64,000 bases of DNA, taken from contig JBBTHR010000019.1 of NCBI GenBank assembly GCA_038060295.1, forward strand, positions 1,582 through 65,581. Direction: 5' to 3'. The stretch's first letter is position 1, and each line of letters begins with the position of its first letter. Under the pieces are notes generated by a model. The model saw only the letters and a list, made by a program, of their open reading frames with translations. It searched no databases and had not been told where the DNA came from. Shown in pieces: positions 1-64,000 of this stretch. A program made the position numbers and the translations under genes. Source of the stretch: Candidatus Eiseniibacteriota bacterium (GTDB lineage: Bacteria; Eisenbacteria; RBG-16-71-46; SZUA-252).

Positions 1-1628
1 TCTACTCGGGCGTCCAGGACGCGCTGATGCAGTGGTGGTACGGGCACAACGCGGTAGCCTTCTTCCTGACGACGCCGTTCCTGGGCCTGATGTACTACTT
101 CATGCCGAAGGCGGCCGATCGGCCCGTCTTCTCCTACCGGCTCTCCATCCTCCACTTCTGGACGCTGGTCTTCATGTACATCTGGGCCGGCCCGCATCAT
201 CTCCACTACACGGCGCTCCCCGAGTGGGCCTCCACGCTCGGGATGCTCTTCTCCGTGATGCTCTGGATGCCGTCGTGGGGCGGCATGGTGAACGGGCTCC
301 TGACCCTGCGCGGGGCGTGGCACAAGGTGGTGGAGGATCCGGTCCTCAAGTTCTTTGTCGTCGCCGTCACCGCGTACGGCATGTCGACGTTCGAAGGTCC
401 GATGCTCTCGGTGAAGAGCGTGAACGCGCTGGCGCACTACACCGACTGGATCATCGCGCACGTTCACACCGGGGCCCTGGGGTGGAACGGATTCCTCACG
501 TTCGGAATGATCTACTGGCTCCTCCCGCGGGTCTTCCAGACGAAGCTCTTCAGCACCAAGCTGGCGGAAGCGCACTTCTGGTTCGGGACTTTCGGCATGC
601 TCCTCTACGTCGCGGCCATCTACAGCGCCGGCTTGACGCAGGGGCTCATGTGGCGCGCCTTCGACGAAACCGGCCGCCTTCAGTTCCCCGATTTCATCGA
701 GACGACCGTCAAGCTCCTGCCGATGTACTGGGTCCGCGTGCTCGGCGGCAGCCTCTACATCGTCGGCATGCTCCTCTGCGGGTACAACATTTTCCGCACC
801 TGGATGGCGCGACCGAAGACATACGAGGAGCCGGTCATCCAGGCGCCGGCGCTGGTGAAGCGCGCTCCGGCGCCGGAGCACGCGCCGGCCGGGCAGCCGG
901 GCAATCTCTGGGCCACCTTTACGTCGGTCCGGTGGCACCGGAAGTGGGAGGGCCTCCCCGTCACGTTCACGGTGCTGACGGTCCTCACGGTGGTCGTGGC
1001 GTCGCTCTTCGAGATCGTTCCGACGTTTCTCATCCGCTCGAACGTCCCGACCATCGCGGCCGTGAAGCCGTACACGCCGCTCGAGCTGGCGGGACGCGAT
1101 CTCTACATCCGCGAAGGGTGCTTCAACTGCCATTCCCAGATGGTCCGCCCGCTACGGCACGAGACCGAGCGTTTCGGCGAGTATTCGAAGCCGGGCGAGT
1201 TCGTCTACGACCACCCCTTCCTCTGGGGATCGCGCCGCATCGGGCCCGACCTGGCCCGCGAGGGGGGCAAGTACAGCGACATCTGGCACGTGCGCCACAT
1301 GGAGGAGCCGCGCTCGATCGCCGCGCGCTCGATCATGCCGCCCTATCCGCACCTGTCGCGCCAGAAGCTCGATTTCGATGGAATTCAGAGCCGTGTCGAC
1401 GCGATGTCGATGCTCGGCGTGCCGTACGGCGAAGCGGTGAATCACGCGCCGGCGATCGCCCGGGAACAGGCGGGCGCCGTGGCCGCCGCCATCGCGGAGC
1501 AGGGCGGGCCGCGCGGGCTGGAAGATAAGGAGATCACCGCGCTCATCGCCTATCTCCAGCGGCTCGGCACCGACATCAAGAAGCCGACGCTCACGCTGGG
1601 AGATGCCCCGGCGGAGGGAGGCCGGTAG
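1..1628 (+). CDS. ccoNO: cbb3-type cytochrome c oxidase subunit I/II fusion (CcoN-CcoO). It is 5'-partial and the gene continues upstream of the window.
   Basis: The translation carries the CcoN C-terminal helices ([30 protein letters not shown]). These are followed in the same frame by the CcoO monoheme motif [11 protein letters not shown] and [12 protein letters not shown]. The reading frame is open from base 3 with no upstream stop. Confidence 0.9.
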
Positions 1629-1629
1629 C

Positions 1630-1839
1630 ATGAAGCTCTCCGACATCATGGGAAATTCGGGACTGGCGCTCTATGCGGAGATCGCGCTGGTTCTCTTCAT
1701 CGTCGTCTTCGTGGCGATCGTCGTTCAAATCTTCGCCACGCGCCGTTCCGACATGGACCGTCAAGCCCGGCTACCGCTGGACGATGGCGAACGCCCGGCG
1801 AAGGAGAACAAACCGGTGAAGGAGAATCATCATGATTGA
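1630..1839 (+). CDS. ccoQ: CcoQ-like small membrane subunit of cbb3 oxidase
   Basis: A 69-aa protein with a single TM helix (LALYAEIALVLFIVVFVAIVVQIF) followed by RRSD...LPLDD, resembling FixQ/CcoQ. It sits between ccoNO and ccoP. Confidence 0.55.
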   Translation: MKLSDIMGNSGLALYAEIALVLFIVVFVAIVVQIFATRRSDMDRQARLPLDDGERPAKENKPVKENHHD

Positions 1840-2461
1840 GAATCCCCCGGGCGCGCCGGAGGAGGATCGCCTCCTCGACCACGAGGTCGACGGCATTCGG
1901 GAGTACGACAATCCGATGCCACGCTGGTGGCTCTACATCCTCTACGCCACGATTCTCTATGCCGCGATCTACGCGCTGAACATCATCCCCGGCGTCGGGA
2001 CCGGTCGGGGGCGGATCGCGAACTACGAAACCGAGATGGCGGCGATGCGAAGCGCGCGGGAGGCGGCCGCGGCGAGCGCCGGGCCGGTCACGCCCGAGGC
2101 GATCATGGCCGTCGTGGCGGATGCCGGAGCGCTGGCGAAAGGGCGGGAGCGCTTCAAGGCGACCTGCGCCCCGTGCCATCGCGAGGACGGCGGCGGCAAC
2201 ATCGGCCCGAATCTCACCGACGATTTCTGGATTCACGGCGGGCAGCCCCTCCAGATTCTCACGACCGTGAACGAAGGCATGGTGGCGAAGGGAATGCCGG
2301 CGTGGGGGCAGGTGCTGAAGCCGGACGAGATCACCGCGGTCGTCGCCTACGTGACGACGCTCCGAGGGACGAACCCGGCCAACGCGAAGGCTCCGCAGGG
2401 GGACCGCGCCGTCTCGGGAACCGCGGCCGCCGGCGCGGACTCCGCGAAGGCCTCGCCGTGA
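1832..2461 (+). CDS. ccoP: cbb3 oxidase subunit III CcoP, monoheme form
   Basis: An N-terminal DNPMPRWW motif and a TM helix, with a single CxxCH (CAPCH) and GMPAWG. Only one heme-binding site is present instead of the usual two. Confidence 0.8.
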   Translation: MIENPPGAPEEDRLLDHEVDGIREYDNPMPRWWLYILYATILYAAIYALNIIPGVGTGRGRIANYETEMAAMRSAREAAAASAGPVTPEAIMAVVADAGALAKGRERFKATCAPCHREDGGGNIGPNLTDDFWIHGGQPLQILTTVNEGMVAKGMPAWGQVLKPDEITAVVAYVTTLRGTNPANAKAPQGDRAVSGTAAAGADSAKASP

Positions 2462-2465
2462 GATC

Positions 2466-3941
2466 GTGATGTCCGCCGCGACGGGCGCCGCGCATCCGCC
2501 CAGGGGGCCGATGGCCTCGCCTCCGGGGCGCGTCCTCTCCACGCTCAACGAAGACGGTTCCCGCCGCCGCATCCGGCCCCGCTTCTCCAAGGGCCGCTAT
2601 CACCTCCGTCGCCGCCTGACGGCCTACGCCCTGATGCTGATCTTCTTCCTCATCCCCTATCTGAGGATGGGGGGGAAGCCGCTCATCCTTCTCGATCTCC
2701 CTCGTCGTGAATTCACCCTCTTCGGCACGACCTTCCTGTCGACCGAGACGGTGCTCTTCATGTTCCTCTCCATCGGGCTCATCCTGCTCATTTTCCTCGC
2801 CACGGCGCTGCTGGGACGCGTCTGGTGCGGCTGGGGGTGTCCCCAGACGGTCTACATGGAGTACCTCTTCCGTCCGGTGGAGTACTGGCTGGAAGGGGGA
2901 TGGCGTGGGGCGAAGAAGCTCGATCGGAAGAAGGGGATTCACGCGAGGCGGCTGGCGAAGCAGGCGATCTACCTCGTCCTCTCCATGTTCCTGGCGCACA
3001 CGTTTCTGGCCTACTTCGTCGGCATCGAGCGCTTGGCCCAATGGGTGCAGCGCTCTCCGGTGGAGCACCCGACGTCGTTCTTGGTCATGCTCGGGACGAC
3101 GCTCCTCATCTTCGCCGACTTCGCCTGGTTCCGCGAGCAGACCTGCCTCGTCGCCTGCCCTTACGGGCGCCTGCAGTCGGTCCTGCTCGACCGCCGCTCC
3201 CTCATCATTGGGTACGACACCAAGCGGGGCGAGCCGCGCCAGAAGGGGATTCTGGAACGACCCTCCACGGCGGGGGACTGCGTGGCGTGCCAGCTCTGCG
3301 TCCTCACCTGCCCGACCGGCATCGACATTCGCGAGGGGCTGCAGATGGAGTGCATCCACTGCACCCAGTGCGCCGACGCGTGCGACTCGGTGATGCTCCG
3401 CGTCGGAAAGCCGCCCGGCCTGATCCGCTACGGCTCACGGGACGAGTTCGAAGGGCGGATGAGTTCCGGGTCCCGCCCCCGGGTCATCCTCTATCCGCTG
3501 GCGCTGGCGGTCACGATCGGGGCCTTCGTCTGGCTCCTCGGCACGCGCGCCGACGCCGAGGTGACGATCCTCCGAGGCCTGGGAGATCCCTACACGCTCC
3601 AGGCCGACGCCGCCGTGGCGAATCATATCCGCATCAAGGTGGCGAATCGCGGCAGGAGCGACCGCGCCTACCGCATCGCCATCGAGGGAGCGCCGGAGGC
3701 GACGGTGATCGCGCCGATGAACCCGCTCTCGGTTCCGGCGGGGGAGACGCGGAGCACCAGTGTCTTCGTGGTTCTGCCTCGCAAGTCGTTCGTGAAGGGA
3801 GAACATGCCGCCTCGGTCTCGCTGAGCGACGGCGATCGCTTCTCGGCGACTCTTCCATACCGGCTGCTGGGGCCGGAGAGCGACGATGACGACGACGACG
3901 ACGACGACGGGGATACGCCCGAGGGAGGAACGACGCCATGA
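2466..3941 (+). CDS. ccoG: CcoG/FixG 4Fe-4S ferredoxin-type cbb3 assembly protein with a C-terminal poly-Asp tail
   Basis: Contains the motifs CGWGCPQT, CVACQLCVLTCPTGIDIREG and ECIHCTQCADACD. The C-terminus ends with nine consecutive Asp residues. Confidence 0.85.
   Translation: MMSAATGAAHPPRGPMASPPGRVLSTLNEDGSRRRIRPRFSKGRYHLRRRLTAYALMLIFFLIPYLRMGGKPLILLDLPRREFTLFGTTFLSTETVLFMFLSIGLILLIFLATALLGRVWCGWGCPQTVYMEYLFRPVEYWLEGGWRGAKKLDRKKGIHARRLAKQAIYLVLSMFLAHTFLAYFVGIERLAQWVQRSPVEHPTSFLVMLGTTLLIFADFAWFREQTCLVACPYGRLQSVLLDRRSLIIGYDTKRGEPRQKGILERPSTAGDCVACQLCVLTCPTGIDIREGLQMECIHCTQCADACDSVMLRVGKPPGLIRYGSRDEFEGRMSSGSRPRVILYPLALAVTIGAFVWLLGTRADAEVTILRGLGDPYTLQADAAVANHIRIKVANRGRSDRAYRIAIEGAPEATVIAPMNPLSVPAGETRSTSVFVVLPRKSFVKGEHAASVSLSDGDRFSATLPYRLLGPESDDDDDDDDDGDTPEGGTTP
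3882..3908 (+). repeat. (GAC)n trinucleotide tract, nine Asp codons (GAC GAT GACx7) inside the ccoG 3' end
   Basis: Direct read: gacgatgacgacgacgacgacgacgac. Confidence 0.9.
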
Positions 3942-4414
3942 AACCAGCCGCGCTCTGGCCGGCCGCCGTCATCGGGGCCCTCGTCGTGACGGTTGCCGCG
4001 AACGTCGTTCTCCTGATGGCGGCGAACGATCCGCGACACTCGGCGGTCGAACCGAATTACTATCGGAAGGCGGTCGCCTGGGATTCCACCATGGCCCAGC
4101 AGGGACGGAACGAGGCGCTCGGCTGGAGCATCGCCGCGACGTTGGAGGCCACCGCCGAGGGAGCGATCGTGCGCGCCCAGATATCCGACCGCGCGGCGGC
4201 TCCCCTGTCGGGCGCCCGGGTCACGCTCGAGGGAATTCACAATCTCGATTCGGGGCGCCGCGTTCTCGGTGAGCTTCGGGAGACCGGGCCGGGCGCCTAC
4301 GAGGCGGTCTTGCCGCTGCGGAGGGCCGGTCTCTGGGAGCTTCGCTTCACCGTGGATCGCCAAGGAGAACAGTTCACCGCCGACCTGAGGCGGGATCTGA
4401 ACCATCGGCCATGA
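3938..4414 (+). CDS. ccoH: FixH/CcoH family protein
   Basis: An N-terminal TM helix and NDPRHSAVEPNYYRKAVAWD, typical of FixH. Its position between ccoG and ccoI supports the call. Confidence 0.7.
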   Translation: MKPAALWPAAVIGALVVTVAANVVLLMAANDPRHSAVEPNYYRKAVAWDSTMAQQGRNEALGWSIAATLEATAEGAIVRAQISDRAAAPLSGARVTLEGIHNLDSGRRVLGELRETGPGAYEAVLPLRRAGLWELRFTVDRQGEQFTADLRRDLNHRP

Positions 4415-5172
4415 TCGAACTCGCGGGCGCCGTCCTGGGCGCCACCCTTCTCGGAAGCCCCCATTGCGCCGGCATGTGCGGCGGGTTCGTCTGCTTCGTC
4501 ACGGGGGACGCCTCGGGGCAGCGCCGCTGGCTCGTCCAGGCCGCCTACCATCTCGGCCGGCTCGTCTCCTACGGCACGCTGGGGCTGATCGCCGGGCGAC
4601 TGGGAGAGGGGATCGAGGGCGCGGGAGCCTCCATTGGACTCTTCCGCGCGGCGCCGATCGTGGCCGGAGTCCTCATGATCGTCTGGGGCGGAACGAACCT
4701 GCTCCGCGCCATCGGCGCACGCGCGTCGCGTCCGGCGGCGCCGTCGCCCCTCGGCCGCCTGCTCGCGCCGTTCGTCCGCGGCATGCGCGACTGGCATCCG
4801 CTGGCCCGCGCCTCGGCCATCGGGCTCGTCACGACGGTGATCCCATGCGGATTTCTTTACGGTTTCGTCGCCGTTGCGGGCGGCACCGGATCGCCGCTCG
4901 CCGGTCTTCTCGTCATGATCGTGTTCTGGGCCGGCACTCTTCCCGTCCTGGCGAGTCTCGGCTTCCTGGCCGACCGTGCGCTTGGCGCGCTTCGCGTCCG
5001 GTTGCCGGTCGTCTCGGCGTTGATCCTGATCGTCCTCGGCCTCCTGACCCTCGCCGGGCGGATGCAACCGCTCGGCGCGCACAAGCACCACGCGGCGATT
5101 CCGGTCTCCGGATCGAATCCTTCCCTCGCGCCCAGCTTGCCGTCGCACGCCACGTCGCATGGCGCTCGCTGA
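4411..5172 (+). CDS. DsbD_2/UreH-like polytopic membrane protein with an HCxxMCGG motif
   Basis: LLGSPHCAGMCGGFVCFV followed by multiple TM helices. It lies between ccoH and ccoI and overlaps both neighbours. Confidence 0.55.
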   Translation: MIELAGAVLGATLLGSPHCAGMCGGFVCFVTGDASGQRRWLVQAAYHLGRLVSYGTLGLIAGRLGEGIEGAGASIGLFRAAPIVAGVLMIVWGGTNLLRAIGARASRPAAPSPLGRLLAPFVRGMRDWHPLARASAIGLVTTVIPCGFLYGFVAVAGGTGSPLAGLLVMIVFWAGTLPVLASLGFLADRALGALRVRLPVVSALILIVLGLLTLAGRMQPLGAHKHHAAIPVSGSNPSLAPSLPSHATSHGAR

Positions 5173-7597
5173 GGCCCCGTTCCGCGAGGCCGCGGCGCGC
5201 GAGGGCGAGCCGGGCGTTCGTTGCACGCACTGCGGGCTTCCGGTCCCCTCGGGGATGGAGGCGGGCGGCATCGGCGAGCCGATCTTCTGCTGCGCCGGCT
5301 GCGCCACGGTCTACGGAATCCTCCGCGAGGGGGGGCTCGACGCCTACTACCAGATGGCCGAGCGCCGGCAAGCGCCGGTCTCGGCGACCGGCCGCCGATT
5401 CGAGGAATTCGACCACCCCTCCTACCACGAACTCTACGTGACCGCGCGGCCCGACGGCCTTCTCGAGACCTACTTCTACCTGGAGGGGGTCGCCTGCGGC
5501 TCGTGCGTCTGGCTCGTCGAGCGTGTGCCGCTCCTGGTTCCGGGGATGTCGCGCGCCGAGCTCGACGCGCGCCGCGCCCGCGTGCTGGTGGTCTGGGACG
5601 GCGCGAGCGTGGCGCTCTCCTCCATCGCGCGCACGCTCGACACGCTCGGCTATCGCCCGCATCCCTATCGCGGTCTTCGCGCCGAGGCGCTCCGCCGTTC
5701 GGAGGATCGCGCGGCACTGGCCAGGATCGGCGTGGCCGGCGCCATCGCCGTGAACACGATGCTCGCCGCGCTGGCGCTCTACAGCGGCTGGCTGACCGGC
5801 ATGGAGCCGGCCTACGAGCGCTACTTCCGCTGGATCAGCCTCCTCCTCGTGACGCCGGCCATGTTCGGACCCGGCCTCGTCTTCTTCCGCGGCGCCTGGG
5901 GCGCCATCCGGACGCGATCGCTTCACATGGATCTCCCGATTGCCATCGCGCTCGCGGCGGGCTACGGCCGCGGGCTGACGAACACGGTCACCGATTCCGG
6001 GCCGATCTACTTCGACGGCGTCACGCTTCTCATCTTCCTCCTCCTCGTCGGGCGCTTCCTGCAGCAGCGGGCGCAGCGCGCCGCCGGCGACTCGGCCGAA
6101 CTCCTCTACTCGCTCTCGCCCTCGACCGCCCGCGTGGTGGAGGGGGAGACGGCGAGAGAGATTCCGGTCGAGGCGCTCCTCCCGGGGATGATCGTCGAGG
6201 TGCGCGCGGACGAGACGCTCCCCGCGGACGGCGTCGTCGTGGAGGGCCGCTCGGCGCTCGACCTCTCGCTCCTGACCGGAGAGTCGCGGCTGGCGACGGT
6301 GGAGATGGGCGCACCCGTCTTCGCCGGCACGGTGAACCGCGGCGCGCGACTCCGGATGCGGGTCGATCGCGCGGGCGAGGCGACCCGGCTCGGGCGGATC
6401 CTCCGGGAGGCCGAGGCGGGGGCGTTGCGCCGCGCGCCGGTCGTGGCGCTGGCCGACCGTATGTCGGGCGCCTTCGTCCTCGCGGTCCTGGCGCTCGCGC
6501 TCGCCACGCTCGCGCTCTGGTGGCGGACGTCTCCCTCCTTCGCCGTCGATCAGGCGATTGCGCTCCTGATCGTGACCTGTCCCTGCGCGCTCGCGCTCGC
6601 CACGCCGCTCGCCGTGTCGGTGGCGATCGGGCGGGCGGCGCGCTCTGGGATTCTCGTGCGAGGCGGAGCGGCGCTCGAGTCGCTGGCCCGCCCCGGCACG
6701 ATCTTTCTCGACAAGACTGGAACCGTCACCGAGGGGCGCACGGCGCTTTTGAGCTGGGAGGGACCGGAGGACGCCAAGCCGCTGGTTCTGGCGCTGGAGC
6801 GGCATTCGTCCCATCCGCTCGCCCGGGGGTTCGAGGCTGCATGGGCGGGAATCGCGGCGCCCGAGGCGACCGAGGCGCTGTACACGGCCGGTGGAGGGCT
6901 GGAGGGCGTCGTGGGCGGCTGCCGCGTCGTCGTCGGTTCGCCGGCGTTCGTAGCCGCGAGCGCGAAGGCCGGAGCGCAGGCCGCGGAGAGCGGCGAGGGG
7001 ACTCCGGTATGGGTCGCGGTCGACGGGGAGGTGGTCGGGCGCGCGCGCTTCGGCGACAAGGTCCGCGCCGACGCCGGCGAGTCGCTGGCATGGCTTCGCG
7101 CGCGCGGCTTCACGCCGAGGCTTCTCTCGGGGGACGATCCCTCGGTCGTCGCCTCGGTCGGCGCCGCGCTGGGATTCGCTCCCGACGCCTGCCGCGGCGC
7201 CGCGACGCCGGAGGAGAAGCTCCGCGTCGTGGAGGAGGAATCGCGGCGCGGCCCCGTCGTCATGGTGGGGGACGGAGTCAACGATGCCGCGGCCATCGCG
7301 CGGGCCACGGTCGGAGTCGGCGTGAGCGGAGGCGCGGAAGCCTCGCTGGCGGCGGCCGACGTCTACCTGACCCGCCCGGGACTCGGCAGCCTCGTCGCGC
7401 TGGTCGACGGCGCCCAGCGGACACTCCACGTGATTCGCCGGAACATCGTCTTCTCGATCGCCTACAATCTGGTCGGCGCGGGTCTGGCGATGGCGGGGCT
7501 GATCAATCCCCTCCTGGCCGCGATTCTAATGCCGGCCAGTTCCATGACCGTCGTGCTGGCCTCCTGGAAGAGCACCACGTTCGAGACGAAATCATGA
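5159..7597 (+). CDS. ccoI: Copper-translocating P1B-type ATPase CcoI/FixI
   Basis: An N-terminal Cys-rich metal-binding region ([29 protein letters not shown]). The transmembrane CPC, DKTGT and GDGVND motifs are present. Confidence 0.85.
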
Positions 7598-7782
7598 GCG
7601 TTCTCTACATCGTCCTCCCGCTTGCGCTCCTCGTCGTGGGTGTCGCGGTGTTCGCGTTCGTCTGGGCGGCGAAGCGGGGCCAGTTCGACGATCTGGAAAC
7701 GCCGGCGATCCGCGCGCTCCACGACGATCCCGCCGCGCGGGCGCACGAAGAGCCCAAGAGCCCACGCCGCGAGAAGCCGTGA
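7594..7782 (+). CDS. ccoS: CcoS/FixS cbb3 oxidase maturation protein
   Basis: A 62-aa protein, [33 protein letters not shown]. The ATG at 7594 overlaps the ccoI stop. Confidence 0.7.
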
Positions 7783-7820
7783 CCACCTCGACCGCCTTGA
7801 TCCCCACAAAGGAGGAACCG

Positions 7821-8555
7821 ATGACGATGAGCGCACCCCGAACTCGGCGTGGGCCCGGGGCCGGCAGGCCGCTCGCCGCGATTCTCTTCTGGTTCGCCGT
7901 CGCCGCGCCCGTCGCCCGCGCGGCCAATCCGGCGCCCGCGCCGCAGGGGGTCCGCTACGTCTACCTGATCCGCCACGGCACGTACGAAAGCGTCGACTCG
8001 CTCGACGATCGCGTCGCGAACGGCGTGAACGCCCTGGGGCGGGAGCAGGCCCGGCTCCTGGGAAAGCGCCTTGCCGGACTCCCCGTGAAGCCTAGCCTCC
8101 TCGTGAGCAGCGATCTGACGCGCGCGCGCGAGACCGCCGACGAGATCGGCGCACTGCTCCACGTGACGGCGGAGCCCGACACGCTGATCGCCGAATGTTT
8201 GCCGCCTTCGTCGCGCCCGGGGTTCGACCAGGAGCACGACGCCGCCGAGATGGCGCTCTGCGCGGCGACCCTCGAGGCCGCCTGGGCCAAGTACTGCCGC
8301 CCCTCGCCCGAGCGGGATGTCCACGACATTCTGGTCTGCCACGGAAACGTGATCCGGTGGTTCGTGAATCGAGCGCTGGGGAACGACGTCCGTCACTGGA
8401 CATCTCTAGACATCGGGAACGGCTCGCTGACCATCCTCGCGGTGCGTCCCGATGGAACGACACGCCTCGTGATGTACAGCGATGTGGGGCACCTGCCGGT
8501 GGAGAAGCAGACTTGGGTGGGACGCGGAGCGGGATGGGGTGCGCCGGCGAAGTAG
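7821..8555 (+). CDS. Histidine phosphatase (phosphoglycerate mutase-like) family protein, secreted
   Basis: A signal peptide followed by the RHG catalytic motif (YLIRHGTY), LTRARETA and VCHGNVIRW. Confidence 0.65.
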   Translation: MTMSAPRTRRGPGAGRPLAAILFWFAVAAPVARAANPAPAPQGVRYVYLIRHGTYESVDSLDDRVANGVNALGREQARLLGKRLAGLPVKPSLLVSSDLTRARETADEIGALLHVTAEPDTLIAECLPPSSRPGFDQEHDAAEMALCAATLEAAWAKYCRPSPERDVHDILVCHGNVIRWFVNRALGNDVRHWTSLDIGNGSLTILAVRPDGTTRLVMYSDVGHLPVEKQTWVGRGAGWGAPAK

Positions 8556-8598
8556 GGCGGCACGCTGGATCCCGCGGGCTAGGTCGGTGCCTGGATCA

Positions 8599-9525
8599 CT
8601 ACCGCGGACGAAGGCGTGCGATCCCGTTCACGATCGGGTAGTCGATGGCGCAGCGACTGCAGGTCACGATCGTCTCGGACCACGTGACGTCGCCCCTGCA
8701 GGCGGGGCAGACGACGACCTCGCGAAGATCGACCCGGCGCCGGGGTCTCGTACGGGCGACGACCGACTTCCCCCAGGCGGCAAGCGATCGCGGAACCAGC
8801 CGCTTGATCTCCGAGATCCAGCGGCGCGGCCAGCGTGACGGCCTCTTCCGCTCCCTCAGTTCGCTCAGCACGGCGAGGAGCGCATCGCTTGCTCCGGCGG
8901 CTGTCGCGGTCGTTTCAGCCATCCGCTCCGCCTCGACTTCGTATCGGATTCGCCCCTCCCACTCGTGACGCACGAGGAGCACGTGGCCGTGGGTGTCGTG
9001 AAATCTCCTGAACTCCGGATCGATGCGTGCCAGTTCATGAAACAGCTGGCCGAACGGAGAGGTGAAGTCTTTCCTGCGGACAACGAGCTTGCCCTGATCT
9101 TCCCTGACGACCGAGCGATGGAACTCCCATCCATAGAGCCACTCCGCGATTTCCGAGGGCGTCTCGATGTATCCCTTGGAGGCGACGCGCATCAATTCCC
9201 GAAGCATCCGCTCCGGCTCCGGCACGTGCTCCAAGACCTGGGCGGCGATCACATAGGCGAAGGCGCCGTCACGGAAGGGGAGAGCCTGGGCGTCTCCCTC
9301 CACGATCGGCCGATCCGCGACGATCTGCCCGCCTCGCTCTCCGTCGTCTTCGATCGCGAAGTCGCAGAGGATGTCCGATCGAGTGCGGGGATTATTGCCG
9401 CTCCCGATCTCCAAGACCAAGTCGGTCGGGCTGATCCTCAAGGTGGCGCCTCCAGTAGCATGGCGAGCGAACTCCGAGCCATCATGTCGCTGCGAGGTGT
9501 ATCGCAGTTGCACGCCGTTTGCCAA
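8599..9525 (-). CDS. Class I SAM-dependent methyltransferase with a C-terminal Trm112-like zinc ribbon
   Basis: The SAM motif LEIGSGNN and the acidic loop VIAAQVLEHV are present. The C-terminus carries CPACRG...CSRC. Confidence 0.65.
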   Translation of the reverse strand: MANGVQLRYTSQRHDGSEFARHATGGATLRISPTDLVLEIGSGNNPRTRSDILCDFAIEDDGERGGQIVADRPIVEGDAQALPFRDGAFAYVIAAQVLEHVPEPERMLRELMRVASKGYIETPSEIAEWLYGWEFHRSVVREDQGKLVVRRKDFTSPFGQLFHELARIDPEFRRFHDTHGHVLLVRHEWEGRIRYEVEAERMAETTATAAGASDALLAVLSELRERKRPSRWPRRWISEIKRLVPRSLAAWGKSVVARTRPRRRVDLREVVVCPACRGDVTWSETIVTCSRCAIDYPIVNGIARLRPR

Positions 9526-9565
9526 GGGGAAGTCCCCGGTTGGCGGCCCCAGGGGCGGGAGGGGG

Positions 9566-10912
9566 TCAGGGGCTCCAGCGCTCGGGGCCCCAGCCGAGCT
9601 TCTTCATCTTCTTGTAGAGGTGGCTCCGCTCCAGGCCGAGCCGCGCCGCCGCCTTCGTCATGCTTCCGCCCTCGGCCAAAAGCGCGCTCTCGATGCGCCC
9701 TCGCTCGAACTCCCGCACCGCCTCCGCGAGTCGCGCCGGCCCCGGCGGAGGGCCTACGGCGGCCTCATCCGCGCGCGGAAGGACCGCGGCCACCTCCTCG
9801 GCGCCGATCCGGGGGCCGCGCGCCATGATCAGGAGACGCTCCACGAGATTCCGAAGCTCGCGCACGTTTCCTGGGAACGAGTAGCGGCGAAGGAGATCCA
9901 GGGCGGCCGGGGCGAAGCGGTGCGGCGGCGCCCCCGCCTCCCTGGCGATCTGACTCGCGAAGTGTTCCACGAGGAGCGGCACGTCCTCGGGGCGATCGCG
10001 AAGCGGGGGCACAGTGATGGGCACGACCGCTAGGCGGTAGTAGAGGTCCTCCCGGAAGCGCCCCTCCTTCACGAGCGTCGCCAGGCCGCGATTCGTCGCC
10101 GCGATGACGCGGACGTCCACCTTGATCGCGCGATTCCCGCCGACGCGGGTCAGTTCCTGCTCTTGGAGAACGCGCAGGAGCTTCGTCTGCGCGCGCTGGC
10201 TCAGATCGCCGACCTCGTCCAGGAAGAGCGTCCCGCCATGGGCGTCCTCGAAGCGTCCCCTCCTCGCCTGCGTGGCCCCGGTGAAGGCGCCACGCTCGTG
10301 TCCGAAGAGTTCCGACTCGATCAGCTCGTCGGGGATGGCCGCGCAGTTCACGGCGACGAAGGAGCGGTCGCGGCGGGGGCTCGCGGCGTGGAGGGCGCGC
10401 GCCACGAGCTCCTTGCCGGTTCCGTTCTCCCCCTCGATCAGCACGCGCGCGCCCCGCTCCCCCGCGACCTCGATCTCCCGTAGGAGCTGCCGCACGGCCG
10501 GAGAGTCGCCGACGATCGGATGCGACGCGTCGCTTCGCAGTCGCCGCAGTTCCGCGCGGAGCGTCAGCGAGGCCGTCGCGTTTCGAAGGAGGATCAGGAG
10601 CCGCTCCAGGGAGAGCGGCTTCTCGAGAAAATCGAACGCCCCGAGCCGTGTAGCCCGCACCGCGGCGTCGATCGTCGCGTGCCCCGACATCATGATGACC
10701 GCCGTCTCGGGATGTCCCGCCAGGATCTCCGGGAGAAGGTCGAGCCCGCTCCCGTCGGGGAGCCAGACATCGAGGAGGACGACGTCGTACGCCTCGCGGA
10801 GCCGCGCCCGCGCCTCGGCCAGATTCGCCGCCACGTCGGTCTGGTAACCGTCCCGGCCCAGCGCGCCTTGCAGGCTGGAGCGGATGTTCGCTTCGTCGTC
10901 GACGAGGAGAAG
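9566..10912 (-). CDS. ntrX: Sigma-54-dependent response regulator, NtrC/NtrX family
   Basis: A REC domain (LLLVDDE...LLDVWLPDGSG) followed by an AAA+ sigma54-interaction domain (GENGTGKE, GAFTGA, ESELFGHE) and a C-terminal HTH. The GTG start is read as MPTLLLVDDE. Confidence 0.85.
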   Translation of the reverse strand, partial: LLLVDDEANIRSSLQGALGRDGYQTDVAANLAEARARLREAYDVVLLDVWLPDGSGLDLLPEILAGHPETAVIMMSGHATIDAAVRATRLGAFDFLEKPLSLERLLILLRNATASLTLRAELRRLRSDASHPIVGDSPAVRQLLREIEVAGERGARVLIEGENGTGKELVARALHAASPRRDRSFVAVNCAAIPDELIESELFGHERGAFTGATQARRGRFEDAHGGTLFLDEVGDLSQRAQTKLLRVLQEQELTRVGGNRAIKVDVRVIAATNRGLATLVKEGRFREDLYYRLAVVPITVPPLRDRPEDVPLLVEHFASQIAREAGAPPHRFAPAALDLLRRYSFPGNVRELRNLVERLLIMARGPRIGAEEVAAVLPRADEAAVGPPPGPARLAEAVREFERGRIESALLAEGGSMTKAAARLGLERSHLYKKMKKLGWGPERWSP

Positions 10913-10923
10913 GGTCGGCACGA

Positions 10924-12543
10924 TCAGGCCCCTCGCGCGAGGGGAAGGCGGATCTGGAACGTGGTTCCCTGACCGGGGGCCGTTTCGACCGCGATGGAGC
11001 CTCCATGCTCGCTGACGATCCGCTCGACGATGGTCAGACCGAGGCCGCTCCCGTGCGCCTTCGTCGTGAATCCCGGAACGAAGAGGCGAGCCCGCTCCTC
11101 GGGAGCGAGCCCCCGGCCGCTGTCGCGGACCAGGAGCAGCGCGTCGCGTCCGGAGCGCGCGGCCGAGAGTGTGACGGTCCCCGCTTCGCCCGCGGCATCG
11201 AGTCCGTTCAGGATCAAGTTGAGCAGGGCCTGGCGAAGCTGCCCGCGATCGGCGGAGAGTTCGAGCGGTTCCGCGGGACGCTCGATCGCGAGGCGGCCCT
11301 CGGTGATCTCGCGGGCATGGAGCGCGGCGAGATCGGCGAAAAGTTCGGAGAGCGCGCACGGGGCCAACTGCGGCGCGGGGAAGCGGGCGAATTCCGAAAA
11401 CTCCTGGAGCAATCGCTTCAGCGTCTCCACCTCGTCCGCGATGGTGCGGGCCGCCTGATCGAGAATCTCGGGGAAGTCGGGGCGCTTCTGCTCGTAGCAC
11501 CGCTTCAGGTCGGCGATCGAGATGGCGATCGGCGTCAGCGGATTCTTCACCTCGTGCGCGACCGCACGCGCCATCTGGCTCCACGCCGCGTGGCGCTCGC
11601 TCACGACCAGTTTCTCGCGGTAGGCGCTCAGGTCGCGGCGCATCCGATCGAGCGCCTCCACGAGCGTCTCCAGCTCCCGCACGCTCCGGAGATGGAGCGG
11701 CTCGTCCCACGCGCCCTCCGCCACCTGGCCGGCGAAGGCAGCGAGGCGCTCCACCGGCTTCGAGACCTGGGAAGACCAGAAGACCCCGAGAATCACGGCG
11801 ATGGCGATGCAGAGCACCGCCAGCACCAGCGTGGCCGCGCGAAGCGCGCCGATCGCGCGATCCGCCGGCTCCGTGGAGGCGAAACCGGTGAGGGTGGCGG
11901 ATCGCTTGGGTCCGATCTCGAGCGCGATCTGCCGCCCCCAGAACCAGCGACCCCCGATGGCGACGCGAGCGTTCGATTCCACGTCCGTGCGCCTCGGTTC
12001 GATCCGCGGATCGAGCGTGTGGGCGACCACGGCGCCGGAAGCGTCGCGGAGGATCAGGTCGATCCCTCCGTTCGTGCCGAGACGCTCGAGCACGGCCCGA
12101 TCGAAGAGGATGCCGCCGTGGACGATCCCCACGACGTCACCCTGGTAGCGGATCGCGGCCTCGGCCTCCTGGGTCAGGCCGGCGCCCGGCCTCTCGCCCG
12201 CGACCACCGTCGCGGAGGCGTCGGTGACGTAGAGAAAATCGAACCCGAGTAGGAACCGCCGTTCGGCCACGTACTCCGACAGCTCCTGCTCGCTGCCGGG
12301 TCGGAGGAGGTAGAGACGCTTCAGTTGCGGATCGCGCCCGAGGATGGCGAGCCGCTCGGTGAGACGCTTGCCTTCGGTCTCCACCTGCTGCTGAAGCGTG
12401 CCGAGCGTGGCGCCCAGCCGCTCGCGTGCCTCCTCCTTCACCATCGACTCGATTCGTGAACCGAGGAGCGCCATCGCGATCGCGAGCGGCACCAGCGCGA
12501 CGACCGAGAAGGCGACGATGAGCCTGGCGCGAAGCGAGTTCAC
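10924..12543 (-). CDS. ntrY: Sensor histidine kinase, NtrY-like
   Basis: Two TM helices flank a periplasmic domain. The HisKA H-box (AHEVKNPLTPI) and HATPase_c (GSGLGLTIVERIV, GQGTTFQIRLP) are present. The GTG start at 12543 is preceded by GGGAGG; the track start at 12567 is a TTG. Confidence 0.75.
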   Translation of the reverse strand: MNSLRARLIVAFSVVALVPLAIAMALLGSRIESMVKEEARERLGATLGTLQQQVETEGKRLTERLAILGRDPQLKRLYLLRPGSEQELSEYVAERRFLLGFDFLYVTDASATVVAGERPGAGLTQEAEAAIRYQGDVVGIVHGGILFDRAVLERLGTNGGIDLILRDASGAVVAHTLDPRIEPRRTDVESNARVAIGGRWFWGRQIALEIGPKRSATLTGFASTEPADRAIGALRAATLVLAVLCIAIAVILGVFWSSQVSKPVERLAAFAGQVAEGAWDEPLHLRSVRELETLVEALDRMRRDLSAYREKLVVSERHAAWSQMARAVAHEVKNPLTPIAISIADLKRCYEQKRPDFPEILDQAARTIADEVETLKRLLQEFSEFARFPAPQLAPCALSELFADLAALHAREITEGRLAIERPAEPLELSADRGQLRQALLNLILNGLDAAGEAGTVTLSAARSGRDALLLVRDSGRGLAPEERARLFVPGFTTKAHGSGLGLTIVERIVSEHGGSIAVETAPGQGTTFQIRLPLARGA

Positions 12544-13454
12544 GGCCCACCGCCTCCCGCGCCGCAATCGACCATGGCGAGGAACGCCGGCGCGCCGAGG
12601 GCGCGAACGTAGGGGCCGAATTCCGGCGGGGTGAGAACGGGACAGTCGGCGGCCAGGTGGATCTGCCAGCGCGGCGCCGCTCGCGTCCGCGCGGAGAGTT
12701 CGCCCGGTTCGAAGAGGGCCACGTCGAGGTCGCCTCTCTCGAGCGCGATCTCTTCCTCGGCCGCGTCGTCGAAAAGGCTCGCGACGATCGTGTCGGGCCA
12801 GGAGGCGGTGCGCCCGAGAGCGCCGCCGCCCGAGGCGGAGACGCCGGAGAGGCTGTCGGTGGAATCGCGCGTCAGCCGGTAGCCGAGCCGTCCCATCGGT
12901 TCCACTCGATAGGCCATGCCCAGGGGCGGCCGGAGCGTCCAGCGGTCGCAGCCCGTGCGATTCGCCGCGCGCCGTCCCGAGGGAAATCCCACGCGAATCG
13001 TGGAGGGCGAGGGAAGCGGCCTGCGCGCCGCCAGAACGCGCAGGCGGTCGAGCTTTCGCTCTCGCGCGAGCGTGCCCGAGACGAGGCGGGCCACGGCCAG
13101 CCCTCCCTCGGCGATGCTCACGATCGGCGCCGCCGCGACCTGCTTCTTGCCGGATCGAATGAGGAGCGTGTCGCCGGGCGCCACGCTGCCCGAATCGCCG
13201 AGGACGACGTAGACGTGATCGGCGCGGTGCCAGACGACGCGCGCGTCGAGCGGCTCAGGAAAACTCGGCGCGGCCGAAGCGGGAAGGGACAGAGAGACGA
13301 GAATCGCGTAAATCGCGAACGCGACCGAGATGGAGAATGAGCCGCGCGATCCGATCCGGCGCTCGATCCGGCGAGTGGACGCCAGGGGACATCGCGTGTC
13401 CAAATTGCCACGCGAACGCAAGGCATTGCCAACACTCGTCTTTGCCATGTTCAT
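12540..13454 (-). CDS. Hypothetical signal-anchored periplasmic protein upstream of ntrYX
   Basis: Start assigned at MNMAKTS (GGGAG is 7 nt upstream). The protein has a hydrophobic anchor (FSISVAFAIYAILVSLSLPASA) and no recognisable motifs. Confidence 0.4.
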   Translation of the reverse strand: MNMAKTSVGNALRSRGNLDTRCPLASTRRIERRIGSRGSFSISVAFAIYAILVSLSLPASAAPSFPEPLDARVVWHRADHVYVVLGDSGSVAPGDTLLIRSGKKQVAAAPIVSIAEGGLAVARLVSGTLARERKLDRLRVLAARRPLPSPSTIRVGFPSGRRAANRTGCDRWTLRPPLGMAYRVEPMGRLGYRLTRDSTDSLSGVSASGGGALGRTASWPDTIVASLFDDAAEEEIALERGDLDVALFEPGELSARTRAAPRWQIHLAADCPVLTPPEFGPYVRALGAPAFLAMVDCGAGGGGP

Positions 13455-13476
13455 GAGCCTGCTCCCAAAGTTTCTC

Positions 13477-13494
13477 CGTGTCAAGGTTGACACG
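13477..13494. promoter_or_regulatory. 18-bp perfect palindrome cGTGTCAA-GG-TTGACACg in an AT-rich intergenic island; candidate operator
   Basis: Direct read. It lies 23-40 bp upstream of the start of the minus-strand gene 12540-13454. Confidence 0.35.
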
Positions 13495-13507
13495 AAATGG
13501 CTCTGCC

Positions 13508-13523
13508 GTGGCAGCAGCATTTC
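13508..13523 (+). promoter_or_regulatory. Weak sigma-54-like -24/-12 element (TGGCAG-N5-TTTCA). A second near-match (GGCACG-N4-TTGAA) lies at 13558-13573.
   Basis: The match to TGGCAC-N5-TTGC is only partial and the conserved GC dinucleotide of the -12 element is absent, so this is low confidence. The ntrX-type activator is encoded adjacent. Confidence 0.15.
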
Positions 13524-13717
13524 ACGTAACTCGTTGTGAAATAATCAAATAAACGCACGGCACGGCGATTGAATAGGTGTCTGATCACCGGCCGCGCCAG
13601 AGCGGCGTTGCCGGAATCCGGAGTGCGGGAGTGAGAGTCCGCGCCGGACGACCAGAGGCCACACGCCGGCGGCATCCCTCTGGTTGTACTCCGCGGTCGC
13701 CGGCTGGGAGCAGGATC

Positions 13718-14335
13718 ATGATTCGCCAGGAGAAGAAGTCGAACGTGCTGGGCCTCACGCGTGGGGACGTCGCTGTCGCCGCCTCGTTTCTGCTGCTGCT
13801 GGTGGCGCTGGGATGCGGCAAGGAGGAGAAGCGGGTTTCTGCGTCCACCAGCGACGCGCGGGGCTTGGCCGTGGTCGCCGCTCCGGTCTCGACCCCCGCC
13901 CAGGGGGACGGCGCCTCCCGGACGACGCTCACGTCGGGCGTCGCGGAGATCCAGGGGGGCGTGAGTCACGACGAGGCGTCGAGCGAGGCGCCGGCGGCGG
14001 AAGGGGACGGCGCGCTCCCTCCGGAAGTCGTCGTGAGTGTTCCCGACTCCCTCGCCGTGCCGGGAAGCATCGTGGAGATCACCGCGGAGGGATCGGCCGA
14101 CGTGACCGCAATCACCTTGTCGGATGGTCGTGGTCAGACGCGACCCTTCGCCTATGACGCCGGGGCGAACGTCTGGCGCGCCTCCTACCGCGTGCCGCTT
14201 CGGAGCGCGACCGAACGTCTCGGGCTCTCGGCCACGGCGACGAACGGTGGAAATCGCTGGAAGCGGGTCTGGATCTTCCTGAACGTGCTGCCGAAACAGA
14301 CGACCGCGGCGGTCGATTCGAGTGGAGGGTGCTGA
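13718..14335 (+). CDS. Hypothetical lipoprotein
   Basis: Start assigned at MIRQEKK with a lipobox (LLVALGCG). The protein is rich in Ser, Ala and Thr and has no catalytic motifs. Confidence 0.45.
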   Translation: MIRQEKKSNVLGLTRGDVAVAASFLLLLVALGCGKEEKRVSASTSDARGLAVVAAPVSTPAQGDGASRTTLTSGVAEIQGGVSHDEASSEAPAAEGDGALPPEVVVSVPDSLAVPGSIVEITAEGSADVTAITLSDGRGQTRPFAYDAGANVWRASYRVPLRSATERLGLSATATNGGNRWKRVWIFLNVLPKQTTAAVDSSGGC

Positions 14336-14378
14336 GTGGCGGAGGTCTCGTCCGAAGCGTGGTCCGGAGCCCTCGGGG

Positions 14379-14807
14379 TCATGACCCCGGGGGCTCACCC
14401 CTATCCCGATTGGGGGAAATCACCTCCAGGCGGACGCGAGCCACGCCCGCCCGTAGGAATCCCAGATCGCGCGCCGCGCGCCGCGAGACGTCCACGATGC
14501 GACCTCGACGGAAGGGGCCGCGATCGGTGATCGTCACGACGACGCTTCGCCCGTTCTTGAGATTCGTCACCCGCACGCGCGTCCCGAAGGGAAGCGTGCG
14601 ATGCGCGGCGGAGAGTTCGTCCGAGTCGTAGCGCTCGCCGCTTGCGGTGGTCCGCCCGTGGAACTCGGGGCCGTAATACGAGGCGAAACCCACGATTTCC
14701 GAACCGGCGCGAGACCCGTCACCCGATCCGATCGCCGGATGAGAGCCGGCGCAACCGGTGGCGAGGAGGAGCGACGCGAGCAGGGCGGTCGGAAGCAAAG
14801 ATCGCAT
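14379..14807 (-). CDS. rlpA: RlpA-like septal ring lytic transglycosylase / DPBB-domain lipoprotein
   Basis: A lipobox (LLLATGCAG) followed by ASYYGPEFHGRTTASGERYD...AAHRTLPFGTRVRVTN. Confidence 0.75.
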   Translation of the reverse strand: MRSLLPTALLASLLLATGCAGSHPAIGSGDGSRAGSEIVGFASYYGPEFHGRTTASGERYDSDELSAAHRTLPFGTRVRVTNLKNGRSVVVTITDRGPFRRGRIVDVSRRAARDLGFLRAGVARVRLEVISPNRDRGEPPGS

Positions 14808-14928
14808 CCTCGACCCATCGGCAGAAACAGCGCGTGACTGTAGGCGGTCGAAAGCGGGAATCGATCGGATGGTCGTATTGGGCCATCTCACCCGCCATGT
14901 GGGATGCGCCGCCCCGGAGTCCGGCTCC

Positions 14929-16575
14929 CTACCGATGCACCCCCGCGGCCTCGCTCCCGGTGCGCTCCACGAATTCCACGTAGGAGCCGCCGTAGGCGAA
15001 GGGGGGGAGTCCCGGCGCGCCATCCCCGTCCCCGGGCCGGAGCTCCAGCACGCGATTGCTGAGCCCCTTCAGGAATGTGCGATCGTGGCTCACGAAGAGC
15101 ATCGTCCCCTCGAAGTTCCCGAGCGCCTCCACCAGCATCTCCTTCGTCTCGAGATCGAGATGATTCGTCGGCTCGTCGAGGATGAGGAAATTCGGCGGAT
15201 CGAAGAGCATCTGGGCCAGCACGAGTCGCGACTTCTCGCCGCCGGAGAGAACGCGGACCGGCTTCTCGTGGTCGGCGCCGGAAAAATGGAAGGCGCCGAG
15301 AAGGTTCCGAAGCACCCCCTGGCCTTCCATGGGGCAGCTCTGCTGGATCTGCTCGAAGACCGTGAGCGACGGGTCGAGTTGCTCCAGCGACTGCTGGGCG
15401 AAGTATCCCACCTTGAGGCCGGCGCCTAGTCGCACGGAGCCGTGGTCGGGATCGATCGCGCCGGCGACCAGCTTCAGCAAGGTGGTCTTGCCGGCGCCGT
15501 TTCGGCCCATGACGCACCAGCGCTCGGTCCGGCGGATCACGAAGTCAAATCCGTCGTAAAGAACCCGCGACCCGTAGGCCTTCGACACGCCCGAGAGCAT
15601 CGCGACGTCCTCTCCGGAGCGCGGCGGCTGGCGGAAGTCGAACTGCACGACCTTTCGCCGCACCGGCAGCTCGACGACATCCAGCTTCTCGAGCTTCTTC
15701 ACGCGGCTCTGCACCTGGGCGGCCTTGGCCGCGTGCGCGGCGAAGCGCTCGATGAAGCGGCGCTCCTTCGCCAGCATCGCCTGCTGGCGCGCGTAGGCCG
15801 CCTCGCGGTTCGCCTCGGCGATCGCCCGCTCGCGGACGTAGTAGTCGTAGTTCCCGGTGAAGGTGCTGAACTCGCCGCCGTCGATTTCCACGATGCGGCT
15901 CACGACGCGGTTCATGAAATCCTTGTCGTGGCACGTCATGAGCACCGCGCCGGGGTAGTCGCGAATGAACTCCTCCAGCCAGAGAATCGATTCGATGTCG
16001 AGGTGGTTCGTCGGCTCGTCCATCAGGAGGACGTCGGGCCGGCCCAGGAGCACGCGGACCATGCCGACGCGCATCTTCCAGCCGCCCGACATGGCGCCGA
16101 CGTCGGCGTCGATCTGGCGGTCATCGAAGCCGAGCCCATGGAGCACCTCGCGGGCGCGCGCCTCCAGGTCGTAGCCGCCGCCGTCCTGATAGGCCCCCTG
16201 CACCTCGCCGAAGCGCTTGAGGATTTTCTCCATCTCGCCGGCGCGCTTCGGGTCGGCCATGGCGTGCTCGAGGTCCTTCAGCTCGTGGTGAAGGTCTCCC
16301 AGCTTCCCGCTGCCCGCGATCGCCTCGTCCAGCACCGAGCGGCCCGACATCTCGCCGACGTCCTGGCGGAAGTAGCCGATGGTGGTCCGCTTGGGAATCG
16401 AGATCTCGCCCTCGTCGGGGATCTCCTCGCCGACGATCATCCGGAAGACGGTCGTCTTCCCGGTGCCGTTCGGCCCGACGAGGCCGGCCTTCTCCCCGGC
16501 GTTGAGCTGGAAGGAGGGCTCCACGAAGAGAACCTGGCGTCCGTACTGCTTGCTGATGTTGCTGAGGGAGATCAT
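14929..16575 (-). CDS. ABC-F family ATPase (tandem ABC domains, no TM domain)
   Basis: Two Walker A sites (GPNGTGKTT and GRNGAGKTTLLK), two LSGG signature motifs and a linker region. Confidence 0.85.
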   Translation of the reverse strand: MISLSNISKQYGRQVLFVEPSFQLNAGEKAGLVGPNGTGKTTVFRMIVGEEIPDEGEISIPKRTTIGYFRQDVGEMSGRSVLDEAIAGSGKLGDLHHELKDLEHAMADPKRAGEMEKILKRFGEVQGAYQDGGGYDLEARAREVLHGLGFDDRQIDADVGAMSGGWKMRVGMVRVLLGRPDVLLMDEPTNHLDIESILWLEEFIRDYPGAVLMTCHDKDFMNRVVSRIVEIDGGEFSTFTGNYDYYVRERAIAEANREAAYARQQAMLAKERRFIERFAAHAAKAAQVQSRVKKLEKLDVVELPVRRKVVQFDFRQPPRSGEDVAMLSGVSKAYGSRVLYDGFDFVIRRTERWCVMGRNGAGKTTLLKLVAGAIDPDHGSVRLGAGLKVGYFAQQSLEQLDPSLTVFEQIQQSCPMEGQGVLRNLLGAFHFSGADHEKPVRVLSGGEKSRLVLAQMLFDPPNFLILDEPTNHLDLETKEMLVEALGNFEGTMLFVSHDRTFLKGLSNRVLELRPGDGDGAPGLPPFAYGGSYVEFVERTGSEAAGVHR

Positions 16576-16833
16576 GGGCCGGGAATTGTAGCATCGATGG
16601 CTGGCGCGGGGCGGCCGGAACCGGTACTCTCCAAGCAGAGTTTCGAATCGAGAGCCTAGTCGGGGGGCAGGCGACCGTTCTCAGCGCTCCGTCGCAACAA
16701 ATTCGCCAGGGTCGCTCCCCCACGGGAGTGGGCGGTTCGGGAGGAAGCCATCAACAACGCCACCGCAGGAACGAATCCCGCCACCTCTCGAGTCATCTTC
16801 GCCCCCGCCCAGGCCGCCGGGTTCGGCGAGGAT

Positions 16834-17871
16834 GTGAATCGCCGCGTCGCCGCCTACTTCGAGTCCCGCGACCTTTCCCCGAAAGCCAACGCCTCGATGG
16901 TGATCAAGACCATCGTCATCCTCCTGGTCACGTTCGGGTCGTACGGCATGATCCTGAGCAATCAGTTCTCGCCGTGGCAGATGCTCGGCCTGGCGGTATT
17001 GATGGGGGTGGGCACCGCGGGCATCGGATTCAGCATCGCGCACGACGCGCTGCACGGGGCGTACTCCTCCCGGCCCTGGATCAACAAGCTTCTCGGATTC
17101 AGTTTCGAACTGGCGGGCGCGAGCGGATACATGTGGAAGATCACGCACAACGTGATCCACCACACCTACCCGAACATCCACGGTCTGGACGAGGATTTGG
17201 AGGTCTCGCCGCTCCTGCGACTATCTCCCGAGGCGAAGCTGAAGCCGATCCACCGATTCCAGCATCTCTACGCCGTCGTGGCCTACAGCCTCTCGACCCT
17301 CAACTGGGTCTTCGTGAAGGACTACAAGTACTTCCTGATGCGGGAACTGGGTCCGTTCCACGGTAAGCGGCACCGCTTCTCCGACGTCGCCACGCTCCTC
17401 GGGTCGAAGGTCTTCTACTACGGCTACACGATCGCGATTCCACTCCTCGTCCTGGACGTCGCGTGGTGGCAGTTCGGAATCGGATTCCTGATCATGCATC
17501 TGACCGCGGGGTTCATTCTCGGAATCGTCTTTCAGCTGGCGCACGTCGTCGAGGAAACCGAACACCCCATCCCCGCGCCGGACGGCACGATGGAAACGGC
17601 GTGGACGATCCACCAGATGGAGACGACGTCGGACTTCGCGACCTCGAATCGCTGGCTCTCGTGGTACGTCGGCGGGCTGAACTTCCAGGTCGAGCACCAT
17701 CTCTTCCCGAAAGTCTGCAGCGTCCATTACCCCGCGATCAGCAAGATCGTCCGGGAGACGGCCGCGGAACACGGGGTGCCGCACCACCATCACGAGACGA
17801 TGCGCGAGGCGGTCCGGTCCCATCTCCTGACGCTCAAGAGACTCGGAAACCCGACCGCCTCGGCCGCGTAA
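16834..17871 (+). CDS. Membrane fatty-acid (acyl-lipid) desaturase, DesD/delta-6-like, lacking a cytochrome b5 domain
   Basis: Three His boxes (HDALH, HNVIHH, QVEHHLFP). The N-terminus RVAAYF...ASMVIKTIVILLV resembles the Synechocystis DesD N-terminus. The GTG start is taken from the track. Confidence 0.8.
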   Translation: MNRRVAAYFESRDLSPKANASMVIKTIVILLVTFGSYGMILSNQFSPWQMLGLAVLMGVGTAGIGFSIAHDALHGAYSSRPWINKLLGFSFELAGASGYMWKITHNVIHHTYPNIHGLDEDLEVSPLLRLSPEAKLKPIHRFQHLYAVVAYSLSTLNWVFVKDYKYFLMRELGPFHGKRHRFSDVATLLGSKVFYYGYTIAIPLLVLDVAWWQFGIGFLIMHLTAGFILGIVFQLAHVVEETEHPIPAPDGTMETAWTIHQMETTSDFATSNRWLSWYVGGLNFQVEHHLFPKVCSVHYPAISKIVRETAAEHGVPHHHHETMREAVRSHLLTLKRLGNPTASAA

Positions 17872-17893
17872 GTCGGACCGGGCGGGCCGGGGC

Positions 17894-20695
17894 CTACTTC
17901 GCCCCCGCCTCCGCCTTCTCCGCCTTCTTCACCTTCGCGAAATCGCCCGCCTGAACCATCGTGATCTTGTTCAAGTCGATCTTCTTCCGCATCGCCGCGA
18001 GGATCTGCTCCGCCGTCAGGTTCTGAATCGCCTTCTCCACGTCCCGGTCGAAGGTGAGCGCGCGGCCCTCTTCCAGCCTGCTGGCGAGGGTCCCCATGAG
18101 TTCGCGATCCTGGGACCGCGATACCTGCCGGGCCTGGAGCCAGCCCTTCTTCGCCTCGGCGATCTCGTCGTCGGCGAATCCGGTCGCGAGCATCTTCGCC
18201 ATCTCGTCCTTGAAGGCGGCCTCCAACTTGGTCGCGTTTTCGGGAGCGTAGAGGGCGATGGCGAAGAACCGAGCGTCGTCGTCCCACGGGCCGGCAATGA
18301 AACCGGAGCCGACGCCATAGCTGAGTCCCTCGACGCGGCGGATCCGGGTCGCCAGGCGGGAGTTGATGAATCCTCCACCCGTCATGAAATTGCCCAGGAT
18401 CATGGCGGGGTAGTCGGGGTCGCTGTCACGCATCTGGATGCGCAACGAGGCCTGCATGAAGGCGCTCTGCTTGTCCGGCGCCTCGATCGATTGAATCAGG
18501 GCGGGCCGATCCTCGTAGGGGGTGGCCAGCCGGGCGTAGGGCCGAGGACTCTTCCAGGCGCCAAGGAGCTCGCTCAGGAGATCCTGAGTCGCCTTCGCGT
18601 CGAAATCTCCGACGATGCTGACCTCTCCGTCGGACGCGCCGTAGAAATCGGCGTGGAACTGCTTCGCCTCCGCGACCGTGACTCGCTTGGTCGACTCCAG
18701 CATCTCATCGGGCGTGGCGATGTAGCGGGGGTCGTCGGCGGTCCGCGGAACCAGATAGCGACCCGCCGCCGTGCTCGCCAGCTGGCGCGGATCGGTCTTC
18801 GATTCCTCCACCGCCGCGATCACTTCCTGGCGTAGGAGTTCCAGCTCGGTCGCGGGGAACGTCGGCTCGCGCAAAGCTTCCACCGCCAGGCGAAGCGCCT
18901 GGGGAAGGGTCTCCTTGGTGGCCTCGATCGTCACCCACGCCCCGGTGGCGGCTCCGTCCACGCGCACGGTGGCCTTCAGCCGGTCGATCTCATCCTTCAG
19001 CTCCTGTCGGGTGTGCTTCGACGTGCCGCGCATCAGCATGCTGCCCGCCATCTCGGCGGCGCGCTTCCGTCCCTTCAGGTCGGTCGGGTTTCCGAAATGG
19101 AGCCGGATCACGGCCTGGACTGTCGACCCGCGTGTCTTCTTCGGCAGGAAGACCACCTTCAACCCCGAGGGAAGCGCCGAGCGGGTCAGGCGAGCCTCGA
19201 TGGCGTCGGGCGACGGATCGAACGCCTCGCCCGCGCTGAGCGCCTCGCCGCCCTTGTAGTCCTTCACCACGGCGGCGATGTCCTGAAGCGCGGGCACGGT
19301 CGCGCGATCGGGCTCCTTCGTCGGGAGGAACATCCCGGAGGTTCGGTTCGACGATTTGAGATAGGCGCCGGCGACCTTTGTGACGTCGTCCACGGTCACC
19401 TTCTGAAGCCGGTCGCGGTGGAGGAAGATGAGGCGCCAGTCGCCCATGGCGGACCACTCCGAGAGCTGGAGCGCGGCCCGCTGCGACTCGCGCATGGTGA
19501 GGTCCCACCGCTTGAGAAGGTTGTCCCGCGCGCGCGCCACTTCCTGCTCCGTTGGCGGCGTGGAGGCGAATCCCTCCAGCGTGCGGATCATCGTGTCGCG
19601 GGCCTCCTCGATGGCGCCGTCCGACGTGGTGGTCGCGTCGACGTAGAGGAGACCGGGATCGCGGAATTCGGAGACGTCGGTCGAGATTGTCGCGGCTTTC
19701 TTCGTCTCGACCAGCGCCTTGTAGAGCCGGCCCGAGGGTACGTCGCCGAGGATGAAGCCGAGGACGCCGACGGCGGCGTGCTCAGGATCCGATCCCGCCG
19801 GGATGTGATAGGCAGCCGAAGCAACCTTCGTGTCGCCCACGCGCCGCAATGTCACCGACCGTTCACCGTCCTGCACCGGCTCGACCGTGTAGGTGCGCTC
19901 GATCGGCTGCTTGGAGCGGGGAAGGACGCCGTACTTCTTCTCGATCGTCCGCAGCGTCTTCGCCTCGTCGAACTTGCCGGCGACGACCAGGATCGTGTTG
20001 TCCGGTTGGTACCATTTCCGATAGAACGCCTGCAAACGCTCGATCGGGACGCCCTCGAGGTCGGAGCGCGCGCCGATCGTCGACTTGCCGTAGTTGTGCC
20101 ACAGGTAGGCGGTCGAGAAGACGCGCTCCGTCAGGATCGACCTGGAATCGTTCTCGCCGATCTCGAACTCGTTCCGGACGACCGTCATCTCGGAATCGAG
20201 GTCCTTCTTCGCGATGAAGCTATTCACCATCCGGTCGGCTTCCAGATCGAGCGCCCAGTCGAGGTTCTCGTCGGTCGCCGCGAACGTCTCGAAGTAGTTC
20301 GTGCGATCGAACCACGTCGTTCCGTTCGGGCGGGAGCCGTGCGAGGTGAGCTCCTGGGGAATGTCGCGATGGTTCTTCGAGCCCTTGAAGAGGAGATGCT
20401 CCAGGAGATGGGCCATCCCCGTCTCGCCGTATCCCTCGTGCCTAGACCCGACCAGGTAGGTTATGTTCACCGTGGCCGTCTGCTTGGAAGGATCGGGGAA
20501 GAGGAGGACGCGCATGCCGTTCGCGAGGTGGTATTCGGTGATTCCCTCGACCGAGGCGACCTTCTCGGCGCGAGCCGCGGCGGCGGGCGACGCTTTGCGG
20601 GACGCGGCGGAACGTGTTTGGGCCTCGGCCGGCGCGAGAACCGACGCCAGCCCCAAGGCGACCACCGCCGTGAACAGAATTCGGCGCAGATTCAT
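17894..20695 (-). CDS. M16-family zinc peptidase (pitrilysin/insulinase-like, two M16 units), secreted
   Basis: Start assigned at MNLRRILF with a signal peptide. The inverted zinc motif HLLEHLLFKGS is present. At about 930 aa the protein is consistent with tandem active and inactive M16 halves. Confidence 0.8.
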   Translation of the reverse strand: MNLRRILFTAVVALGLASVLAPAEAQTRSAASRKASPAAAARAEKVASVEGITEYHLANGMRVLLFPDPSKQTATVNITYLVGSRHEGYGETGMAHLLEHLLFKGSKNHRDIPQELTSHGSRPNGTTWFDRTNYFETFAATDENLDWALDLEADRMVNSFIAKKDLDSEMTVVRNEFEIGENDSRSILTERVFSTAYLWHNYGKSTIGARSDLEGVPIERLQAFYRKWYQPDNTILVVAGKFDEAKTLRTIEKKYGVLPRSKQPIERTYTVEPVQDGERSVTLRRVGDTKVASAAYHIPAGSDPEHAAVGVLGFILGDVPSGRLYKALVETKKAATISTDVSEFRDPGLLYVDATTTSDGAIEEARDTMIRTLEGFASTPPTEQEVARARDNLLKRWDLTMRESQRAALQLSEWSAMGDWRLIFLHRDRLQKVTVDDVTKVAGAYLKSSNRTSGMFLPTKEPDRATVPALQDIAAVVKDYKGGEALSAGEAFDPSPDAIEARLTRSALPSGLKVVFLPKKTRGSTVQAVIRLHFGNPTDLKGRKRAAEMAGSMLMRGTSKHTRQELKDEIDRLKATVRVDGAATGAWVTIEATKETLPQALRLAVEALREPTFPATELELLRQEVIAAVEESKTDPRQLASTAAGRYLVPRTADDPRYIATPDEMLESTKRVTVAEAKQFHADFYGASDGEVSIVGDFDAKATQDLLSELLGAWKSPRPYARLATPYEDRPALIQSIEAPDKQSAFMQASLRIQMRDSDPDYPAMILGNFMTGGGFINSRLATRIRRVEGLSYGVGSGFIAGPWDDDARFFAIALYAPENATKLEAAFKDEMAKMLATGFADDEIAEAKKGWLQARQVSRSQDRELMGTLASRLEEGRALTFDRDVEKAIQNLTAEQILAAMRKKIDLNKITMVQAGDFAKVKKAEKAEAGAK

Positions 20696-20945
20696 CGAGA
20701 AGTACCTCCCGTGGAAGGGCGCGGAAACGTGACGAAAGGAGACCCCGGATTGTACGGCATTCGCCGGGCCTAGGGGAGCAGGCGGAATCGGGCCGGGGAG
20801 GCCTCCGCCGGAGGTGCCCTTTGTGCGCCCTGCCACATACTACGAGGGGCCACCTTGCGAACGCCCCGACATGGTCGAGAATGGTACTGATGGGGCGTCC
20901 CGGCGGGTCGTCGTAGGCGCCGTTGTCGAAAGGGGTTACGCCATC

Positions 20946-23252
20946 ATGGTCGATGCGTTGCGGAAGGAGTCGCTGGAGTATCACCGGGGCGGGCGGCCCG
21001 GCAAGATCGAGGTCGTATCCACGAAGCCTTGCGCCACCCAGAAGGATCTCTCGCTTGCCTACACGCCGGGCGTCGCCGAGCCCTGCCTCGCGATCGAGAA
21101 GAATCCCGACCTGGCCTACGAATACACGGCGAAGGGAAATCTCGTCGCCGTCATCACGAACGGCACCGCCGTTCTGGGGCTGGGCGACATCGGCCCGCTG
21201 GCGGGGAAGCCCGTCATGGAGGGAAAGGGAATCCTCTTCAAGCGCTTCGCCGACATCGACGTCTTCGACCTCGAGATCGACTCCAAGGACCCGGAGGAGA
21301 TCGTTCGCGTCTGCCGCGCCCTGGAACCGACCTTCGGCGGCATCAACCTCGAGGACATCAAGGCGCCAGAGTGCTTCGTCATCGAGGAGAAACTTCAGTC
21401 GCTCGTCTCGATCCCGGTATTCCACGACGACCAGCACGGGACCGCCATCATCACCGGTGCCGCGCTCCTGAACGCGCTGGAAGTCACGGGTCGGACGATC
21501 ACGGACATCCGAATGGTCATCGTCGGGGCCGGTGCGTCCGGCATCGCCTCCGCCCGGCTCTTCACGCGGCTCGGCGTCCGGCGGGAGCAGATCACGATGT
21601 GCGACCGAATCGGGGTCATCTACAAGGGGCGCACGGAGGGGATGAATCCCTACAAGGCCGAGTTCGCTGCCGAGACCACGGCGCGGACGCTGGCGGACGC
21701 GGTGCGCGGGGCGGACGTCCTCCTCGGACTCTCGAGCGCGGGTCTCGTGACGCCCGACATGGTCCGCTCCATGGCGGACCGTCCGATCATCTTCGCCTGC
21801 GCGAATCCCGATCCGGAGATCAGCTACCCCGACGCGAAGGCGGCGCGGCCCGACGCGATCATGGCGACGGGACGCTCCGACTATCCGAATCAGGTGAACA
21901 ACGTTCTCGGCTTCCCGTTTCTCTTCCGCGGGGCGCTCGACGTTCGCGCGACGCGGTTCAACGACGAGATGAAACTGGCCGCCGTCCGCGCGCTGGCCGG
22001 GCTCGCGAAGGAGGATGTTCCCGACGCGGTGGCGAAGGCGTACGGCGTCGAGACGCTCCACTTCGGGCCCGACTACCTGATCCCGAAGCCGTTCGATCCG
22101 CGCGTCCTCCTGTGGGTGGCGCCCGCCGTGGCGGAAGCTGCCATGAAGACCGGCGTGGCGCGGCTCCAGCTGAACCTCGACGAATACCGTGAGCGCCTCG
22201 AGGCGCGTCTCGGGAAATCGCGCGAGATCGCGCGCGCCGTCATCCACCGGGCCATCCGCGACCCGCGCCGCATCGTCTTCCCGGAGGGACTTCACCCGCG
22301 CATACTCCGCGTGGCAGCGCACCTCGTCGCGGAGGGGATCGCCCGCCCGGTTCTCCTGGGGAAGACGGAGGAGATTCAGCGCGCGGCGCGGCATCTGGAC
22401 GTGTCGCTCGAGGGAATCGAACTGATCCACCCGCGGAAGCACCCGAAGCGGGAGGCGTACGCGGACGAGCTCTATCGGCTCCGACAGCGGAAGGGACTCC
22501 GCCGAAAGGACGCCGAGCTCCTCATGCGGGATCCGAATTACTTCGGCACGATGATGGTCCACCTGGGCGAAGCCGACGGCCTCGTTTCGGGCGTCACGCA
22601 GCACTATCCCGAGACGATCCGCCCCGCGCTCCAGATCATCGGGCTCCGCCCCGGCATCACGCGCGTCTGCGGCGTCTACTGCATCATCTTCAAAGGGAAG
22701 TGCTACTTCTTCGCCGACACCACGGTGAACATCCAGCCGAACGCGGAAGAACTGGCGGAGATCGCGATCCTGGCGGCCGGCGTGGCGCGGGAGTTCGGCT
22801 TCGAGCCGCGCGTCGCCATGCTCTCCTTCTCCAGCTTCGGGTCGGCGAAGCACCCGGTCGTCGACATCGTCCGCGACGCCGTGGCCCTCGTCATGAAGCG
22901 CGCTCCGGATCTCCGCGTGGACGGGGAGATGCAGCTCGAGCCCGCCATCGATCCCGAGGCGGCGCGCGAGCACTTCCCGTTCAGCCGCATCCAGGGCGAC
23001 GCGAACGTCCTCGTGTTTCCCGATTTACATTCGGGTAATCTCGCCTACAAACTGATGCAGCGGCTCGCCGGCGCGGAGACGATCGGTCCCATCCTCACCG
23101 GCCTGGCGAAGCCGATCCACATCGTGACCCATACGTCGGACGACAACGAGATCATCCACATCGCGTCGATCGCGGTGGTGGAGGCGCAGCAGCGGGACGC
23201 CGGCAGCGCGCCGGCGTCGAAACGCCGCGCGATGATCGAGGAGCTGGTCTGA
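20946..23252 (+). CDS. maeB: NADP-dependent malic enzyme with a C-terminal phosphotransacetylase-like domain (MaeB type)
   Basis: Start assigned at [21 protein letters not shown], the canonical MaeB N-terminus. The malic enzyme NAD-binding region [11 protein letters not shown] is present. The C-terminal 330 aa form a PTA-like domain. Confidence 0.85.
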
Positions 23253-23253
23253 G

Positions 23254-24387
23254 ATGGACGTCGGAATCCTGAAGGAGACTTACGCGGGAGAGACCCGCGT
23301 CGCCCTCATCCCGTTCGCCGTGGGGGAACTCGTCCGGCAGGGGAACCGGGTCGTCATCGAAACGGAAGCGGGGGTTGGGTCGGGCTTTCTCGACCAGGCG
23401 TACCGCGACGCGGGCGCGACCATCGTCTACTCGGCCGAGGAGGTGATCGGCCGGTCGCGTCTCGTGCTCAAGGTCATTCCACCCTCGTGGGAGGAGTGCC
23501 GGAAACTCGACGAGGGGCAGATCCTCTTCTCGTTCCTCCAGCTCTCGAACGCGCCGAAGGGGCTGGTGACGCTTCTCCTGGACCGCCAGATCACCGCCAT
23601 GGGCTTCGAGGCGATCGAGGAACAGCGCGGCGAGAGGCCGGTCCTCACGGCCATGAGCGAGATCGCGGGAAAGCTTGTCATCCCGATCGCGGCGCACCTC
23701 CTTCAGGCGAGGCAGGGGGGGCGCGGAATCCTGCTCGACGGCATTCCCGGAGTTCCGCCCGGCGTCGTCGTAGTACTGGGGGCGGGGATGGTCGGGGCGA
23801 CGGCGGCGCGCCGCGCGGCGGCGATCGGGGCGCAGGTCATCGTCCTCGACCAGAACGTCGACCGCCTGCGTAGCGTGATCGACCGCGTGGGCGGTTCGAT
23901 CGTGACGGCCGTGGCGACTCCCTACAACGTCGAACGCTTCGTGCCGGTCGCCGATGTCCTCATCGGGGCCGTCTTCATGGAGCTGGAGGCGACCCCTCAC
24001 GTCATCGATGAGGCGCTGATCCGGAAGATGCGCCCCCGCTCGGTTTTCATCGACGTCTCGATCGATCAGGGTGGCTGCTCGACCACGTCGCGTCCGACCA
24101 CCATCGTCGAGCCGACCTACATCAAGCAGGGGATCACGCACTTCTGCGTGCCGAACATTCCGGCGCTCGTTCCGCGCACGGCCACGGTGGCGCTCTCGAA
24201 CATCCTCCTCCCGTATCTGGGTGAGTTGACTCGTCAGGGACCGGAAGCGATTCTCCGGTCGAACCCGGCTCTCGCGCGCGGCGTCTACACCCACGGCGGA
24301 TTCTGTCTCAAGAGGAAGATCGCCTCGGCGCTCGATCTCCCGTACCGGGGCGTCGAGAGCGAATGGAGCTACGATGTCGCCCGATAA
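23254..24387 (+). CDS. Alanine dehydrogenase/PNT-family NAD(P)-dependent dehydrogenase
   Basis: The N-terminus (MDVGILKETYAGETRVALIPFAV) matches the AlaDH N-terminal pattern. A Rossmann motif (VVVLGAGMVGATAA) is present. The start is 1 bp after the maeB stop. Confidence 0.7.
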   Translation: MDVGILKETYAGETRVALIPFAVGELVRQGNRVVIETEAGVGSGFLDQAYRDAGATIVYSAEEVIGRSRLVLKVIPPSWEECRKLDEGQILFSFLQLSNAPKGLVTLLLDRQITAMGFEAIEEQRGERPVLTAMSEIAGKLVIPIAAHLLQARQGGRGILLDGIPGVPPGVVVVLGAGMVGATAARRAAAIGAQVIVLDQNVDRLRSVIDRVGGSIVTAVATPYNVERFVPVADVLIGAVFMELEATPHVIDEALIRKMRPRSVFIDVSIDQGGCSTTSRPTTIVEPTYIKQGITHFCVPNIPALVPRTATVALSNILLPYLGELTRQGPEAILRSNPALARGVYTHGGFCLKRKIASALDLPYRGVESEWSYDVAR

Positions 24388-25714
24388 CGCCGCCACGCTG
24401 TCGGCGGTCACGAACCGCCGCTCCGCGCAAGCCGCGTTCCACGAGAAGCTCGTGACGGCCGAGGTGGCGCTCCAGACGGTCTGCTCCGGCGACACGGTCT
24501 ACGTGCACCCCGGCTGCGCGGCGCCGCTGCGGCTTCTCGACGCGCTCGTGGCGCGTCGAGAGGAGTTGGAGAACGTCCGGATCGTCCATATCATGTCGCT
24601 CGGTCGCGCCGAGTACGTGAAGCCGGGGATGGAGAAGCACTTCCGGCACATGGCCCTCTTCATCGGGAGGAACGTTCGCGACGCGGTGAACGAGGGGCGC
24701 GCCGACTACGTCCCGGTCTTCCTCTCGGAGATTCCGCGTCTCTTCACCAGCCGGACCATTCCGGTCGACGTGGCCCTCATCCACGTCTCCCCGCCCGACG
24801 AGCACGGCTTCTGCAGTTTCGGCGTGGGCGTCGAGTGCACGAAGGCCGCCGCTTCCACGGCGAACGTGGTCGTCGCGCAGGTGAATCCCCATATGCCGCG
24901 CGTCCTGGGGGACAGCTTCATCCACGTGCGGAACGTCACCTACTTCGTGGAGGCCGACGAGCCGCTGGTGGAACTCCCGCGGGTGCGGATGTCGCCGGCG
25001 TTCGACGAGATCGGGCGGAACGTGGCGGGGCTGGTGGAGGACGGGGCGACGCTTCAGCTCGGGATCGGCGGAATTCCGGACGCGGTGCTCCACCATCTCC
25101 GCGACCGCAAGCACCTGGGCGTCCACACCGAGATGTTCTCGGACGGCATGGTGGAACTGGTGGAGGCGGGAATCGTCACCAACGAGCGGAAGACGCTCCA
25201 TCCCGGGAAGATCGTCTCCTCCTTCGTCCTCGGGTCGAAGCGGCTCTTCGACTTCATCCACAACAATCCGATCGTGGAGTTCCATCCCAGCGACTACGTG
25301 AACGATCCCTTCGTGATCGCCATGAACGACAAGATGGTGGCGGTCAATTCCGCCATCCAGGTCGATCTGACCGGGCAGATCTGCTCCGATTCCATCGGCG
25401 ATACCGTCTATTCCGGGTTCGGCGGGCAGGTCGACTTCGTCCGCGGCGCCTCCCGGGCAAAGGGCGGCAAGGCGGTCATCGCGCTCCTCTCGACCGCCAA
25501 ATCAGAGGGGATCTCGCGGATCGTGCCCTATCTGGACGAGGGGGCCGGCGTGGTCACGTCCCGAGCCGACGTCCACTTCGTGGCCACCGAGTACGGCGTG
25601 GCCGACCTGCATGGGCGATCGATGCGGGAGCGCGCGCGCGCACTCATCGGCATCGCGCACCCGAAGTTCCGCGAGGAGCTGGAAGCGGGAGCGCGGAAAC
25701 GAAAGCTCGTCTAG
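24374..25714 (+). CDS. Acetyl-CoA hydrolase/transferase family protein (4-hydroxybutyrate or succinyl-CoA:acetate CoA-transferase-like)
   Basis: The family pattern is present (GDTVYVHPGCAAP...FIGRNVRDAVNEGRADYVPVFLSEIPRLF...SGFGGQVDFVRGA). It overlaps the previous gene by 14 bp. Confidence 0.75.
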   Translation: MSPDNAATLSAVTNRRSAQAAFHEKLVTAEVALQTVCSGDTVYVHPGCAAPLRLLDALVARREELENVRIVHIMSLGRAEYVKPGMEKHFRHMALFIGRNVRDAVNEGRADYVPVFLSEIPRLFTSRTIPVDVALIHVSPPDEHGFCSFGVGVECTKAAASTANVVVAQVNPHMPRVLGDSFIHVRNVTYFVEADEPLVELPRVRMSPAFDEIGRNVAGLVEDGATLQLGIGGIPDAVLHHLRDRKHLGVHTEMFSDGMVELVEAGIVTNERKTLHPGKIVSSFVLGSKRLFDFIHNNPIVEFHPSDYVNDPFVIAMNDKMVAVNSAIQVDLTGQICSDSIGDTVYSGFGGQVDFVRGASRAKGGKAVIALLSTAKSEGISRIVPYLDEGAGVVTSRADVHFVATEYGVADLHGRSMRERARALIGIAHPKFREELEAGARKRKLV

Positions 25715-25793
25715 GGCCGTGCCGGCCAGCCTCGACGGGTTGTCGCATCGGCCGGTTGCGGGCAGGGCGCGCCTCCCCTAGACTCCGGGCTCC

Positions 25794-26981
25794 ATGCTCA
25801 AGACCACCCCCTTCCATCCTCGTACTTCGGCCCTGGTGCGCGCGCAGACGTGGCGCCGGTGGGCGGGGTATCAGATGGCCAGCGCCTACGATCCGCACCC
25901 CGATCGCGAATACGCCGCGATCCGCAGTGCGGCGGCGCTGATCGACGTCTCGCCCCTCTACAAGTATCGAATCGCCGGGCGCGACGCGATGCGGCTTCTC
26001 GATCGAACGATCACGCGTGACATGACGAAGCTGAAGCCCGGTCAGGTCTACTACACCCCCTGGTGCGACGCGGACGGGAAGGTGGTCGACGACGGCACGG
26101 TCACCCGCCTCGACGAGGGATCCTACCGGCTCACCAGCGCCGATTCGTCCCTTCGCTGGCTCCACCTGAACGCCGCGGGAATGGACGTCCGGGTCGACGA
26201 CATCTCGGAGCGCGTCGGCGCCGTCTCGCTCCAGGGTCCCTTGTCGCGCGCCATCCTGGCGACCGTCTCTCCCCTCGATCTGCGGTCGCTCCCGTACTTC
26301 CGCTATGCCGAGACGACGATTCGCGACATTCCCGTCGGCCTCTCGCGCACCGGATACACCGGAGACCTCGGCTACGAGATCTGGGTCGACGCGGAGCGCG
26401 CCGTGCCTCTCTGGGACGCGCTCATGGAGGCGGGGAAGCCATTCGGGCTCACGCCCGCCGGCGTCTGGGCGCTCGACATCGCACGAATCGAGGCCGGGCT
26501 CATCATGATGGACGTCGACTACTACTCCTCGCACCACGCGCTCATCGAGCAACGAAAATCGTCGCCCTACGAGATCAACCTCGGGTGGGCCGTGAGCGCC
26601 GGCAAGGGGCCCTTCAACGGGCGCCGCGCCCTGGCGGCGGAACGGACCCGCGGCGCCGCGTGGGGCTTTGTCGGCCTCGAGATCGAGTGGGAGTCGTTCG
26701 AGCGGCTCTTCGCGGCGCACGGCCTGCCACCTCAGATTTCCAACGTGGCCTGGCGCGCGAGCGCGCCGATCTACGATGCCGGGCGTCAGATCGGCTACGC
26801 CACAAGCGGCTGCTGGTCTCCGCTCCTCAAGAAGTTGCTCGCGCTGGCTCACCTGCGCGCCCCCTACTTCACGCCCGGCACGCGCGTCGAGCTGGAGATC
26901 ACGGTCGAACACCAGCGCCGACGGGCCAACGCCGTCGTGCGAAAGCTCCCCTTCTTCGATCCCGAGAGGAAGAAGGCGTGA
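25794..26981 (+). CDS. GcvT-family aminomethyltransferase (folate-binding glycine-cleavage T-protein fold)
   Basis: IDVSPLYKYRIAGRDAMRLLDRTITRDMTKLKPGQVYYTPWCDADGKVVDDGTV is the GcvT/DmdA-type N-terminal pattern. A C-terminal barrel domain follows. Confidence 0.75.
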   Translation: MLKTTPFHPRTSALVRAQTWRRWAGYQMASAYDPHPDREYAAIRSAAALIDVSPLYKYRIAGRDAMRLLDRTITRDMTKLKPGQVYYTPWCDADGKVVDDGTVTRLDEGSYRLTSADSSLRWLHLNAAGMDVRVDDISERVGAVSLQGPLSRAILATVSPLDLRSLPYFRYAETTIRDIPVGLSRTGYTGDLGYEIWVDAERAVPLWDALMEAGKPFGLTPAGVWALDIARIEAGLIMMDVDYYSSHHALIEQRKSSPYEINLGWAVSAGKGPFNGRRALAAERTRGAAWGFVGLEIEWESFERLFAAHGLPPQISNVAWRASAPIYDAGRQIGYATSGCWSPLLKKLLALAHLRAPYFTPGTRVELEITVEHQRRRANAVVRKLPFFDPERKKA

Positions 26982-28558
26982 CCCCGCGCTACGACGCGAT
27001 CGTCGTCGGGGGAGGCCACAACGGGCTCGTGGCCGCGGCGTATCTGGCGCGCGCGGGGCGGAGGACTCTCGTTCTCGAGCGACGCCACGTCCTCGGCGGC
27101 GCGGCGGTGACCGAGGAGATCTTTCCGGGCTTCAAGTTCACGGTCTTCTCCTACGTGGTGAGCCTCCTTCGCCCCGAGATCATCCGCGATCTCGAGCTGC
27201 CGCGACACGGGCTCCAGATCCTTCCGCTCGAGAGCACCGTCACGCCGCTCGACAACGGCGACTATCTGGCGGGGTGGGCCGACCCCGACGAGACGCGGCG
27301 CGAACTCTGCCGCCACTCGCCCCGCGACGCCGACGCCGCGGTCGTCTTCGGGCGCTTGATGCATCACATGGCGATGGCGGTGAAGCCGATCCTCGGCATG
27401 GTGCCGCCCGACCCGACCTCGCTCTCTCCCGGGGATCTTGCGGGGCTTCTGAAGCTCGGCGGCCATTTCCGCTCGCTCGGCCCGGAGCGCTTCCACGCGC
27501 TCCACAAGCTGATGACCATGAGCAGCGCAGACTATCTCGACGAGTGGTTCGAGTTCGGCCCCCTGAAGGCGACCAAATCGGCCAGTGGCATCATCGGGAC
27601 GTTTCTGGGCCCGCGGTCCCCTGGTACCGCCTACGTGCTTCTTCATCACTACATGGGGGAACTTGACGGCGCGTTTCGCGCCTGGGGCTTCCAGAAGGGC
27701 GGAACGGGCGGCATCAGCGAGTCGATCGCCGGCGCGGCACGCGCGCACGGCGTGACGATTCGCACCAGCGCGGCGGTCGAGCGCGTGCTCGTGCGAAACG
27801 GCCAAGCCACGGGCGTCGTTCTGGAGGGCGGTGAGGAAATTCCCGCGAAGATCGTCGTCTCGGGGCTCGACCCGCGGCTCACCTTCACGCGTCTCGTGGA
27901 GCCGAAGGATCTCCCCGATTCGCTCGTCGAGGCCGTGAGGCGGTTCAAGTTCCGCGGCTCGTCGGGGAAGGTGAATCTGGCGCTGGCGGGGCTGCCGAAC
28001 TTCACCTGTATCCCCGGCGAGGGGCCCCATCTTCGCGGGGCGGTCTCCATCAGCCCCAGCGTCGAGTACCTCGAGCGCGCCTACGACGACGCCAAGTATG
28101 GCGAGTTCTCCCGCCATCCCTACATGGACATCGTCATCCCTTCGATGATCGATCCGAGCATGGCGCCTCCCGGGAAGCACGTGATGAGCGTCTTCGTCCA
28201 GTACGCCCCCTACAACTTGAATGGCGGCTGGACGGACGCGAAGCGCGAGGCGTTCGGTGACACGGTGGTCGACACGATCGCTCGATACGCGCCCAATTTG
28301 AAGTCGCTCATTCTCCATCGGCAGGTTCTCACGCCGCTCGACATGGAGCGGATAACAGGCCTTTCCGAGGGAAACATCTTTCAGGGCGAACTCGCCCTGC
28401 AGCAGCTCTTCTTCCTGCGGCCGGCGCCGCGATGGGCCAAGTACCGCACGCCGATTCGAGGCTACTGGCAGTGCGGCGCGGGCACCCATCCGGGCGGTGG
28501 GATCATGGGCGCCTCGGGGCGCCTCGCGGCGATGGAGATCTTGAGGTCGACGCCGTGA
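26978..28558 (+). CDS. NAD(P)/FAD-dependent oxidoreductase, phytoene-desaturase/amine-oxidase (CrtI-like) family, paralog 1
   Basis: GTG start (GTGA overlap with the gcvT-like stop). The dinucleotide motif YDAIVVGGGHNGLVAAAYLARAG is present. The protein is about 526 aa. Its first 305 codons in the track ORF 26063-28558 are out-of-frame read-through. Confidence 0.7.
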   Translation: MTPRYDAIVVGGGHNGLVAAAYLARAGRRTLVLERRHVLGGAAVTEEIFPGFKFTVFSYVVSLLRPEIIRDLELPRHGLQILPLESTVTPLDNGDYLAGWADPDETRRELCRHSPRDADAAVVFGRLMHHMAMAVKPILGMVPPDPTSLSPGDLAGLLKLGGHFRSLGPERFHALHKLMTMSSADYLDEWFEFGPLKATKSASGIIGTFLGPRSPGTAYVLLHHYMGELDGAFRAWGFQKGGTGGISESIAGAARAHGVTIRTSAAVERVLVRNGQATGVVLEGGEEIPAKIVVSGLDPRLTFTRLVEPKDLPDSLVEAVRRFKFRGSSGKVNLALAGLPNFTCIPGEGPHLRGAVSISPSVEYLERAYDDAKYGEFSRHPYMDIVIPSMIDPSMAPPGKHVMSVFVQYAPYNLNGGWTDAKREAFGDTVVDTIARYAPNLKSLILHRQVLTPLDMERITGLSEGNIFQGELALQQLFFLRPAPRWAKYRTPIRGYWQCGAGTHPGGGIMGASGRLAAMEILRSTP

Positions 28559-30180
28559 GCGCCCCGGGGAACGGCGGCGCCCGCGGCGCGGCCTTCGACG
28601 CCGTCGTCATCGGCGCGGGCGCGAACGGGCTGGTCGCGGCGGCGCGGCTGGCCAAGGTGGGACTCCGCGTCCTTCTCCTCGAGCGGGCGGAGTCGCTCGG
28701 CGGCCAGGGCGCCGTCATCGAATTCGCGCCCGGCTTCCGCGCGGCGCCCCTGGGGCAGGATCCGGGCTGGGTTCCTCCGGCCGTCGTCCGCGGCCTCGGC
28801 CTCGAGTCTCTCGCGGCCGACCCGGCGGACGCTCCGCTCAGCGTGGCGATCGGCCCCGGCTCGTTCCTGACTCTCTCGCGCGACGCGGAGCGTGCGGCGG
28901 AGGCGATTCGCGTGCATTCCGTCTCCGACGCGGCGAAGTGGCCGGCGTTCACGAGCCAGGTACACCGTCTTGCGGGCTTTCTGGGCGAGCTCTATCGGAC
29001 GCCCGCGCCCGATGTCGGTCTGACGTCGCTCGGCGACGTTCCCGCGCTGCTCGGCCTCGGGCTCAAGTACCGCGCCCTCGGCGGCGAGGGAATGATCGAG
29101 TTCCTTCGCACGCTCCCGCTCTCGGTATGGGAGCTGCTGGACGACTGGTTCGAGTCCGCGCCGCTCAAGGCGGCCGTGGCGACCGGGGGAATCCAGGATT
29201 ACCGCCAGGGCCCGCGCTCGGGCGGGACGGGGTTCGTCCTCCTCCACCATCTCGTGGGCGCTCCCGTGGGGTCGATGCGCGGGCGGCTCCCGTGGCGCGG
29301 CGGTCCCAGCGCGTTCACCGAGGCGCTCGAGCAGGTGGCGCGCCGCGCCGGCGTCACGATTCGGACCGGCGCCGCCGTCGCGCGGGTCACGGTCCGCGAC
29401 GATGCCGCGGAGGGCGTGATCCTCGCCAACGGGGAGGAGATCGCGACCCGTGCGGTCCTTTCCACGGCCGATCCGACCCGGACTCTCCTCGAGTGGGTCG
29501 ATCCAGTCTGGCTCGATCCCGAGTTCATGCACGCGGTGGGGAATATCCGCTATCGCGGCTGCACGGCAGTCGTGATGTTCGCCCTCGACGCGATTCCCGA
29601 GTTCCCGGGGCTTGCCTCGCAAGAGGCCCTGGCGGGACTTGTCTCGCTCACGCCGAGCGTCGTGGCCCTGGAGAAGGCGGCGGACGCCGCGAAGTACGGC
29701 GATGTCTCCGAGAACCCTCATGTCGAAATCACGGTCCCGACGCTGCGTTCGCCGGCGCTCGCCGACGGCGGCAGGCACGTCCTGGTCGCTCGTGTGCACT
29801 ACGCGCCCTACCGGCTCCGCGACGGCGCCGCGTGGGATCCCGCGCGGCGTGACGCGTTGGCCGATCGGGTGACGGAGGCGATCGAAGCGGTATCGCCCGG
29901 GTTCGGCGCGCGCGTACTGCACCGGGTCGCGATGTCGCCCCAGGACCTAGAAGAACGCTACGGACTTCGCGAGGGTGCGCCCACGCAGGGGGAATTGGGC
30001 CTCGACCAGATCCTCTTCATGCGCCCCGTCGCGGGCTGGGGCCGCCACGCCACGCCGATCGCGGGACTTTATCTCGGTGGCGTCGGGACGCATCCCGGGC
30101 CCGGAATCCTCGGCGGCGCCGGATGGCTGGCAGCGAATCGCCTCCTCGGAGATCGCCGCGGCGGGAAGGGGCGCGCGTGA
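28555..30180 (+). CDS. NAD(P)/FAD-dependent oxidoreductase, CrtI-like family, paralog 2 (tandem duplicate)
   Basis: GTG start overlapping the upstream stop (GTGA). FDAVVIGAGANGLVAAARLAKVG is present. The protein is colinear with paralog 1 throughout. Confidence 0.7.
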   Translation: MSAPGNGGARGAAFDAVVIGAGANGLVAAARLAKVGLRVLLLERAESLGGQGAVIEFAPGFRAAPLGQDPGWVPPAVVRGLGLESLAADPADAPLSVAIGPGSFLTLSRDAERAAEAIRVHSVSDAAKWPAFTSQVHRLAGFLGELYRTPAPDVGLTSLGDVPALLGLGLKYRALGGEGMIEFLRTLPLSVWELLDDWFESAPLKAAVATGGIQDYRQGPRSGGTGFVLLHHLVGAPVGSMRGRLPWRGGPSAFTEALEQVARRAGVTIRTGAAVARVTVRDDAAEGVILANGEEIATRAVLSTADPTRTLLEWVDPVWLDPEFMHAVGNIRYRGCTAVVMFALDAIPEFPGLASQEALAGLVSLTPSVVALEKAADAAKYGDVSENPHVEITVPTLRSPALADGGRHVLVARVHYAPYRLRDGAAWDPARRDALADRVTEAIEAVSPGFGARVLHRVAMSPQDLEERYGLREGAPTQGELGLDQILFMRPVAGWGRHATPIAGLYLGGVGTHPGPGILGGAGWLAANRLLGDRRGGKGRA

Positions 30181-31301
30181 GCGACTTTCGCGCCACCACG
30201 ACGAGCTACCGGCAGGGCGCGCGAACGCTCCCCCGCGAGTACTACACCTCCGACGCGATTTTCGGCGAGGAGCGCGAGAGGATCTTCGCGACCGGCTGGA
30301 ACTGCGCCGGACGGGCGTCGCGGCTGCGAGAGCCGGGCGACTTCTTCCTCCGGGAGATCGCGGGCGAATCGATCCTCGTCGTACGCGACAAGAGCGGGGG
30401 CGCGCGCGCCTACTTCAACATCTGCCGCCACCGCGGCACGCGTATCTGCCGCGAGGCGTCGGGCCGCTTTCACGATTCGATCCAGTGCGCCTATCACGCG
30501 TGGACGTACTCGCTCGATGGAAGGCTTGTCGGAGCCCCGCACATGAAGGAGGCCGGCGATTTCGACATGAAGGCGTATCCGCTTCACGAGGCCGCCATCG
30601 CGGAGTGGGAGGGATTCCTGTTCGTGAACGTGGCAGAAATCCCCACGCCGTTCGAAGCGGCATGGGAGCCGCTCCAGGGCCGTTTCGCGAGATTCGGCCT
30701 CCGCGGGCTCGCGATGGGGCACCACGTCGTCTATGACGTGAAGGCGAACTGGAAACTCGTCTTCCAGAACTATTCCGAGTGTCTCCACTGCCCGACGATT
30801 CATCCGAAACTGGCGACCGTCCTTCCGTACCTGAGCGGGGCGAACGATCTTACGGAGGGCCCGTTCCTCGGCGGTTACATGGGGATCAAAGCGCCGAATG
30901 AGAGCGCCACCATGAGCGGGCGTGCGTGCGGGCGTCCGGTGAGCGACGACATTCCCGAGGAGGATCGGAAGCGCGCCTTCTACTACTCCATCATGCCGAA
31001 CATGCTCCTGAGCATTCACGCCGATTACGTGAACTACTACATCCTCCGTCCCGTCGCGGTCGATCGCACGGAGGTCGAGTCGGAGTGGCTCTTCCACCCC
31101 GATACGCTCGCCGATCCCGGCAACAACATTCGCGACGCGATCGAGTTCTGGGACCTCACCAATCGGCAGGATTGGGACATCGTGGGGCAGAGCCAGCTCG
31201 GCGTCGCCTCGCGGCGCTACGCTCCCGGACCCTATTCGCCTCGAGAGAGCGTCCCCGCGGCGTGGGATCGGGAGTATCGGGGGTGGATGGGAAAGGGCTG
31301 A
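30177..31301 (+). CDS. Rieske [2Fe-2S] non-heme iron oxygenase, alpha-subunit-only type
   Basis: The Rieske motif CRHRG...CAYHAW and the mononuclear-iron motif N-x2-E-x2-H-x4-H (NYSECLHCPTIH) are present. The GTG start overlaps the upstream stop (GTGA). Confidence 0.75.
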   Translation: MSDFRATTTSYRQGARTLPREYYTSDAIFGEERERIFATGWNCAGRASRLREPGDFFLREIAGESILVVRDKSGGARAYFNICRHRGTRICREASGRFHDSIQCAYHAWTYSLDGRLVGAPHMKEAGDFDMKAYPLHEAAIAEWEGFLFVNVAEIPTPFEAAWEPLQGRFARFGLRGLAMGHHVVYDVKANWKLVFQNYSECLHCPTIHPKLATVLPYLSGANDLTEGPFLGGYMGIKAPNESATMSGRACGRPVSDDIPEEDRKRAFYYSIMPNMLLSIHADYVNYYILRPVAVDRTEVESEWLFHPDTLADPGNNIRDAIEFWDLTNRQDWDIVGQSQLGVASRRYAPGPYSPRESVPAAWDREYRGWMGKG

Positions 31302-31316
31302 TTCGGTTCGATCGCG

Positions 31317-32411
31317 CTATTCGGCCAAGGCCATCGGGGATGCCGCAGGGGCGGGGAACCAGTGCCGGGTCCGGTTACAGAAGGCGCAGACCGTGAGCAT
31401 GACCGGCACCTCCACGAGCACGCCGACGACGGTGGCGAGCGCGGCGCCGGAGTCGGGGCCGAAGAGCGTGATCGCCACCGCGACCGCCAGCTCGAAGAAG
31501 TTGCTCGCCCCGATGAGCGCTCCCGGCGCGGCCACGTTGTGCGGGATGCGGAACCACTTCATCAGCCCGTAGGCGAGGCCGGCGTTGAAGTAGACCTGGA
31601 TCAGGATCGGAACCGCGATCAGGAGAACGTGGAACCAGCGGCCGGTGATGTTGTCGGCCTGGAAGGCGAAGATCAGGACGAGCGTCGCGAGGAGCGCGAT
31701 CGTCGTGATCGGCTGAAAGAAGGGGAGGTAGACGCGCTCGAACCAGTCGCGCCCCTTCGTCCGAAGAAGCAGGACCCGGCTCAGGCTCCCGAGGGCGAGG
31801 GGGATGACGATGAACACCACGACGCTTGTGAGGAGCACCTGGAACGGCACCGTCAGGCTGCTCGCTCCCGCCACCAAGAGCCCGACGATCGGCGCGAAGA
31901 GCACCAGCATGATCAGGTCGTTGAGCGAGACCTGGACCAACGTGTAGGCCGGATCGCCGTCCGTGAGATACGACCAGACGAAGACCATCGCCGTGCACGG
32001 GGCCGCGGCGAGGATGATGGTTCCCGCGATGTATTGGTCGGCGAGTTCCGGGCCGATGAGCGGCAGGAAGAGGTGCTTGAAGAAGACCCATCCCAGGAGC
32101 GCCATCGAGAACGGCTTAACCAGCCAGTTGACGAAGAGCGTCACGAGGATTCCGCCCGGGCGTCGCCGGACGCCGAGAATGCTCGCGAAGTCGATCTTGA
32201 GCATCATGGGGTAGATCATCAGCCAGATGAGGAGCGCGATCGGCGCGTTGATCCGGCTCTTCTCGCCGAACTCCATCGCGCGTAGCGCGCCGACGGCGCC
32301 CGGCGCCAGCTTGCCGAGGAGCACGCCGGCCACCATGCAGAGCGCCACCCAGAGAGTCAGGTAGTTCTCGAAGAAGTTGAGGCGCTTCGCCGGCTTTGGC
32401 GAATCGGTCAT
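31317..32411 (-). CDS. acr3: Arsenite efflux transporter, ACR3 family
   Basis: MTDSPKPAKRLNFFENYLTLWVALCMVAGVLLG and a 10-TM profile typical of ACR3/ArsB(ACR3). Confidence 0.85.
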   Translation of the reverse strand: MTDSPKPAKRLNFFENYLTLWVALCMVAGVLLGKLAPGAVGALRAMEFGEKSRINAPIALLIWLMIYPMMLKIDFASILGVRRRPGGILVTLFVNWLVKPFSMALLGWVFFKHLFLPLIGPELADQYIAGTIILAAAPCTAMVFVWSYLTDGDPAYTLVQVSLNDLIMLVLFAPIVGLLVAGASSLTVPFQVLLTSVVVFIVIPLALGSLSRVLLLRTKGRDWFERVYLPFFQPITTIALLATLVLIFAFQADNITGRWFHVLLIAVPILIQVYFNAGLAYGLMKWFRIPHNVAAPGALIGASNFFELAVAVAITLFGPDSGAALATVVGVLVEVPVMLTVCAFCNRTRHWFPAPAASPMALAE

Positions 32412-32415
32412 CGCC

Positions 32416-32838
32416 TTACTCCGCCTTCTCGGCAGCGCGCGCGGCCGTCCCGATCAGCTTGTGGACCAGCCCCTCGATTCGATCCCGCACCGCGCGGAAT
32501 CCGTCGTCGTCCAGGTGCTTCGGGTCGGGGATGTCCCAATCGAGCCGGTGCCGCGCCGGGAGGTGGGGACAGGCGTCGCCGCAGCCCATGGTGACCACGT
32601 AGTCCCATCGCACGGCCGGCAAGTCGTCGAACCCCTTGGAGCGCTGGAGATTCAGATCGACGCCTTTCTCGGCCATGAATTCCGTCGCGCGGGGGTTCAC
32701 ATGCCCCGACGGGCGCGATCCCGCGCTATGGGCAATGACGCGATCGTGCCCCTGCGCGCGCGCGAAGCCTTCGGCCATCTGCGAACGGCAGGAGTTCTCG
32801 ACGCAGACGAAGAGAAGGGAGGGGGTCGCTTCAGACAC
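32416..32838 (-). CDS. arsC: Arsenate reductase, LMW-PTP/thioredoxin-coupled type
   Basis: The CVENSCRSQMAEG P-loop (CX5R) and the downstream Cys pair (GCGDACP) are present. Confidence 0.85.
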   Translation of the reverse strand: MSEATPSLLFVCVENSCRSQMAEGFARAQGHDRVIAHSAGSRPSGHVNPRATEFMAEKGVDLNLQRSKGFDDLPAVRWDYVVTMGCGDACPHLPARHRLDWDIPDPKHLDDDGFRAVRDRIEGLVHKLIGTAARAAEKAE

Positions 32839-33256
32839 GCGGGCGCTCCTTCCGGCGCGGGCGGTTCCGGTTCGGCGTGGTCATGGCCATCGCGCGGGCC
32901 GGCGTGGCCGCGCAAAGCTCCATGAGGGGAATGGCCTTGATCTCGCGGAGCCGCTTGCGGTCGGCGGCCACGGCCGGATCCCGGTCGAGCGGGCCGTGGA
33001 GCATCGCCAGGACGCGGTTTGCGTACGGGTTCCGGCCCTCGGTGGCGAGGGCGTACTCGATCCACTTTCCGTCTCGTTGGTCCGCGACGAGCCCGGCCGC
33101 CTTGAGGATCGCGAGATGCTTGGAAACGGTCGAGGGTGCGAGGCCGAGGACGGCCTGCACCTGGCAGACGCAGAGTCCGCCGCCCTCGAGAACTTTCAGG
33201 ATGCGCGTCCGCGTCGGATCGCCCGCGGCTTTCAGCGCCAGTTCGAAGTCACGCAT
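32831..33256 (-). CDS. arsR: ArsR/SmtB family metalloregulator
   Basis: Start assigned at MRDFELALKAAGDPTRTRILKVL. The wHTH domain and the As(III)-binding CVC motif (LCVCQVQAVLG) are present. Confidence 0.8.
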   Translation of the reverse strand: MRDFELALKAAGDPTRTRILKVLEGGGLCVCQVQAVLGLAPSTVSKHLAILKAAGLVADQRDGKWIEYALATEGRNPYANRVLAMLHGPLDRDPAVAADRKRLREIKAIPLMELCAATPARAMAMTTPNRNRPRRKERPRV

Positions 33257-33274
33257 GGAGGTTCCTTTCGTCAA

Positions 33275-33290
33275 TTCGTCACATGACGAA
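33275..33290. promoter_or_regulatory. 7-2-7 inverted repeat TTCGTCA-CA-TGACGAA; candidate ArsR operator
   Basis: Direct read. It lies 19 bp upstream of the arsR ATG, in the divergent arsR / M23-peptidase intergenic region. Confidence 0.3.
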
Positions 33291-33345
33291 GTGTACCGGT
33301 CGGGGCCGGAGCCGTCAACCGCGAGCCTGTGCTACAGTCCGGCAG

Positions 33346-35418
33346 ATGGTGCGATCGCGACAGACCTTCGTCACGTTCTTGACCGCGGTCGGGTCTCTCC
33401 TCGCGAGTTGTGTCCTTCCGCCGAGCGGCTCCGCGGGCTCGCCGGCGGAGCCGCGCCCCGCGTCGCCCGGCAGTAGCGTCGTCCGGCCGTCCCCCTTCGA
33501 GACACGACTGCACCGGTCTCCCCTCGGCACTTCCCTGATCGTCAATGGAGGATTCGGCGAGTACCGTGGCGGGCACTTCCACGCGGGGCTCGACCTCGGC
33601 ACCGGCCGCCGCACCGGGCGCCGGGTCCTCGCGCCGGAGAGCGGCTGGATCGAACGCGTGCGAAGCTCGGGCGTCGGCTACGGCCGCGCCCTGTATCTCC
33701 GTACTCGGGACGACCGCACCCTCGAGTTCGGCCATCTCGACGCGTTCGCCGGGCCGCTTGCCGCCTTCGTAGAGCACGCGCAGGACTCGACCGCCCACTA
33801 CGAGCAGGACCTAGGGCCGCCCCGGGGGCGTTTCCCGGTGCGCGCGGGGGACGTCATCGCCTGGTCCGGAGAGAGCGGGGCGGGAGGGCCGCACTTACAT
33901 TTCGAAATCCGACGAGGCGACGTGGCCTACAACCCGGTCCGCGCGGGACTCTCCCTCCCCGATCGAGTTCCGCCCACGCTCCTCGAACTCACACTTGAGC
34001 CGCTCGACAACGTCTCTCAGGTCGAGGGTCGTTACGGGCCCTACACGCTGGATCTCGCCCGCACGGATACCGTGAGTGCGATGGGGCGGATGCGAGCCAT
34101 TGTCAGGGCGCGCGACCAGACCTCACGCGGCGGAGCGCGTACGGTGCCCTGGAGCGTCGGCATGGAATGGAACGGCCGCCGCACGGAATGCCGGTTCGAC
34201 AGCGTCTCGTGGGCCAGCGACATGCCCGAGGCCGACTACGTCTACGATGCCGGCCGCGTCACCGGTAGGAAGGGACTCGTGCTCTGGGCCGCCGCCGGGT
34301 TTCGCCCTCGCGTCCTGCGTGCCGACGCGCCGATCGGCGAGGAGGCGGGAACGGTTGAGATCCGGCTGGGAGATCCGCCGCGTGCGCTCCTCGTTTGGGC
34401 ACGAGATCTGGGAGGCCGCGTGGTCAAGCGGCGCGTTGTCGTCCGCCCGGGAAAGCTTCCACCGCAGGCGAATCCCGGATGGTGGCGCGGCGAGGAGCCG
34501 TGGGACAGCACCGCGGCCGGATTCGCTTCGTTTCCGGGAGGGTTCCTTCGGATCGGTGTGCCGGTTCAGACGGCGAAGAACGGACTCGAGCTTCAGCTAG
34601 GCGACGAGGCGCGGCGCGCGACTCGGAGCGACGGCGTCTGGTCCGCGACCTTCGCGGTATCCCAGGAAGCCCGCGCCCGGACGATGCGCCTGCCGATCGC
34701 TCTCCGCGCCCAGGATCCCGCCGCGGCCGCGGTGGGGCGCGGCGGCTTCGTATGGGCGAGGCACGCCTCCGCCGCGGACTCGTTCGAACTCGCGGACGAG
34801 TCGGGTGAAGTGCGAGTAGGACTCGCCTCCGGAGCTCTCTTCGAAGATGCGACCCTGCTGGCCTTCGCCCTTACAGTGAGCGCGCCGACCGGCCTTGTTT
34901 CGGTGGGTCGCGCCTGGCAAGTGGAGCCAGGGACACTCCCGCTTCGCCGCGCCGCTAGGATCGCGATCGCGGCGCCCGCCGGCGCTCCCATCGACCGGAT
35001 TGGCCTCTACCGACTCGATGCCGGCAAGTGGCAGTGGATCGGCGCGCGGCTCGACCCGGAGACGCGCGCGGTGAGGGGCGATTCGCGGCGGTTGGGGGGC
35101 TTCGCCCTCTTCCGGGACGAAGTCGGGCCGCGAATCACGCTCCTGCAGCCGGCCGCCGCGTCGGTGAAGAACCGTCCGTACAGCCGCTGGTCCGTCGAGG
35201 CGACGGTGGCCGAAGAAGGAAGCGGCATCGATGCGGTGAACTCGTACTTCGAGCTCGACGGTGGGCGCGTTCCGACCGAGTGGGATCCCGATGTGGATCG
35301 CCTCCGTTGGCGGCCCCTCGAGCCCCCGGCGCCGGGGACGCACGCCGTCGTCATGGTCGCCGCGGACCGCGCCGGGAACACGACCCGCGCGACGGGCACA
35401 TTTCGGATGGGGCCATGA
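33346..35418 (+). CDS. M23-family metallopeptidase lipoprotein with a large C-terminal beta-rich extension
   Basis: Start assigned at MVRSRQTF with a lipobox (LLASC). The M23 motifs HFHAGLDLG and GGPHLHFEI are present. Confidence 0.7.
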   Translation: MVRSRQTFVTFLTAVGSLLASCVLPPSGSAGSPAEPRPASPGSSVVRPSPFETRLHRSPLGTSLIVNGGFGEYRGGHFHAGLDLGTGRRTGRRVLAPESGWIERVRSSGVGYGRALYLRTRDDRTLEFGHLDAFAGPLAAFVEHAQDSTAHYEQDLGPPRGRFPVRAGDVIAWSGESGAGGPHLHFEIRRGDVAYNPVRAGLSLPDRVPPTLLELTLEPLDNVSQVEGRYGPYTLDLARTDTVSAMGRMRAIVRARDQTSRGGARTVPWSVGMEWNGRRTECRFDSVSWASDMPEADYVYDAGRVTGRKGLVLWAAAGFRPRVLRADAPIGEEAGTVEIRLGDPPRALLVWARDLGGRVVKRRVVVRPGKLPPQANPGWWRGEEPWDSTAAGFASFPGGFLRIGVPVQTAKNGLELQLGDEARRATRSDGVWSATFAVSQEARARTMRLPIALRAQDPAAAAVGRGGFVWARHASAADSFELADESGEVRVGLASGALFEDATLLAFALTVSAPTGLVSVGRAWQVEPGTLPLRRAARIAIAAPAGAPIDRIGLYRLDAGKWQWIGARLDPETRAVRGDSRRLGGFALFRDEVGPRITLLQPAAASVKNRPYSRWSVEATVAEEGSGIDAVNSYFELDGGRVPTEWDPDVDRLRWRPLEPPAPGTHAVVMVAADRAGNTTRATGTFRMGP

Positions 35419-35532
35419 AAGCGAAAACGCTGGCCGGCTACAAGATCACCCGCTGACATCCAGGGTAGTTCGCGGCTAAAGTCGTCGTTCATGCCGAACA
35501 TCGTCGGATCCGCTCGCTGACTGGAGGATTTC

Positions 35533-37068
35533 TTGAAGGCCTATGACGCACTGAAAGTACGCCTGCTCGAGGTGGACGATCTCAACCGGGCGGCGGCCGT
35601 GCTCCAATGGGATCAGGCCACCTACATGCCCCCCGGCGGCGCGCCCGCTCGCGGCCGCCAGACCGCAACGTTGTCGAGGCTCGCGCACGAGCAGTTCACC
35701 GCGGCCGAGACGGGCCGGCTCCTCGATGCCACGGCGAAGGAGACCGAATCGCTCCCCTTCGATTCGGACGAGGCGTCGCTCGTGCGGGTCACCCGCCGGT
35801 ACTGGGATCTGGCGGTGCGCCGACCGTCCAGCCTCGTGGCCGAGTTCCAGGCGCACGAGGCCGAAAGCTATCAGGCGTGGACCGTCGCGCGGCCGGCGAA
35901 CGATTTCGCCAGCGTCCGGCCTCTCCTGGAGAAGACGCTCGAGCTGTCGCGGCGCACCGCCGAATGCTACCCGGGCTACGACCACATCGCCGACCCCCTG
36001 ATCGACTTCTCGGACTACGGCATGAAGGCCGCCTCGGTGAGGAAGCTATTCGCCGAGCTGCGCAGCAGGCTGGTGCCGATGGTGCGGGCCATCACGTCGC
36101 GCCCGGTGGCCGACGGCTCGTGCCTCCTCCAGCACGCTCCCGCCGCCGAGCAACTGGCCTTCGGGCTCGATGTGATCCGCTGTTTCGGATACGACTTTGA
36201 GCGGGGGCGGCAGGACCTGACCCATCATCCGTTCCAGACCACGTTCTCGTCCGGGGACGTGCGCATCACGACTCGCGTGCGCGAGGACGACATCACCGAC
36301 GCGCTCTTCTCCACGCTGCACGAATCCGGCCACGCGCTCTACGAGCAGGGCGTAGACCCGCGCTTCGAGGGCACGCCGCTCGCGCACGGCACGTCGGCGG
36401 GCGTGCACGAGAGCCAGTCCCGCCTCTGGGAGAACCTGGTGGGCCGGAGCCGCGGGTTCTGGGAGCACTTCTACCCGCGGCTTCAGGAGTCCTTTCCGGC
36501 CCAGCTTAAGGGCATCGCACTCGACACGTTCTACCGGGCGGTCAACCGCGTGGAGCGCTCGCTCATTCGCGTGGATGCCGACGAGGTGACGTACAACCTC
36601 CACGTCATGCTTCGATTCGATCTCGAGCTCGATCTGCTGGAGGGCAAGCTTGCCGTGAAAGACCTGGCGCGCGTCTGGCGCGAGCGCGTCGAGGCCGACC
36701 TCGGCCGGCCCGTGCCGGACGATCGGAACGGCGTGCTCCAGGACGTCCACTGGTTCGCGGGGCGAATCGGGGGCGTGTTCCAGGGCTACACGCTCGGCAA
36801 CATCCTCTCGGCGCAGTTCTACGACGCGGCTCTTCGCGCGAATCCGGGTATTCCGGGTGACATCTGCAGGGGCGAGTTCGCGCCGCTCCACGGCTGGCTC
36901 AAGGAAAACATCTACCGCCACGGGGCCAAGTTCACGGCGCCGGAGTTGGTGAAGCGCGTGACCGGCAGCGATCTCACGATCGAGCCCTACCTTGACTATC
37001 TCTGGGGCAAGTATCAGCCGCTCTATGGCCTACGCGAGGAAGAGCGCCAACCGGCCGGCGTGGCCTGA
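35533..37068 (+). CDS. M32 carboxypeptidase (Taq-type)
   Basis: The HESGHALYEQG (HExxH) and HEAESYQAW motifs are present. The TTG start is preceded by GGAGGA. Confidence 0.85.
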   Translation: MKAYDALKVRLLEVDDLNRAAAVLQWDQATYMPPGGAPARGRQTATLSRLAHEQFTAAETGRLLDATAKETESLPFDSDEASLVRVTRRYWDLAVRRPSSLVAEFQAHEAESYQAWTVARPANDFASVRPLLEKTLELSRRTAECYPGYDHIADPLIDFSDYGMKAASVRKLFAELRSRLVPMVRAITSRPVADGSCLLQHAPAAEQLAFGLDVIRCFGYDFERGRQDLTHHPFQTTFSSGDVRITTRVREDDITDALFSTLHESGHALYEQGVDPRFEGTPLAHGTSAGVHESQSRLWENLVGRSRGFWEHFYPRLQESFPAQLKGIALDTFYRAVNRVERSLIRVDADEVTYNLHVMLRFDLELDLLEGKLAVKDLARVWRERVEADLGRPVPDDRNGVLQDVHWFAGRIGGVFQGYTLGNILSAQFYDAALRANPGIPGDICRGEFAPLHGWLKENIYRHGAKFTAPELVKRVTGSDLTIEPYLDYLWGKYQPLYGLREEERQPAGVA

Positions 37069-37128
37069 GGGTCGCGGGGGCCTCGACGCCGCGGGGGAAT
37101 CGAAGGCGGATAGGAGGAGGTTCACCGA

Positions 37129-38094
37129 ATGAAAAGCGTCACCGCGCTCCACCATGTCACCGCCATCGCCGGTCCCGCCCAGGAGAACCTCGATTTCTAC
37201 GCGGGCGTCCTCGGGATGAGGCTGGTGAAGCGGAGCGTCAACCAGGACGACCCCGGGACGTACCACCTCTTCTACGCCGACGCGGAAGGGCACGCCGGGA
37301 CCGACCTGACGTTTTTCCCTTGGCCGGAACTCGCGCCCCCACGTCCGGGCCACGGAATGTCCAACGAGGTCGCGCTCGCGATCCCAGCGGGGAGCCTTGT
37401 GTGGTGGGGAGAGCGGCTTTCGCGCTACGGCGCCGCCGTGGGTGCGACCGAGACGCGCTTTGGGGAGAAGGCGCTCCCCTTCGCCGATCCGCACGGCCTG
37501 CGCGTCGCCCTCGTGGAGACCGAGGAGCCGTCGCATCGTTCGTTCATCGCGTATGAGGCAAGCCCCGTCCCGCCCGAGCGCCAGATCCGTGGTCTTCACG
37601 GCGCCCGGATGCTGGAGCGGGCTCTCGCTCCGACGGCGTCGTTCCTGGAAGAGGTGATGGGATTCCGGCGCGTGGGGACGGAGGGATCGTGGCACCGCTA
37701 TGCGCTGCCGGCGGGCGGATCGGGGACCCTGCTCGACGTCGCCGAGTCGCCGAACACCCCGCGCGGCATCTGGGGCATCGGCGCGATTCACCACCTTGCA
37801 TGGCGCGTGGACGACGACGAACATGAACTCGCGGTGCGCGAGCGGATCGAGGCGGCCGGTGCGAGGCCGACGCCGGTGATCGATCGGTTCTGGTTCCGGT
37901 CGGTCTACTTCAAGGAGCCGGGCGGCGTGCTCTTCGAACTGGCCACCGACGGTCCGGGCTTCGGCGTGGACGAGGAGACCGCGCACCTCGGCGAGAAACT
38001 GGTGCTGCCGCCGTGGCTGGAGCCGCGCCGCGCGCAGATCGAGTCCGCGCTCCCCCCGCTCGCCATGCCGAACGCGGCCGAAACGTCCAGATAG
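37129..38094 (+). CDS. Two-domain VOC (glyoxalase/ring-cleaving dioxygenase) family protein
   Basis: Tandem beta-alpha-beta-beta-beta modules (HHVTAIAGPAQENLDFY and IHHLAWRVDDDEHE). Confidence 0.65.
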   Translation: MKSVTALHHVTAIAGPAQENLDFYAGVLGMRLVKRSVNQDDPGTYHLFYADAEGHAGTDLTFFPWPELAPPRPGHGMSNEVALAIPAGSLVWWGERLSRYGAAVGATETRFGEKALPFADPHGLRVALVETEEPSHRSFIAYEASPVPPERQIRGLHGARMLERALAPTASFLEEVMGFRRVGTEGSWHRYALPAGGSGTLLDVAESPNTPRGIWGIGAIHHLAWRVDDDEHELAVRERIEAAGARPTPVIDRFWFRSVYFKEPGGVLFELATDGPGFGVDEETAHLGEKLVLPPWLEPRRAQIESALPPLAMPNAAETSR

Positions 38095-38130
38095 ACCGAG
38101 AGGGCACGTTCGGCGTGACCGGCATGGCCC

Positions 38131-40731
38131 TCAGGCCGTTCTCGAAGTCGCAGTTTGCCCGATTGCCTGGACAAGTCGATCGGTCGCAGCAATGACTCGG
38201 TCGAGCGCCACTGTGGCCGCATCGAGGCGGCCTTCCTCGGCCAGGGCTTCGAGAGCCGCCGCCGCCGCCGACAATTCACGTCCACCGATCGCTGCGGCGC
38301 TTCCCTTGAGTGCGTGGGCAGTGAAACGGAGACCATCACCATCTCCGGTGCTTAGGGCCGCACGCAATGCGGAGATCCTCTTTGGAAGATCGGTGCTAAA
38401 GTCACGAAGGAGTTCGTCCACGAAGCTACGGTCTTGCCCGACGAGATCCGCGAGGGCGTCGAGCTGCAGCACATCTTCGACTTGTCCAGTAGGGTGGATT
38501 GCAGCACCGCGTCCAACCGCAGTGTGCCCGCCCCAGATCCGAAGCACCTCCAGGAGCTGGCGCGCGTCCACGGGCTTCGAGACATAGTCGTCCATGCCGG
38601 CGGCAAGACAACGCTCCCGGTCTCCCTGCAACGCCCGGGCGGTCATCGCGATGATCGGCGTGTGGCGATCGGTATTCTCTTCATGCCGCCGAATGGCCTG
38701 GGTCGCGTGGAGACCGTCCATCTCTGGCATCTCGACGTCCATCAGCACCAGATCGTACGGCGCCAACGCCAGCGCATGAATCGCTTCCGCTCCGTTCGCC
38801 ACGGCCTCGGCACGGCAGCCCCACCGCTCGAGAATACGCAGGGCCAGCTTTCGATTGACGACGTGGTCCTCGGCAACCAGCACGCGCAGTCCGAGGGACG
38901 CTGCCGGGGTGGCGCCGGGGATGGTCTGCGCCACCTCCGCTGGGGATGAGCCCTTCGGTCTCACCGCCGTCACGACAATCTTCGACAACTGTGAGCGGTG
39001 GACTGGTTTCATCAGTATCGCGGTGAAGAGTGCGGCATCCGCTTCCGCCAGCCGTCCGATTCGCACGGAAGAGAGCAGTACGATCGGGATCGTGGCGAAC
39101 CTGGGGACACTGCGGATCGCCCGCGCGGTTTCGAGGCCATTCATTCCCGGCATGTGCATGTCGAGCAGAACGAGTCCGAAAGGATCTTCCTCCTGGGCCG
39201 AACCCAGGCACTGCAGGGCCAGGACACCATCCTCGGCCTGCTCCGTGCGACAGCCCGAAGCCCGCAGCTGGTCGGCCAGCACACGTCGATTCGTGGTGTT
39301 GTCGTCCACCACGAGAACTCGCACGGGACCGATGGGAATCGACTCGTCGATCGACGTTTCGATCGGGCTGGTCGAGCGCGAAAACGGAATCTCGACCCAG
39401 AACGTGCTGCCACGGCCGGGCTCGCTTTCGACCCCGATCCGGCCTCCCATCATCTCGGCGAGCCGCCCGCTGACCGTGAGCCCGAGCCCGGTGCCACCAT
39501 ACCGGCGCGTCGTCCCGGCCTCGGCCTGGGTGAAGCTCTCGAAGATCGCCTCGTGCCTGTCCTTGGGAATCCCGATGCCGGTGTCGCGCACGAGGAGGCG
39601 CAGCAACGCCACCGCATCACGCTCCGACACCAGCTCCACCTCGATGGCCACCTCGCCGAGAGAGGTGAACTTGATGGCGTTGCCCGCGAGATTGACGAGG
39701 ATCTGCCGCAATCGGCCCGCGTCGCCCCGGAGGCGTTCAGGCACATGTTGTGGCACCACGCACACGAGTTCCAGGCTCTTCTCCTGCGCCTGGCTGCTGA
39801 GCAGGTCCGCCACCTCCTCGTACAGCGCGCGCAAATCGAAGTCTTCGTTTTCGATGGTCATCTTGCCCGCTTCGAGCTTCGAGTAGTCCAGGATCTCGTT
39901 GATGATGCCGAGCAAGGCATCGGCGCTGCCACGGATCGTGGTGACGTAGTCGAGCTGCTCCGGGGAGAGCGGCGTGTCGAGGAGAAGGCCGGTCATGCCC
40001 ACCACGCCGTTCATCGGCGTGCGGATCTCGTGGCTCATGCTGGCGAGGAACTCCGCCTTCGCCAGCAGGGCACGGTCCGCAGCATCCTTCGCCGCGGCCA
40101 ATTCGATCGCCTGCCGCTGGAGACGCTCTGCGTGCTGGTCAGCCTGTAAGCGGGCCTCGTTCGCTTCCGCCAGGGCCTGAGAAAGCTTCTCACGGGCCTT
40201 CCTACGCTCGGTGACGTCGCGCAGGATGGCGAATGCGGTCCAACCCTGATTGGAACCGAATGTCCCCATCGTCAGGTCCGTGGTGAATAGGGATCCGTCC
40301 CGTCGCACCGAGGGCACTTCGTCGATCGCGCGCGGGAACCTCCCTTGAGGATCGCGCATGTCCAACGTGAAGATCTGGCGGTGCCGGTCGCGCTCGGACG
40401 CGGCGATGAGTGTGTCGAAGGGACGGCCGACGATCTCGTGTTCCTCCCAGCCGAAGAGGTGGGTGGCTGCGGGGTTGAAGGAGCCAATCAGGCCGTCCGC
40501 TCGTGCCGTGACGATGGCGTCCGGCGAGGCGTGGACCAGCGCGCGTGCACGGGCCGATTCCCGGAGCGCGAGCGATCGGATCGGGCGCAGTACGATGAGC
40601 CACAGCACGGGAGCCAGCACGCTACCGAGGATGAGCGCGTCCAGGAGGGAGCACAGCCACTCGGGCAGCGAGGGGGCGACGTGGCCCATGACCGCCATGA
40701 TGAGGAGTTCCGTGGCGACGATGGTTCCCAT
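38131..40731 (-). CDS. Hybrid sensor histidine kinase with the domain order TM-PAS-HisKA-HATPase-REC-REC-Hpt
   Basis: The motifs are SHEIRTPMNGV, GTGLGLTVS, two D-boxes (LLDMHMPGMNG and LMDVEMPEMDG) and a C-terminal Hpt (FTAHALKGSAAAIG). The start is placed at MGTIVATELL because the Arg-rich 44 aa upstream look non-coding. Confidence 0.75.
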   Translation of the reverse strand: MGTIVATELLIMAVMGHVAPSLPEWLCSLLDALILGSVLAPVLWLIVLRPIRSLALRESARARALVHASPDAIVTARADGLIGSFNPAATHLFGWEEHEIVGRPFDTLIAASERDRHRQIFTLDMRDPQGRFPRAIDEVPSVRRDGSLFTTDLTMGTFGSNQGWTAFAILRDVTERRKAREKLSQALAEANEARLQADQHAERLQRQAIELAAAKDAADRALLAKAEFLASMSHEIRTPMNGVVGMTGLLLDTPLSPEQLDYVTTIRGSADALLGIINEILDYSKLEAGKMTIENEDFDLRALYEEVADLLSSQAQEKSLELVCVVPQHVPERLRGDAGRLRQILVNLAGNAIKFTSLGEVAIEVELVSERDAVALLRLLVRDTGIGIPKDRHEAIFESFTQAEAGTTRRYGGTGLGLTVSGRLAEMMGGRIGVESEPGRGSTFWVEIPFSRSTSPIETSIDESIPIGPVRVLVVDDNTTNRRVLADQLRASGCRTEQAEDGVLALQCLGSAQEEDPFGLVLLDMHMPGMNGLETARAIRSVPRFATIPIVLLSSVRIGRLAEADAALFTAILMKPVHRSQLSKIVVTAVRPKGSSPAEVAQTIPGATPAASLGLRVLVAEDHVVNRKLALRILERWGCRAEAVANGAEAIHALALAPYDLVLMDVEMPEMDGLHATQAIRRHEENTDRHTPIIAMTARALQGDRERCLAAGMDDYVSKPVDARQLLEVLRIWGGHTAVGRGAAIHPTGQVEDVLQLDALADLVGQDRSFVDELLRDFSTDLPKRISALRAALSTGDGDGLRFTAHALKGSAAAIGGRELSAAAAALEALAEEGRLDAATVALDRVIAATDRLVQAIGQTATSRTA

Positions 40732-41010
40732 CGCGACGAAGAACGATCGCTTGGCGGACAGGAAGCGGCCAGGTTGACGCACTCGGACTCTCCTCCATCG
40801 CTGAGGGACCCGGGTGACGTACTGGCCCCGTCCGCGCGGGCGGCGGGAGGACAGCAAGCGCAACCCATGAGCCGGTTCAATACTTCCTGTCAGGTTCGGC
40901 GCGCGGGGGCGTGTTCTTTAGAGGCATTGTCGGCGACCTCGCGCGGCAGAACGCGGAGGCGAAGCCGATTCGCTGCCGGTGGCGCTGGAGGTAGCCGCCC
41001 CGCGCCCGCG

Positions 41011-41781
41011 CTAACGGGGCGAGACGGTAAGGCTAAGGACCCAGCCGGGCTTGGTCGCTTCCGCGTCCCGGAAGTCCCGATTCTCCCAAGACCAGAGCCG
41101 AGTGAGGGAAGGCTGCAGCGCAAACCGCCCCCACGCGGCCGTCACGCCTACGCCGGTCTCGAGGCCGGATATCCCCGTCATCTGGTAGTAGTGCTCATGG
41201 ACGTAAAGTTTCGATGTGAGCCCCAAGGAGGCCTTGGAGCCGGACAATTCGTGACCCAAGCCGAACGCCCAGTAGCGTCCGCGTCCCTGGTCGACGTCCC
41301 AGTGGACGCTCACCGAGGGCTGGAGCGGCGCGTCGAGGGAGAGGTCAGCGAATACTTCCTGCGATGACTTCCAATCGGGGCGGTTCGGATAGTCCAGGTA
41401 CACGTAGCCGAGGGCTCCGGAGAGCGGCCCGCGCCCCCAATCCCTCTGGACCGTTCCGTCCACTTCGTTCAGCTCGCCACGCGTCTGGTCGAGATTCCCC
41501 CACACGCTCAGCGAGAAGCGATTCAGCCCGCACGTCACCTGAGGCTGGAGCACGGGTCGGCCCTCACTGTAGTCGAGTCCCTGGAACGAGTACCTGGATG
41601 CATAGGTCGCGCTCCATTCGATCCGCGGCCCGGGCTGGGGCGAATCGGCGTCGCGGGGCGTATCCGCGGGGTAGGCGGATCCGGTGCCGTCCTCAAGGCG
41701 GTAGGGCGCGGCCTCCGCCGCGGCGGTCCCGCACAGGATTGTGACGGTGACCAGGAAACGGGCGATCGCGTGCGGGTTCAT
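41011..41781 (-). CDS. Putative outer-membrane beta-barrel protein, secreted
   Basis: A signal peptide (MNPHAIARFLVTVTILCGTAAAEA) and alternating amphipathic strands rich in Tyr, Trp and Gly. The ATG overlaps the TGA of the upstream kinase (ATGA). Confidence 0.45.
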   Translation of the reverse strand: MNPHAIARFLVTVTILCGTAAAEAAPYRLEDGTGSAYPADTPRDADSPQPGPRIEWSATYASRYSFQGLDYSEGRPVLQPQVTCGLNRFSLSVWGNLDQTRGELNEVDGTVQRDWGRGPLSGALGYVYLDYPNRPDWKSSQEVFADLSLDAPLQPSVSVHWDVDQGRGRYWAFGLGHELSGSKASLGLTSKLYVHEHYYQMTGISGLETGVGVTAAWGRFALQPSLTRLWSWENRDFRDAEATKPGWVLSLTVSPR

Positions 41782-43589
41782 GCGCTCATTCTCCATTTCT
41801 CCTCCGGGGCCGGTGGCGTCGTCGACGCAGCAGCCGGCCCTTCGATGGGCACCTCGAAGATCAGACGCGTGCCGCTGCCCGGACGGTTTTCGGCCCAGAT
41901 GCGGCCTTCGTGCGCCTCGGCGATCTCGCGGCAGAGGGCCAGACCGAGGCCCGTGCCGCCCGTCCGAGGATTGGTGTGACTGGCTTGCGTGAACTTGTCG
42001 AAGATGAGCTCGAGCTCGCCCTCGGGCACGCCCATGCCCGAGTCATCGACGACCACGCGTGCGAATCGCCCAGAGGTTTCTGCGCGCATCGTCACATGCC
42101 CGCCCGGTGGCGTGAACTTCGCCGCGTTCGAGAGAAGGTTCCGAAATACCTGTAAAACCTTCATCTGATCGGCGCAGATGGGCGGTAGGCCATCCTCGAT
42201 GTCCACCTCTAGGGTCAACTGGCGATCGTTGTAGAGGGAGGCGAACTCGTCCGCGGCCGCGTTCGCGACCTCGTCGAGAGACACCTCCGCGAACTCGAAC
42301 TTCATCCGGCCCGCGTCGAACTTCGCCAGGTCCAGCAGATCGTTCAACAGCGCCAGCAGGCTCTGGCCGCATTCCTCGACCTGCCTGAAGTTCTCCAACA
42401 GCTCCTCGCGCTCCGCCGTCATCGCCTCGCGAAGTCCGAACCGCGAGTAGCTCAGGATTCCGTGCATCGGAGTCCGCAGCTCGTGCGAGATGTTGGCGAG
42501 AAACTGCGACTTGGCGACCGCTGCGGCTTCGGCCGCCTCACGGGCCTCGATGAGGCTTTGGCGCTGCGCGAAGAAATCCCTGACCAACCTGGCGAGATGC
42601 CCGAACTCGTCGTGCTGCTCCGTCGTGCGGCGGAGCAGAGCGGGATCTTGGCGGCCCAGAGAGGCGGTGATGACGGCGAGGGGACGTCCGACCCATCGGG
42701 AGATGGCCCCCGCGAACACCAGAAACGATACCAAGGCGCCGCTCAGCATCACGATCAGGGACAGGCGGAGCGCGTCGCGCACCCGCGGCGCCATCGGATA
42801 GGTCGTTCGATACAAGAGTGCAGCAACGGGATGGCCGTCGAGACCCATGAGCGGTATGGCGATTCCGATCCGCCCCGTCGCGGCCGAGCCCGCGGATCCG
42901 GCGGCGATGGAGCCAGGGGACTCCAACGATGCCGTTCCGTCCGAGAGCCTGGCCAGCTCCCCGAGCCGCGCGGTCGTCCACAATCGGCCGATGATGTAGT
43001 AACCGCTGGGGGGGCTCTTGCGTGAGAAGTCCTCCGACGGCTGGATGGAGGAGGTCCACACTTCGAGCACGCCCTTGCGCGTCCGGGCGAAGAAGTGGCT
43101 GATCGGACTCGCCTTCAGGGCGGACGCGAAGGTCGTGAGCGGCACGGGAAGGGGGGCGAGAGCCGGGTCTTCCGTCTGGTTGGCGGTGAAGACAAGGTCG
43201 AAGCGGTCGTTCAGCACCCAGGCGACGTTCACGCCGAAGTTCGCGACGCTCTCCGTCAGATTAATCTTTCCCCAGTGCGGGTCGGGGCGCTGGGCAAACG
43301 CCACGAAATCGTCCCACTGCGAATAGTCATTCGCGTGGATGCGCGCGCCGCTCGCTCGGAGGTCCAGGATCCTTCGCAGCACACGGTCGGTCTCCGCGAC
43401 ACGCTCGCGGAACAGCAGGTCGACCTGGGATTTCTGGTTCTCCTGTATGGCGATGAAGATCGTGGTGGAGACCGCCGCCAGGGTCGCCAGCAAGATCATC
43501 ATGCGCGCCTGCACGCCAACCGCGCGCGACGCCTTCGGATCATCTGCAGCGGGCGTCGCTGCCTTGGAAGTGTCCGACGGGGCAGTCAT
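41778..43589 (-). CDS. Sensor histidine kinase with a periplasmic domain of about 250 aa
   Basis: Two TM helices, the HisKA motif SHELRTPMHGI and the HATPase motif GGTGLGLALCREIA. Confidence 0.8.
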   Translation of the reverse strand: MTAPSDTSKAATPAADDPKASRAVGVQARMMILLATLAAVSTTIFIAIQENQKSQVDLLFRERVAETDRVLRRILDLRASGARIHANDYSQWDDFVAFAQRPDPHWGKINLTESVANFGVNVAWVLNDRFDLVFTANQTEDPALAPLPVPLTTFASALKASPISHFFARTRKGVLEVWTSSIQPSEDFSRKSPPSGYYIIGRLWTTARLGELARLSDGTASLESPGSIAAGSAGSAATGRIGIAIPLMGLDGHPVAALLYRTTYPMAPRVRDALRLSLIVMLSGALVSFLVFAGAISRWVGRPLAVITASLGRQDPALLRRTTEQHDEFGHLARLVRDFFAQRQSLIEAREAAEAAAVAKSQFLANISHELRTPMHGILSYSRFGLREAMTAEREELLENFRQVEECGQSLLALLNDLLDLAKFDAGRMKFEFAEVSLDEVANAAADEFASLYNDRQLTLEVDIEDGLPPICADQMKVLQVFRNLLSNAAKFTPPGGHVTMRAETSGRFARVVVDDSGMGVPEGELELIFDKFTQASHTNPRTGGTGLGLALCREIAEAHEGRIWAENRPGSGTRLIFEVPIEGPAAASTTPPAPEEKWRMSA

Positions 43590-43593
43590 CGGG

Positions 43594-44742
43594 CTAGCCC
43601 GCGGCCGCCCCGGCGGCCGTCGCGGGCAAGTCGAGACGGAAGGTCGCACCACCGCCGTCCCCGCCCTCGACCGCGATGCTGCCTCCATGCTGCCCCACGA
43701 TCGAGCGCGCGATGGCGAGACTCAGCCCGTGTCCATGGCTGTGGTGCGCGACGTCGGCGACCGCGAACTCCTCGAACAGGTGCGGGAGCAGCTCCGGTGC
43801 GATCCCGGGTCCCCGGTCGGATACCGAGAGGATGGAACGCGAATCGGAGGTCCACGTGCGCACGACCACCGTTTCGCCCTTCGGGCTGACGCGGATCGCG
43901 TTGTCGAGCAGCGCTCCGACGGCCCGCTGCAAATGCTTTGGGTCTCCATTCACCGGAGCGGGATGTTCGATCTCGAGCGCAACCCGGATTCCCGCGCTCT
44001 CGGCCGTCTCGCGAGCACTTTCGATCGCGGCCTGAGCGATCGACCTCAATTCCTGTCGTTCCGGCACGAAGGGGACCGAGCCCGCCTTGAGTTGGCTGAG
44101 GAACGAGACCCTCTCGAAGAGAGCGAGCAGGCGACGCGCGCCCGATTCCACCATGGTCAGGATCCGGCGCTGCTGGTCGGTCACGCCGGGGCTCTCGAGG
44201 AGCAGCGCGATGGGACTCAGAATGACGGTGAGCGGCGTGCGAGTCTCGTGGCTCAGGAGATTGAGCACATCCGTCTTGAGGCGGTCCACCTCCTCGACGG
44301 ACTTGAGGCGGAGGTAGACGCGCACTTTTGCCAACATCTCTTCGGGGTCGAAGGGTTTGACCATGTAGTCATCCGCTCCCGCCGCGTAGCCCTCGAGACG
44401 CTCGGAGGTCATCGCCTTCGCGGAGACCATGATGATCTTGGTCCACGAGAGCCGTGGGTTCGCCCTGAGGCGCCGGCAGGTCTCGTAGCCGTCGATCCCC
44501 GGCATCATGATGTCGAGGAGAACGAGATCCGGTCGGAGTCGATATGTCGCCTCGATGGCCTCTTCACCCGACGCGACGGGCACGAAGTCGTAATCCTGGC
44601 CGAGAATCTTCCGGAGGATCGCGAGATTGCGGGGATTGTCGTCGACTCCGAGAATCAAAGGTTTGATCGACACGGAATTTTTCCTATGGAGGGGGACGGG
44701 GCGGCCCACGTCGGGACTCGATCCACGGACCGGCCGGGTCAT
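43594..44742 (-). CDS. Response-regulator/histidine-kinase hybrid (N-terminal REC, then HisKA-HATPase)
   Basis: LVLLDIMMPGIDG (REC), LSHETRTPL (H-box) and a C-terminal GHGLSLAIARSIV. Confidence 0.75.
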   Translation of the reverse strand: MTRPVRGSSPDVGRPVPLHRKNSVSIKPLILGVDDNPRNLAILRKILGQDYDFVPVASGEEAIEATYRLRPDLVLLDIMMPGIDGYETCRRLRANPRLSWTKIIMVSAKAMTSERLEGYAAGADDYMVKPFDPEEMLAKVRVYLRLKSVEEVDRLKTDVLNLLSHETRTPLTVILSPIALLLESPGVTDQQRRILTMVESGARRLLALFERVSFLSQLKAGSVPFVPERQELRSIAQAAIESARETAESAGIRVALEIEHPAPVNGDPKHLQRAVGALLDNAIRVSPKGETVVVRTWTSDSRSILSVSDRGPGIAPELLPHLFEEFAVADVAHHSHGHGLSLAIARSIVGQHGGSIAVEGGDGGGATFRLDLPATAAGAAAG

Positions 44743-45000
44743 TCATGTTCAGGTATCGGCATCGCGCTCAGGGACGTTTAGCCGGATTCGGATCCTGATT
44801 GACGCACGGACATTCCTGTGTTTGGGTGACGGGCTCGGAGCCAAATCCTCCTTATCTGTATCTGTGCTAAGGCAGCGCGCGCGGGGCGCCGATACATCCG
44901 AGGGTAAACCGTCGACGCCGGGGCACTTGTTCGGGCCAGCAACGGAACCTCGACCACGGGCCCCTACCGAAGTCGTAGGTGCCACTCACGGGAGCGGACT

Positions 45001-47187
45001 TTGGCTAGTGAGTCTCGCGATCACGCTTCAGCGTCATTTCGGTACGTTTCTCCCTACGCCGGCGCGGCAGCCATTGGTGTTGGGACCCTCGTGCTTCTGG
45101 GGTGGCAGTTCGGCAGCCCCCTTCTGAAGAGCATCGTCCCCGGGCTCGTCGCGATGAACCCCGCCACGGCCCTGGGCTTCATCCTCTCTGGTCTCTCCCT
45201 CCGACTCCTGCACTCGGGGCAGAGGTCCGGTCGTTCGTGGGGCATCGGACAGGCCTGTGCCTGGGCCGTCGTAATCCTCGGTTGTCTGAAAGTCGTCGGG
45301 GTCATTGTCGGGTGGGACTCGGGCATCGACCGGCTGCTGTTCTCCGGGAAGTTGAGCGCCGACGCGAGTCTCGTTCCCAATCGGATGGCGCCGAATACCG
45401 CGCTAAACTTCGTGCTCGTCGGCCTGGCCCTGCTCACCTTGAACGTGGAGGTGAAGGGTGGGCACCGTCCATCCAAGTACTTCGCCCTCGTGCCGCTCCT
45501 CCTCTCTCTGCTGGCGTTAACCGGCTATGCGTACGACGTTCGGTCCTTCTATGGTCTCAGCTCCTACATCCCGATGGCTCTCAACACCGCGCTGACCTTC
45601 CTACTCATATCCACCGGCATCCTCCTGGCACATCCGGACCGGGGCCTGACGCGCGTGTTCACGAATGATGACCTCGGCGGCTCTCTTGCGCGGCGGCTGT
45701 TTCCGTTCGCGGTCGGCGCGCTGCTCGTGCTCGGCTGGTTACGTCTTCAGGGAGAGCGGCTCGGCCTCTACGATGCGCAGCTCGGCGTCTCGCTGACCGT
45801 ATTCGTCAGCAGCGTGCTCATGGGAGCCGTGATCTGGACGAGCGCCCACTCCTTGAGCCGGGCCGACGCCGACCGGAGGCGAGCCGCGGATGCCCTGCGG
45901 AGCGCGCATGACGGGCTGGAGCTGCGTGTCCAGGAGCGGACCGCTCAGCTTTGGAACGTCAACCGGGACTTGGAGCGCGAAATCGCCGAGCGCGAACAAG
46001 CGGAGGCGGCGTTGCGCGCGAGCGAGGAGCAGCTCCGCCAGGCGCAGAAGATGGAAGCGATCGGGAGGCTCGCCGGCGGGGTGGCCCACGACTTCAACAA
46101 CATGCTGACGGCGATCATGGGCTACAGCCAGCTCATACGTCTCCGGATGTCGCCGCATGATCCGGCGTACGGCAACACGGAGGAGATCGAGAAGGCCGCG
46201 ACGCGAGCTGCCTCGCTGACCCGCCAACTCCTCGCCTTCAGCCGGCAACAGGTGCTTCAGCCGAGGGTGCTGGACCTCAACGTCCTGATCGGGGAGATCG
46301 ATAAGATGCTGCGGCGTGTGATCGGGTCGGACATCGACCTCCTGACCGCGCCCGGGCCATCGCTCGGCCGCGTGAAAGTCGATCCCGGTCAGGTCGAGCA
46401 GGTACTCCTGAATCTCGTCGTGAACGCCCGGGACGCGATGCCGCGGGGCGGCAAGATCACTATCGAGACCGCGAACGTGGAACTGGACGAGACATACGCC
46501 CGTGGGCGGGTCGGGGTCCGCGCGGGGCGGTACGTCCTGCTCGCCGTGAGCGACACCGGCTGCGGGATCGACTCCGAGACCCAATCGCGAATCTTCGAGC
46601 CGTTTTTCACGACGAAGGAAGCCGGCAAGGGAACGGGCCTCGGCCTCTCGACCGTCTACGGGATCGTGAAGCAGAGCGACGGCCACATCGAGGTCTACAG
46701 CGAACCCGGACGCGGCGCCGCATTCAAGATCTACCTACCGGTGGCCCTGGGGCCTCTGGAGGTGATCGAGTCGTTGAATCCAAGCGTCGGTCCTCGCGAT
46801 GGATCGGAGACCGTGCTCGTGGTGGAGGATGAGGATCTGGTGCGCGCGGTGATCCGAAAATCCCTGGAACTCCACGGCTACAAGGTGATCGAGGCGCGGG
46901 ACGGGAGGGAGGGGCTTGACCTGCTCGAACGGGACTCCACGGTCGTCGATCTCATCGTGACCGACGTGATGCTGCCTCAGATGTCCGGCCTCGAGCTTGC
47001 CCAGCGCGCGGCCCGGCTGAATCGGGATCTCAAAGTCCTCTACATCTCCGGCTACACGGACAAGGCGATCGTCCACCAAGGAGTGCTCGCTGCCGGGGCG
47101 GCCTACCTTCAAAAACCATTCGTGCCCGACGCGCTCGCGCGCAAAGTGCGCGAGGTGTTGGATGGGGCTCGCACCGAGGCCGCCTGA
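45001..47187 (+). CDS. Hybrid sensor histidine kinase with a multi-TM N-terminal sensor, a coiled coil, HisKA-HATPase and a C-terminal REC
   Basis: [14 protein letters not shown] (H-box), [13 protein letters not shown] and a C-terminal REC ([13 protein letters not shown]). The true start may be at the ATG at 45154 because the first 50 codons have low GC3. Confidence 0.7.
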
Positions 47188-47290
47188 TTCGCTGCCGGCG
47201 GCCGCAGCGGGCGCCGGGAACCCCACCGAGGCGCGCTGCCGGATGTCGTTCTCCTCTCGCCCCGCCTGGGGTAGGATGCGCGGTGAACCC

Positions 47291-48070
47291 ATGGCCTTTC
47301 CGAACTTCCGCAACAAGCACGCGCACGAAGCCCTGGTCACACCCCGGGCCTTCCTCGCGTACGCCCGATCGCGGGGCACCGTCCCGAAGGGCTGCCCGCC
47401 CGAGGGGCTCATCATCGCGTACCACCGAAATCTCATGCGGTACGTGCTCCAGCACCATCGAACCCGGAGGGTGAAGGGGTTCTTCGGGGAGATGTTCCTC
47501 CTGCACGAGACCCGCAACCGGGTGGCCATCATCGGAAACTTCGGCATCGGGGCACCCGGTGCCGTCATCCACCTCGAGGAGTTCATCGAATGGGGTGTGC
47601 CGAAGTTCGTTTCCGTCGGCACCGCCGGCGGACTCCAGAAGGGCCTCAAGATTGGTGACCTCGTCCTTTGCGAACGGGCGATCCGCGACGAGGGGTGCTC
47701 CCACCACTACCTCCGGCCCTTGAAGTACGCGTACCCCTCGCCAGCGCTAACGGACCGGGTCCGAGCGGCCCTTCAGGCGGGCCGCCTCAAGTTCACGAGT
47801 GGCACGAGCTGGTCGATCGATACCCCCTACCGCGAGACCGTCTCCGAGGCCCGACGGTACCGGCGCCAGGGTGTGCTCACGGTCGAGATGGAGGCCGCGG
47901 CATTATTCGCCGTGGGGAAGTACCGCAAGGCGCAGGTGGCCTCGCTCTTCTCGATCAGCGATTCTTTGGCCGAACTGCCCTGGGAGCCGAAGTTCCACCT
48001 CCGAAGGAACCAGACCGGGCTCGAGAAAATTTACCGGGTTGCGGTCGAGGCGCTGGCAACACAAGGCTAG
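47291..48070 (+). CDS. Nucleoside phosphorylase (PNP/UDP phosphorylase family 1)
   Basis: GFFGEMFLLHETRNRVAIIGNFGIGAPGAV...VGTAGG...EMEAAALF, the family pattern. Confidence 0.6.
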   Translation: MAFPNFRNKHAHEALVTPRAFLAYARSRGTVPKGCPPEGLIIAYHRNLMRYVLQHHRTRRVKGFFGEMFLLHETRNRVAIIGNFGIGAPGAVIHLEEFIEWGVPKFVSVGTAGGLQKGLKIGDLVLCERAIRDEGCSHHYLRPLKYAYPSPALTDRVRAALQAGRLKFTSGTSWSIDTPYRETVSEARRYRRQGVLTVEMEAAALFAVGKYRKAQVASLFSISDSLAELPWEPKFHLRRNQTGLEKIYRVAVEALATQG

Positions 48071-48107
48071 GCGGCCGCGGGGTGAGGTAGATTCCGCGGC
48101 CGCGGAG

Positions 48108-48584
48108 TTATGACTCGGACGCCGCGGAAGCGACTTCAGCCGCGCCGAGGATCTCGATCGCGTCACCCGGCCGGACCGTGCCCGCGCGGAGCACCTTGCC
48201 GAAGATTCCTTCCTCGGGGAAGACGCACTTGCCCGTGAGCTGCATGATCTCGCAGCCGCTGTGGCACTTCTTGCCGATCTGGGTGATCTCGAGAAGCGCG
48301 TCGTTTCCGATCCGAAGCCGCGTGCCGACAGGGAGGGCCTTCAGCACGATCCCACGAGTCGTCAGGTTCTCCGCGAAGTCCCCGTGCTCGACCGTGAGAT
48401 TCCAGAGCGTCCGCGCCCGCGCATAGCTCTCGTCACCCAAGAGCGAGACCTGCCGGTGCCAGGCGCCAGCGTGGGCGTCGCCCTCCAGCCCCCAGTTCTC
48501 GACGAGCGAACCCTCGGCGATTCTCTGCTTTCGCGTGCGCCTCGCTTCCGAGCGGCAGACGGCGACGATGGACGGTTCGTTCAA
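48108..48584 (-). CDS. MOSC-domain protein (YiiM-like)
   Basis: The TTG start has GGAGG 5 nt upstream and overlaps the moeA stop (TTGA). SLVENWGLEGDAHAG...HRQVSLL and C-terminal IGKKCHSGCEI are present. Confidence 0.6.
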   Translation of the reverse strand: MNEPSIVAVCRSEARRTRKQRIAEGSLVENWGLEGDAHAGAWHRQVSLLGDESYARARTLWNLTVEHGDFAENLTTRGIVLKALPVGTRLRIGNDALLEITQIGKKCHSGCEIMQLTGKCVFPEEGIFGKVLRAGTVRPGDAIEILGAAEVASAASES

Positions 48585-49810
48585 GCGCGCCTCCAGGGAA
48601 GGGGGTGGACCCGCACCGGGGATCCGGCCGCCAGCGGGCGGCCCGGTCCTGGGGGGACGACGACGAGACAATCGTTCCCGAGAAACGAGCGGAGGAGATT
48701 CGAGCCCTGCCGTCGGTCGACGGTGACGCGCCAACCGCGTTCGCCCTCTTCCAGGCGCCCACGCAGAAATCGCGTCTTCGACTCGACGCGCGTGACCGGC
48801 GCCGTGAGCCGCGCGATCCACGTCTCGGGCGCTCCATGCGCTTCACCGAGCATCGCGCGAAGGGCGGGGCGCACGTATTCGCAATAGCAGACCACCGTGG
48901 AGGCGGGATTCCCCGGAAGGCCGAAGACCTTCACGCCGCGGCGGCTCCCGAAATAGAGCGGCTTGCCCGGCCTTTGAGCCACGTTCCAGAAAATCGTGCG
49001 CGTCCCGAGCGACGAGAGCGCGGGCCGCACGAGGTCGCGCTCTCCCACTGAAACGCCTCCGGTCGCGACCACGAGGTCGGCGCGCGCGCAGGCGCGCTCC
49101 AGGGCTTTGCGGATGTCAGTCGCCCGATCGCGCGCGTACGTCACGAGTGACGGCGAGATCCGGAACTCCTTCAAGGCCGACGCGAGAAACGCGGCGCTCG
49201 AGTCGTGGACCGCGTAGTCGGGCAACGAGCGCGCAGCCGGCGGGCGGACCTCGCTCCCCGTCACCACGATCGCCACGCGAGGCGCTCGGCGCACCTCGAC
49301 CTGCCGCACGCCGAGGATCGACAGGAGCGCGATCGCTCCCGGCTGGAGGCGCGTCCCTTTCGGGACGATGATGTCGCCGCGGCGGCAATCCTCCGCTGCG
49401 CGCCTCACGTTCCGTCCCGCGCGCACGGGACGCGTCACGAGGAGCGCGCCACCCTCGAGACGCGCCTCCTCCTGTGGCAGAACGGCATCCACGCCCGCCG
49501 GAAGCGGCGCGCCGGTCATGATGCGCACGGCGGCGCCCGACGCGAGGTGCGGGTCGGGTTTCGACCCCGCGAAAATGGCGCGCGGACGGAGCCGCAAACG
49601 AACCGGGCGCGCCCTCGTGGCGCCCCGTGTCGCTCGGCTCGAGAGGGCGTAGCCGTCCATGGAGGATGCCGTGAAGCGGGGTAGGGCGAATGGCGCGCGG
49701 AGATCTCGGATCGTGATCCTCCCATCCGCGTCGGGAAGCCGCACTCGTATGGCCGGCATCGGCCGCGTCCGCGCGAGGATCAGCCGCAGCGCTTTCGCCG
49801 CCGGAATCAC
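48581..49810 (-). CDS. moeA: Molybdopterin molybdotransferase MoeA
   Basis: FTASSMDGYAL and LVVATGGVSVGERD are present. The GTG start overlaps the tauE-like stop (GTGA). Confidence 0.8.
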   Translation of the reverse strand: MIPAAKALRLILARTRPMPAIRVRLPDADGRITIRDLRAPFALPRFTASSMDGYALSSRATRGATRARPVRLRLRPRAIFAGSKPDPHLASGAAVRIMTGAPLPAGVDAVLPQEEARLEGGALLVTRPVRAGRNVRRAAEDCRRGDIIVPKGTRLQPGAIALLSILGVRQVEVRRAPRVAIVVTGSEVRPPAARSLPDYAVHDSSAAFLASALKEFRISPSLVTYARDRATDIRKALERACARADLVVATGGVSVGERDLVRPALSSLGTRTIFWNVAQRPGKPLYFGSRRGVKVFGLPGNPASTVVCYCEYVRPALRAMLGEAHGAPETWIARLTAPVTRVESKTRFLRGRLEEGERGWRVTVDRRQGSNLLRSFLGNDCLVVVPPGPGRPLAAGSPVRVHPLPWRRA

Positions 49811-50559
49811 AGCGCCTTCGCTCCGTTCAGGACCGCCACGACGACGAGCACCGCCCCGAAGACGCGCTGCGTCCACACCGTCGGGAGCCATCGCACGGCG
49901 GCGAACGCCCCGGCGATGGCGCCGACAACCGCGGCGGCGCCGAGCGGGATCCAGAGGTCGAGCACGGGCTCGATGCGGGTCAGGTGCCCCGCGAGACCCG
50001 CGGCGGAGTTGAAGAAGACGAACCCGCTCGTGATCGCGGGGACGGTCTCGAGATCGCCCGCGCCTCGAAGAAGGAGAATGGGGGCGAGGTAGACGCCGCC
50101 ACCGATCCCGGTCATTCCCGCGAGGAGGCCGATCCCGAGGCCGACGATCAGAAGCGCGCCGTTCGACATTCCACCTCGCCCGCCGTCACGCGCGACCGCG
50201 CGGCGGAGCCTCGATCCAAGCAGGAACCGCAGTCCCGCGAGGAGAAGCGCAAACGCGAGGAGGAACAAGAAGTGACGCTCGCGCAGGGGAACAAGCCCGC
50301 CGGCGAACGCCGCGGGGATCGATGTCGCGAGAAGCGGCGCGAGAATGGAGTAGGGAACGCGGCCGGCGCCATGAAAGCTCGCATACGCGCTTCCCGCCAC
50401 GAGGAGATTCAAGCTCAGCACCAGGGGAGGAATCTGGGTATAGGGGACGTCGGTGAGGCTCAGGACCGCTGCGTAGGCGGTGGCGCCGCCGAGGCCGACC
50501 GACGCGTAAGCCGAGGCAATCAGCGCGAAGGCCGGTAGCGTCCAGAGCGGGGCGTTCAT
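49807..50559 (-). CDS. TauE/SafE-family anion exporter embedded in the MoCo operon
   Basis: A 250-aa, 8-TM protein with an internal repeat (GLGGATAYAAVLSL and GIGGGVYLAPILLL). The ATG overlaps the moaC-mogA stop (ATGA). Confidence 0.7.
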   Translation of the reverse strand: MNAPLWTLPAFALIASAYASVGLGGATAYAAVLSLTDVPYTQIPPLVLSLNLLVAGSAYASFHGAGRVPYSILAPLLATSIPAAFAGGLVPLRERHFLFLLAFALLLAGLRFLLGSRLRRAVARDGGRGGMSNGALLIVGLGIGLLAGMTGIGGGVYLAPILLLRGAGDLETVPAITSGFVFFNSAAGLAGHLTRIEPVLDLWIPLGAAAVVGAIAGAFAAVRWLPTVWTQRVFGAVLVVVAVLNGAKAL

Positions 50560-51470
50560 TCGGGGTGCCCCCCGCCGGCAATCATCGCCGCCGCGTGAAG
50601 GAGCGCCGGGAGGAGCGCGGCCAGCGATTCGCGGACCCCCTTGGGACTCCCGGGCAGATTGACGATCAGCGTCCGGCCACGGATCCCCGCGATGCCGCGA
50701 GAGAACATCGCCTTCGGCTCCCGCGCCTGGCCGAAGCCGCGCGCCGCCTCCGCGATGCCGGGCGCCTCGCGCTCGATCACCGCGCGGGTGGCCTCCACGG
50801 TGACGTCCCGCGGCCCCAATCCGGTGCCACCCGTCGTCAGCACGAGATCGCACGCGCCTTCGTCGCAAAGCCGGCGCAGCGTCCGATCGATCACCTCCTG
50901 GTCGTCGGGAATCGACTCCGGCGCCGACGCCGCGACGCCATGCGCTCCCAGGATCTCCACGATGGCCGCGCCCGAGGCGTCCTTCCGGCGGCCCGCGGCC
51001 ACGCTGTCGGAGATCACCACGACCGCGGCGCGGATCGGCCTCTTCGGCGCCTCGCCTCGGTCGGACGCGCCCCCACGCTTCTCGAGGAGCCTGACATGCA
51101 CGATCTCCAAGTCGTCGTCGAGCGGCTTGAGCATGTCGTAGAGGGTGAGCGCGGCGACGGTCGCGGCCGTGAGCGCCTCCATCTCGACGCCGGTCGCCCA
51201 CACCGCCGACACCGAGGCCGTGACCGCGATCGCCTCGGGTCGGATCTCGAACGCGACCTCGACGTGCGTGAGGGGAATGGGATGGCAGAGCGGGATCAGC
51301 TCAGGCGTTCGCTTCGCCGCCAGGAGACCCGCCGCGCGCGCCGCTTCGAGCACGTTTCCTTTGGGCACGCTGCCATTCCGCACGCGCTCGATCGTCTCCG
51401 GCCGGGCGCGCAGGAGCGCCTCGGCGCGCGCCGTGCGGTGGGTGCTCGGCTTCCCGGAGATGTCGCGCAT
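50556..51470 (-). CDS. moaCB: MoaC-MogA/MoaB fusion (cyclic pyranopterin monophosphate synthase fused to molybdopterin adenylyltransferase)
   Basis: The N-terminal half is MoaC (LIPLCHPIPLTHVEVAF...GVEMEALTAATVAALTLYDM). The C-terminal half is MogA/MoaB (AAVVVISDSVA...VLTTGGTGLGPRDVT...NLPGSP). Confidence 0.8.
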   Translation of the reverse strand: MRDISGKPSTHRTARAEALLRARPETIERVRNGSVPKGNVLEAARAAGLLAAKRTPELIPLCHPIPLTHVEVAFEIRPEAIAVTASVSAVWATGVEMEALTAATVAALTLYDMLKPLDDDLEIVHVRLLEKRGGASDRGEAPKRPIRAAVVVISDSVAAGRRKDASGAAIVEILGAHGVAASAPESIPDDQEVIDRTLRRLCDEGACDLVLTTGGTGLGPRDVTVEATRAVIEREAPGIAEAARGFGQAREPKAMFSRGIAGIRGRTLIVNLPGSPKGVRESLAALLPALLHAAAMIAGGGHPE

Positions 51471-51472
51471 CG

Positions 51473-52438
51473 CTAGCCTCCGATGCTCTGGATCTGGAGC
51501 CGGCGGGGGTCCTCGAGACCGGCGAGAACCGCGTTCCGTTCCGGCTTCGATGCCACGGCCCGGGCGAACGCGTCGCGGAGCGCATCGTCGCCGGCCCCCG
51601 CCGCGAGCAGGGGGACCAGGTCGACCTCCCGCGCGGAGAAGAGGCAGGGGCGGAGCGTTCCCCAGGCGGTGAGCCGCATCCGGCGGCACCCGTCGCAGAA
51701 GGGCTCGGACATCGTCGGGATGAACCCCAGACGCGCGCCCTCGTCGGTGACGAAGCGCGTCGCCACGCCCTCCGGCGCGAGGGGACGAAGCGCGCGCACG
51801 CGGCCGAGGCGCTCGCGCATCGTCCGAGCGCTGAGGAAGAGCCCCGGACTCCAGCCCGTGCCGCCGAGGGGCATGAACTCGATGAACCGCACCTCCACGT
51901 CCCGATCCGCGGCGAAGCGCGCGAAGTCGTCCAATTCGTCCGCGTTCCAACCGTCGAGCGCCACGGTGTTGATCTTCACGTGGTAGCCGAGTTCGCGGGC
52001 GAGTTCGAACGCGCGGAGCGTCGCCGCGAGATCTCCTCCGCGCGTGATCCGTTCGAACCGGTCGGGCCGCAGGCTGTCGATCGAGAGATTGATGCGGCGA
52101 AGGCCCGCGCTGTAGAGCGTCGCCGCGAACCGATCCAGACGACTCCCGTTCGTCGTGATCGAGAGATCCTCGATCCCCGGGAGCGAGCTGAGCCGCTCGA
52201 CGAGCGCGATGATGTCGCGGTACAGGAGCGGTTCGCCGCCGGTCAGCTTGATCTTCCGAACGCCGAGGCCGACGCCGACGGCCGCCAGGCGGAGGAACTC
52301 ATCGGTTTCGAGGTATCGGCGGGCCGGTCCCGGAGCGGGCCCGGGAGGGGGAGCGCAGTAAACGCAGCGGAAGTTGCAGCGGTCGGTGACCGAGATGCGG
52401 AGGTAGTCGATGGTTCGCCCGAATGAATCGACCAGCAT
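51473..52438 (-). CDS. moaA: GTP 3',8-cyclase MoaA (radical SAM)
   Basis: DYLRISVTDRCNFRCVYC and a C-terminal FCDGCRRMRLTAWGTLRPC. Confidence 0.85.
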   Translation of the reverse strand: MLVDSFGRTIDYLRISVTDRCNFRCVYCAPPPGPAPGPARRYLETDEFLRLAAVGVGLGVRKIKLTGGEPLLYRDIIALVERLSSLPGIEDLSITTNGSRLDRFAATLYSAGLRRINLSIDSLRPDRFERITRGGDLAATLRAFELARELGYHVKINTVALDGWNADELDDFARFAADRDVEVRFIEFMPLGGTGWSPGLFLSARTMRERLGRVRALRPLAPEGVATRFVTDEGARLGFIPTMSEPFCDGCRRMRLTAWGTLRPCLFSAREVDLVPLLAAGAGDDALRDAFARAVASKPERNAVLAGLEDPRRLQIQSIGG

Positions 52439-52525
52439 CGATCGCCTCCCGACTCCCGATCCCACGATTGGCACCCGGCGGCCGGTGCAAGCCGGATCGC
52501 CGGCCCAGCCGCCATCTGAACCATC

Positions 52526-52531
52526 TATAAT
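52526..52531 (+). promoter_or_regulatory. Perfect TATAAT hexamer 47 nt upstream of the mocA ATG, in the divergent moaA/mocA intergenic region
   Basis: Direct read. No good -35 hexamer lies at 17 bp spacing. Confidence 0.2.
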
Positions 52532-52577
52532 ACAGCACGACAGGGCAGCCACCCACGTACCCCGGAGCGATCACGAG

Positions 52578-53183
52578 ATGCCGGTTGGCGGCGTGGTCCT
52601 GGCGGCGGGCAGCTCCGCCCGGATGACTCGGCCCAAGCTGCTCCTCCCCTTTAGGGGCAAGCCCCTGGTCTGCCATGCCGTCGCGTGCATGGCCGGGGCG
52701 CCGGTCGCGCCCGTCGTCTGCGTCCTGGGCCACCACGCCCGGGACCTGGAAGCAATACTACGCTCGTACCCCTTCCCACAGCCCCTCCTCCTCCGGAACA
52801 ATGACGACTACCAGTCGGGACGCGCCTCTTCCGTGCGGACAGGGATCGAATCGCTGCCCGAGGAGTGCGCCGCCGCGGTCTTCCTCCCGGGGGACATACC
52901 GCTCCTCCGCTCGGAGGATGTCGCCGCGCTCGTGGCGCGGTTCGAGCGTACCGGCGCGTCCGTCGTCGTGGCGGTGGACGAGCAGGGGGAGCGGGCACAC
53001 CCCGTTCTCTTCGCGCGCGATCTCTTTCCGCGCCTCGCGGCGCTGTCGGGAGACGAGAGCGGCCAGGGGCTGATCCGGGAATACTGGGCGCAAGCCGAGA
53101 AGGTGACCGTGTCGCGATCGCGTTGCGTGGACGTCGACACCGAAGAGGACTACCGGCGCCTCCTCGCCGGGGAGGAAGGCTGA
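52578..53183 (+). CDS. mocA: MobA-like nucleotidyltransferase, probably MocA (Mo-MCD synthesis)
   Basis: GGVVLAAGSSARM...KLLLPFRGKPLV. Its position ahead of xdhC and the CoxL-type subunits supports the call. Confidence 0.65.
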   Translation: MPVGGVVLAAGSSARMTRPKLLLPFRGKPLVCHAVACMAGAPVAPVVCVLGHHARDLEAILRSYPFPQPLLLRNNDDYQSGRASSVRTGIESLPEECAAAVFLPGDIPLLRSEDVAALVARFERTGASVVVAVDEQGERAHPVLFARDLFPRLAALSGDESGQGLIREYWAQAEKVTVSRSRCVDVDTEEDYRRLLAGEEG

Positions 53184-53184
53184 G

Positions 53185-54024
53185 GTGCGGGACTTCTACG
53201 ATCGTGTCACCCGACTGCTGACGGAACACGTCTCCTTCGCGGTCGCCACCATCGTCAAGGTGGGCGGGTCGAGCCCGCGCGATCTCGGCGCGAAGATCAT
53301 CGTATTCCGGGCCGGCACGGTGGAGGGAACGCTGGGGGGCGGGAAACTCGAAGCCCAGGTGATCCGCGACGCGCTGGAATGCCTCGGCCGGCGTTCCGCC
53401 GCGACCAAGTCGTACTGGCTTTCCGACGAAGGGCTTGGAATGAAGTGCGGCGGCACGGTCGAAGTCTACTTCGAACCGGTCACTCCCGCGGCGCGACTCG
53501 TGATCTTCGGAGGCGGCCACGTGGGCCGCGCCATCGCGCGCCTGGCACCGTCGGCCGGCTTCGATGTCGAAGTCGTGGACGACCGCCCCGAGCACCTCGA
53601 CGCCGCGGCGTATCCCCCCGGAGTCCGGCTTCGGCCCACCGATCCGGAATTTCGCGACGGGTTCGAACCCCTTTCTTCCGAGGACTACGCCGTCGTCGTC
53701 ACGCGCGACGCGGCCACGGACGCCGCCCTCGCGGGCCGCCACGCACCCCACTGCGCCTATGTCGGCGTGATGGGGAGCCAGGCCAAGCGGGCCTACATGG
53801 AGCGCACGCTGGCCTCGACGGGAATCTCGAAGCAGGTCTTCGCCCGTGTGCGCTGCCCGATGGGTGTCGACATTGGGGCGGACACGCCGGAGGAGATCGC
53901 CGTGAGCGTCGTGGCCGATCTGATCTCCCTCCGCGCTTCGCGGCGGTCGTCGGCCGCCAAGGCCGCGGGCGAAGCCTCCCCTCGCAAGACGCGCGCCACC
54001 GGGAAGAAGCGGGTCGTCCGATGA
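53185..54024 (+). CDS. xdhC: XdhC/CoxI-family molybdenum hydroxylase maturation factor
   Basis: The XdhC_CoxI N-domain (FAVATIVKVGGSSPRDLGAKII) plus the Rossmann C-domain (LVIFGGGHVGRAIARLA). Confidence 0.75.
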   Translation: MRDFYDRVTRLLTEHVSFAVATIVKVGGSSPRDLGAKIIVFRAGTVEGTLGGGKLEAQVIRDALECLGRRSAATKSYWLSDEGLGMKCGGTVEVYFEPVTPAARLVIFGGGHVGRAIARLAPSAGFDVEVVDDRPEHLDAAAYPPGVRLRPTDPEFRDGFEPLSSEDYAVVVTRDAATDAALAGRHAPHCAYVGVMGSQAKRAYMERTLASTGISKQVFARVRCPMGVDIGADTPEEIAVSVVADLISLRASRRSSAAKAAGEASPRKTRATGKKRVVR

Positions 54025-54833
54025 AGCCAATCGCGGTCGTTCGAGGAGCAGGAGACCTCGCCACGGCCGTCGGCCGAAGGCTTCATCTCTGCGGCTTCTC
54101 CGTCGCCCATCTCGAGATCGCCCAGCCCACCGTCATCCGCCGCACCGTCGCGTTCGCATCGGCCGTGTTTCGAGGGCAAGTCACGGTCGAAGGCGTGGAA
54201 GCCGTCTTGGCTCCGGACGTCGCCGCGGCGCGATGGCTCCTGGAGCAGGGAAGAGTCGCCGTGCTCATCGATCCCGAAGCGGCAAGCATCGAGTCGCTCC
54301 GACCTGTCCTGGTCGTCGACGCCATCCTCGCCAAGAGGAACCTGGGGACGCGCCTCGACATGGCCCCGCGCGTCGTGGCCCTCGGCCCCGGTTTCGAGGC
54401 TGGCGTGGACGTTCACGCCGTGGTGGAAACCTGCCGCGGACACGATCTGGGACGGGTCTACACGTCGGGCGGGGCGCGGCCAGACACCGGTGTTCCGGGC
54501 GCGATCGGAGGCGTCGGCGCGGAACGGGTCCTCCGCGCCCCGGCGGATGGCACGATTCGCCCGTCGAAAGACATCGGGCAGATGGTCAAGCCCCAGGAGC
54601 TCGTCGCCGAAGTCGACGGCGTGCCGCTCCGATCGACGATCGGCGGCGTGCTTCGCGGGATACTCCACTCCGGCCTTTCTGTGTTCAAGGGCCAGAAGGT
54701 GGCCGACGTGGATCCCCGCGGAGACCCCTCGCTCTGCTTCACGATTTCCGACAAGGCCAACGCGGTCGCGGGCGGTGTTCTCGAAGCGGCATTTCGCGAG
54801 GGCGCCGGTCGGTCCCTTGTGACCATGGAGTGA
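54021..54833 (+). CDS. Second Rossmann-type accessory protein, resembling YqeB/EF2563-family molybdenum-hydroxylase system proteins
   Basis: MKPIAVVRGAGDLATAVGRRLHLCGFSVAHLEIAQP. The ATG overlaps the xdhC stop (ATGA). The family assignment is from memory of the N-terminal pattern and is not verified. Confidence 0.45.
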   Translation: MKPIAVVRGAGDLATAVGRRLHLCGFSVAHLEIAQPTVIRRTVAFASAVFRGQVTVEGVEAVLAPDVAAARWLLEQGRVAVLIDPEAASIESLRPVLVVDAILAKRNLGTRLDMAPRVVALGPGFEAGVDVHAVVETCRGHDLGRVYTSGGARPDTGVPGAIGGVGAERVLRAPADGTIRPSKDIGQMVKPQELVAEVDGVPLRSTIGGVLRGILHSGLSVFKGQKVADVDPRGDPSLCFTISDKANAVAGGVLEAAFREGAGRSLVTME

Positions 54834-54839
54834 ACTGAC

Positions 54840-55715
54840 ATGGCGATGCCGGCATTCCAGTTTCATCGTCCCCGCCGACTCGAGGATGCCCTGGCCCTCC
54901 TCGGCGACGCGGGAGCGGACGGGCTGGCGAAAGCGGGAGGCACCGATGTGATGGTGCTCCTGAAGCACGCCGCGGTCGCGCCGCGAGTGATCGTGGGGTT
55001 GTCGGCCCTGCCGGAGCTGAAGGGGATTCGCCTGGAGAATGGCGCCGTCTCGATCGGCGCCGGCACGACCATCGCGGAACTGGAGTCGGATCCGCTCCTG
55101 ACCCGCCACGCGCGTGGCCTCGTCGACGCCGCTCACCGCATGGCGACGGTGCAGATCCGCACGGTCGCCACCGCCGGGGGCAACCTGGCATCCGCCGCGG
55201 CCTGCGGCGATCTGGCGCCGGTCTTGATCGCCCTCGGGGCCACGCTCCACCTCCGCTCCTCGCGCGGGAAGCGCGTCCTGCCGCTATCCGATTTCTTCAC
55301 CGGCCCGCGCACGACGGTGCTTGCTCCCGGAGAGCTCATCACGCGCCTTCAGATCCCGGCCGCGGAGCCCGGGGCCGCTTCCTCCTATGTGAAATTCGGC
55401 TATCGCGGTGGCTCGCAGATCGCCGTGGTGTCGGCGGCCGTGTCGCTCGTCCACGAGAATGGAGCGGCGAAGCGGGTTCGCCTCGTTCTCGGGGCGGTGG
55501 CGCCGGTTCCGTTCAGCGTCAAGGGCGCCTCCGTTCTGGTGGGGCGTCCGGTCGAAGGGCCCGCGCTCGACGCGGCGTGCGCCGCGGCGGCCTCCGAGTG
55601 CCGTCCGATCTCGGACATCCGCGGCAGCGAGTCCTATCGGCGAGCCGTGGTCCCGGTCATCGCGCGCCAGGCACTGGAGCTGGCGTGGCGGCGGAGCAGA
55701 GGAATTGAATCCTAA
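54840..55715 (+). CDS. Molybdenum hydroxylase FAD-binding (medium, CoxM/XdhB-like) subunit
   Basis: GGTDVMVLLK...IGAGTTIAELE...TAGGNLASAAACGDLAPVLIALGA. Confidence 0.8.
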   Translation: MAMPAFQFHRPRRLEDALALLGDAGADGLAKAGGTDVMVLLKHAAVAPRVIVGLSALPELKGIRLENGAVSIGAGTTIAELESDPLLTRHARGLVDAAHRMATVQIRTVATAGGNLASAAACGDLAPVLIALGATLHLRSSRGKRVLPLSDFFTGPRTTVLAPGELITRLQIPAAEPGAASSYVKFGYRGGSQIAVVSAAVSLVHENGAAKRVRLVLGAVAPVPFSVKGASVLVGRPVEGPALDAACAAAASECRPISDIRGSESYRRAVVPVIARQALELAWRRSRGIES

Positions 55716-58557
55716 CGTCGAGCAGAGCCGGACAACGGCGACCGAAGCGACGGAAATCCTCCTCAGGCTCCGCGTGAATCGGCGCGACGTCTCGGTGGCC
55801 GCGCGCCCGAACGCGACCCTTCTCTCCGTCCTGCGGGACACGCTCCAGATGACCGGCACCAAGTGCGGCTGCGGCGAGGGAGACTGCGGAGCCTGCACCG
55901 TGCTCCTCGACGGCGAACAGGTGAACTCCTGTCTCTTCCTCGCGGCGGAGGCGCAGGGGACCGAGATCACGACGATCGAGGGCCTGTCCCCGAATGGCGC
56001 CCTCCATCCGGTTCAGAAGGCGTTCGTCGAGACCGGTTCGATCCAGTGCGGTTTCTGCAGTCCCGGAATGATCCTGTCGGCGAAGGCGCTCCTCGATCGA
56101 AATCCCGACCCGACCGACGAGGAAATCCGGAACGCGCTCGCCGGAAACCTCTGCCGCTGCACGGGGTACGTGCGGATCTTGGAAGCGGTGCGGCGCGTGG
56201 CGCACCCCGAGCTGCCGCGGCGCGTGGAGGAGGGCGAGAGCGACGACACCTTCTCCGTCGTGGGGAAGAGCGTTCCCAAGAAGGACGCCGCCGACAAGGC
56301 GACGGGGAAGGCGACCTACACCGGCGACTTCCGCCTCCCCGGGATGCTCCGTGGGAAGCTGCTCGGGAGCCCGCATCCCCACGCCAAGATTCTCTCCGTG
56401 GACACCAGCGAGGCGGAAGCGCTCCCCGGCGTCCACGCGGTCATCACGGCGAAGGACGTCCCGGACGTTCCGTACGGCGTGAGCCCGGCCCGTTACGACG
56501 AGCAGGTGCTCGCCGGCGACCGGGTCCGCCACGTGGGCGACGCCGTCGCTGCCGTGGCCGCCGAGGACGACGACACGGCGGAACGCGCCCTGGAGCTGAT
56601 CCGCGTCGAGTACGAGATCCTCCCCGGCGTCTTCGGGATCGAGGAGGCGCTCGACCCTGGCGCGCCGCAACTGCACGACGCCTATCCGCGGAACATCAAC
56701 ACCGAGATCCATCACGATTTCGGCGACGTCGACAAGGCGTTCGCCGAGGCGGACCTCGTCCGGGAGGACGTCTTCCGGGGCCAGCGGGCCATGCAGATCC
56801 CGCTTGAGCCGCACGTTTCGCTCGCGCGCGTCGAGTCGGACGGCCGCATCACCATCTGGACCGCGAACCAGGCGCCGCACTACGTCCAGCATCAGCTCTC
56901 GCGCGTGCTGGACGTGCCGATGGGCCGGATCCGAGTCGTGAAGCCGGCCATGGGGGGTGGATTCGGCGGAAAGGCCGAGGCCACCAGCCTCGATTTCTGC
57001 TCCGTGATCCTGGCGAAGAAGACGGGACGCCCCGTGCTCATGGAGTTCTCCCGGAAGGAGACCTTCCTGCACGGCCGGGGACGCCACGCGCAGGTCATCC
57101 GGCTCAAGACGGGCGTGCGCAAGGACGGCACGCTCCTCGCGGTCCAGGCGGACATCACGCTCGACGGCGGGGCCTATACCAGTTTCGGAATCATCACCTC
57201 GTACTATTCGGGCGTCATGCTCACGACGCCGTACCGCCTCCCCAACTTCCGGTTCGACGGGAAGCGCGTCTACACGAACCTCCCGGCCTGCGGGGCGATG
57301 CGAGGAAACGGCACGCCACAGCCGCGATTCGCCTTCGAGAGCCAGCTCGACCTGATCGCCGCGGATCTCGGCCTCGATCCGATCGAATTGCGACGGCGGA
57401 ACGCGCTTCACACGAACGATCTCACGGTGAACGAGTTCCAGATCACTTCGTGCGAGTTCCAGCAGTGCCTCGATCTCGTGGAGGAACGATCGGGCTGGAA
57501 GGAGAAGCGGGGAAAGCTCCCCTTCGGGAAGGGGATCGGAATCGCCTGCGGCTGTTTCATCTCGGGCGCGGGGTACCCGATCTACCGGAGTTCGTTCCCC
57601 CATTCCTCGGCGATCGTGCGACTGAGCGAGGACGGTACCTCGGCCATGGTCTTCGCGGGCGCCCCCGACATCGGCCAGGGATCCGACACGGTCCTTTGCC
57701 AGATGGCCGCGGAGGAACTTGGCCTGCGCTACGAGGACGTGAGCATCATCTCGAGCGACTCGGCCGTCACTCCGACCGACCTCGGGGCCTACGCGTCGCG
57801 CATCACCTACTTCGCGGGCAACGCGGTTCGAGACGCCGCGGCCGCCGCGAGGCGCGCCGTGGCGGAGGTCGTGGCGGAGGAGTGGGGCCTTCCGGTGGAG
57901 GAAGTCTCCTTCCGGAATGGGCATTTCCACTCGCCGGACGGCTCCAGAACCCGCTCGATCCAGGAGGCCGCCGCGCTTGCCTTCGGCAGGCGCGGACCGG
58001 TCGTCGGCAAGGGGGAGTATTCACCACCGCCTCTCGGGGGAAAATTCAAGGGGGCTCCGATCGGAACGTCGCCGGCCTACTCCTTCTGCGCGCAGGTGGC
58101 GGAAGTCGAAGTCGACACCGAGACCGGCACCGTTCGGGTGACCGACTTCTACGACGCCCACGACTGCGGAACCGTCATCAATCCCATGAACCTCCACGGA
58201 CAGGTGGAGGGATCGCTGGTCATGGGGATGGGCGAGAGCCTCTGGGAAGAAGTGATTCACAAGGACGGCAGGATCGTGAATCCGAACCTGCACGACTACC
58301 TGATCCCCACGGCCGCCGACGCGCCGCGCATCCATTCGTTCGTCGTGAAGTCGTACGACCCGGGTGGCCCGTTCGGCGCCAAAGAGGTCGGCGAAGGGGC
58401 GTCGCTCCCCGTGATGGGGGCGGTGGCCAATGCCGTGGCGAACGCGATCGGCGTCCGCCTGACCGAGTTGCCGATCACGCCGGAGAAGGTGCTGCGCGCC
58501 CTGGGAAAGATACCCCCGGACGCGGAGGGCCCCGGCACGGCGGTCTGTCGACTGTGA
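55705..58557 (+). CDS. Fused [2Fe-2S] small subunit plus molybdopterin-binding large subunit of a xanthine-oxidase-family hydroxylase
   Basis: The TTG start has an AGAGGAA SD upstream. The N-terminal ferredoxin domains (CGCGEGDCGACTV and CGFCSPGM...CRCTGY) continue directly into the Mo-cofactor domains. The protein is about 950 aa. The first 99 codons of the track ORF 55408-58557 are frame read-through over the FAD subunit. Confidence 0.8.
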   Translation: MNPNVEQSRTTATEATEILLRLRVNRRDVSVAARPNATLLSVLRDTLQMTGTKCGCGEGDCGACTVLLDGEQVNSCLFLAAEAQGTEITTIEGLSPNGALHPVQKAFVETGSIQCGFCSPGMILSAKALLDRNPDPTDEEIRNALAGNLCRCTGYVRILEAVRRVAHPELPRRVEEGESDDTFSVVGKSVPKKDAADKATGKATYTGDFRLPGMLRGKLLGSPHPHAKILSVDTSEAEALPGVHAVITAKDVPDVPYGVSPARYDEQVLAGDRVRHVGDAVAAVAAEDDDTAERALELIRVEYEILPGVFGIEEALDPGAPQLHDAYPRNINTEIHHDFGDVDKAFAEADLVREDVFRGQRAMQIPLEPHVSLARVESDGRITIWTANQAPHYVQHQLSRVLDVPMGRIRVVKPAMGGGFGGKAEATSLDFCSVILAKKTGRPVLMEFSRKETFLHGRGRHAQVIRLKTGVRKDGTLLAVQADITLDGGAYTSFGIITSYYSGVMLTTPYRLPNFRFDGKRVYTNLPACGAMRGNGTPQPRFAFESQLDLIAADLGLDPIELRRRNALHTNDLTVNEFQITSCEFQQCLDLVEERSGWKEKRGKLPFGKGIGIACGCFISGAGYPIYRSSFPHSSAIVRLSEDGTSAMVFAGAPDIGQGSDTVLCQMAAEELGLRYEDVSIISSDSAVTPTDLGAYASRITYFAGNAVRDAAAAARRAVAEVVAEEWGLPVEEVSFRNGHFHSPDGSRTRSIQEAAALAFGRRGPVVGKGEYSPPPLGGKFKGAPIGTSPAYSFCAQVAEVEVDTETGTVRVTDFYDAHDCGTVINPMNLHGQVEGSLVMGMGESLWEEVIHKDGRIVNPNLHDYLIPTAADAPRIHSFVVKSYDPGGPFGAKEVGEGASLPVMGAVANAVANAIGVRLTELPITPEKVLRALGKIPPDAEGPGTAVCRL

Positions 58558-58609
58558 TCGCGGGAAGGGGCGGAACGGCCGCCCTCAGACCGCGGCGCGA
58601 GGAGAGGCC

Positions 58610-59875
58610 ATGATCGAACCCGCGGCATCGGACCTGATCTACGAGTGGAACCAAGGGAACGATCCCGGAGACCGCCCGGCCGGAGTGGTGGAGGTCGCCG
58701 ACGAGACGCTCCGAGACGGGCTCCAGTGTCCCTCCGTGGCGGATCCGTCCATTGAGCAGAAGATCCAAATGCTCCATTTCCAGGCGCGCCTCGGCGTGCA
58801 CGGGGTGGATCTCGGACTGCCCGGCGCCGGCCCGCGTGTCCAGGCTTCGGTGCTCGCCCTGGCCAGGGAGATGGTCTCCGCCAAACTGCCCATGGAGCCC
58901 TACTGCGCGGCGCGGACGCACGTCGCCGACATCGACCCGATCATCGACGTGGTGCAGAAGACCGGGCTCGCGATCCACGCGGCGACCTTCCTCGGCTCGA
59001 GCCCCATTCGCCACTACGCCGAAGGGTGGGATCTGGACCGGCTCCTGAGGACGACGGAGGAGGCGGTCGGTTATGCGGTCCGGCACGGTCTCCAGGTCAT
59101 GTTTGTGACCGAGGACACGACGCGGGCGAAGCCGGAGATGCTCCGTCAGATCTACACGGCGGCGATCCATGCCGGTGCGAATCGAATCTGTGTCGCCGAC
59201 ACGGTCGGCTACGTGACGCCGCAGGGCATCACACGGCTGATCCGGTTCATTCGCTCCGTCGTGGATGCGACGGGTGCGAAGATCCCCATCGATTTCCACG
59301 GGCACCGGGATCGTGGCCTCTGCATCGCCAACGTGCTCGCGGCCTTCGCCGCCGGAGCCGACCGGGCGCATGGGACGATCCTCGGCATCGGCGAGCGGGT
59401 GGGGAACGCGCCGCTCGATCTTCTCCTGATCAATCTGAAGCTCCTCGGATGGCTCGACCGGGATCTGACGGCGCTGCCGGAGTATTGCGACCTGGTCTCG
59501 CGCGCCTGCGGCGTGCCGATCCCGCCGAGCTACCCGGCGTTCGGTCGGGACGCGTTCCGCACCGCGACGGGTGTGCACGCGGCGGCCGTGATCAAGGCGA
59601 AGAAGAAGGGGGACGCGGCCCTGGCGGACCAAGTCTACTCGAGCATCCCGGCCAGCATGCTGGGACTCACACAGGTGATCGATGTGGGACCGATGTCGGG
59701 CGAATCGAACGTGGTCTACTGGCTGGAGCATCACGGGTACGAAGCCGACCGCCCTCTCGTGGAGCACCTCTTCCGATTGGCGAAGGAGCGGGATCGCGTC
59801 TTCGAGAGCACGGAGTTGGAGGCGGCAATCGCGAAATTCCGCGCGTCGCGGAGCGTCGCGGGGTCGGCGTCATAG
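58610..59875 (+). CDS. HMGL-like / 2-isopropylmalate-homocitrate synthase family (DRE-TIM metallolyase) protein lacking the LeuA regulatory domain
   Basis: VEVADETLRDGLQ...IDFHGHRDRGLCIANVLAAFAAGADRAHGTILGIGERVGN (the HxH metal site). Confidence 0.7.
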   Translation: MIEPAASDLIYEWNQGNDPGDRPAGVVEVADETLRDGLQCPSVADPSIEQKIQMLHFQARLGVHGVDLGLPGAGPRVQASVLALAREMVSAKLPMEPYCAARTHVADIDPIIDVVQKTGLAIHAATFLGSSPIRHYAEGWDLDRLLRTTEEAVGYAVRHGLQVMFVTEDTTRAKPEMLRQIYTAAIHAGANRICVADTVGYVTPQGITRLIRFIRSVVDATGAKIPIDFHGHRDRGLCIANVLAAFAAGADRAHGTILGIGERVGNAPLDLLLINLKLLGWLDRDLTALPEYCDLVSRACGVPIPPSYPAFGRDAFRTATGVHAAAVIKAKKKGDAALADQVYSSIPASMLGLTQVIDVGPMSGESNVVYWLEHHGYEADRPLVEHLFRLAKERDRVFESTELEAAIAKFRASRSVAGSAS

Positions 59876-59928
59876 GTCGAGAAGTGTCGCCGGATCGCGG
59901 GGGGCGAACACAACTGGAGGAACGACAG

Positions 59929-61890
59929 CTAGCGTCGTTCGGGGCGACTCGTTTCAGTTGGCCGGGTGGGGACAGGCGGGGGAAGGAAGGCCACATCGAG
60001 ATCCTGACCCGAATCAGCGGATCTTACGGTGCCTCCGTCGGGCGCCTCGGCTCCGCGCTGAACCACGAGCGCCTCCATGGCGTAGTACTCCGGCAGTCCG
60101 AGCTGATCGACCAGCCGCGCCGTTCCCTTGTTGCGCTCTTCCACGCGCTGCCAGAACTCGCGCTCGTCGACCCCGGGGAACGGCGCGCGGTCCTTCTGGC
60201 TCTGGTGCTTGAAGATGGCGCTGATCTTCAGCCGTAGTTCCTCCTCCGACATCGGTACGAGAATGTCGGCTTCGGCGATGGGCCATTCCTCCCAGGCTCC
60301 GCGATAGAGCCAGGTCTCCGGCGCCTCGCCGGAGTACCGCTCGAGCGCCAGTTCGATCGCCTCCTTGCACATGCGGTGCGTGCCATGCGGATCGGAGAGG
60401 TCTCCGGCGACGAGGATGATCTCCGGTCGATGCTCCTCGAGCAGGGAGAGGATGATCTCGACGTCCCGATCTCCGACCGGATCCTTCCGGACGCTCCCCG
60501 TCTGGTAGAAGGGGAGGTTCAGAAACCGGGACTGGTCCGGCCGCAGGCGCAGCGTCTCGATGGCGGATACCGCCTCGACCTCGCGGAGCCGGCGCTTGAG
60601 CATCTGGACCGTTTCGGAGTCCACCTGCCCCGGCTGCTTACGGTTTAGGAATTGCTCGACCTCCTCCAGTAGCGACCGCAGGCGGTCGTTCCCGTATTCG
60701 AAATCGCTCGCGGTTCGGCGTACGAATTCGAGGTAGCGGCGGACCTCGTGATCGAAGACGGCGATGTTGCCCGACGTCATGTACGCCACGACGATCTCGT
60801 TCTCGTTCTGGCGGAGCTTGTGGAGCGTTCCTCCAGCGGAGATGACGTCGTCGTCAGGGTGGGGGGAGAAGACAACGATGCGCCGCCCCCGGGGGAGCTT
60901 GCTGCGTCCGCGGATCTTGGTGCCGAGCGCGTTGAAGACGACCCCGTTCAGCGCGGCCGAGGAGCCGTGGCGGGCGAGGAGCGCGCCCAGATGGTGTTCG
61001 CGATAATCGCCGTCGGCCAGCTTGAGCACGGACTTCCCGGTGACTTGGGAGAGCCAGACGACCGCCTCGATCGCGAGGAGCGGGGTCCACTCGATTTCGC
61101 GGCGCAGCCAGGGCGTCTTCAGGCGGGTCAGATCCGCCGCGGCCGCAGGGTCGAGATAGACAGTCGCATCCGGGTGCTGTTGGAGATACGTCGCGGCCAC
61201 GGAGCGGTCGATGTCGCCCTCGACCGAGCGCCTCACGATCGCGGCCTTGTGCTCGCCCGTCGCGATGAGCGCGACCTCTCTGGCCTCGAGGATTGTCGCG
61301 ACGCCCATCGTGATCGCCTCGTTCGGAACGTTTTCGGTTCCGAAGAAGTCCGACGCGGCGACGCGGCGTGTGATCGTGTCGAGGACGACGAGGCGCGTGC
61401 GCGAACCGGGGCTCGATCCGGGCTCGTTGAACCCGATGTGTCCCGTCTGCCCGATTCCCAGAATCTGGAAGTCGATGCCGCCGGCATCCGCGATCGCCCG
61501 TTCGTAGTCGCGACAGTGCTCATTGACCGCGTCTCGGGGAAGGTCTCCGCGCGGAATGTGCACGTTTCGCGGGTCGATGTTGACGTGGTCGAAGAAATTC
61601 TCCCACATGAAGCGGTGGTAGCTATGAACGTTGTCCGGCGACATGGGGTAGTACTCGTCGAGATTGAACGTCTTGACCCGGGACCAATCGAGACCTTCCT
61701 CGCGGTGCATCCGGATCAGTTCTCGGTAGACACCGATCGGCGTCGAGCCGGTGGCGAGCCCGAGCACGGGCGTTCGTCCGCTCGCGTGCCGGTCACGGAT
61801 GATCTCGGAAACGCGCCGCGCGATGAGCTTCGCGATGAGGTCGTACGACTCCGTCGCGAGGACGGGGATTCGTTCGGAGTTCTCGTCCAT
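59929..61890 (-). CDS. nagB: Glucosamine-6-phosphate deaminase (NagB) fused to a PIG-L/LmbE-family deacetylase
   Basis: The N-terminus has LGLATGSTP...NLDEYY...ILGIGQTGHIGFNEPGS. The C-terminus has VVFSPHPDDDVISAGGTL and HPDH...DH motifs. Confidence 0.75.
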   Translation of the reverse strand: MDENSERIPVLATESYDLIAKLIARRVSEIIRDRHASGRTPVLGLATGSTPIGVYRELIRMHREEGLDWSRVKTFNLDEYYPMSPDNVHSYHRFMWENFFDHVNIDPRNVHIPRGDLPRDAVNEHCRDYERAIADAGGIDFQILGIGQTGHIGFNEPGSSPGSRTRLVVLDTITRRVAASDFFGTENVPNEAITMGVATILEAREVALIATGEHKAAIVRRSVEGDIDRSVAATYLQQHPDATVYLDPAAAADLTRLKTPWLRREIEWTPLLAIEAVVWLSQVTGKSVLKLADGDYREHHLGALLARHGSSAALNGVVFNALGTKIRGRSKLPRGRRIVVFSPHPDDDVISAGGTLHKLRQNENEIVVAYMTSGNIAVFDHEVRRYLEFVRRTASDFEYGNDRLRSLLEEVEQFLNRKQPGQVDSETVQMLKRRLREVEAVSAIETLRLRPDQSRFLNLPFYQTGSVRKDPVGDRDVEIILSLLEEHRPEIILVAGDLSDPHGTHRMCKEAIELALERYSGEAPETWLYRGAWEEWPIAEADILVPMSEEELRLKISAIFKHQSQKDRAPFPGVDEREFWQRVEERNKGTARLVDQLGLPEYYAMEALVVQRGAEAPDGGTVRSADSGQDLDVAFLPPPVPTRPTETSRPERR

Positions 61891-62037
61891 GCTTGATCTT
61901 ATCGGCCTCCGCGACGCGGACATTGATGATGGCCCGCCGGCCGCCGCCGCCGGGCAATTGCCGATCTTGCGCCCAGCGTCAACCGCGCTAGACTCAACCA
62001 CTTGCGGGGGTGGTCGGCCCTCGGGGCGAAGCCGCGG

Positions 62038-62067
62038 CAAGGAGGTAACGTCTCATGAGCCTCCTTG
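62038..62067 (+). promoter_or_regulatory. 8-bp perfect hairpin CAAGGAGG / CCTCCTTG with a 14-nt loop containing an ATG, inside the 517-bp leader of the KamA-like gene
   Basis: Direct read (stem 62038-62045 and 62060-62067). The GGAGG is paired with the CCTCC. Confidence 0.25.
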
Positions 62068-62407
62068 GGCTTGGTGCATCGAGTGTCCAACCATGGCCAC
62101 CGATCGCCCCCGCCCCGCACGGTTCGGTCTCCCACTCGTCGTGGACGCCTGAAGTCGCGCCGCCACCATCCCGGCCATCCACGCGGCGCCGCGCCGATCC
62201 CCCAGACTTGCCCCAAGATCACCGCACTCGACGGCGGATCCACCCTTCCCCCTGCTACCTCCTGCTACTTTTGTGCCAATTGCCAGCGTCCAACCAGGGT
62301 GGGAACCTCACCGCACGGTGGGCGCTGTCCCGCCGATGGCGGTTCCGAGCGTCGATGGCCCGAGCACGGATAAGCTCCTCCCTGGCATGGGTTCTTGGAG
62401 AATTGAC

Positions 62408-64000
62408 ATGTCGAACACCAAAGAGGTCAATCCCGTGAGTTCCTCGGTAGAACCGATCTCCTCCACGGTCACTCCGGCGGACATCGAAGCGATGATGACC
62501 CGTTTCGGTTACTCGCCCGAGACGCGGCAGATCATCGCGACGGAGAACCTGCTGCCGGCCGGGCTGCTCAGTCGGTTGCACGCGACGTATCCGCAGCACT
62601 CCGGGCTTCTCGAGCGGGGGAAGACCCTGTTCAGCGATTCCGATCACTACTCCGAGCTGGAGGGGTTCCGGCGTGTCGCCGAGATCCTGGAGCAGCACGG
62701 AATCCACCTCGGCGACATGACCGAGCGGGAGTTGTTCGTCGAAGTGTACCGCTTCAAGGTGTCGCGTCACGCGCTCAACAGTATCAACTGGAAGAACTAC
62801 CAGCGCGATTCGATGTTCCAGCTCATGTTCCCGCAGCCGGGAATGATGAAGGAGGAACTGCTCGACGCGTACACCGCCACGGCATCACCCGAAGAGCGGA
62901 CACGCATCGCCAGCGAGTACGTTCACAAGACCAACCCCCACGATGGCCATCAACTCCTGAACAAGCCGTGGATCGAACAGGACGACGGCGGGATCGACGT
63001 CGTCGAAGGCAGTCAGCACAAGTACCCGCAGTGCCAGCTCGTCTTCGACCGGACGACGCAGGAGTGTTTCGCCTTTTGCACCTACTGCTTCCGTCACGCG
63101 CAGGTCCGCGGTGACGAGGACATGTTCGTGCAGGAGGACGTCGCGCAGATCCACGACTACCTTCGCGGCCACCCTGAAGTCACCGATCTGCTCATCACCG
63201 GCGGGGACGCGGGATACATGCCCGTCGAACGACTGCGGCAGTACGTCATGCCGATCGTCGAAGACCGCCGCTTGCTGCAGGTGCGCACGGTCCGCCTCGG
63301 CTCACGCATGCTGACGTATCAGCCCGAGAGGGTCCTCACGCGGCAGTACGAGAAGATGCTGGCCCTGTTCGACGTCGTGCACGACAACGGGGTTCAATTG
63401 TCGTGGATGGCGCATTTCTCCACGCCACGGGAGCTGTTGAATCCCAGCACGATCGCCGCCATCCGCAGGCTCCAGCGACACGGCGTCGTGGTGCGCAGCC
63501 AAAGCCCCATCATGAACCACATCAGCCTGTTCACCGATGACCGGGGCCACGTGGACGTCCAGCGTTCGGCGCAGAACTGGATCGACCTGGCCAACGTGCT
63601 TGGGACGCTGCTGGTGCGCTTCCATTCGATGTACTGCGCCCGCGCGACCGGCGAGCATCACTATTTCACCGCGTCGCTGGCCGACATCGAGAAGATCGCC
63701 AACCTGGTCTACCGTTCGCTCTCATCGCTCAACCGGCCGTCGAGGTACATCACGATGACCACGTCCGCCGGCAAGGTCTCCATCCTCGGGACAGCCGAAG
63801 TCGGCGGGCAGACGGCCTTCGCGCTGAAGTTCAACGAGAGCCGGAACATGGCATGGATGGATCGCGTATTCCTCGCCAAGTACGACAGCCAGACGAACCG
63901 CGTCGACTTCCTGACGCCCTTCGACACGTCCGAGTTCTTCTTCGAGAAGGAGCTGCACGAGATCGAGCAGAAGCTGATCGACGTGCACCATCGGCGCCGG
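62408..64000 (+). CDS. KamA-family radical-SAM/PLP aminomutase (lysine 2,3-aminomutase-like) with an N-terminal extension of about 75 aa. It is 3'-partial (no stop in the window) and absent from the supplied ORF track.
   Basis: Translated by hand; GGAG lies 8 nt before the ATG. The C-x3-C-x2-C motif (CFAFCTYCFRH) follows HKYPQCQLVFDRT. LITGGDAGYMP, VRLGSRMLTYQPERV and the PLP-Lys region TMTTSAGK match KamA landmarks. At least 531 codons are open. Confidence 0.8.
   Translation, partial: MSNTKEVNPVSSSVEPISSTVTPADIEAMMTRFGYSPETRQIIATENLLPAGLLSRLHATYPQHSGLLERGKTLFSDSDHYSELEGFRRVAEILEQHGIHLGDMTERELFVEVYRFKVSRHALNSINWKNYQRDSMFQLMFPQPGMMKEELLDAYTATASPEERTRIASEYVHKTNPHDGHQLLNKPWIEQDDGGIDVVEGSQHKYPQCQLVFDRTTQECFAFCTYCFRHAQVRGDEDMFVQEDVAQIHDYLRGHPEVTDLLITGGDAGYMPVERLRQYVMPIVEDRRLLQVRTVRLGSRMLTYQPERVLTRQYEKMLALFDVVHDNGVQLSWMAHFSTPRELLNPSTIAAIRRLQRHGVVVRSQSPIMNHISLFTDDRGHVDVQRSAQNWIDLANVLGTLLVRFHSMYCARATGEHHYFTASLADIEKIANLVYRSLSSLNRPSRYITMTTSAGKVSILGTAEVGGQTAFALKFNESRNMAWMDRVFLAKYDSQTNRVDFLTPFDTSEFFFEKELHEIEQKLIDVHHRRR

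Follow-up and report, generated by a model that had tools for sequence, protein, structure and literature searches.

The closest described relatives of the protein examined here are radical S-adenosylmethionine (radical-SAM) 2,3-aminomutases, whose substrates include lysine, arginine and glutamate. Lysine 2,3-aminomutase (KamA) of Clostridium subterminale is represented by structure 2a5h, in which we take Asp293 and Asp330 to bind the epsilon-ammonium group of the lysine side chain, Arg134 to be the partner of the substrate alpha-carboxylate, and Cys375, Cys377 and Cys380 to form a zinc site. Glutamate 2,3-aminomutase (Eam), also of the KamA type, acts on an acidic amino acid, and Ruzicka and Frey in 2007 (a study cited in 10.1101/2025.11.21.689712) are said to have described Lys at its Asp293 position. 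Among known pathways, canonical 2-aminoadipate catabolism proceeds oxidatively through 2-oxoadipate to glutaryl-CoA or 2-hydroxyglutarate, and the lower beta-ketoadipate pathway employs the 3-oxoadipate CoA-transferase PcaIJ and the thiolase PcaF on 3-oxoadipate that is derived from aromatic ring cleavage. The acyl-CoA beta-transaminase (Kat) variant of lysine fermentation combines an aminomutase, a class-III transaminase, thiolysis and a CoA-transferase of the AtoDA/ScoAB type (PMC3149608).

Here we describe a gene at the edge of a 64,000-nucleotide stretch of bacterial DNA (the window) that encodes a distant relative of KamA. The protein is probably an L-2-aminoadipate 2,3-aminomutase that feeds 3-aminoadipate, by way of 3-oxoadipate and 3-oxoadipyl-CoA, into succinyl-CoA and acetyl-CoA.

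On translation, the reading frame runs through 531 codons without a stop, and a ribosome-binding site precedes its ATG (Table 1). The GC content at third codon positions (GC3 = 0.84) matches that of the genes in this window of 67.6% GC, and the closest homologue (P0001) has the same MSNTK start. A preliminary description of the window had proposed this gene and noted its absence from the list of open reading frames. Both observations hold, and the frame was omitted by the ORF lister because it runs off the end of the window. The C-terminus was described as still open at the window edge, which is correct in that no stop lies inside, but only about six codons appear to be missing. In a contig with 94-96% DNA identity to the window (L083), the gene stops 6 codons past the edge (...HHRRQRTGARA followed by the stop codon), and homologues are 532-553 amino acids long. 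The full protein is thus predicted to comprise about 537 residues. At the other end, an N-terminal extension of about 75 residues had been suggested, and this value needs to be revised to ~93-120 residues relative to KamA (residue 198 aligns with KamA 105, and residue 154 with KamA 32).

Table 1. Features of the aminomutase gene and its product, given in window coordinates.
Feature	Position	Strand	Remarks
Ribosome-binding site GGAG	62397..62400	+	7 nt 5' of the ATG at 62408; read from sequence
Coding sequence, residues 1-531	62408..64000	+	KamA-fold radical-SAM/PLP enzyme, predicted L-2-aminoadipate 2,3-aminomutase
Family-specific N-terminal region, residues 1 to ~105	62408..62722	+	Not shared by KamA or by the closest relatives of 400-480 aa
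CxxxCxxC, Cys220/Cys224/Cys227 (KamA Cys125/129/132)	63065..63088	+	Predicted radical-SAM [4Fe-4S] ligands
Arg229 (equivalent of KamA Arg134)	63092..63094	+	By alignment; invariant in 35 members
GGD motif, Gly265-Gly266-Asp267 (KamA SGGDA)	63200..63208	+	Invariant in 35 members
Ala411-Arg412 (KamA Asp293 position)	63638..63643	+	End of barrel strand; Asp lost; Arg412 invariant in family
Thr449 (KamA Asp330 position)	63752..63754	+	Thr or Ser in family; by alignment
Lys456 (PLP-binding Lys337 of KamA)	63773..63775	+	Invariant in family; nearly invariant in distant relatives

The KamA-type core claimed in the preliminary description (CxxxCxxC, GGD and a PLP-binding lysine) is complete, and 2a5h is the top match of the protein by both sequence and fold. 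This structure is the sole significant sequence match in the PDB (E = 1.5e-13). It is also retrieved first when the AlphaFold model (pLDDT 81, pTM 0.86) is compared with the PDB by using Foldseek (E = 3e-13, TM 0.62 on the target), with the next matches at E > 1e-4. As modeled, the protein has the KamA fold, with low confidence at residues 178-240 and 414-418, in the vicinity of the active-site loops. The N-terminal region is predicted to be helical, with pLDDT values of 88-97 from residue 21 on, and alignment with the nearest relatives of 400-480 amino acids begins at about residue 106.

Despite this common architecture, identity to KamA is ~18-19%, and the label of KamA-family aminomutase is appropriate in its broad sense of a KamA-type radical-SAM/PLP protein but not in the sense of canonical KamA. 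PF04055 (Radical_SAM) gives 18.6 bits (E = 0.0022) against a gathering threshold of 29.5, and TIGR00238 (KamA) gives 65.4 bits against a cut-off of 199.2. Equivalog models likewise score far under their cut-offs: 66.7 bits versus 525.4 for lysine 2,3-aminomutase (AblA; TIGR03820), 57.7 versus 650 for Eam (TIGR04368), 69.3 versus 600 for arginine 2,3-aminomutase of the BlsG type (TIGR04468), and 45.9 versus 369.3 for EpmB (TIGR03821). The NCBIfam aminomutase models align with the protein through residue 459-460. A precomputed PF04055 match is present on a few homologues, and none of the 43 relatives in our distant-relative alignment (A3) has a TIGR00238 E-value better than 1e-43. Because no curated family threshold is reached, we assign the protein by these scores to a separate family that is distant from canonical KamA. 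Its C-terminus also differs from that of KamA and lacks the CxCxxC zinc site, as neither the window protein beyond residue 410 nor the last residues of P0001 contain Cys.

The fold and cofactor motifs are common to KamA and the window protein, and for this reason the mechanism is presumably the same radical-SAM/PLP 1,2-amino shift. The C220-x3-C224-x2-C227 motif is conserved in 35 of 35 family members. Among the more distant relatives, neither Gly265 nor Asp267 varies, and Gly266 is nearly invariant (at least 90%). Lys456 is the predicted PLP-binding lysine. Since the HMMER local alignment to KamA ends at residue 372, MAFFT --add, Smith-Waterman and hhalign were used for residue mapping. The KamA reference sequence was verified over residues 105-265 against the PDB alignment, and the rest was placed by known residue numbering.

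These alignments indicate that both lysine-binding aspartates have been lost. The Asp293 equivalent is Arg412 according to MAFFT --add and Ala411 according to hhalign and Smith-Waterman (with Arg412 equivalent to Leu294), a one-residue ambiguity at the end of a modeled barrel strand formed by residues 404-411, and Asp330 is replaced by Thr449. A comparison at these two positions had been proposed earlier, and its outcome argues against lysine or arginine as the substrate. The reversal of charge at the Asp293 position fits an anionic substrate side chain, and a basic residue also replaces Asp293 in Eam, where the pair is Lys and Asn rather than Arg (or Ala-Arg) and Thr. Arg412 is not a unique specificity marker because Arg is also common at this position among distant relatives of unassigned function that do not carry the operon described below.

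The family, whose members are 55-93% identical, extends across more than ten phyla and includes proteins of Photobacterium atrarenae (WP_255391889.1) and P. obscurum (WP_265696947.1). All members checked in RefSeq, including four Photobacterium accessions and several MAG entries, are named 'hypothetical protein'. The automatic name in JGI and UniRef is lysine 2,3-aminomutase, a label that the aspartate positions, as aligned, contradict. Surrounding the family is a KamA-like clade of 1454 representatives (50% identity, E<=1e-3) that carries no functional assignment. Operon context was considered as a clue among distant relatives (P0124, P0129 and P0134) and was set aside, as their contexts are unrelated.

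We sampled 80 genome loci, 58 of which include at least 4.3 kb of downstream sequence and are therefore informative. In 44 of these 58, the aminomutase gene is followed colinearly by genes for two CoA-transferase subunits (CoAT-A and CoAT-B), a HemL-like transaminase (AT3) and a thiolase, and L001 and L002 show this order as well. Another 10 loci carry CoAT-A/B and AT3 without the full four-gene set, such that a catabolic operon is evident in 54 of 58. A beta-type transaminase gene adjoins the aminomutase gene in 56 of 58. In the near-identical contig L083, CoAT-A begins at the aminomutase stop codon. Judging from this and related contigs, the window gene is likely to head a five-gene operon, with the remaining four genes located just past the window edge. 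The thiolase gene is the less certain of these, since it is missing in the actinobacterial relatives L004 and L005. Regulators found at family loci are divergently oriented LysR or XRE-cupin types.

The enzymes encoded by this operon point to 3-oxoadipate, as judged from family models and structural matches. The thiolase of the related locus L002, which lies outside the window, scores above the cut-off of the pcaF equivalog TIGR02430 (677.7 versus 597). The operon thiolase also passes NF006551 (691 versus 605), and its best PDB matches are beta-ketoadipyl-CoA thiolases (568 bits for 6pca) versus ~312 bits for acetoacetyl-CoA thiolases. The CoA-transferase subunits pass TIGR02429 and TIGR02428, and the PDB entries that they match best are succinyl-CoA:3-ketoacid transferases. 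The range of PcaF-type thiolases and 3-oxoacid transferases can extend to related dicarboxylic substrates. The matches to TIGR02429, TIGR02428 and TIGR02430 are shared with the lower beta-ketoadipate pathway, but here 3-oxoadipate is predicted to come from an amino acid via the aminomutase and the beta-transaminase, rather than from an aromatic ring, and the flanks showed neither pcaBCDGH nor cat genes. The operon transaminase comes closest to 6k8h, an omega-transaminase of Sphaerobacter with activity on beta-amino acids (PMC10589169).

From this set of enzymes we infer which substrate is used, how the steps are ordered and in which direction they run, as follows. A [4Fe-4S] cluster with S-adenosylmethionine would serve as the radical initiator, and PLP on Lys456 would carry the migrating amino group as L-2-aminoadipate is converted to 3-aminoadipate. 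The HemL-like transaminase, of the beta-amino-acid type, would then yield 3-oxoadipate, which the two-subunit succinyl-CoA:3-oxoacid CoA-transferase would activate to 3-oxoadipyl-CoA. Cleavage by the PcaF-type thiolase would release succinyl-CoA and acetyl-CoA, with the succinyl-CoA re-priming the CoA-transferase. The net reaction would convert 2-aminoadipate, an amino acceptor and CoA to succinate, acetyl-CoA and an amino acid, free of redox steps and of oxygen. Much of this logic resembles that of the Kat variant, in which a beta-amino compound is likewise made by an aminomutase, converted to a beta-keto compound by a transaminase, and processed by thiolysis and a CoA-transferase. However, the Kat variant starts from lysine and uses 3,6- and 3,5-diaminohexanoate with B12-dependent KamDE, Kdd and Kce, whereas the predicted carbon skeleton here is a dicarboxylate and none of the genes kamDE, kdd and kce turned up at the family loci.

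Additional support for 2-aminoadipate comes from genes located near the operon. L-piperideine-6-carboxylate (P6C) dehydrogenase, the enzyme that produces L-2-aminoadipate, is encoded nearby in six loci, which belong to different classes. By a rough estimate, chance would account for about 0.3 neighbours of this kind in 80 loci. The two loci scanned with the P6C dehydrogenase equivalog NF050084 both pass it (789 versus 730 for L056 and 817 versus 730 for L043), and the other four were recognized by tblastn matches with 52-66% identity. In five of the six, its gene is accompanied by one for lysine 6-transaminase, for a protein of the saccharopine-dehydrogenase family or for a DAO-family oxidase. 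In L056, a gene for L-lysine 6-transaminase (TIGR03251, 675 versus 521) accompanies that for P6C dehydrogenase directly upstream on the same strand. The saccharopine-dehydrogenase-family protein occurs in L043 and L032, and the DAO-family FAD oxidase in L027 and L014. In L067, the P6C dehydrogenase gene comes right after that for the transaminase. A Liv-type ABC importer adjoins the operon in L027, where alone it was confirmed, and most loci have no dedicated transporter. By tblastn, ~74 of the 80 loci, and the window itself, have no 2-aminoadipate-forming gene nearby. This gene set (lysine 6-transaminase, saccharopine-dehydrogenase family, pipecolate-oxidase-like and P6C dehydrogenase) and the entry metabolite are those of canonical 2-aminoadipate catabolism, but the known routes are oxidative, whereas the predicted route is redox-neutral and leads directly to succinate and acetyl-CoA. 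The preliminary description considered the substrate unassignable from sequence. This is accurate for the protein sequence, but gene neighbourhoods in 80 genomes strongly narrow the choice to L-2-aminoadipate. An EF-P-type protein substrate, also listed there, finds no support at these loci, where neither EF-P nor EpmA context appears and the gene resides in a catabolic operon.

Several other explanations must be weighed against this assignment. The enzyme could be a divergent lysine 2,3-aminomutase whose beta-lysine product is processed at the epsilon end by enzymes resembling lysine 6-transaminase and P6C dehydrogenase, giving 3-aminoadipate and the same lower pathway. The automatic names, the status of KamA as the nearest solved structure and the lysine-catabolic genes that adjoin the aminomutase gene in six loci all agree with this proposal. 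We nevertheless consider it quite unlikely, given the loss of both epsilon-ammonium-binding aspartates, the equivalog score of 67 versus a cut-off of 525, and the absence of kamDE, kdd and kce from the loci. Moreover, the lysine 6-transaminase of L056 and the P6C dehydrogenases of L056 and L043 pass canonical alpha-lysine equivalog cut-offs, and in most loci the five-gene core, which is self-sufficient only from 2-aminoadipate, stands without lysine-catabolic neighbours. Glutamate would be a similarly improbable substrate. A new lineage of glutamate 2,3-aminomutases could convert beta-glutamate to 3-oxoglutarate, which would be activated and cleaved to malonyl-CoA and acetyl-CoA, or decarboxylated to give acetoacetate that is cleaved afterwards. 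The basic residue at or beside the Asp293 position, as in Eam, is compatible with this scheme. A C5 dicarboxylate would be equally compatible with a beta-transaminase, a 3-oxoacid CoA-transferase and a thiolase, and the lack of a dedicated transporter at most loci would be expected for a central metabolite. But the Eam equivalog scores 58 versus 650, the thiolase is a PcaF equivalog and the recurrent neighbours form 2-aminoadipate rather than glutamate, both of which favour a C6 dicarboxylate over a C5 one, and cleavage of 3-oxoglutaryl-CoA would yield no succinyl-CoA for the transferase.

It is also conceivable, if unlikely, that the substrate is a different compound (2-aminopimelate, diaminopimelate, a D-amino acid, or a neutral amino acid such as leucine or 2-aminobutyrate), or that the radical reaction is something besides a 2,3-amino shift. 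The great distance of the family from all characterised aminomutases (~18% identity to KamA), the 1454 uncharacterised representatives at E<=1e-3 in the surrounding clade, and differing contexts leave room for such proposals. These contexts are found at L055, with an SDR, a GGACT-like protein and a B12-binding protein, and at four related gammaproteobacterial loci, the only ones with a BCCT transporter and a DPD-like gene. On account of this narrow distribution, the latter pair was rejected as a substrate clue. However, the aminomutase cofactor residues are all invariant, the beta-type transaminase is adjacent in nearly every informative locus, and a neutral substrate would call for an acetoacetyl-CoA or branched-chain thiolase in place of the PcaF-type enzyme found. 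Lastly, the pathway might operate biosynthetically from succinyl-CoA and acetyl-CoA through 3-oxoadipate and 3-aminoadipate to 2-aminoadipate, which would provide a short entry to lysine synthesis by the alpha-aminoadipate route or lead to a secondary metabolite. The thiolase, CoA-transferase, transaminase and aminomutase steps are reversible in principle, and in the window lineage the gene immediately upstream is isopropylmalate/homocitrate-synthase-like. This direction seems very improbable considering that divergent LysR or XRE-cupin regulators and a Liv-type importer (L027) are typical of catabolic operons, that the linked P6C dehydrogenase oxidizes an aldehyde towards 2-aminoadipate in a step that is effectively irreversible, and that neither LysW/LysX nor alpha-aminoadipate reductase genes appeared in the flanks.

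A literature search for a 2-aminoadipate aminomutase, or for a route of this type, recovered only metabolomics mentions, a mention in meteorite chemistry and a typographical error in a reference, and found no description of either. On balance, we lean toward the view that an undescribed radical-SAM/PLP aminomutase specific for L-2-aminoadipate and its four partners constitute a redox-neutral, oxygen-independent branch of lysine catabolism that is distributed over more than ten phyla and is present in culturable Photobacterium. If true, L-2-aminoadipate would represent a new substrate class beside those of the lysine, arginine and glutamate radical-SAM 2,3-aminomutases. The degradation of lysine, pipecolate and 2-aminoadipate would gain a new end-game that requires no electron acceptor, and this would account for the passage of lysine carbon to succinate and acetyl-CoA in sediment and gut anaerobes and in facultative marine bacteria. 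The enzyme would also provide a natural means to obtain 3-aminoadipate and 3-oxoadipate from lysine. Proposals for the engineered production of adipic acid include both compounds as intermediates.

Other genes of the window were considered as conserved partners and rejected after tblastn comparison with the 80 loci. A xanthine-dehydrogenase-type molybdenum enzyme like that of the window occurs in one locus (L017), the HMGL type occurs in none, and the NagB/PIG-L gene was discarded on the same basis. The HMGL-like gene is nevertheless located immediately upstream of the aminomutase gene in the near-identical contig L083.

The reading frame of the aminomutase-like gene contains 531 codons without a stop, which bears out the preliminary description of an ORF absent from the ORF track; ORFs that run off the source go unlisted. 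A GGAG lies 7 nt 5′ of the ATG, and the GC3 of the frame (0.84) is similar to that of the other genes of the window (67.6% GC). The CxxxCxxC, GGD and PLP-lysine motifs reported previously are found at C220-x3-C224-x2-C227, G265-G266-D267 and K456, the last of which aligns with the PLP-lysine of KamA, the lysine 2,3-aminomutase of Clostridium subterminale (PDB 2a5h). The observation of the ORF is thus confirmed with two corrections. The C-terminus had been described as still open, yet homologues are 532-553 aa long, and in L083, a contig with 94-96% DNA identity to the window, the stop comes six codons past the window edge, so the gene is essentially complete. The N-terminal extension, put at about 75 aa, instead reaches ~93-120 residues beyond KamA on alignment.

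The only significant PDB sequence match of the protein is 2a5h (E 1.5e-13, residues 198-372), and a family profile gives the same outcome. An AlphaFold model built from 40 family members (mean pLDDT 81, pTM 0.86, with low confidence in the active-site loops) also retrieves 2a5h far ahead of all others (E 3e-13, target-normalised TM 0.62, 18-19% identity), followed by generic radical-SAM barrels at E above 1e-4. None of the curated thresholds examined is reached, as evident by the bit scores and cut-offs for Pfam Radical_SAM (18.6 vs 29.5), the TIGR00238 KamA family (65 vs 199), AblA lysine 2,3-aminomutase (67 vs 525), glutamate 2,3-aminomutase (58 vs 650), arginine 2,3-aminomutase (69 vs 600) and EpmB (46 vs 369). 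The KamA-type class proposed earlier therefore holds for sequence and fold, but not at the level of curated models, and the protein is a KamA-fold enzyme in a family of its own. The C-terminal zinc-binding cysteines of KamA are missing, with no Cys beyond residue 410.

A word-indexed search finds over 1300 relatives; the top 120 have 66-93% identity and, with few exceptions, a length of 498-583 aa. Scanning of genomes gave 80 loci (56-91% identity) from Actinomycetes, ‘Eisenbacteria’, Verrucomicrobiota, Planctomycetota, Sumerlaeota, Bacteroidota, Ignavibacteria, Acidobacteriota, Desulfobacterota, SAR324, Clostridia, and Alpha-, Beta- and Gammaproteobacteria, and the hosts include cultured Photobacterium species, whose proteins are named ‘hypothetical protein’ in RefSeq. 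Among representatives at 50% identity, searched exhaustively, the whole family reduces to essentially one full-length representative (61% identity). The next relative is a single 608-aa protein (42%), followed by many proteins of 400-480 aa (25-38%) that lack the first ~105 residues. Apart from a sub-threshold KamA match, these representatives carry no NCBIfam assignment. The search gave 1454 representatives at E<=1e-3. The large KamA-like clade of 400-480 aa (proteins P0128-P0262; our alignment of distant relatives) shares QHKY...CxxxCxxC, TGGD, the ‘R-D-T-G’ strand end and the PLP-lysine; the three cases inspected have no common gene context. One homologue, P0033, carries a 55-residue insertion between residues about 190 and 191 of the window protein, in the loop ahead of the QHKY motif. 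This region is modelled with low confidence, and the insertion may be an artefact of gene calling or of assembly.

Residues invariant in 35 diverse members are the three cluster cysteines, Arg229, GGD, Ala411, Arg412 and Lys456. Arg229 aligns with KamA Arg134, which pairs with the substrate alpha-carboxylate in 2a5h. Neither of the KamA aspartates that hold the lysine epsilon-ammonium, Asp293 and Asp330, is kept in the family. The Asp330 position is Thr449 (Thr or Ser across the family), and the methods disagree by one residue on the other: MAFFT --add to the superfamily alignment places Arg412 at Asp293, whereas hhalign (probability 98%) and Smith-Waterman place Ala411 at Asp293 and Arg412 at Leu294. 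Under either alignment the acidic pair is lost and the invariant Arg closes the same barrel strand (404-411 in the model). In the KamA sequence used for this mapping, only residues 105-265 were verified against the PDB match, and the remainder by agreement with published residue numbers. These changes argue against a lysine or arginine substrate and would be compatible with an anionic side chain. The same Arg is present in many distant relatives.

In L001, a metagenome-assembled genome labelled ‘Candidatus Eisenbacteria’, and L002 (Tepidisphaeraceae), the gene is followed, in the same orientation, by CoA_trans, CoA_trans, Aminotran_3 and thiolase genes that overlap slightly or are separated by short gaps. 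Of 58 genome loci that extend at least 4.3 kb past the gene, 44 carry all four downstream genes colinearly; ten others hold both transferase subunits and the transaminase, and four have other contexts. In the near-identical L083 the first transferase subunit starts at the aminomutase-like gene's own stop codon, so the window gene is almost certainly the first of such a five-gene operon, whose remainder would lie beyond position 64000. Two actinobacterial loci (L004 and L005, 78-79% identical) encode CoA-transferase A/B and the transaminase, with no thiolase in 8 kb downstream. Another context, without CoA-transferase or thiolase, is seen in L055, where a HemL-like transaminase, the aminomutase-like gene, a short-chain dehydrogenase, a gamma-glutamyl-cyclotransferase-like gene and a gene for a 608-aa B12-binding-domain protein occur.

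The transferase subunits exceed the cut-offs of the 3-oxoacid CoA-transferase A and B models (TIGR02429, 351 bits vs 128.5; TIGR02428, 302 vs 244), and their closest solved structures are succinyl-CoA:3-ketoacid CoA-transferases. The thiolase passes the equivalog TIGR02430 pcaF (3-oxoadipyl-CoA thiolase; 678 vs 597) and NF006551 (691 vs 605), and matches beta-ketoadipyl-CoA thiolase structures at 557-568 bits versus about 312 for acetoacetyl-CoA thiolases. The transaminase belongs to class III, in the glutamate-1-semialdehyde-aminomutase-like branch (320 bits, below cut-off). It also matches the named beta-transaminases 2yku, 6iz9 and 4ao9, and its closest solved relative (6k8h, 412 bits) is the Sphaerobacter thermophilus omega-transaminase, which acts on beta- and gamma-amino acids (PMC10589169).

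Judged by family membership, these partners describe a probable route from an alpha-amino acid via a beta-amino acid and a beta-keto acid to a beta-ketoacyl-CoA and its thiolysis. The thiolase type points to 3-oxoadipyl-CoA, and by the logic of the operon the starting alpha-amino acid would be 2-aminoadipate. The gene and its motifs, its fold, the altered residues, the operon with its family assignments and the neighbour counts are observed here; we infer the following substrate, order of steps and direction. A KamA-like radical-SAM/PLP 1,2-amino shift would convert L-2-aminoadipate to 3-aminoadipate, from which the beta-transaminase would form 3-oxoadipate with 2-oxoglutarate or pyruvate as acceptor. 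Transfer of CoA from succinyl-CoA would then give 3-oxoadipyl-CoA and succinate, and thiolysis with CoA would yield succinyl-CoA and acetyl-CoA. Such a cycle would regenerate its own CoA donor without a redox step, which fits hosts that are anaerobic or facultative and a first enzyme sensitive to oxygen. Alternatively, CoA transfer might precede transamination, catalysed by an enzyme like Kat, the acyl-CoA beta-transaminase of a lysine fermentation variant (PMC3149608). This order agrees with the gene order, but the transferase is of the 3-oxoacid type.

When all flanking ORFs of the 80 loci are clustered, wide recurrence outside the five genes is limited to regulators (divergent LysR, 22 loci; XRE-cupin, 5). 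L-piperideine-6-carboxylate (P6C) dehydrogenase, whose product is L-2-aminoadipate, is encoded nearby in six loci from different classes, five of which also hold one of three different P6C-feeding enzymes. By rough estimate, with each flank taken as roughly 14 genes and a genome of ~4000 genes as holding one such gene, ~0.3 neighbours of this kind would be expected by chance in 80 loci, against the six observed. The NF050084 equivalog was scored for L056 and L043, and the other four dehydrogenases are tblastn matches (52-66% identity). The family of the DAO-type FAD oxidases is that of pipecolate oxidase AmaA. Three distinct entry routes meet at this one metabolite, L-2-aminoadipate.

Loci with a P6C dehydrogenase near the aminomutase-like gene
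Locus	Lineage	Neighbouring genes (bits vs cut-off)
L056	Desulfobulbia	P6C dehydrogenase (NF050084, 789 vs 730) and L-lysine 6-transaminase (TIGR03251, 675 vs 521), directly upstream, same strand
L043	Alphaproteobacteria	Aminomutase-like gene, HemL-like transaminase, P6C dehydrogenase (817 vs 730), saccharopine-dehydrogenase-family protein
L032	Deltaproteobacteria	On one strand: P6C dehydrogenase, five-gene operon, saccharopine-dehydrogenase-family protein
L027	Desulfuromonadales	Divergent LysR, DAO-family FAD oxidase, P6C dehydrogenase, Liv-type ABC importer
L014	SAR324	Divergent LysR, DAO-family FAD oxidase; partial P6C dehydrogenase ~7 kb upstream, at locus edge
L067	Rubrivivax	P6C dehydrogenase directly 3′ of transaminase

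Four other readings can be weighed against 2-aminoadipate degradation. A different substrate or different radical chemistry seems unlikely. Still less probable is a divergent lysine 2,3-aminomutase, the name given to members by JGI and one UniRef entry, and a new lineage of glutamate 2,3-aminomutase is no more credible than that; a biosynthetic direction of the operon is the most improbable of the four. Against all four jointly stand the loss of the lysine-binding aspartates, the very low curated equivalog scores, the PcaF type of the thiolase, the fact that the neighbouring L-lysine 6-transaminase and P6C dehydrogenases are canonical, and the catabolic type of the regulators and importer. The enzyme and route were not found described in a full-text search that covers a minority of subscription journals and may have missed a recent report; the hits were limited to metabolomics mentions, one meteorite-chemistry mention and a misprint. 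The catalytic machinery is known, and the family, predicted substrate, domain additions and proposed pathway are new.

In four gammaproteobacterial loci (L020, L026, L031 and L035) the aminomutase-like gene is preceded, at a distance of about 2-4 kb, by a BCCT-family transporter gene, and a dihydropyrimidine-dehydrogenase-like Fe-S flavoprotein is encoded beside the operon in L018 and three of these (L020, L026 and L035). Both may reflect lineage-specific synteny.

Coordinates of the aminomutase-like gene and of other features
Sequence	Feature	Position	Strand
Window	Molybdoenzyme cluster	51473-58557	
Window	FAD subunit of the cluster	54840-55715	
Window	Large subunit fused to 2Fe-2S domain (ORF)	55408-58557	
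Window	421-aa isopropylmalate/citramalate/homocitrate-synthase superfamily protein	58610-59875	+
Window	2.49-kb segment missing from L083	59866-62354	
Window	Glucosamine-6-phosphate-deaminase-like/PIG-L fusion gene	59929-62040	-
Window	Aminomutase-like gene (531 codons)	62408-64000	+
L055	Context without CoA-transferase or thiolase	6630-12832	

L083 is otherwise colinear with the window and 94-96% identical on both sides of the 2.49-kb segment, which is either an insertion in the window or a deletion in L083; the fusion gene within it scores 868 bits against NF002557 (cut-off 384). The 421-aa synthase-superfamily protein falls under all curated cut-offs (best 212 bits vs 517). Its counterpart in L083, an HMGL-like gene, immediately precedes the aminomutase-like gene in the same orientation, 60 bp away, and a gene of this type adjoins the aminomutase-like gene in none of the 80 genome loci. 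A tie to 2-aminoadipate metabolism via homocitrate-synthase-like chemistry is possible but unsupported. The molybdoenzyme cluster further comprises MoaA (minus strand), a MobA-like NTP transferase and XdhC. Its large subunit scores 956 bits against 4-hydroxybenzoyl-CoA reductase alpha, just below the cut-off of 994.55, and lower against every xanthine dehydrogenase model. Because the listed start gives an overlap of ~300 nt with the FAD-subunit ORF, the true start of the large subunit is probably downstream of the one listed.
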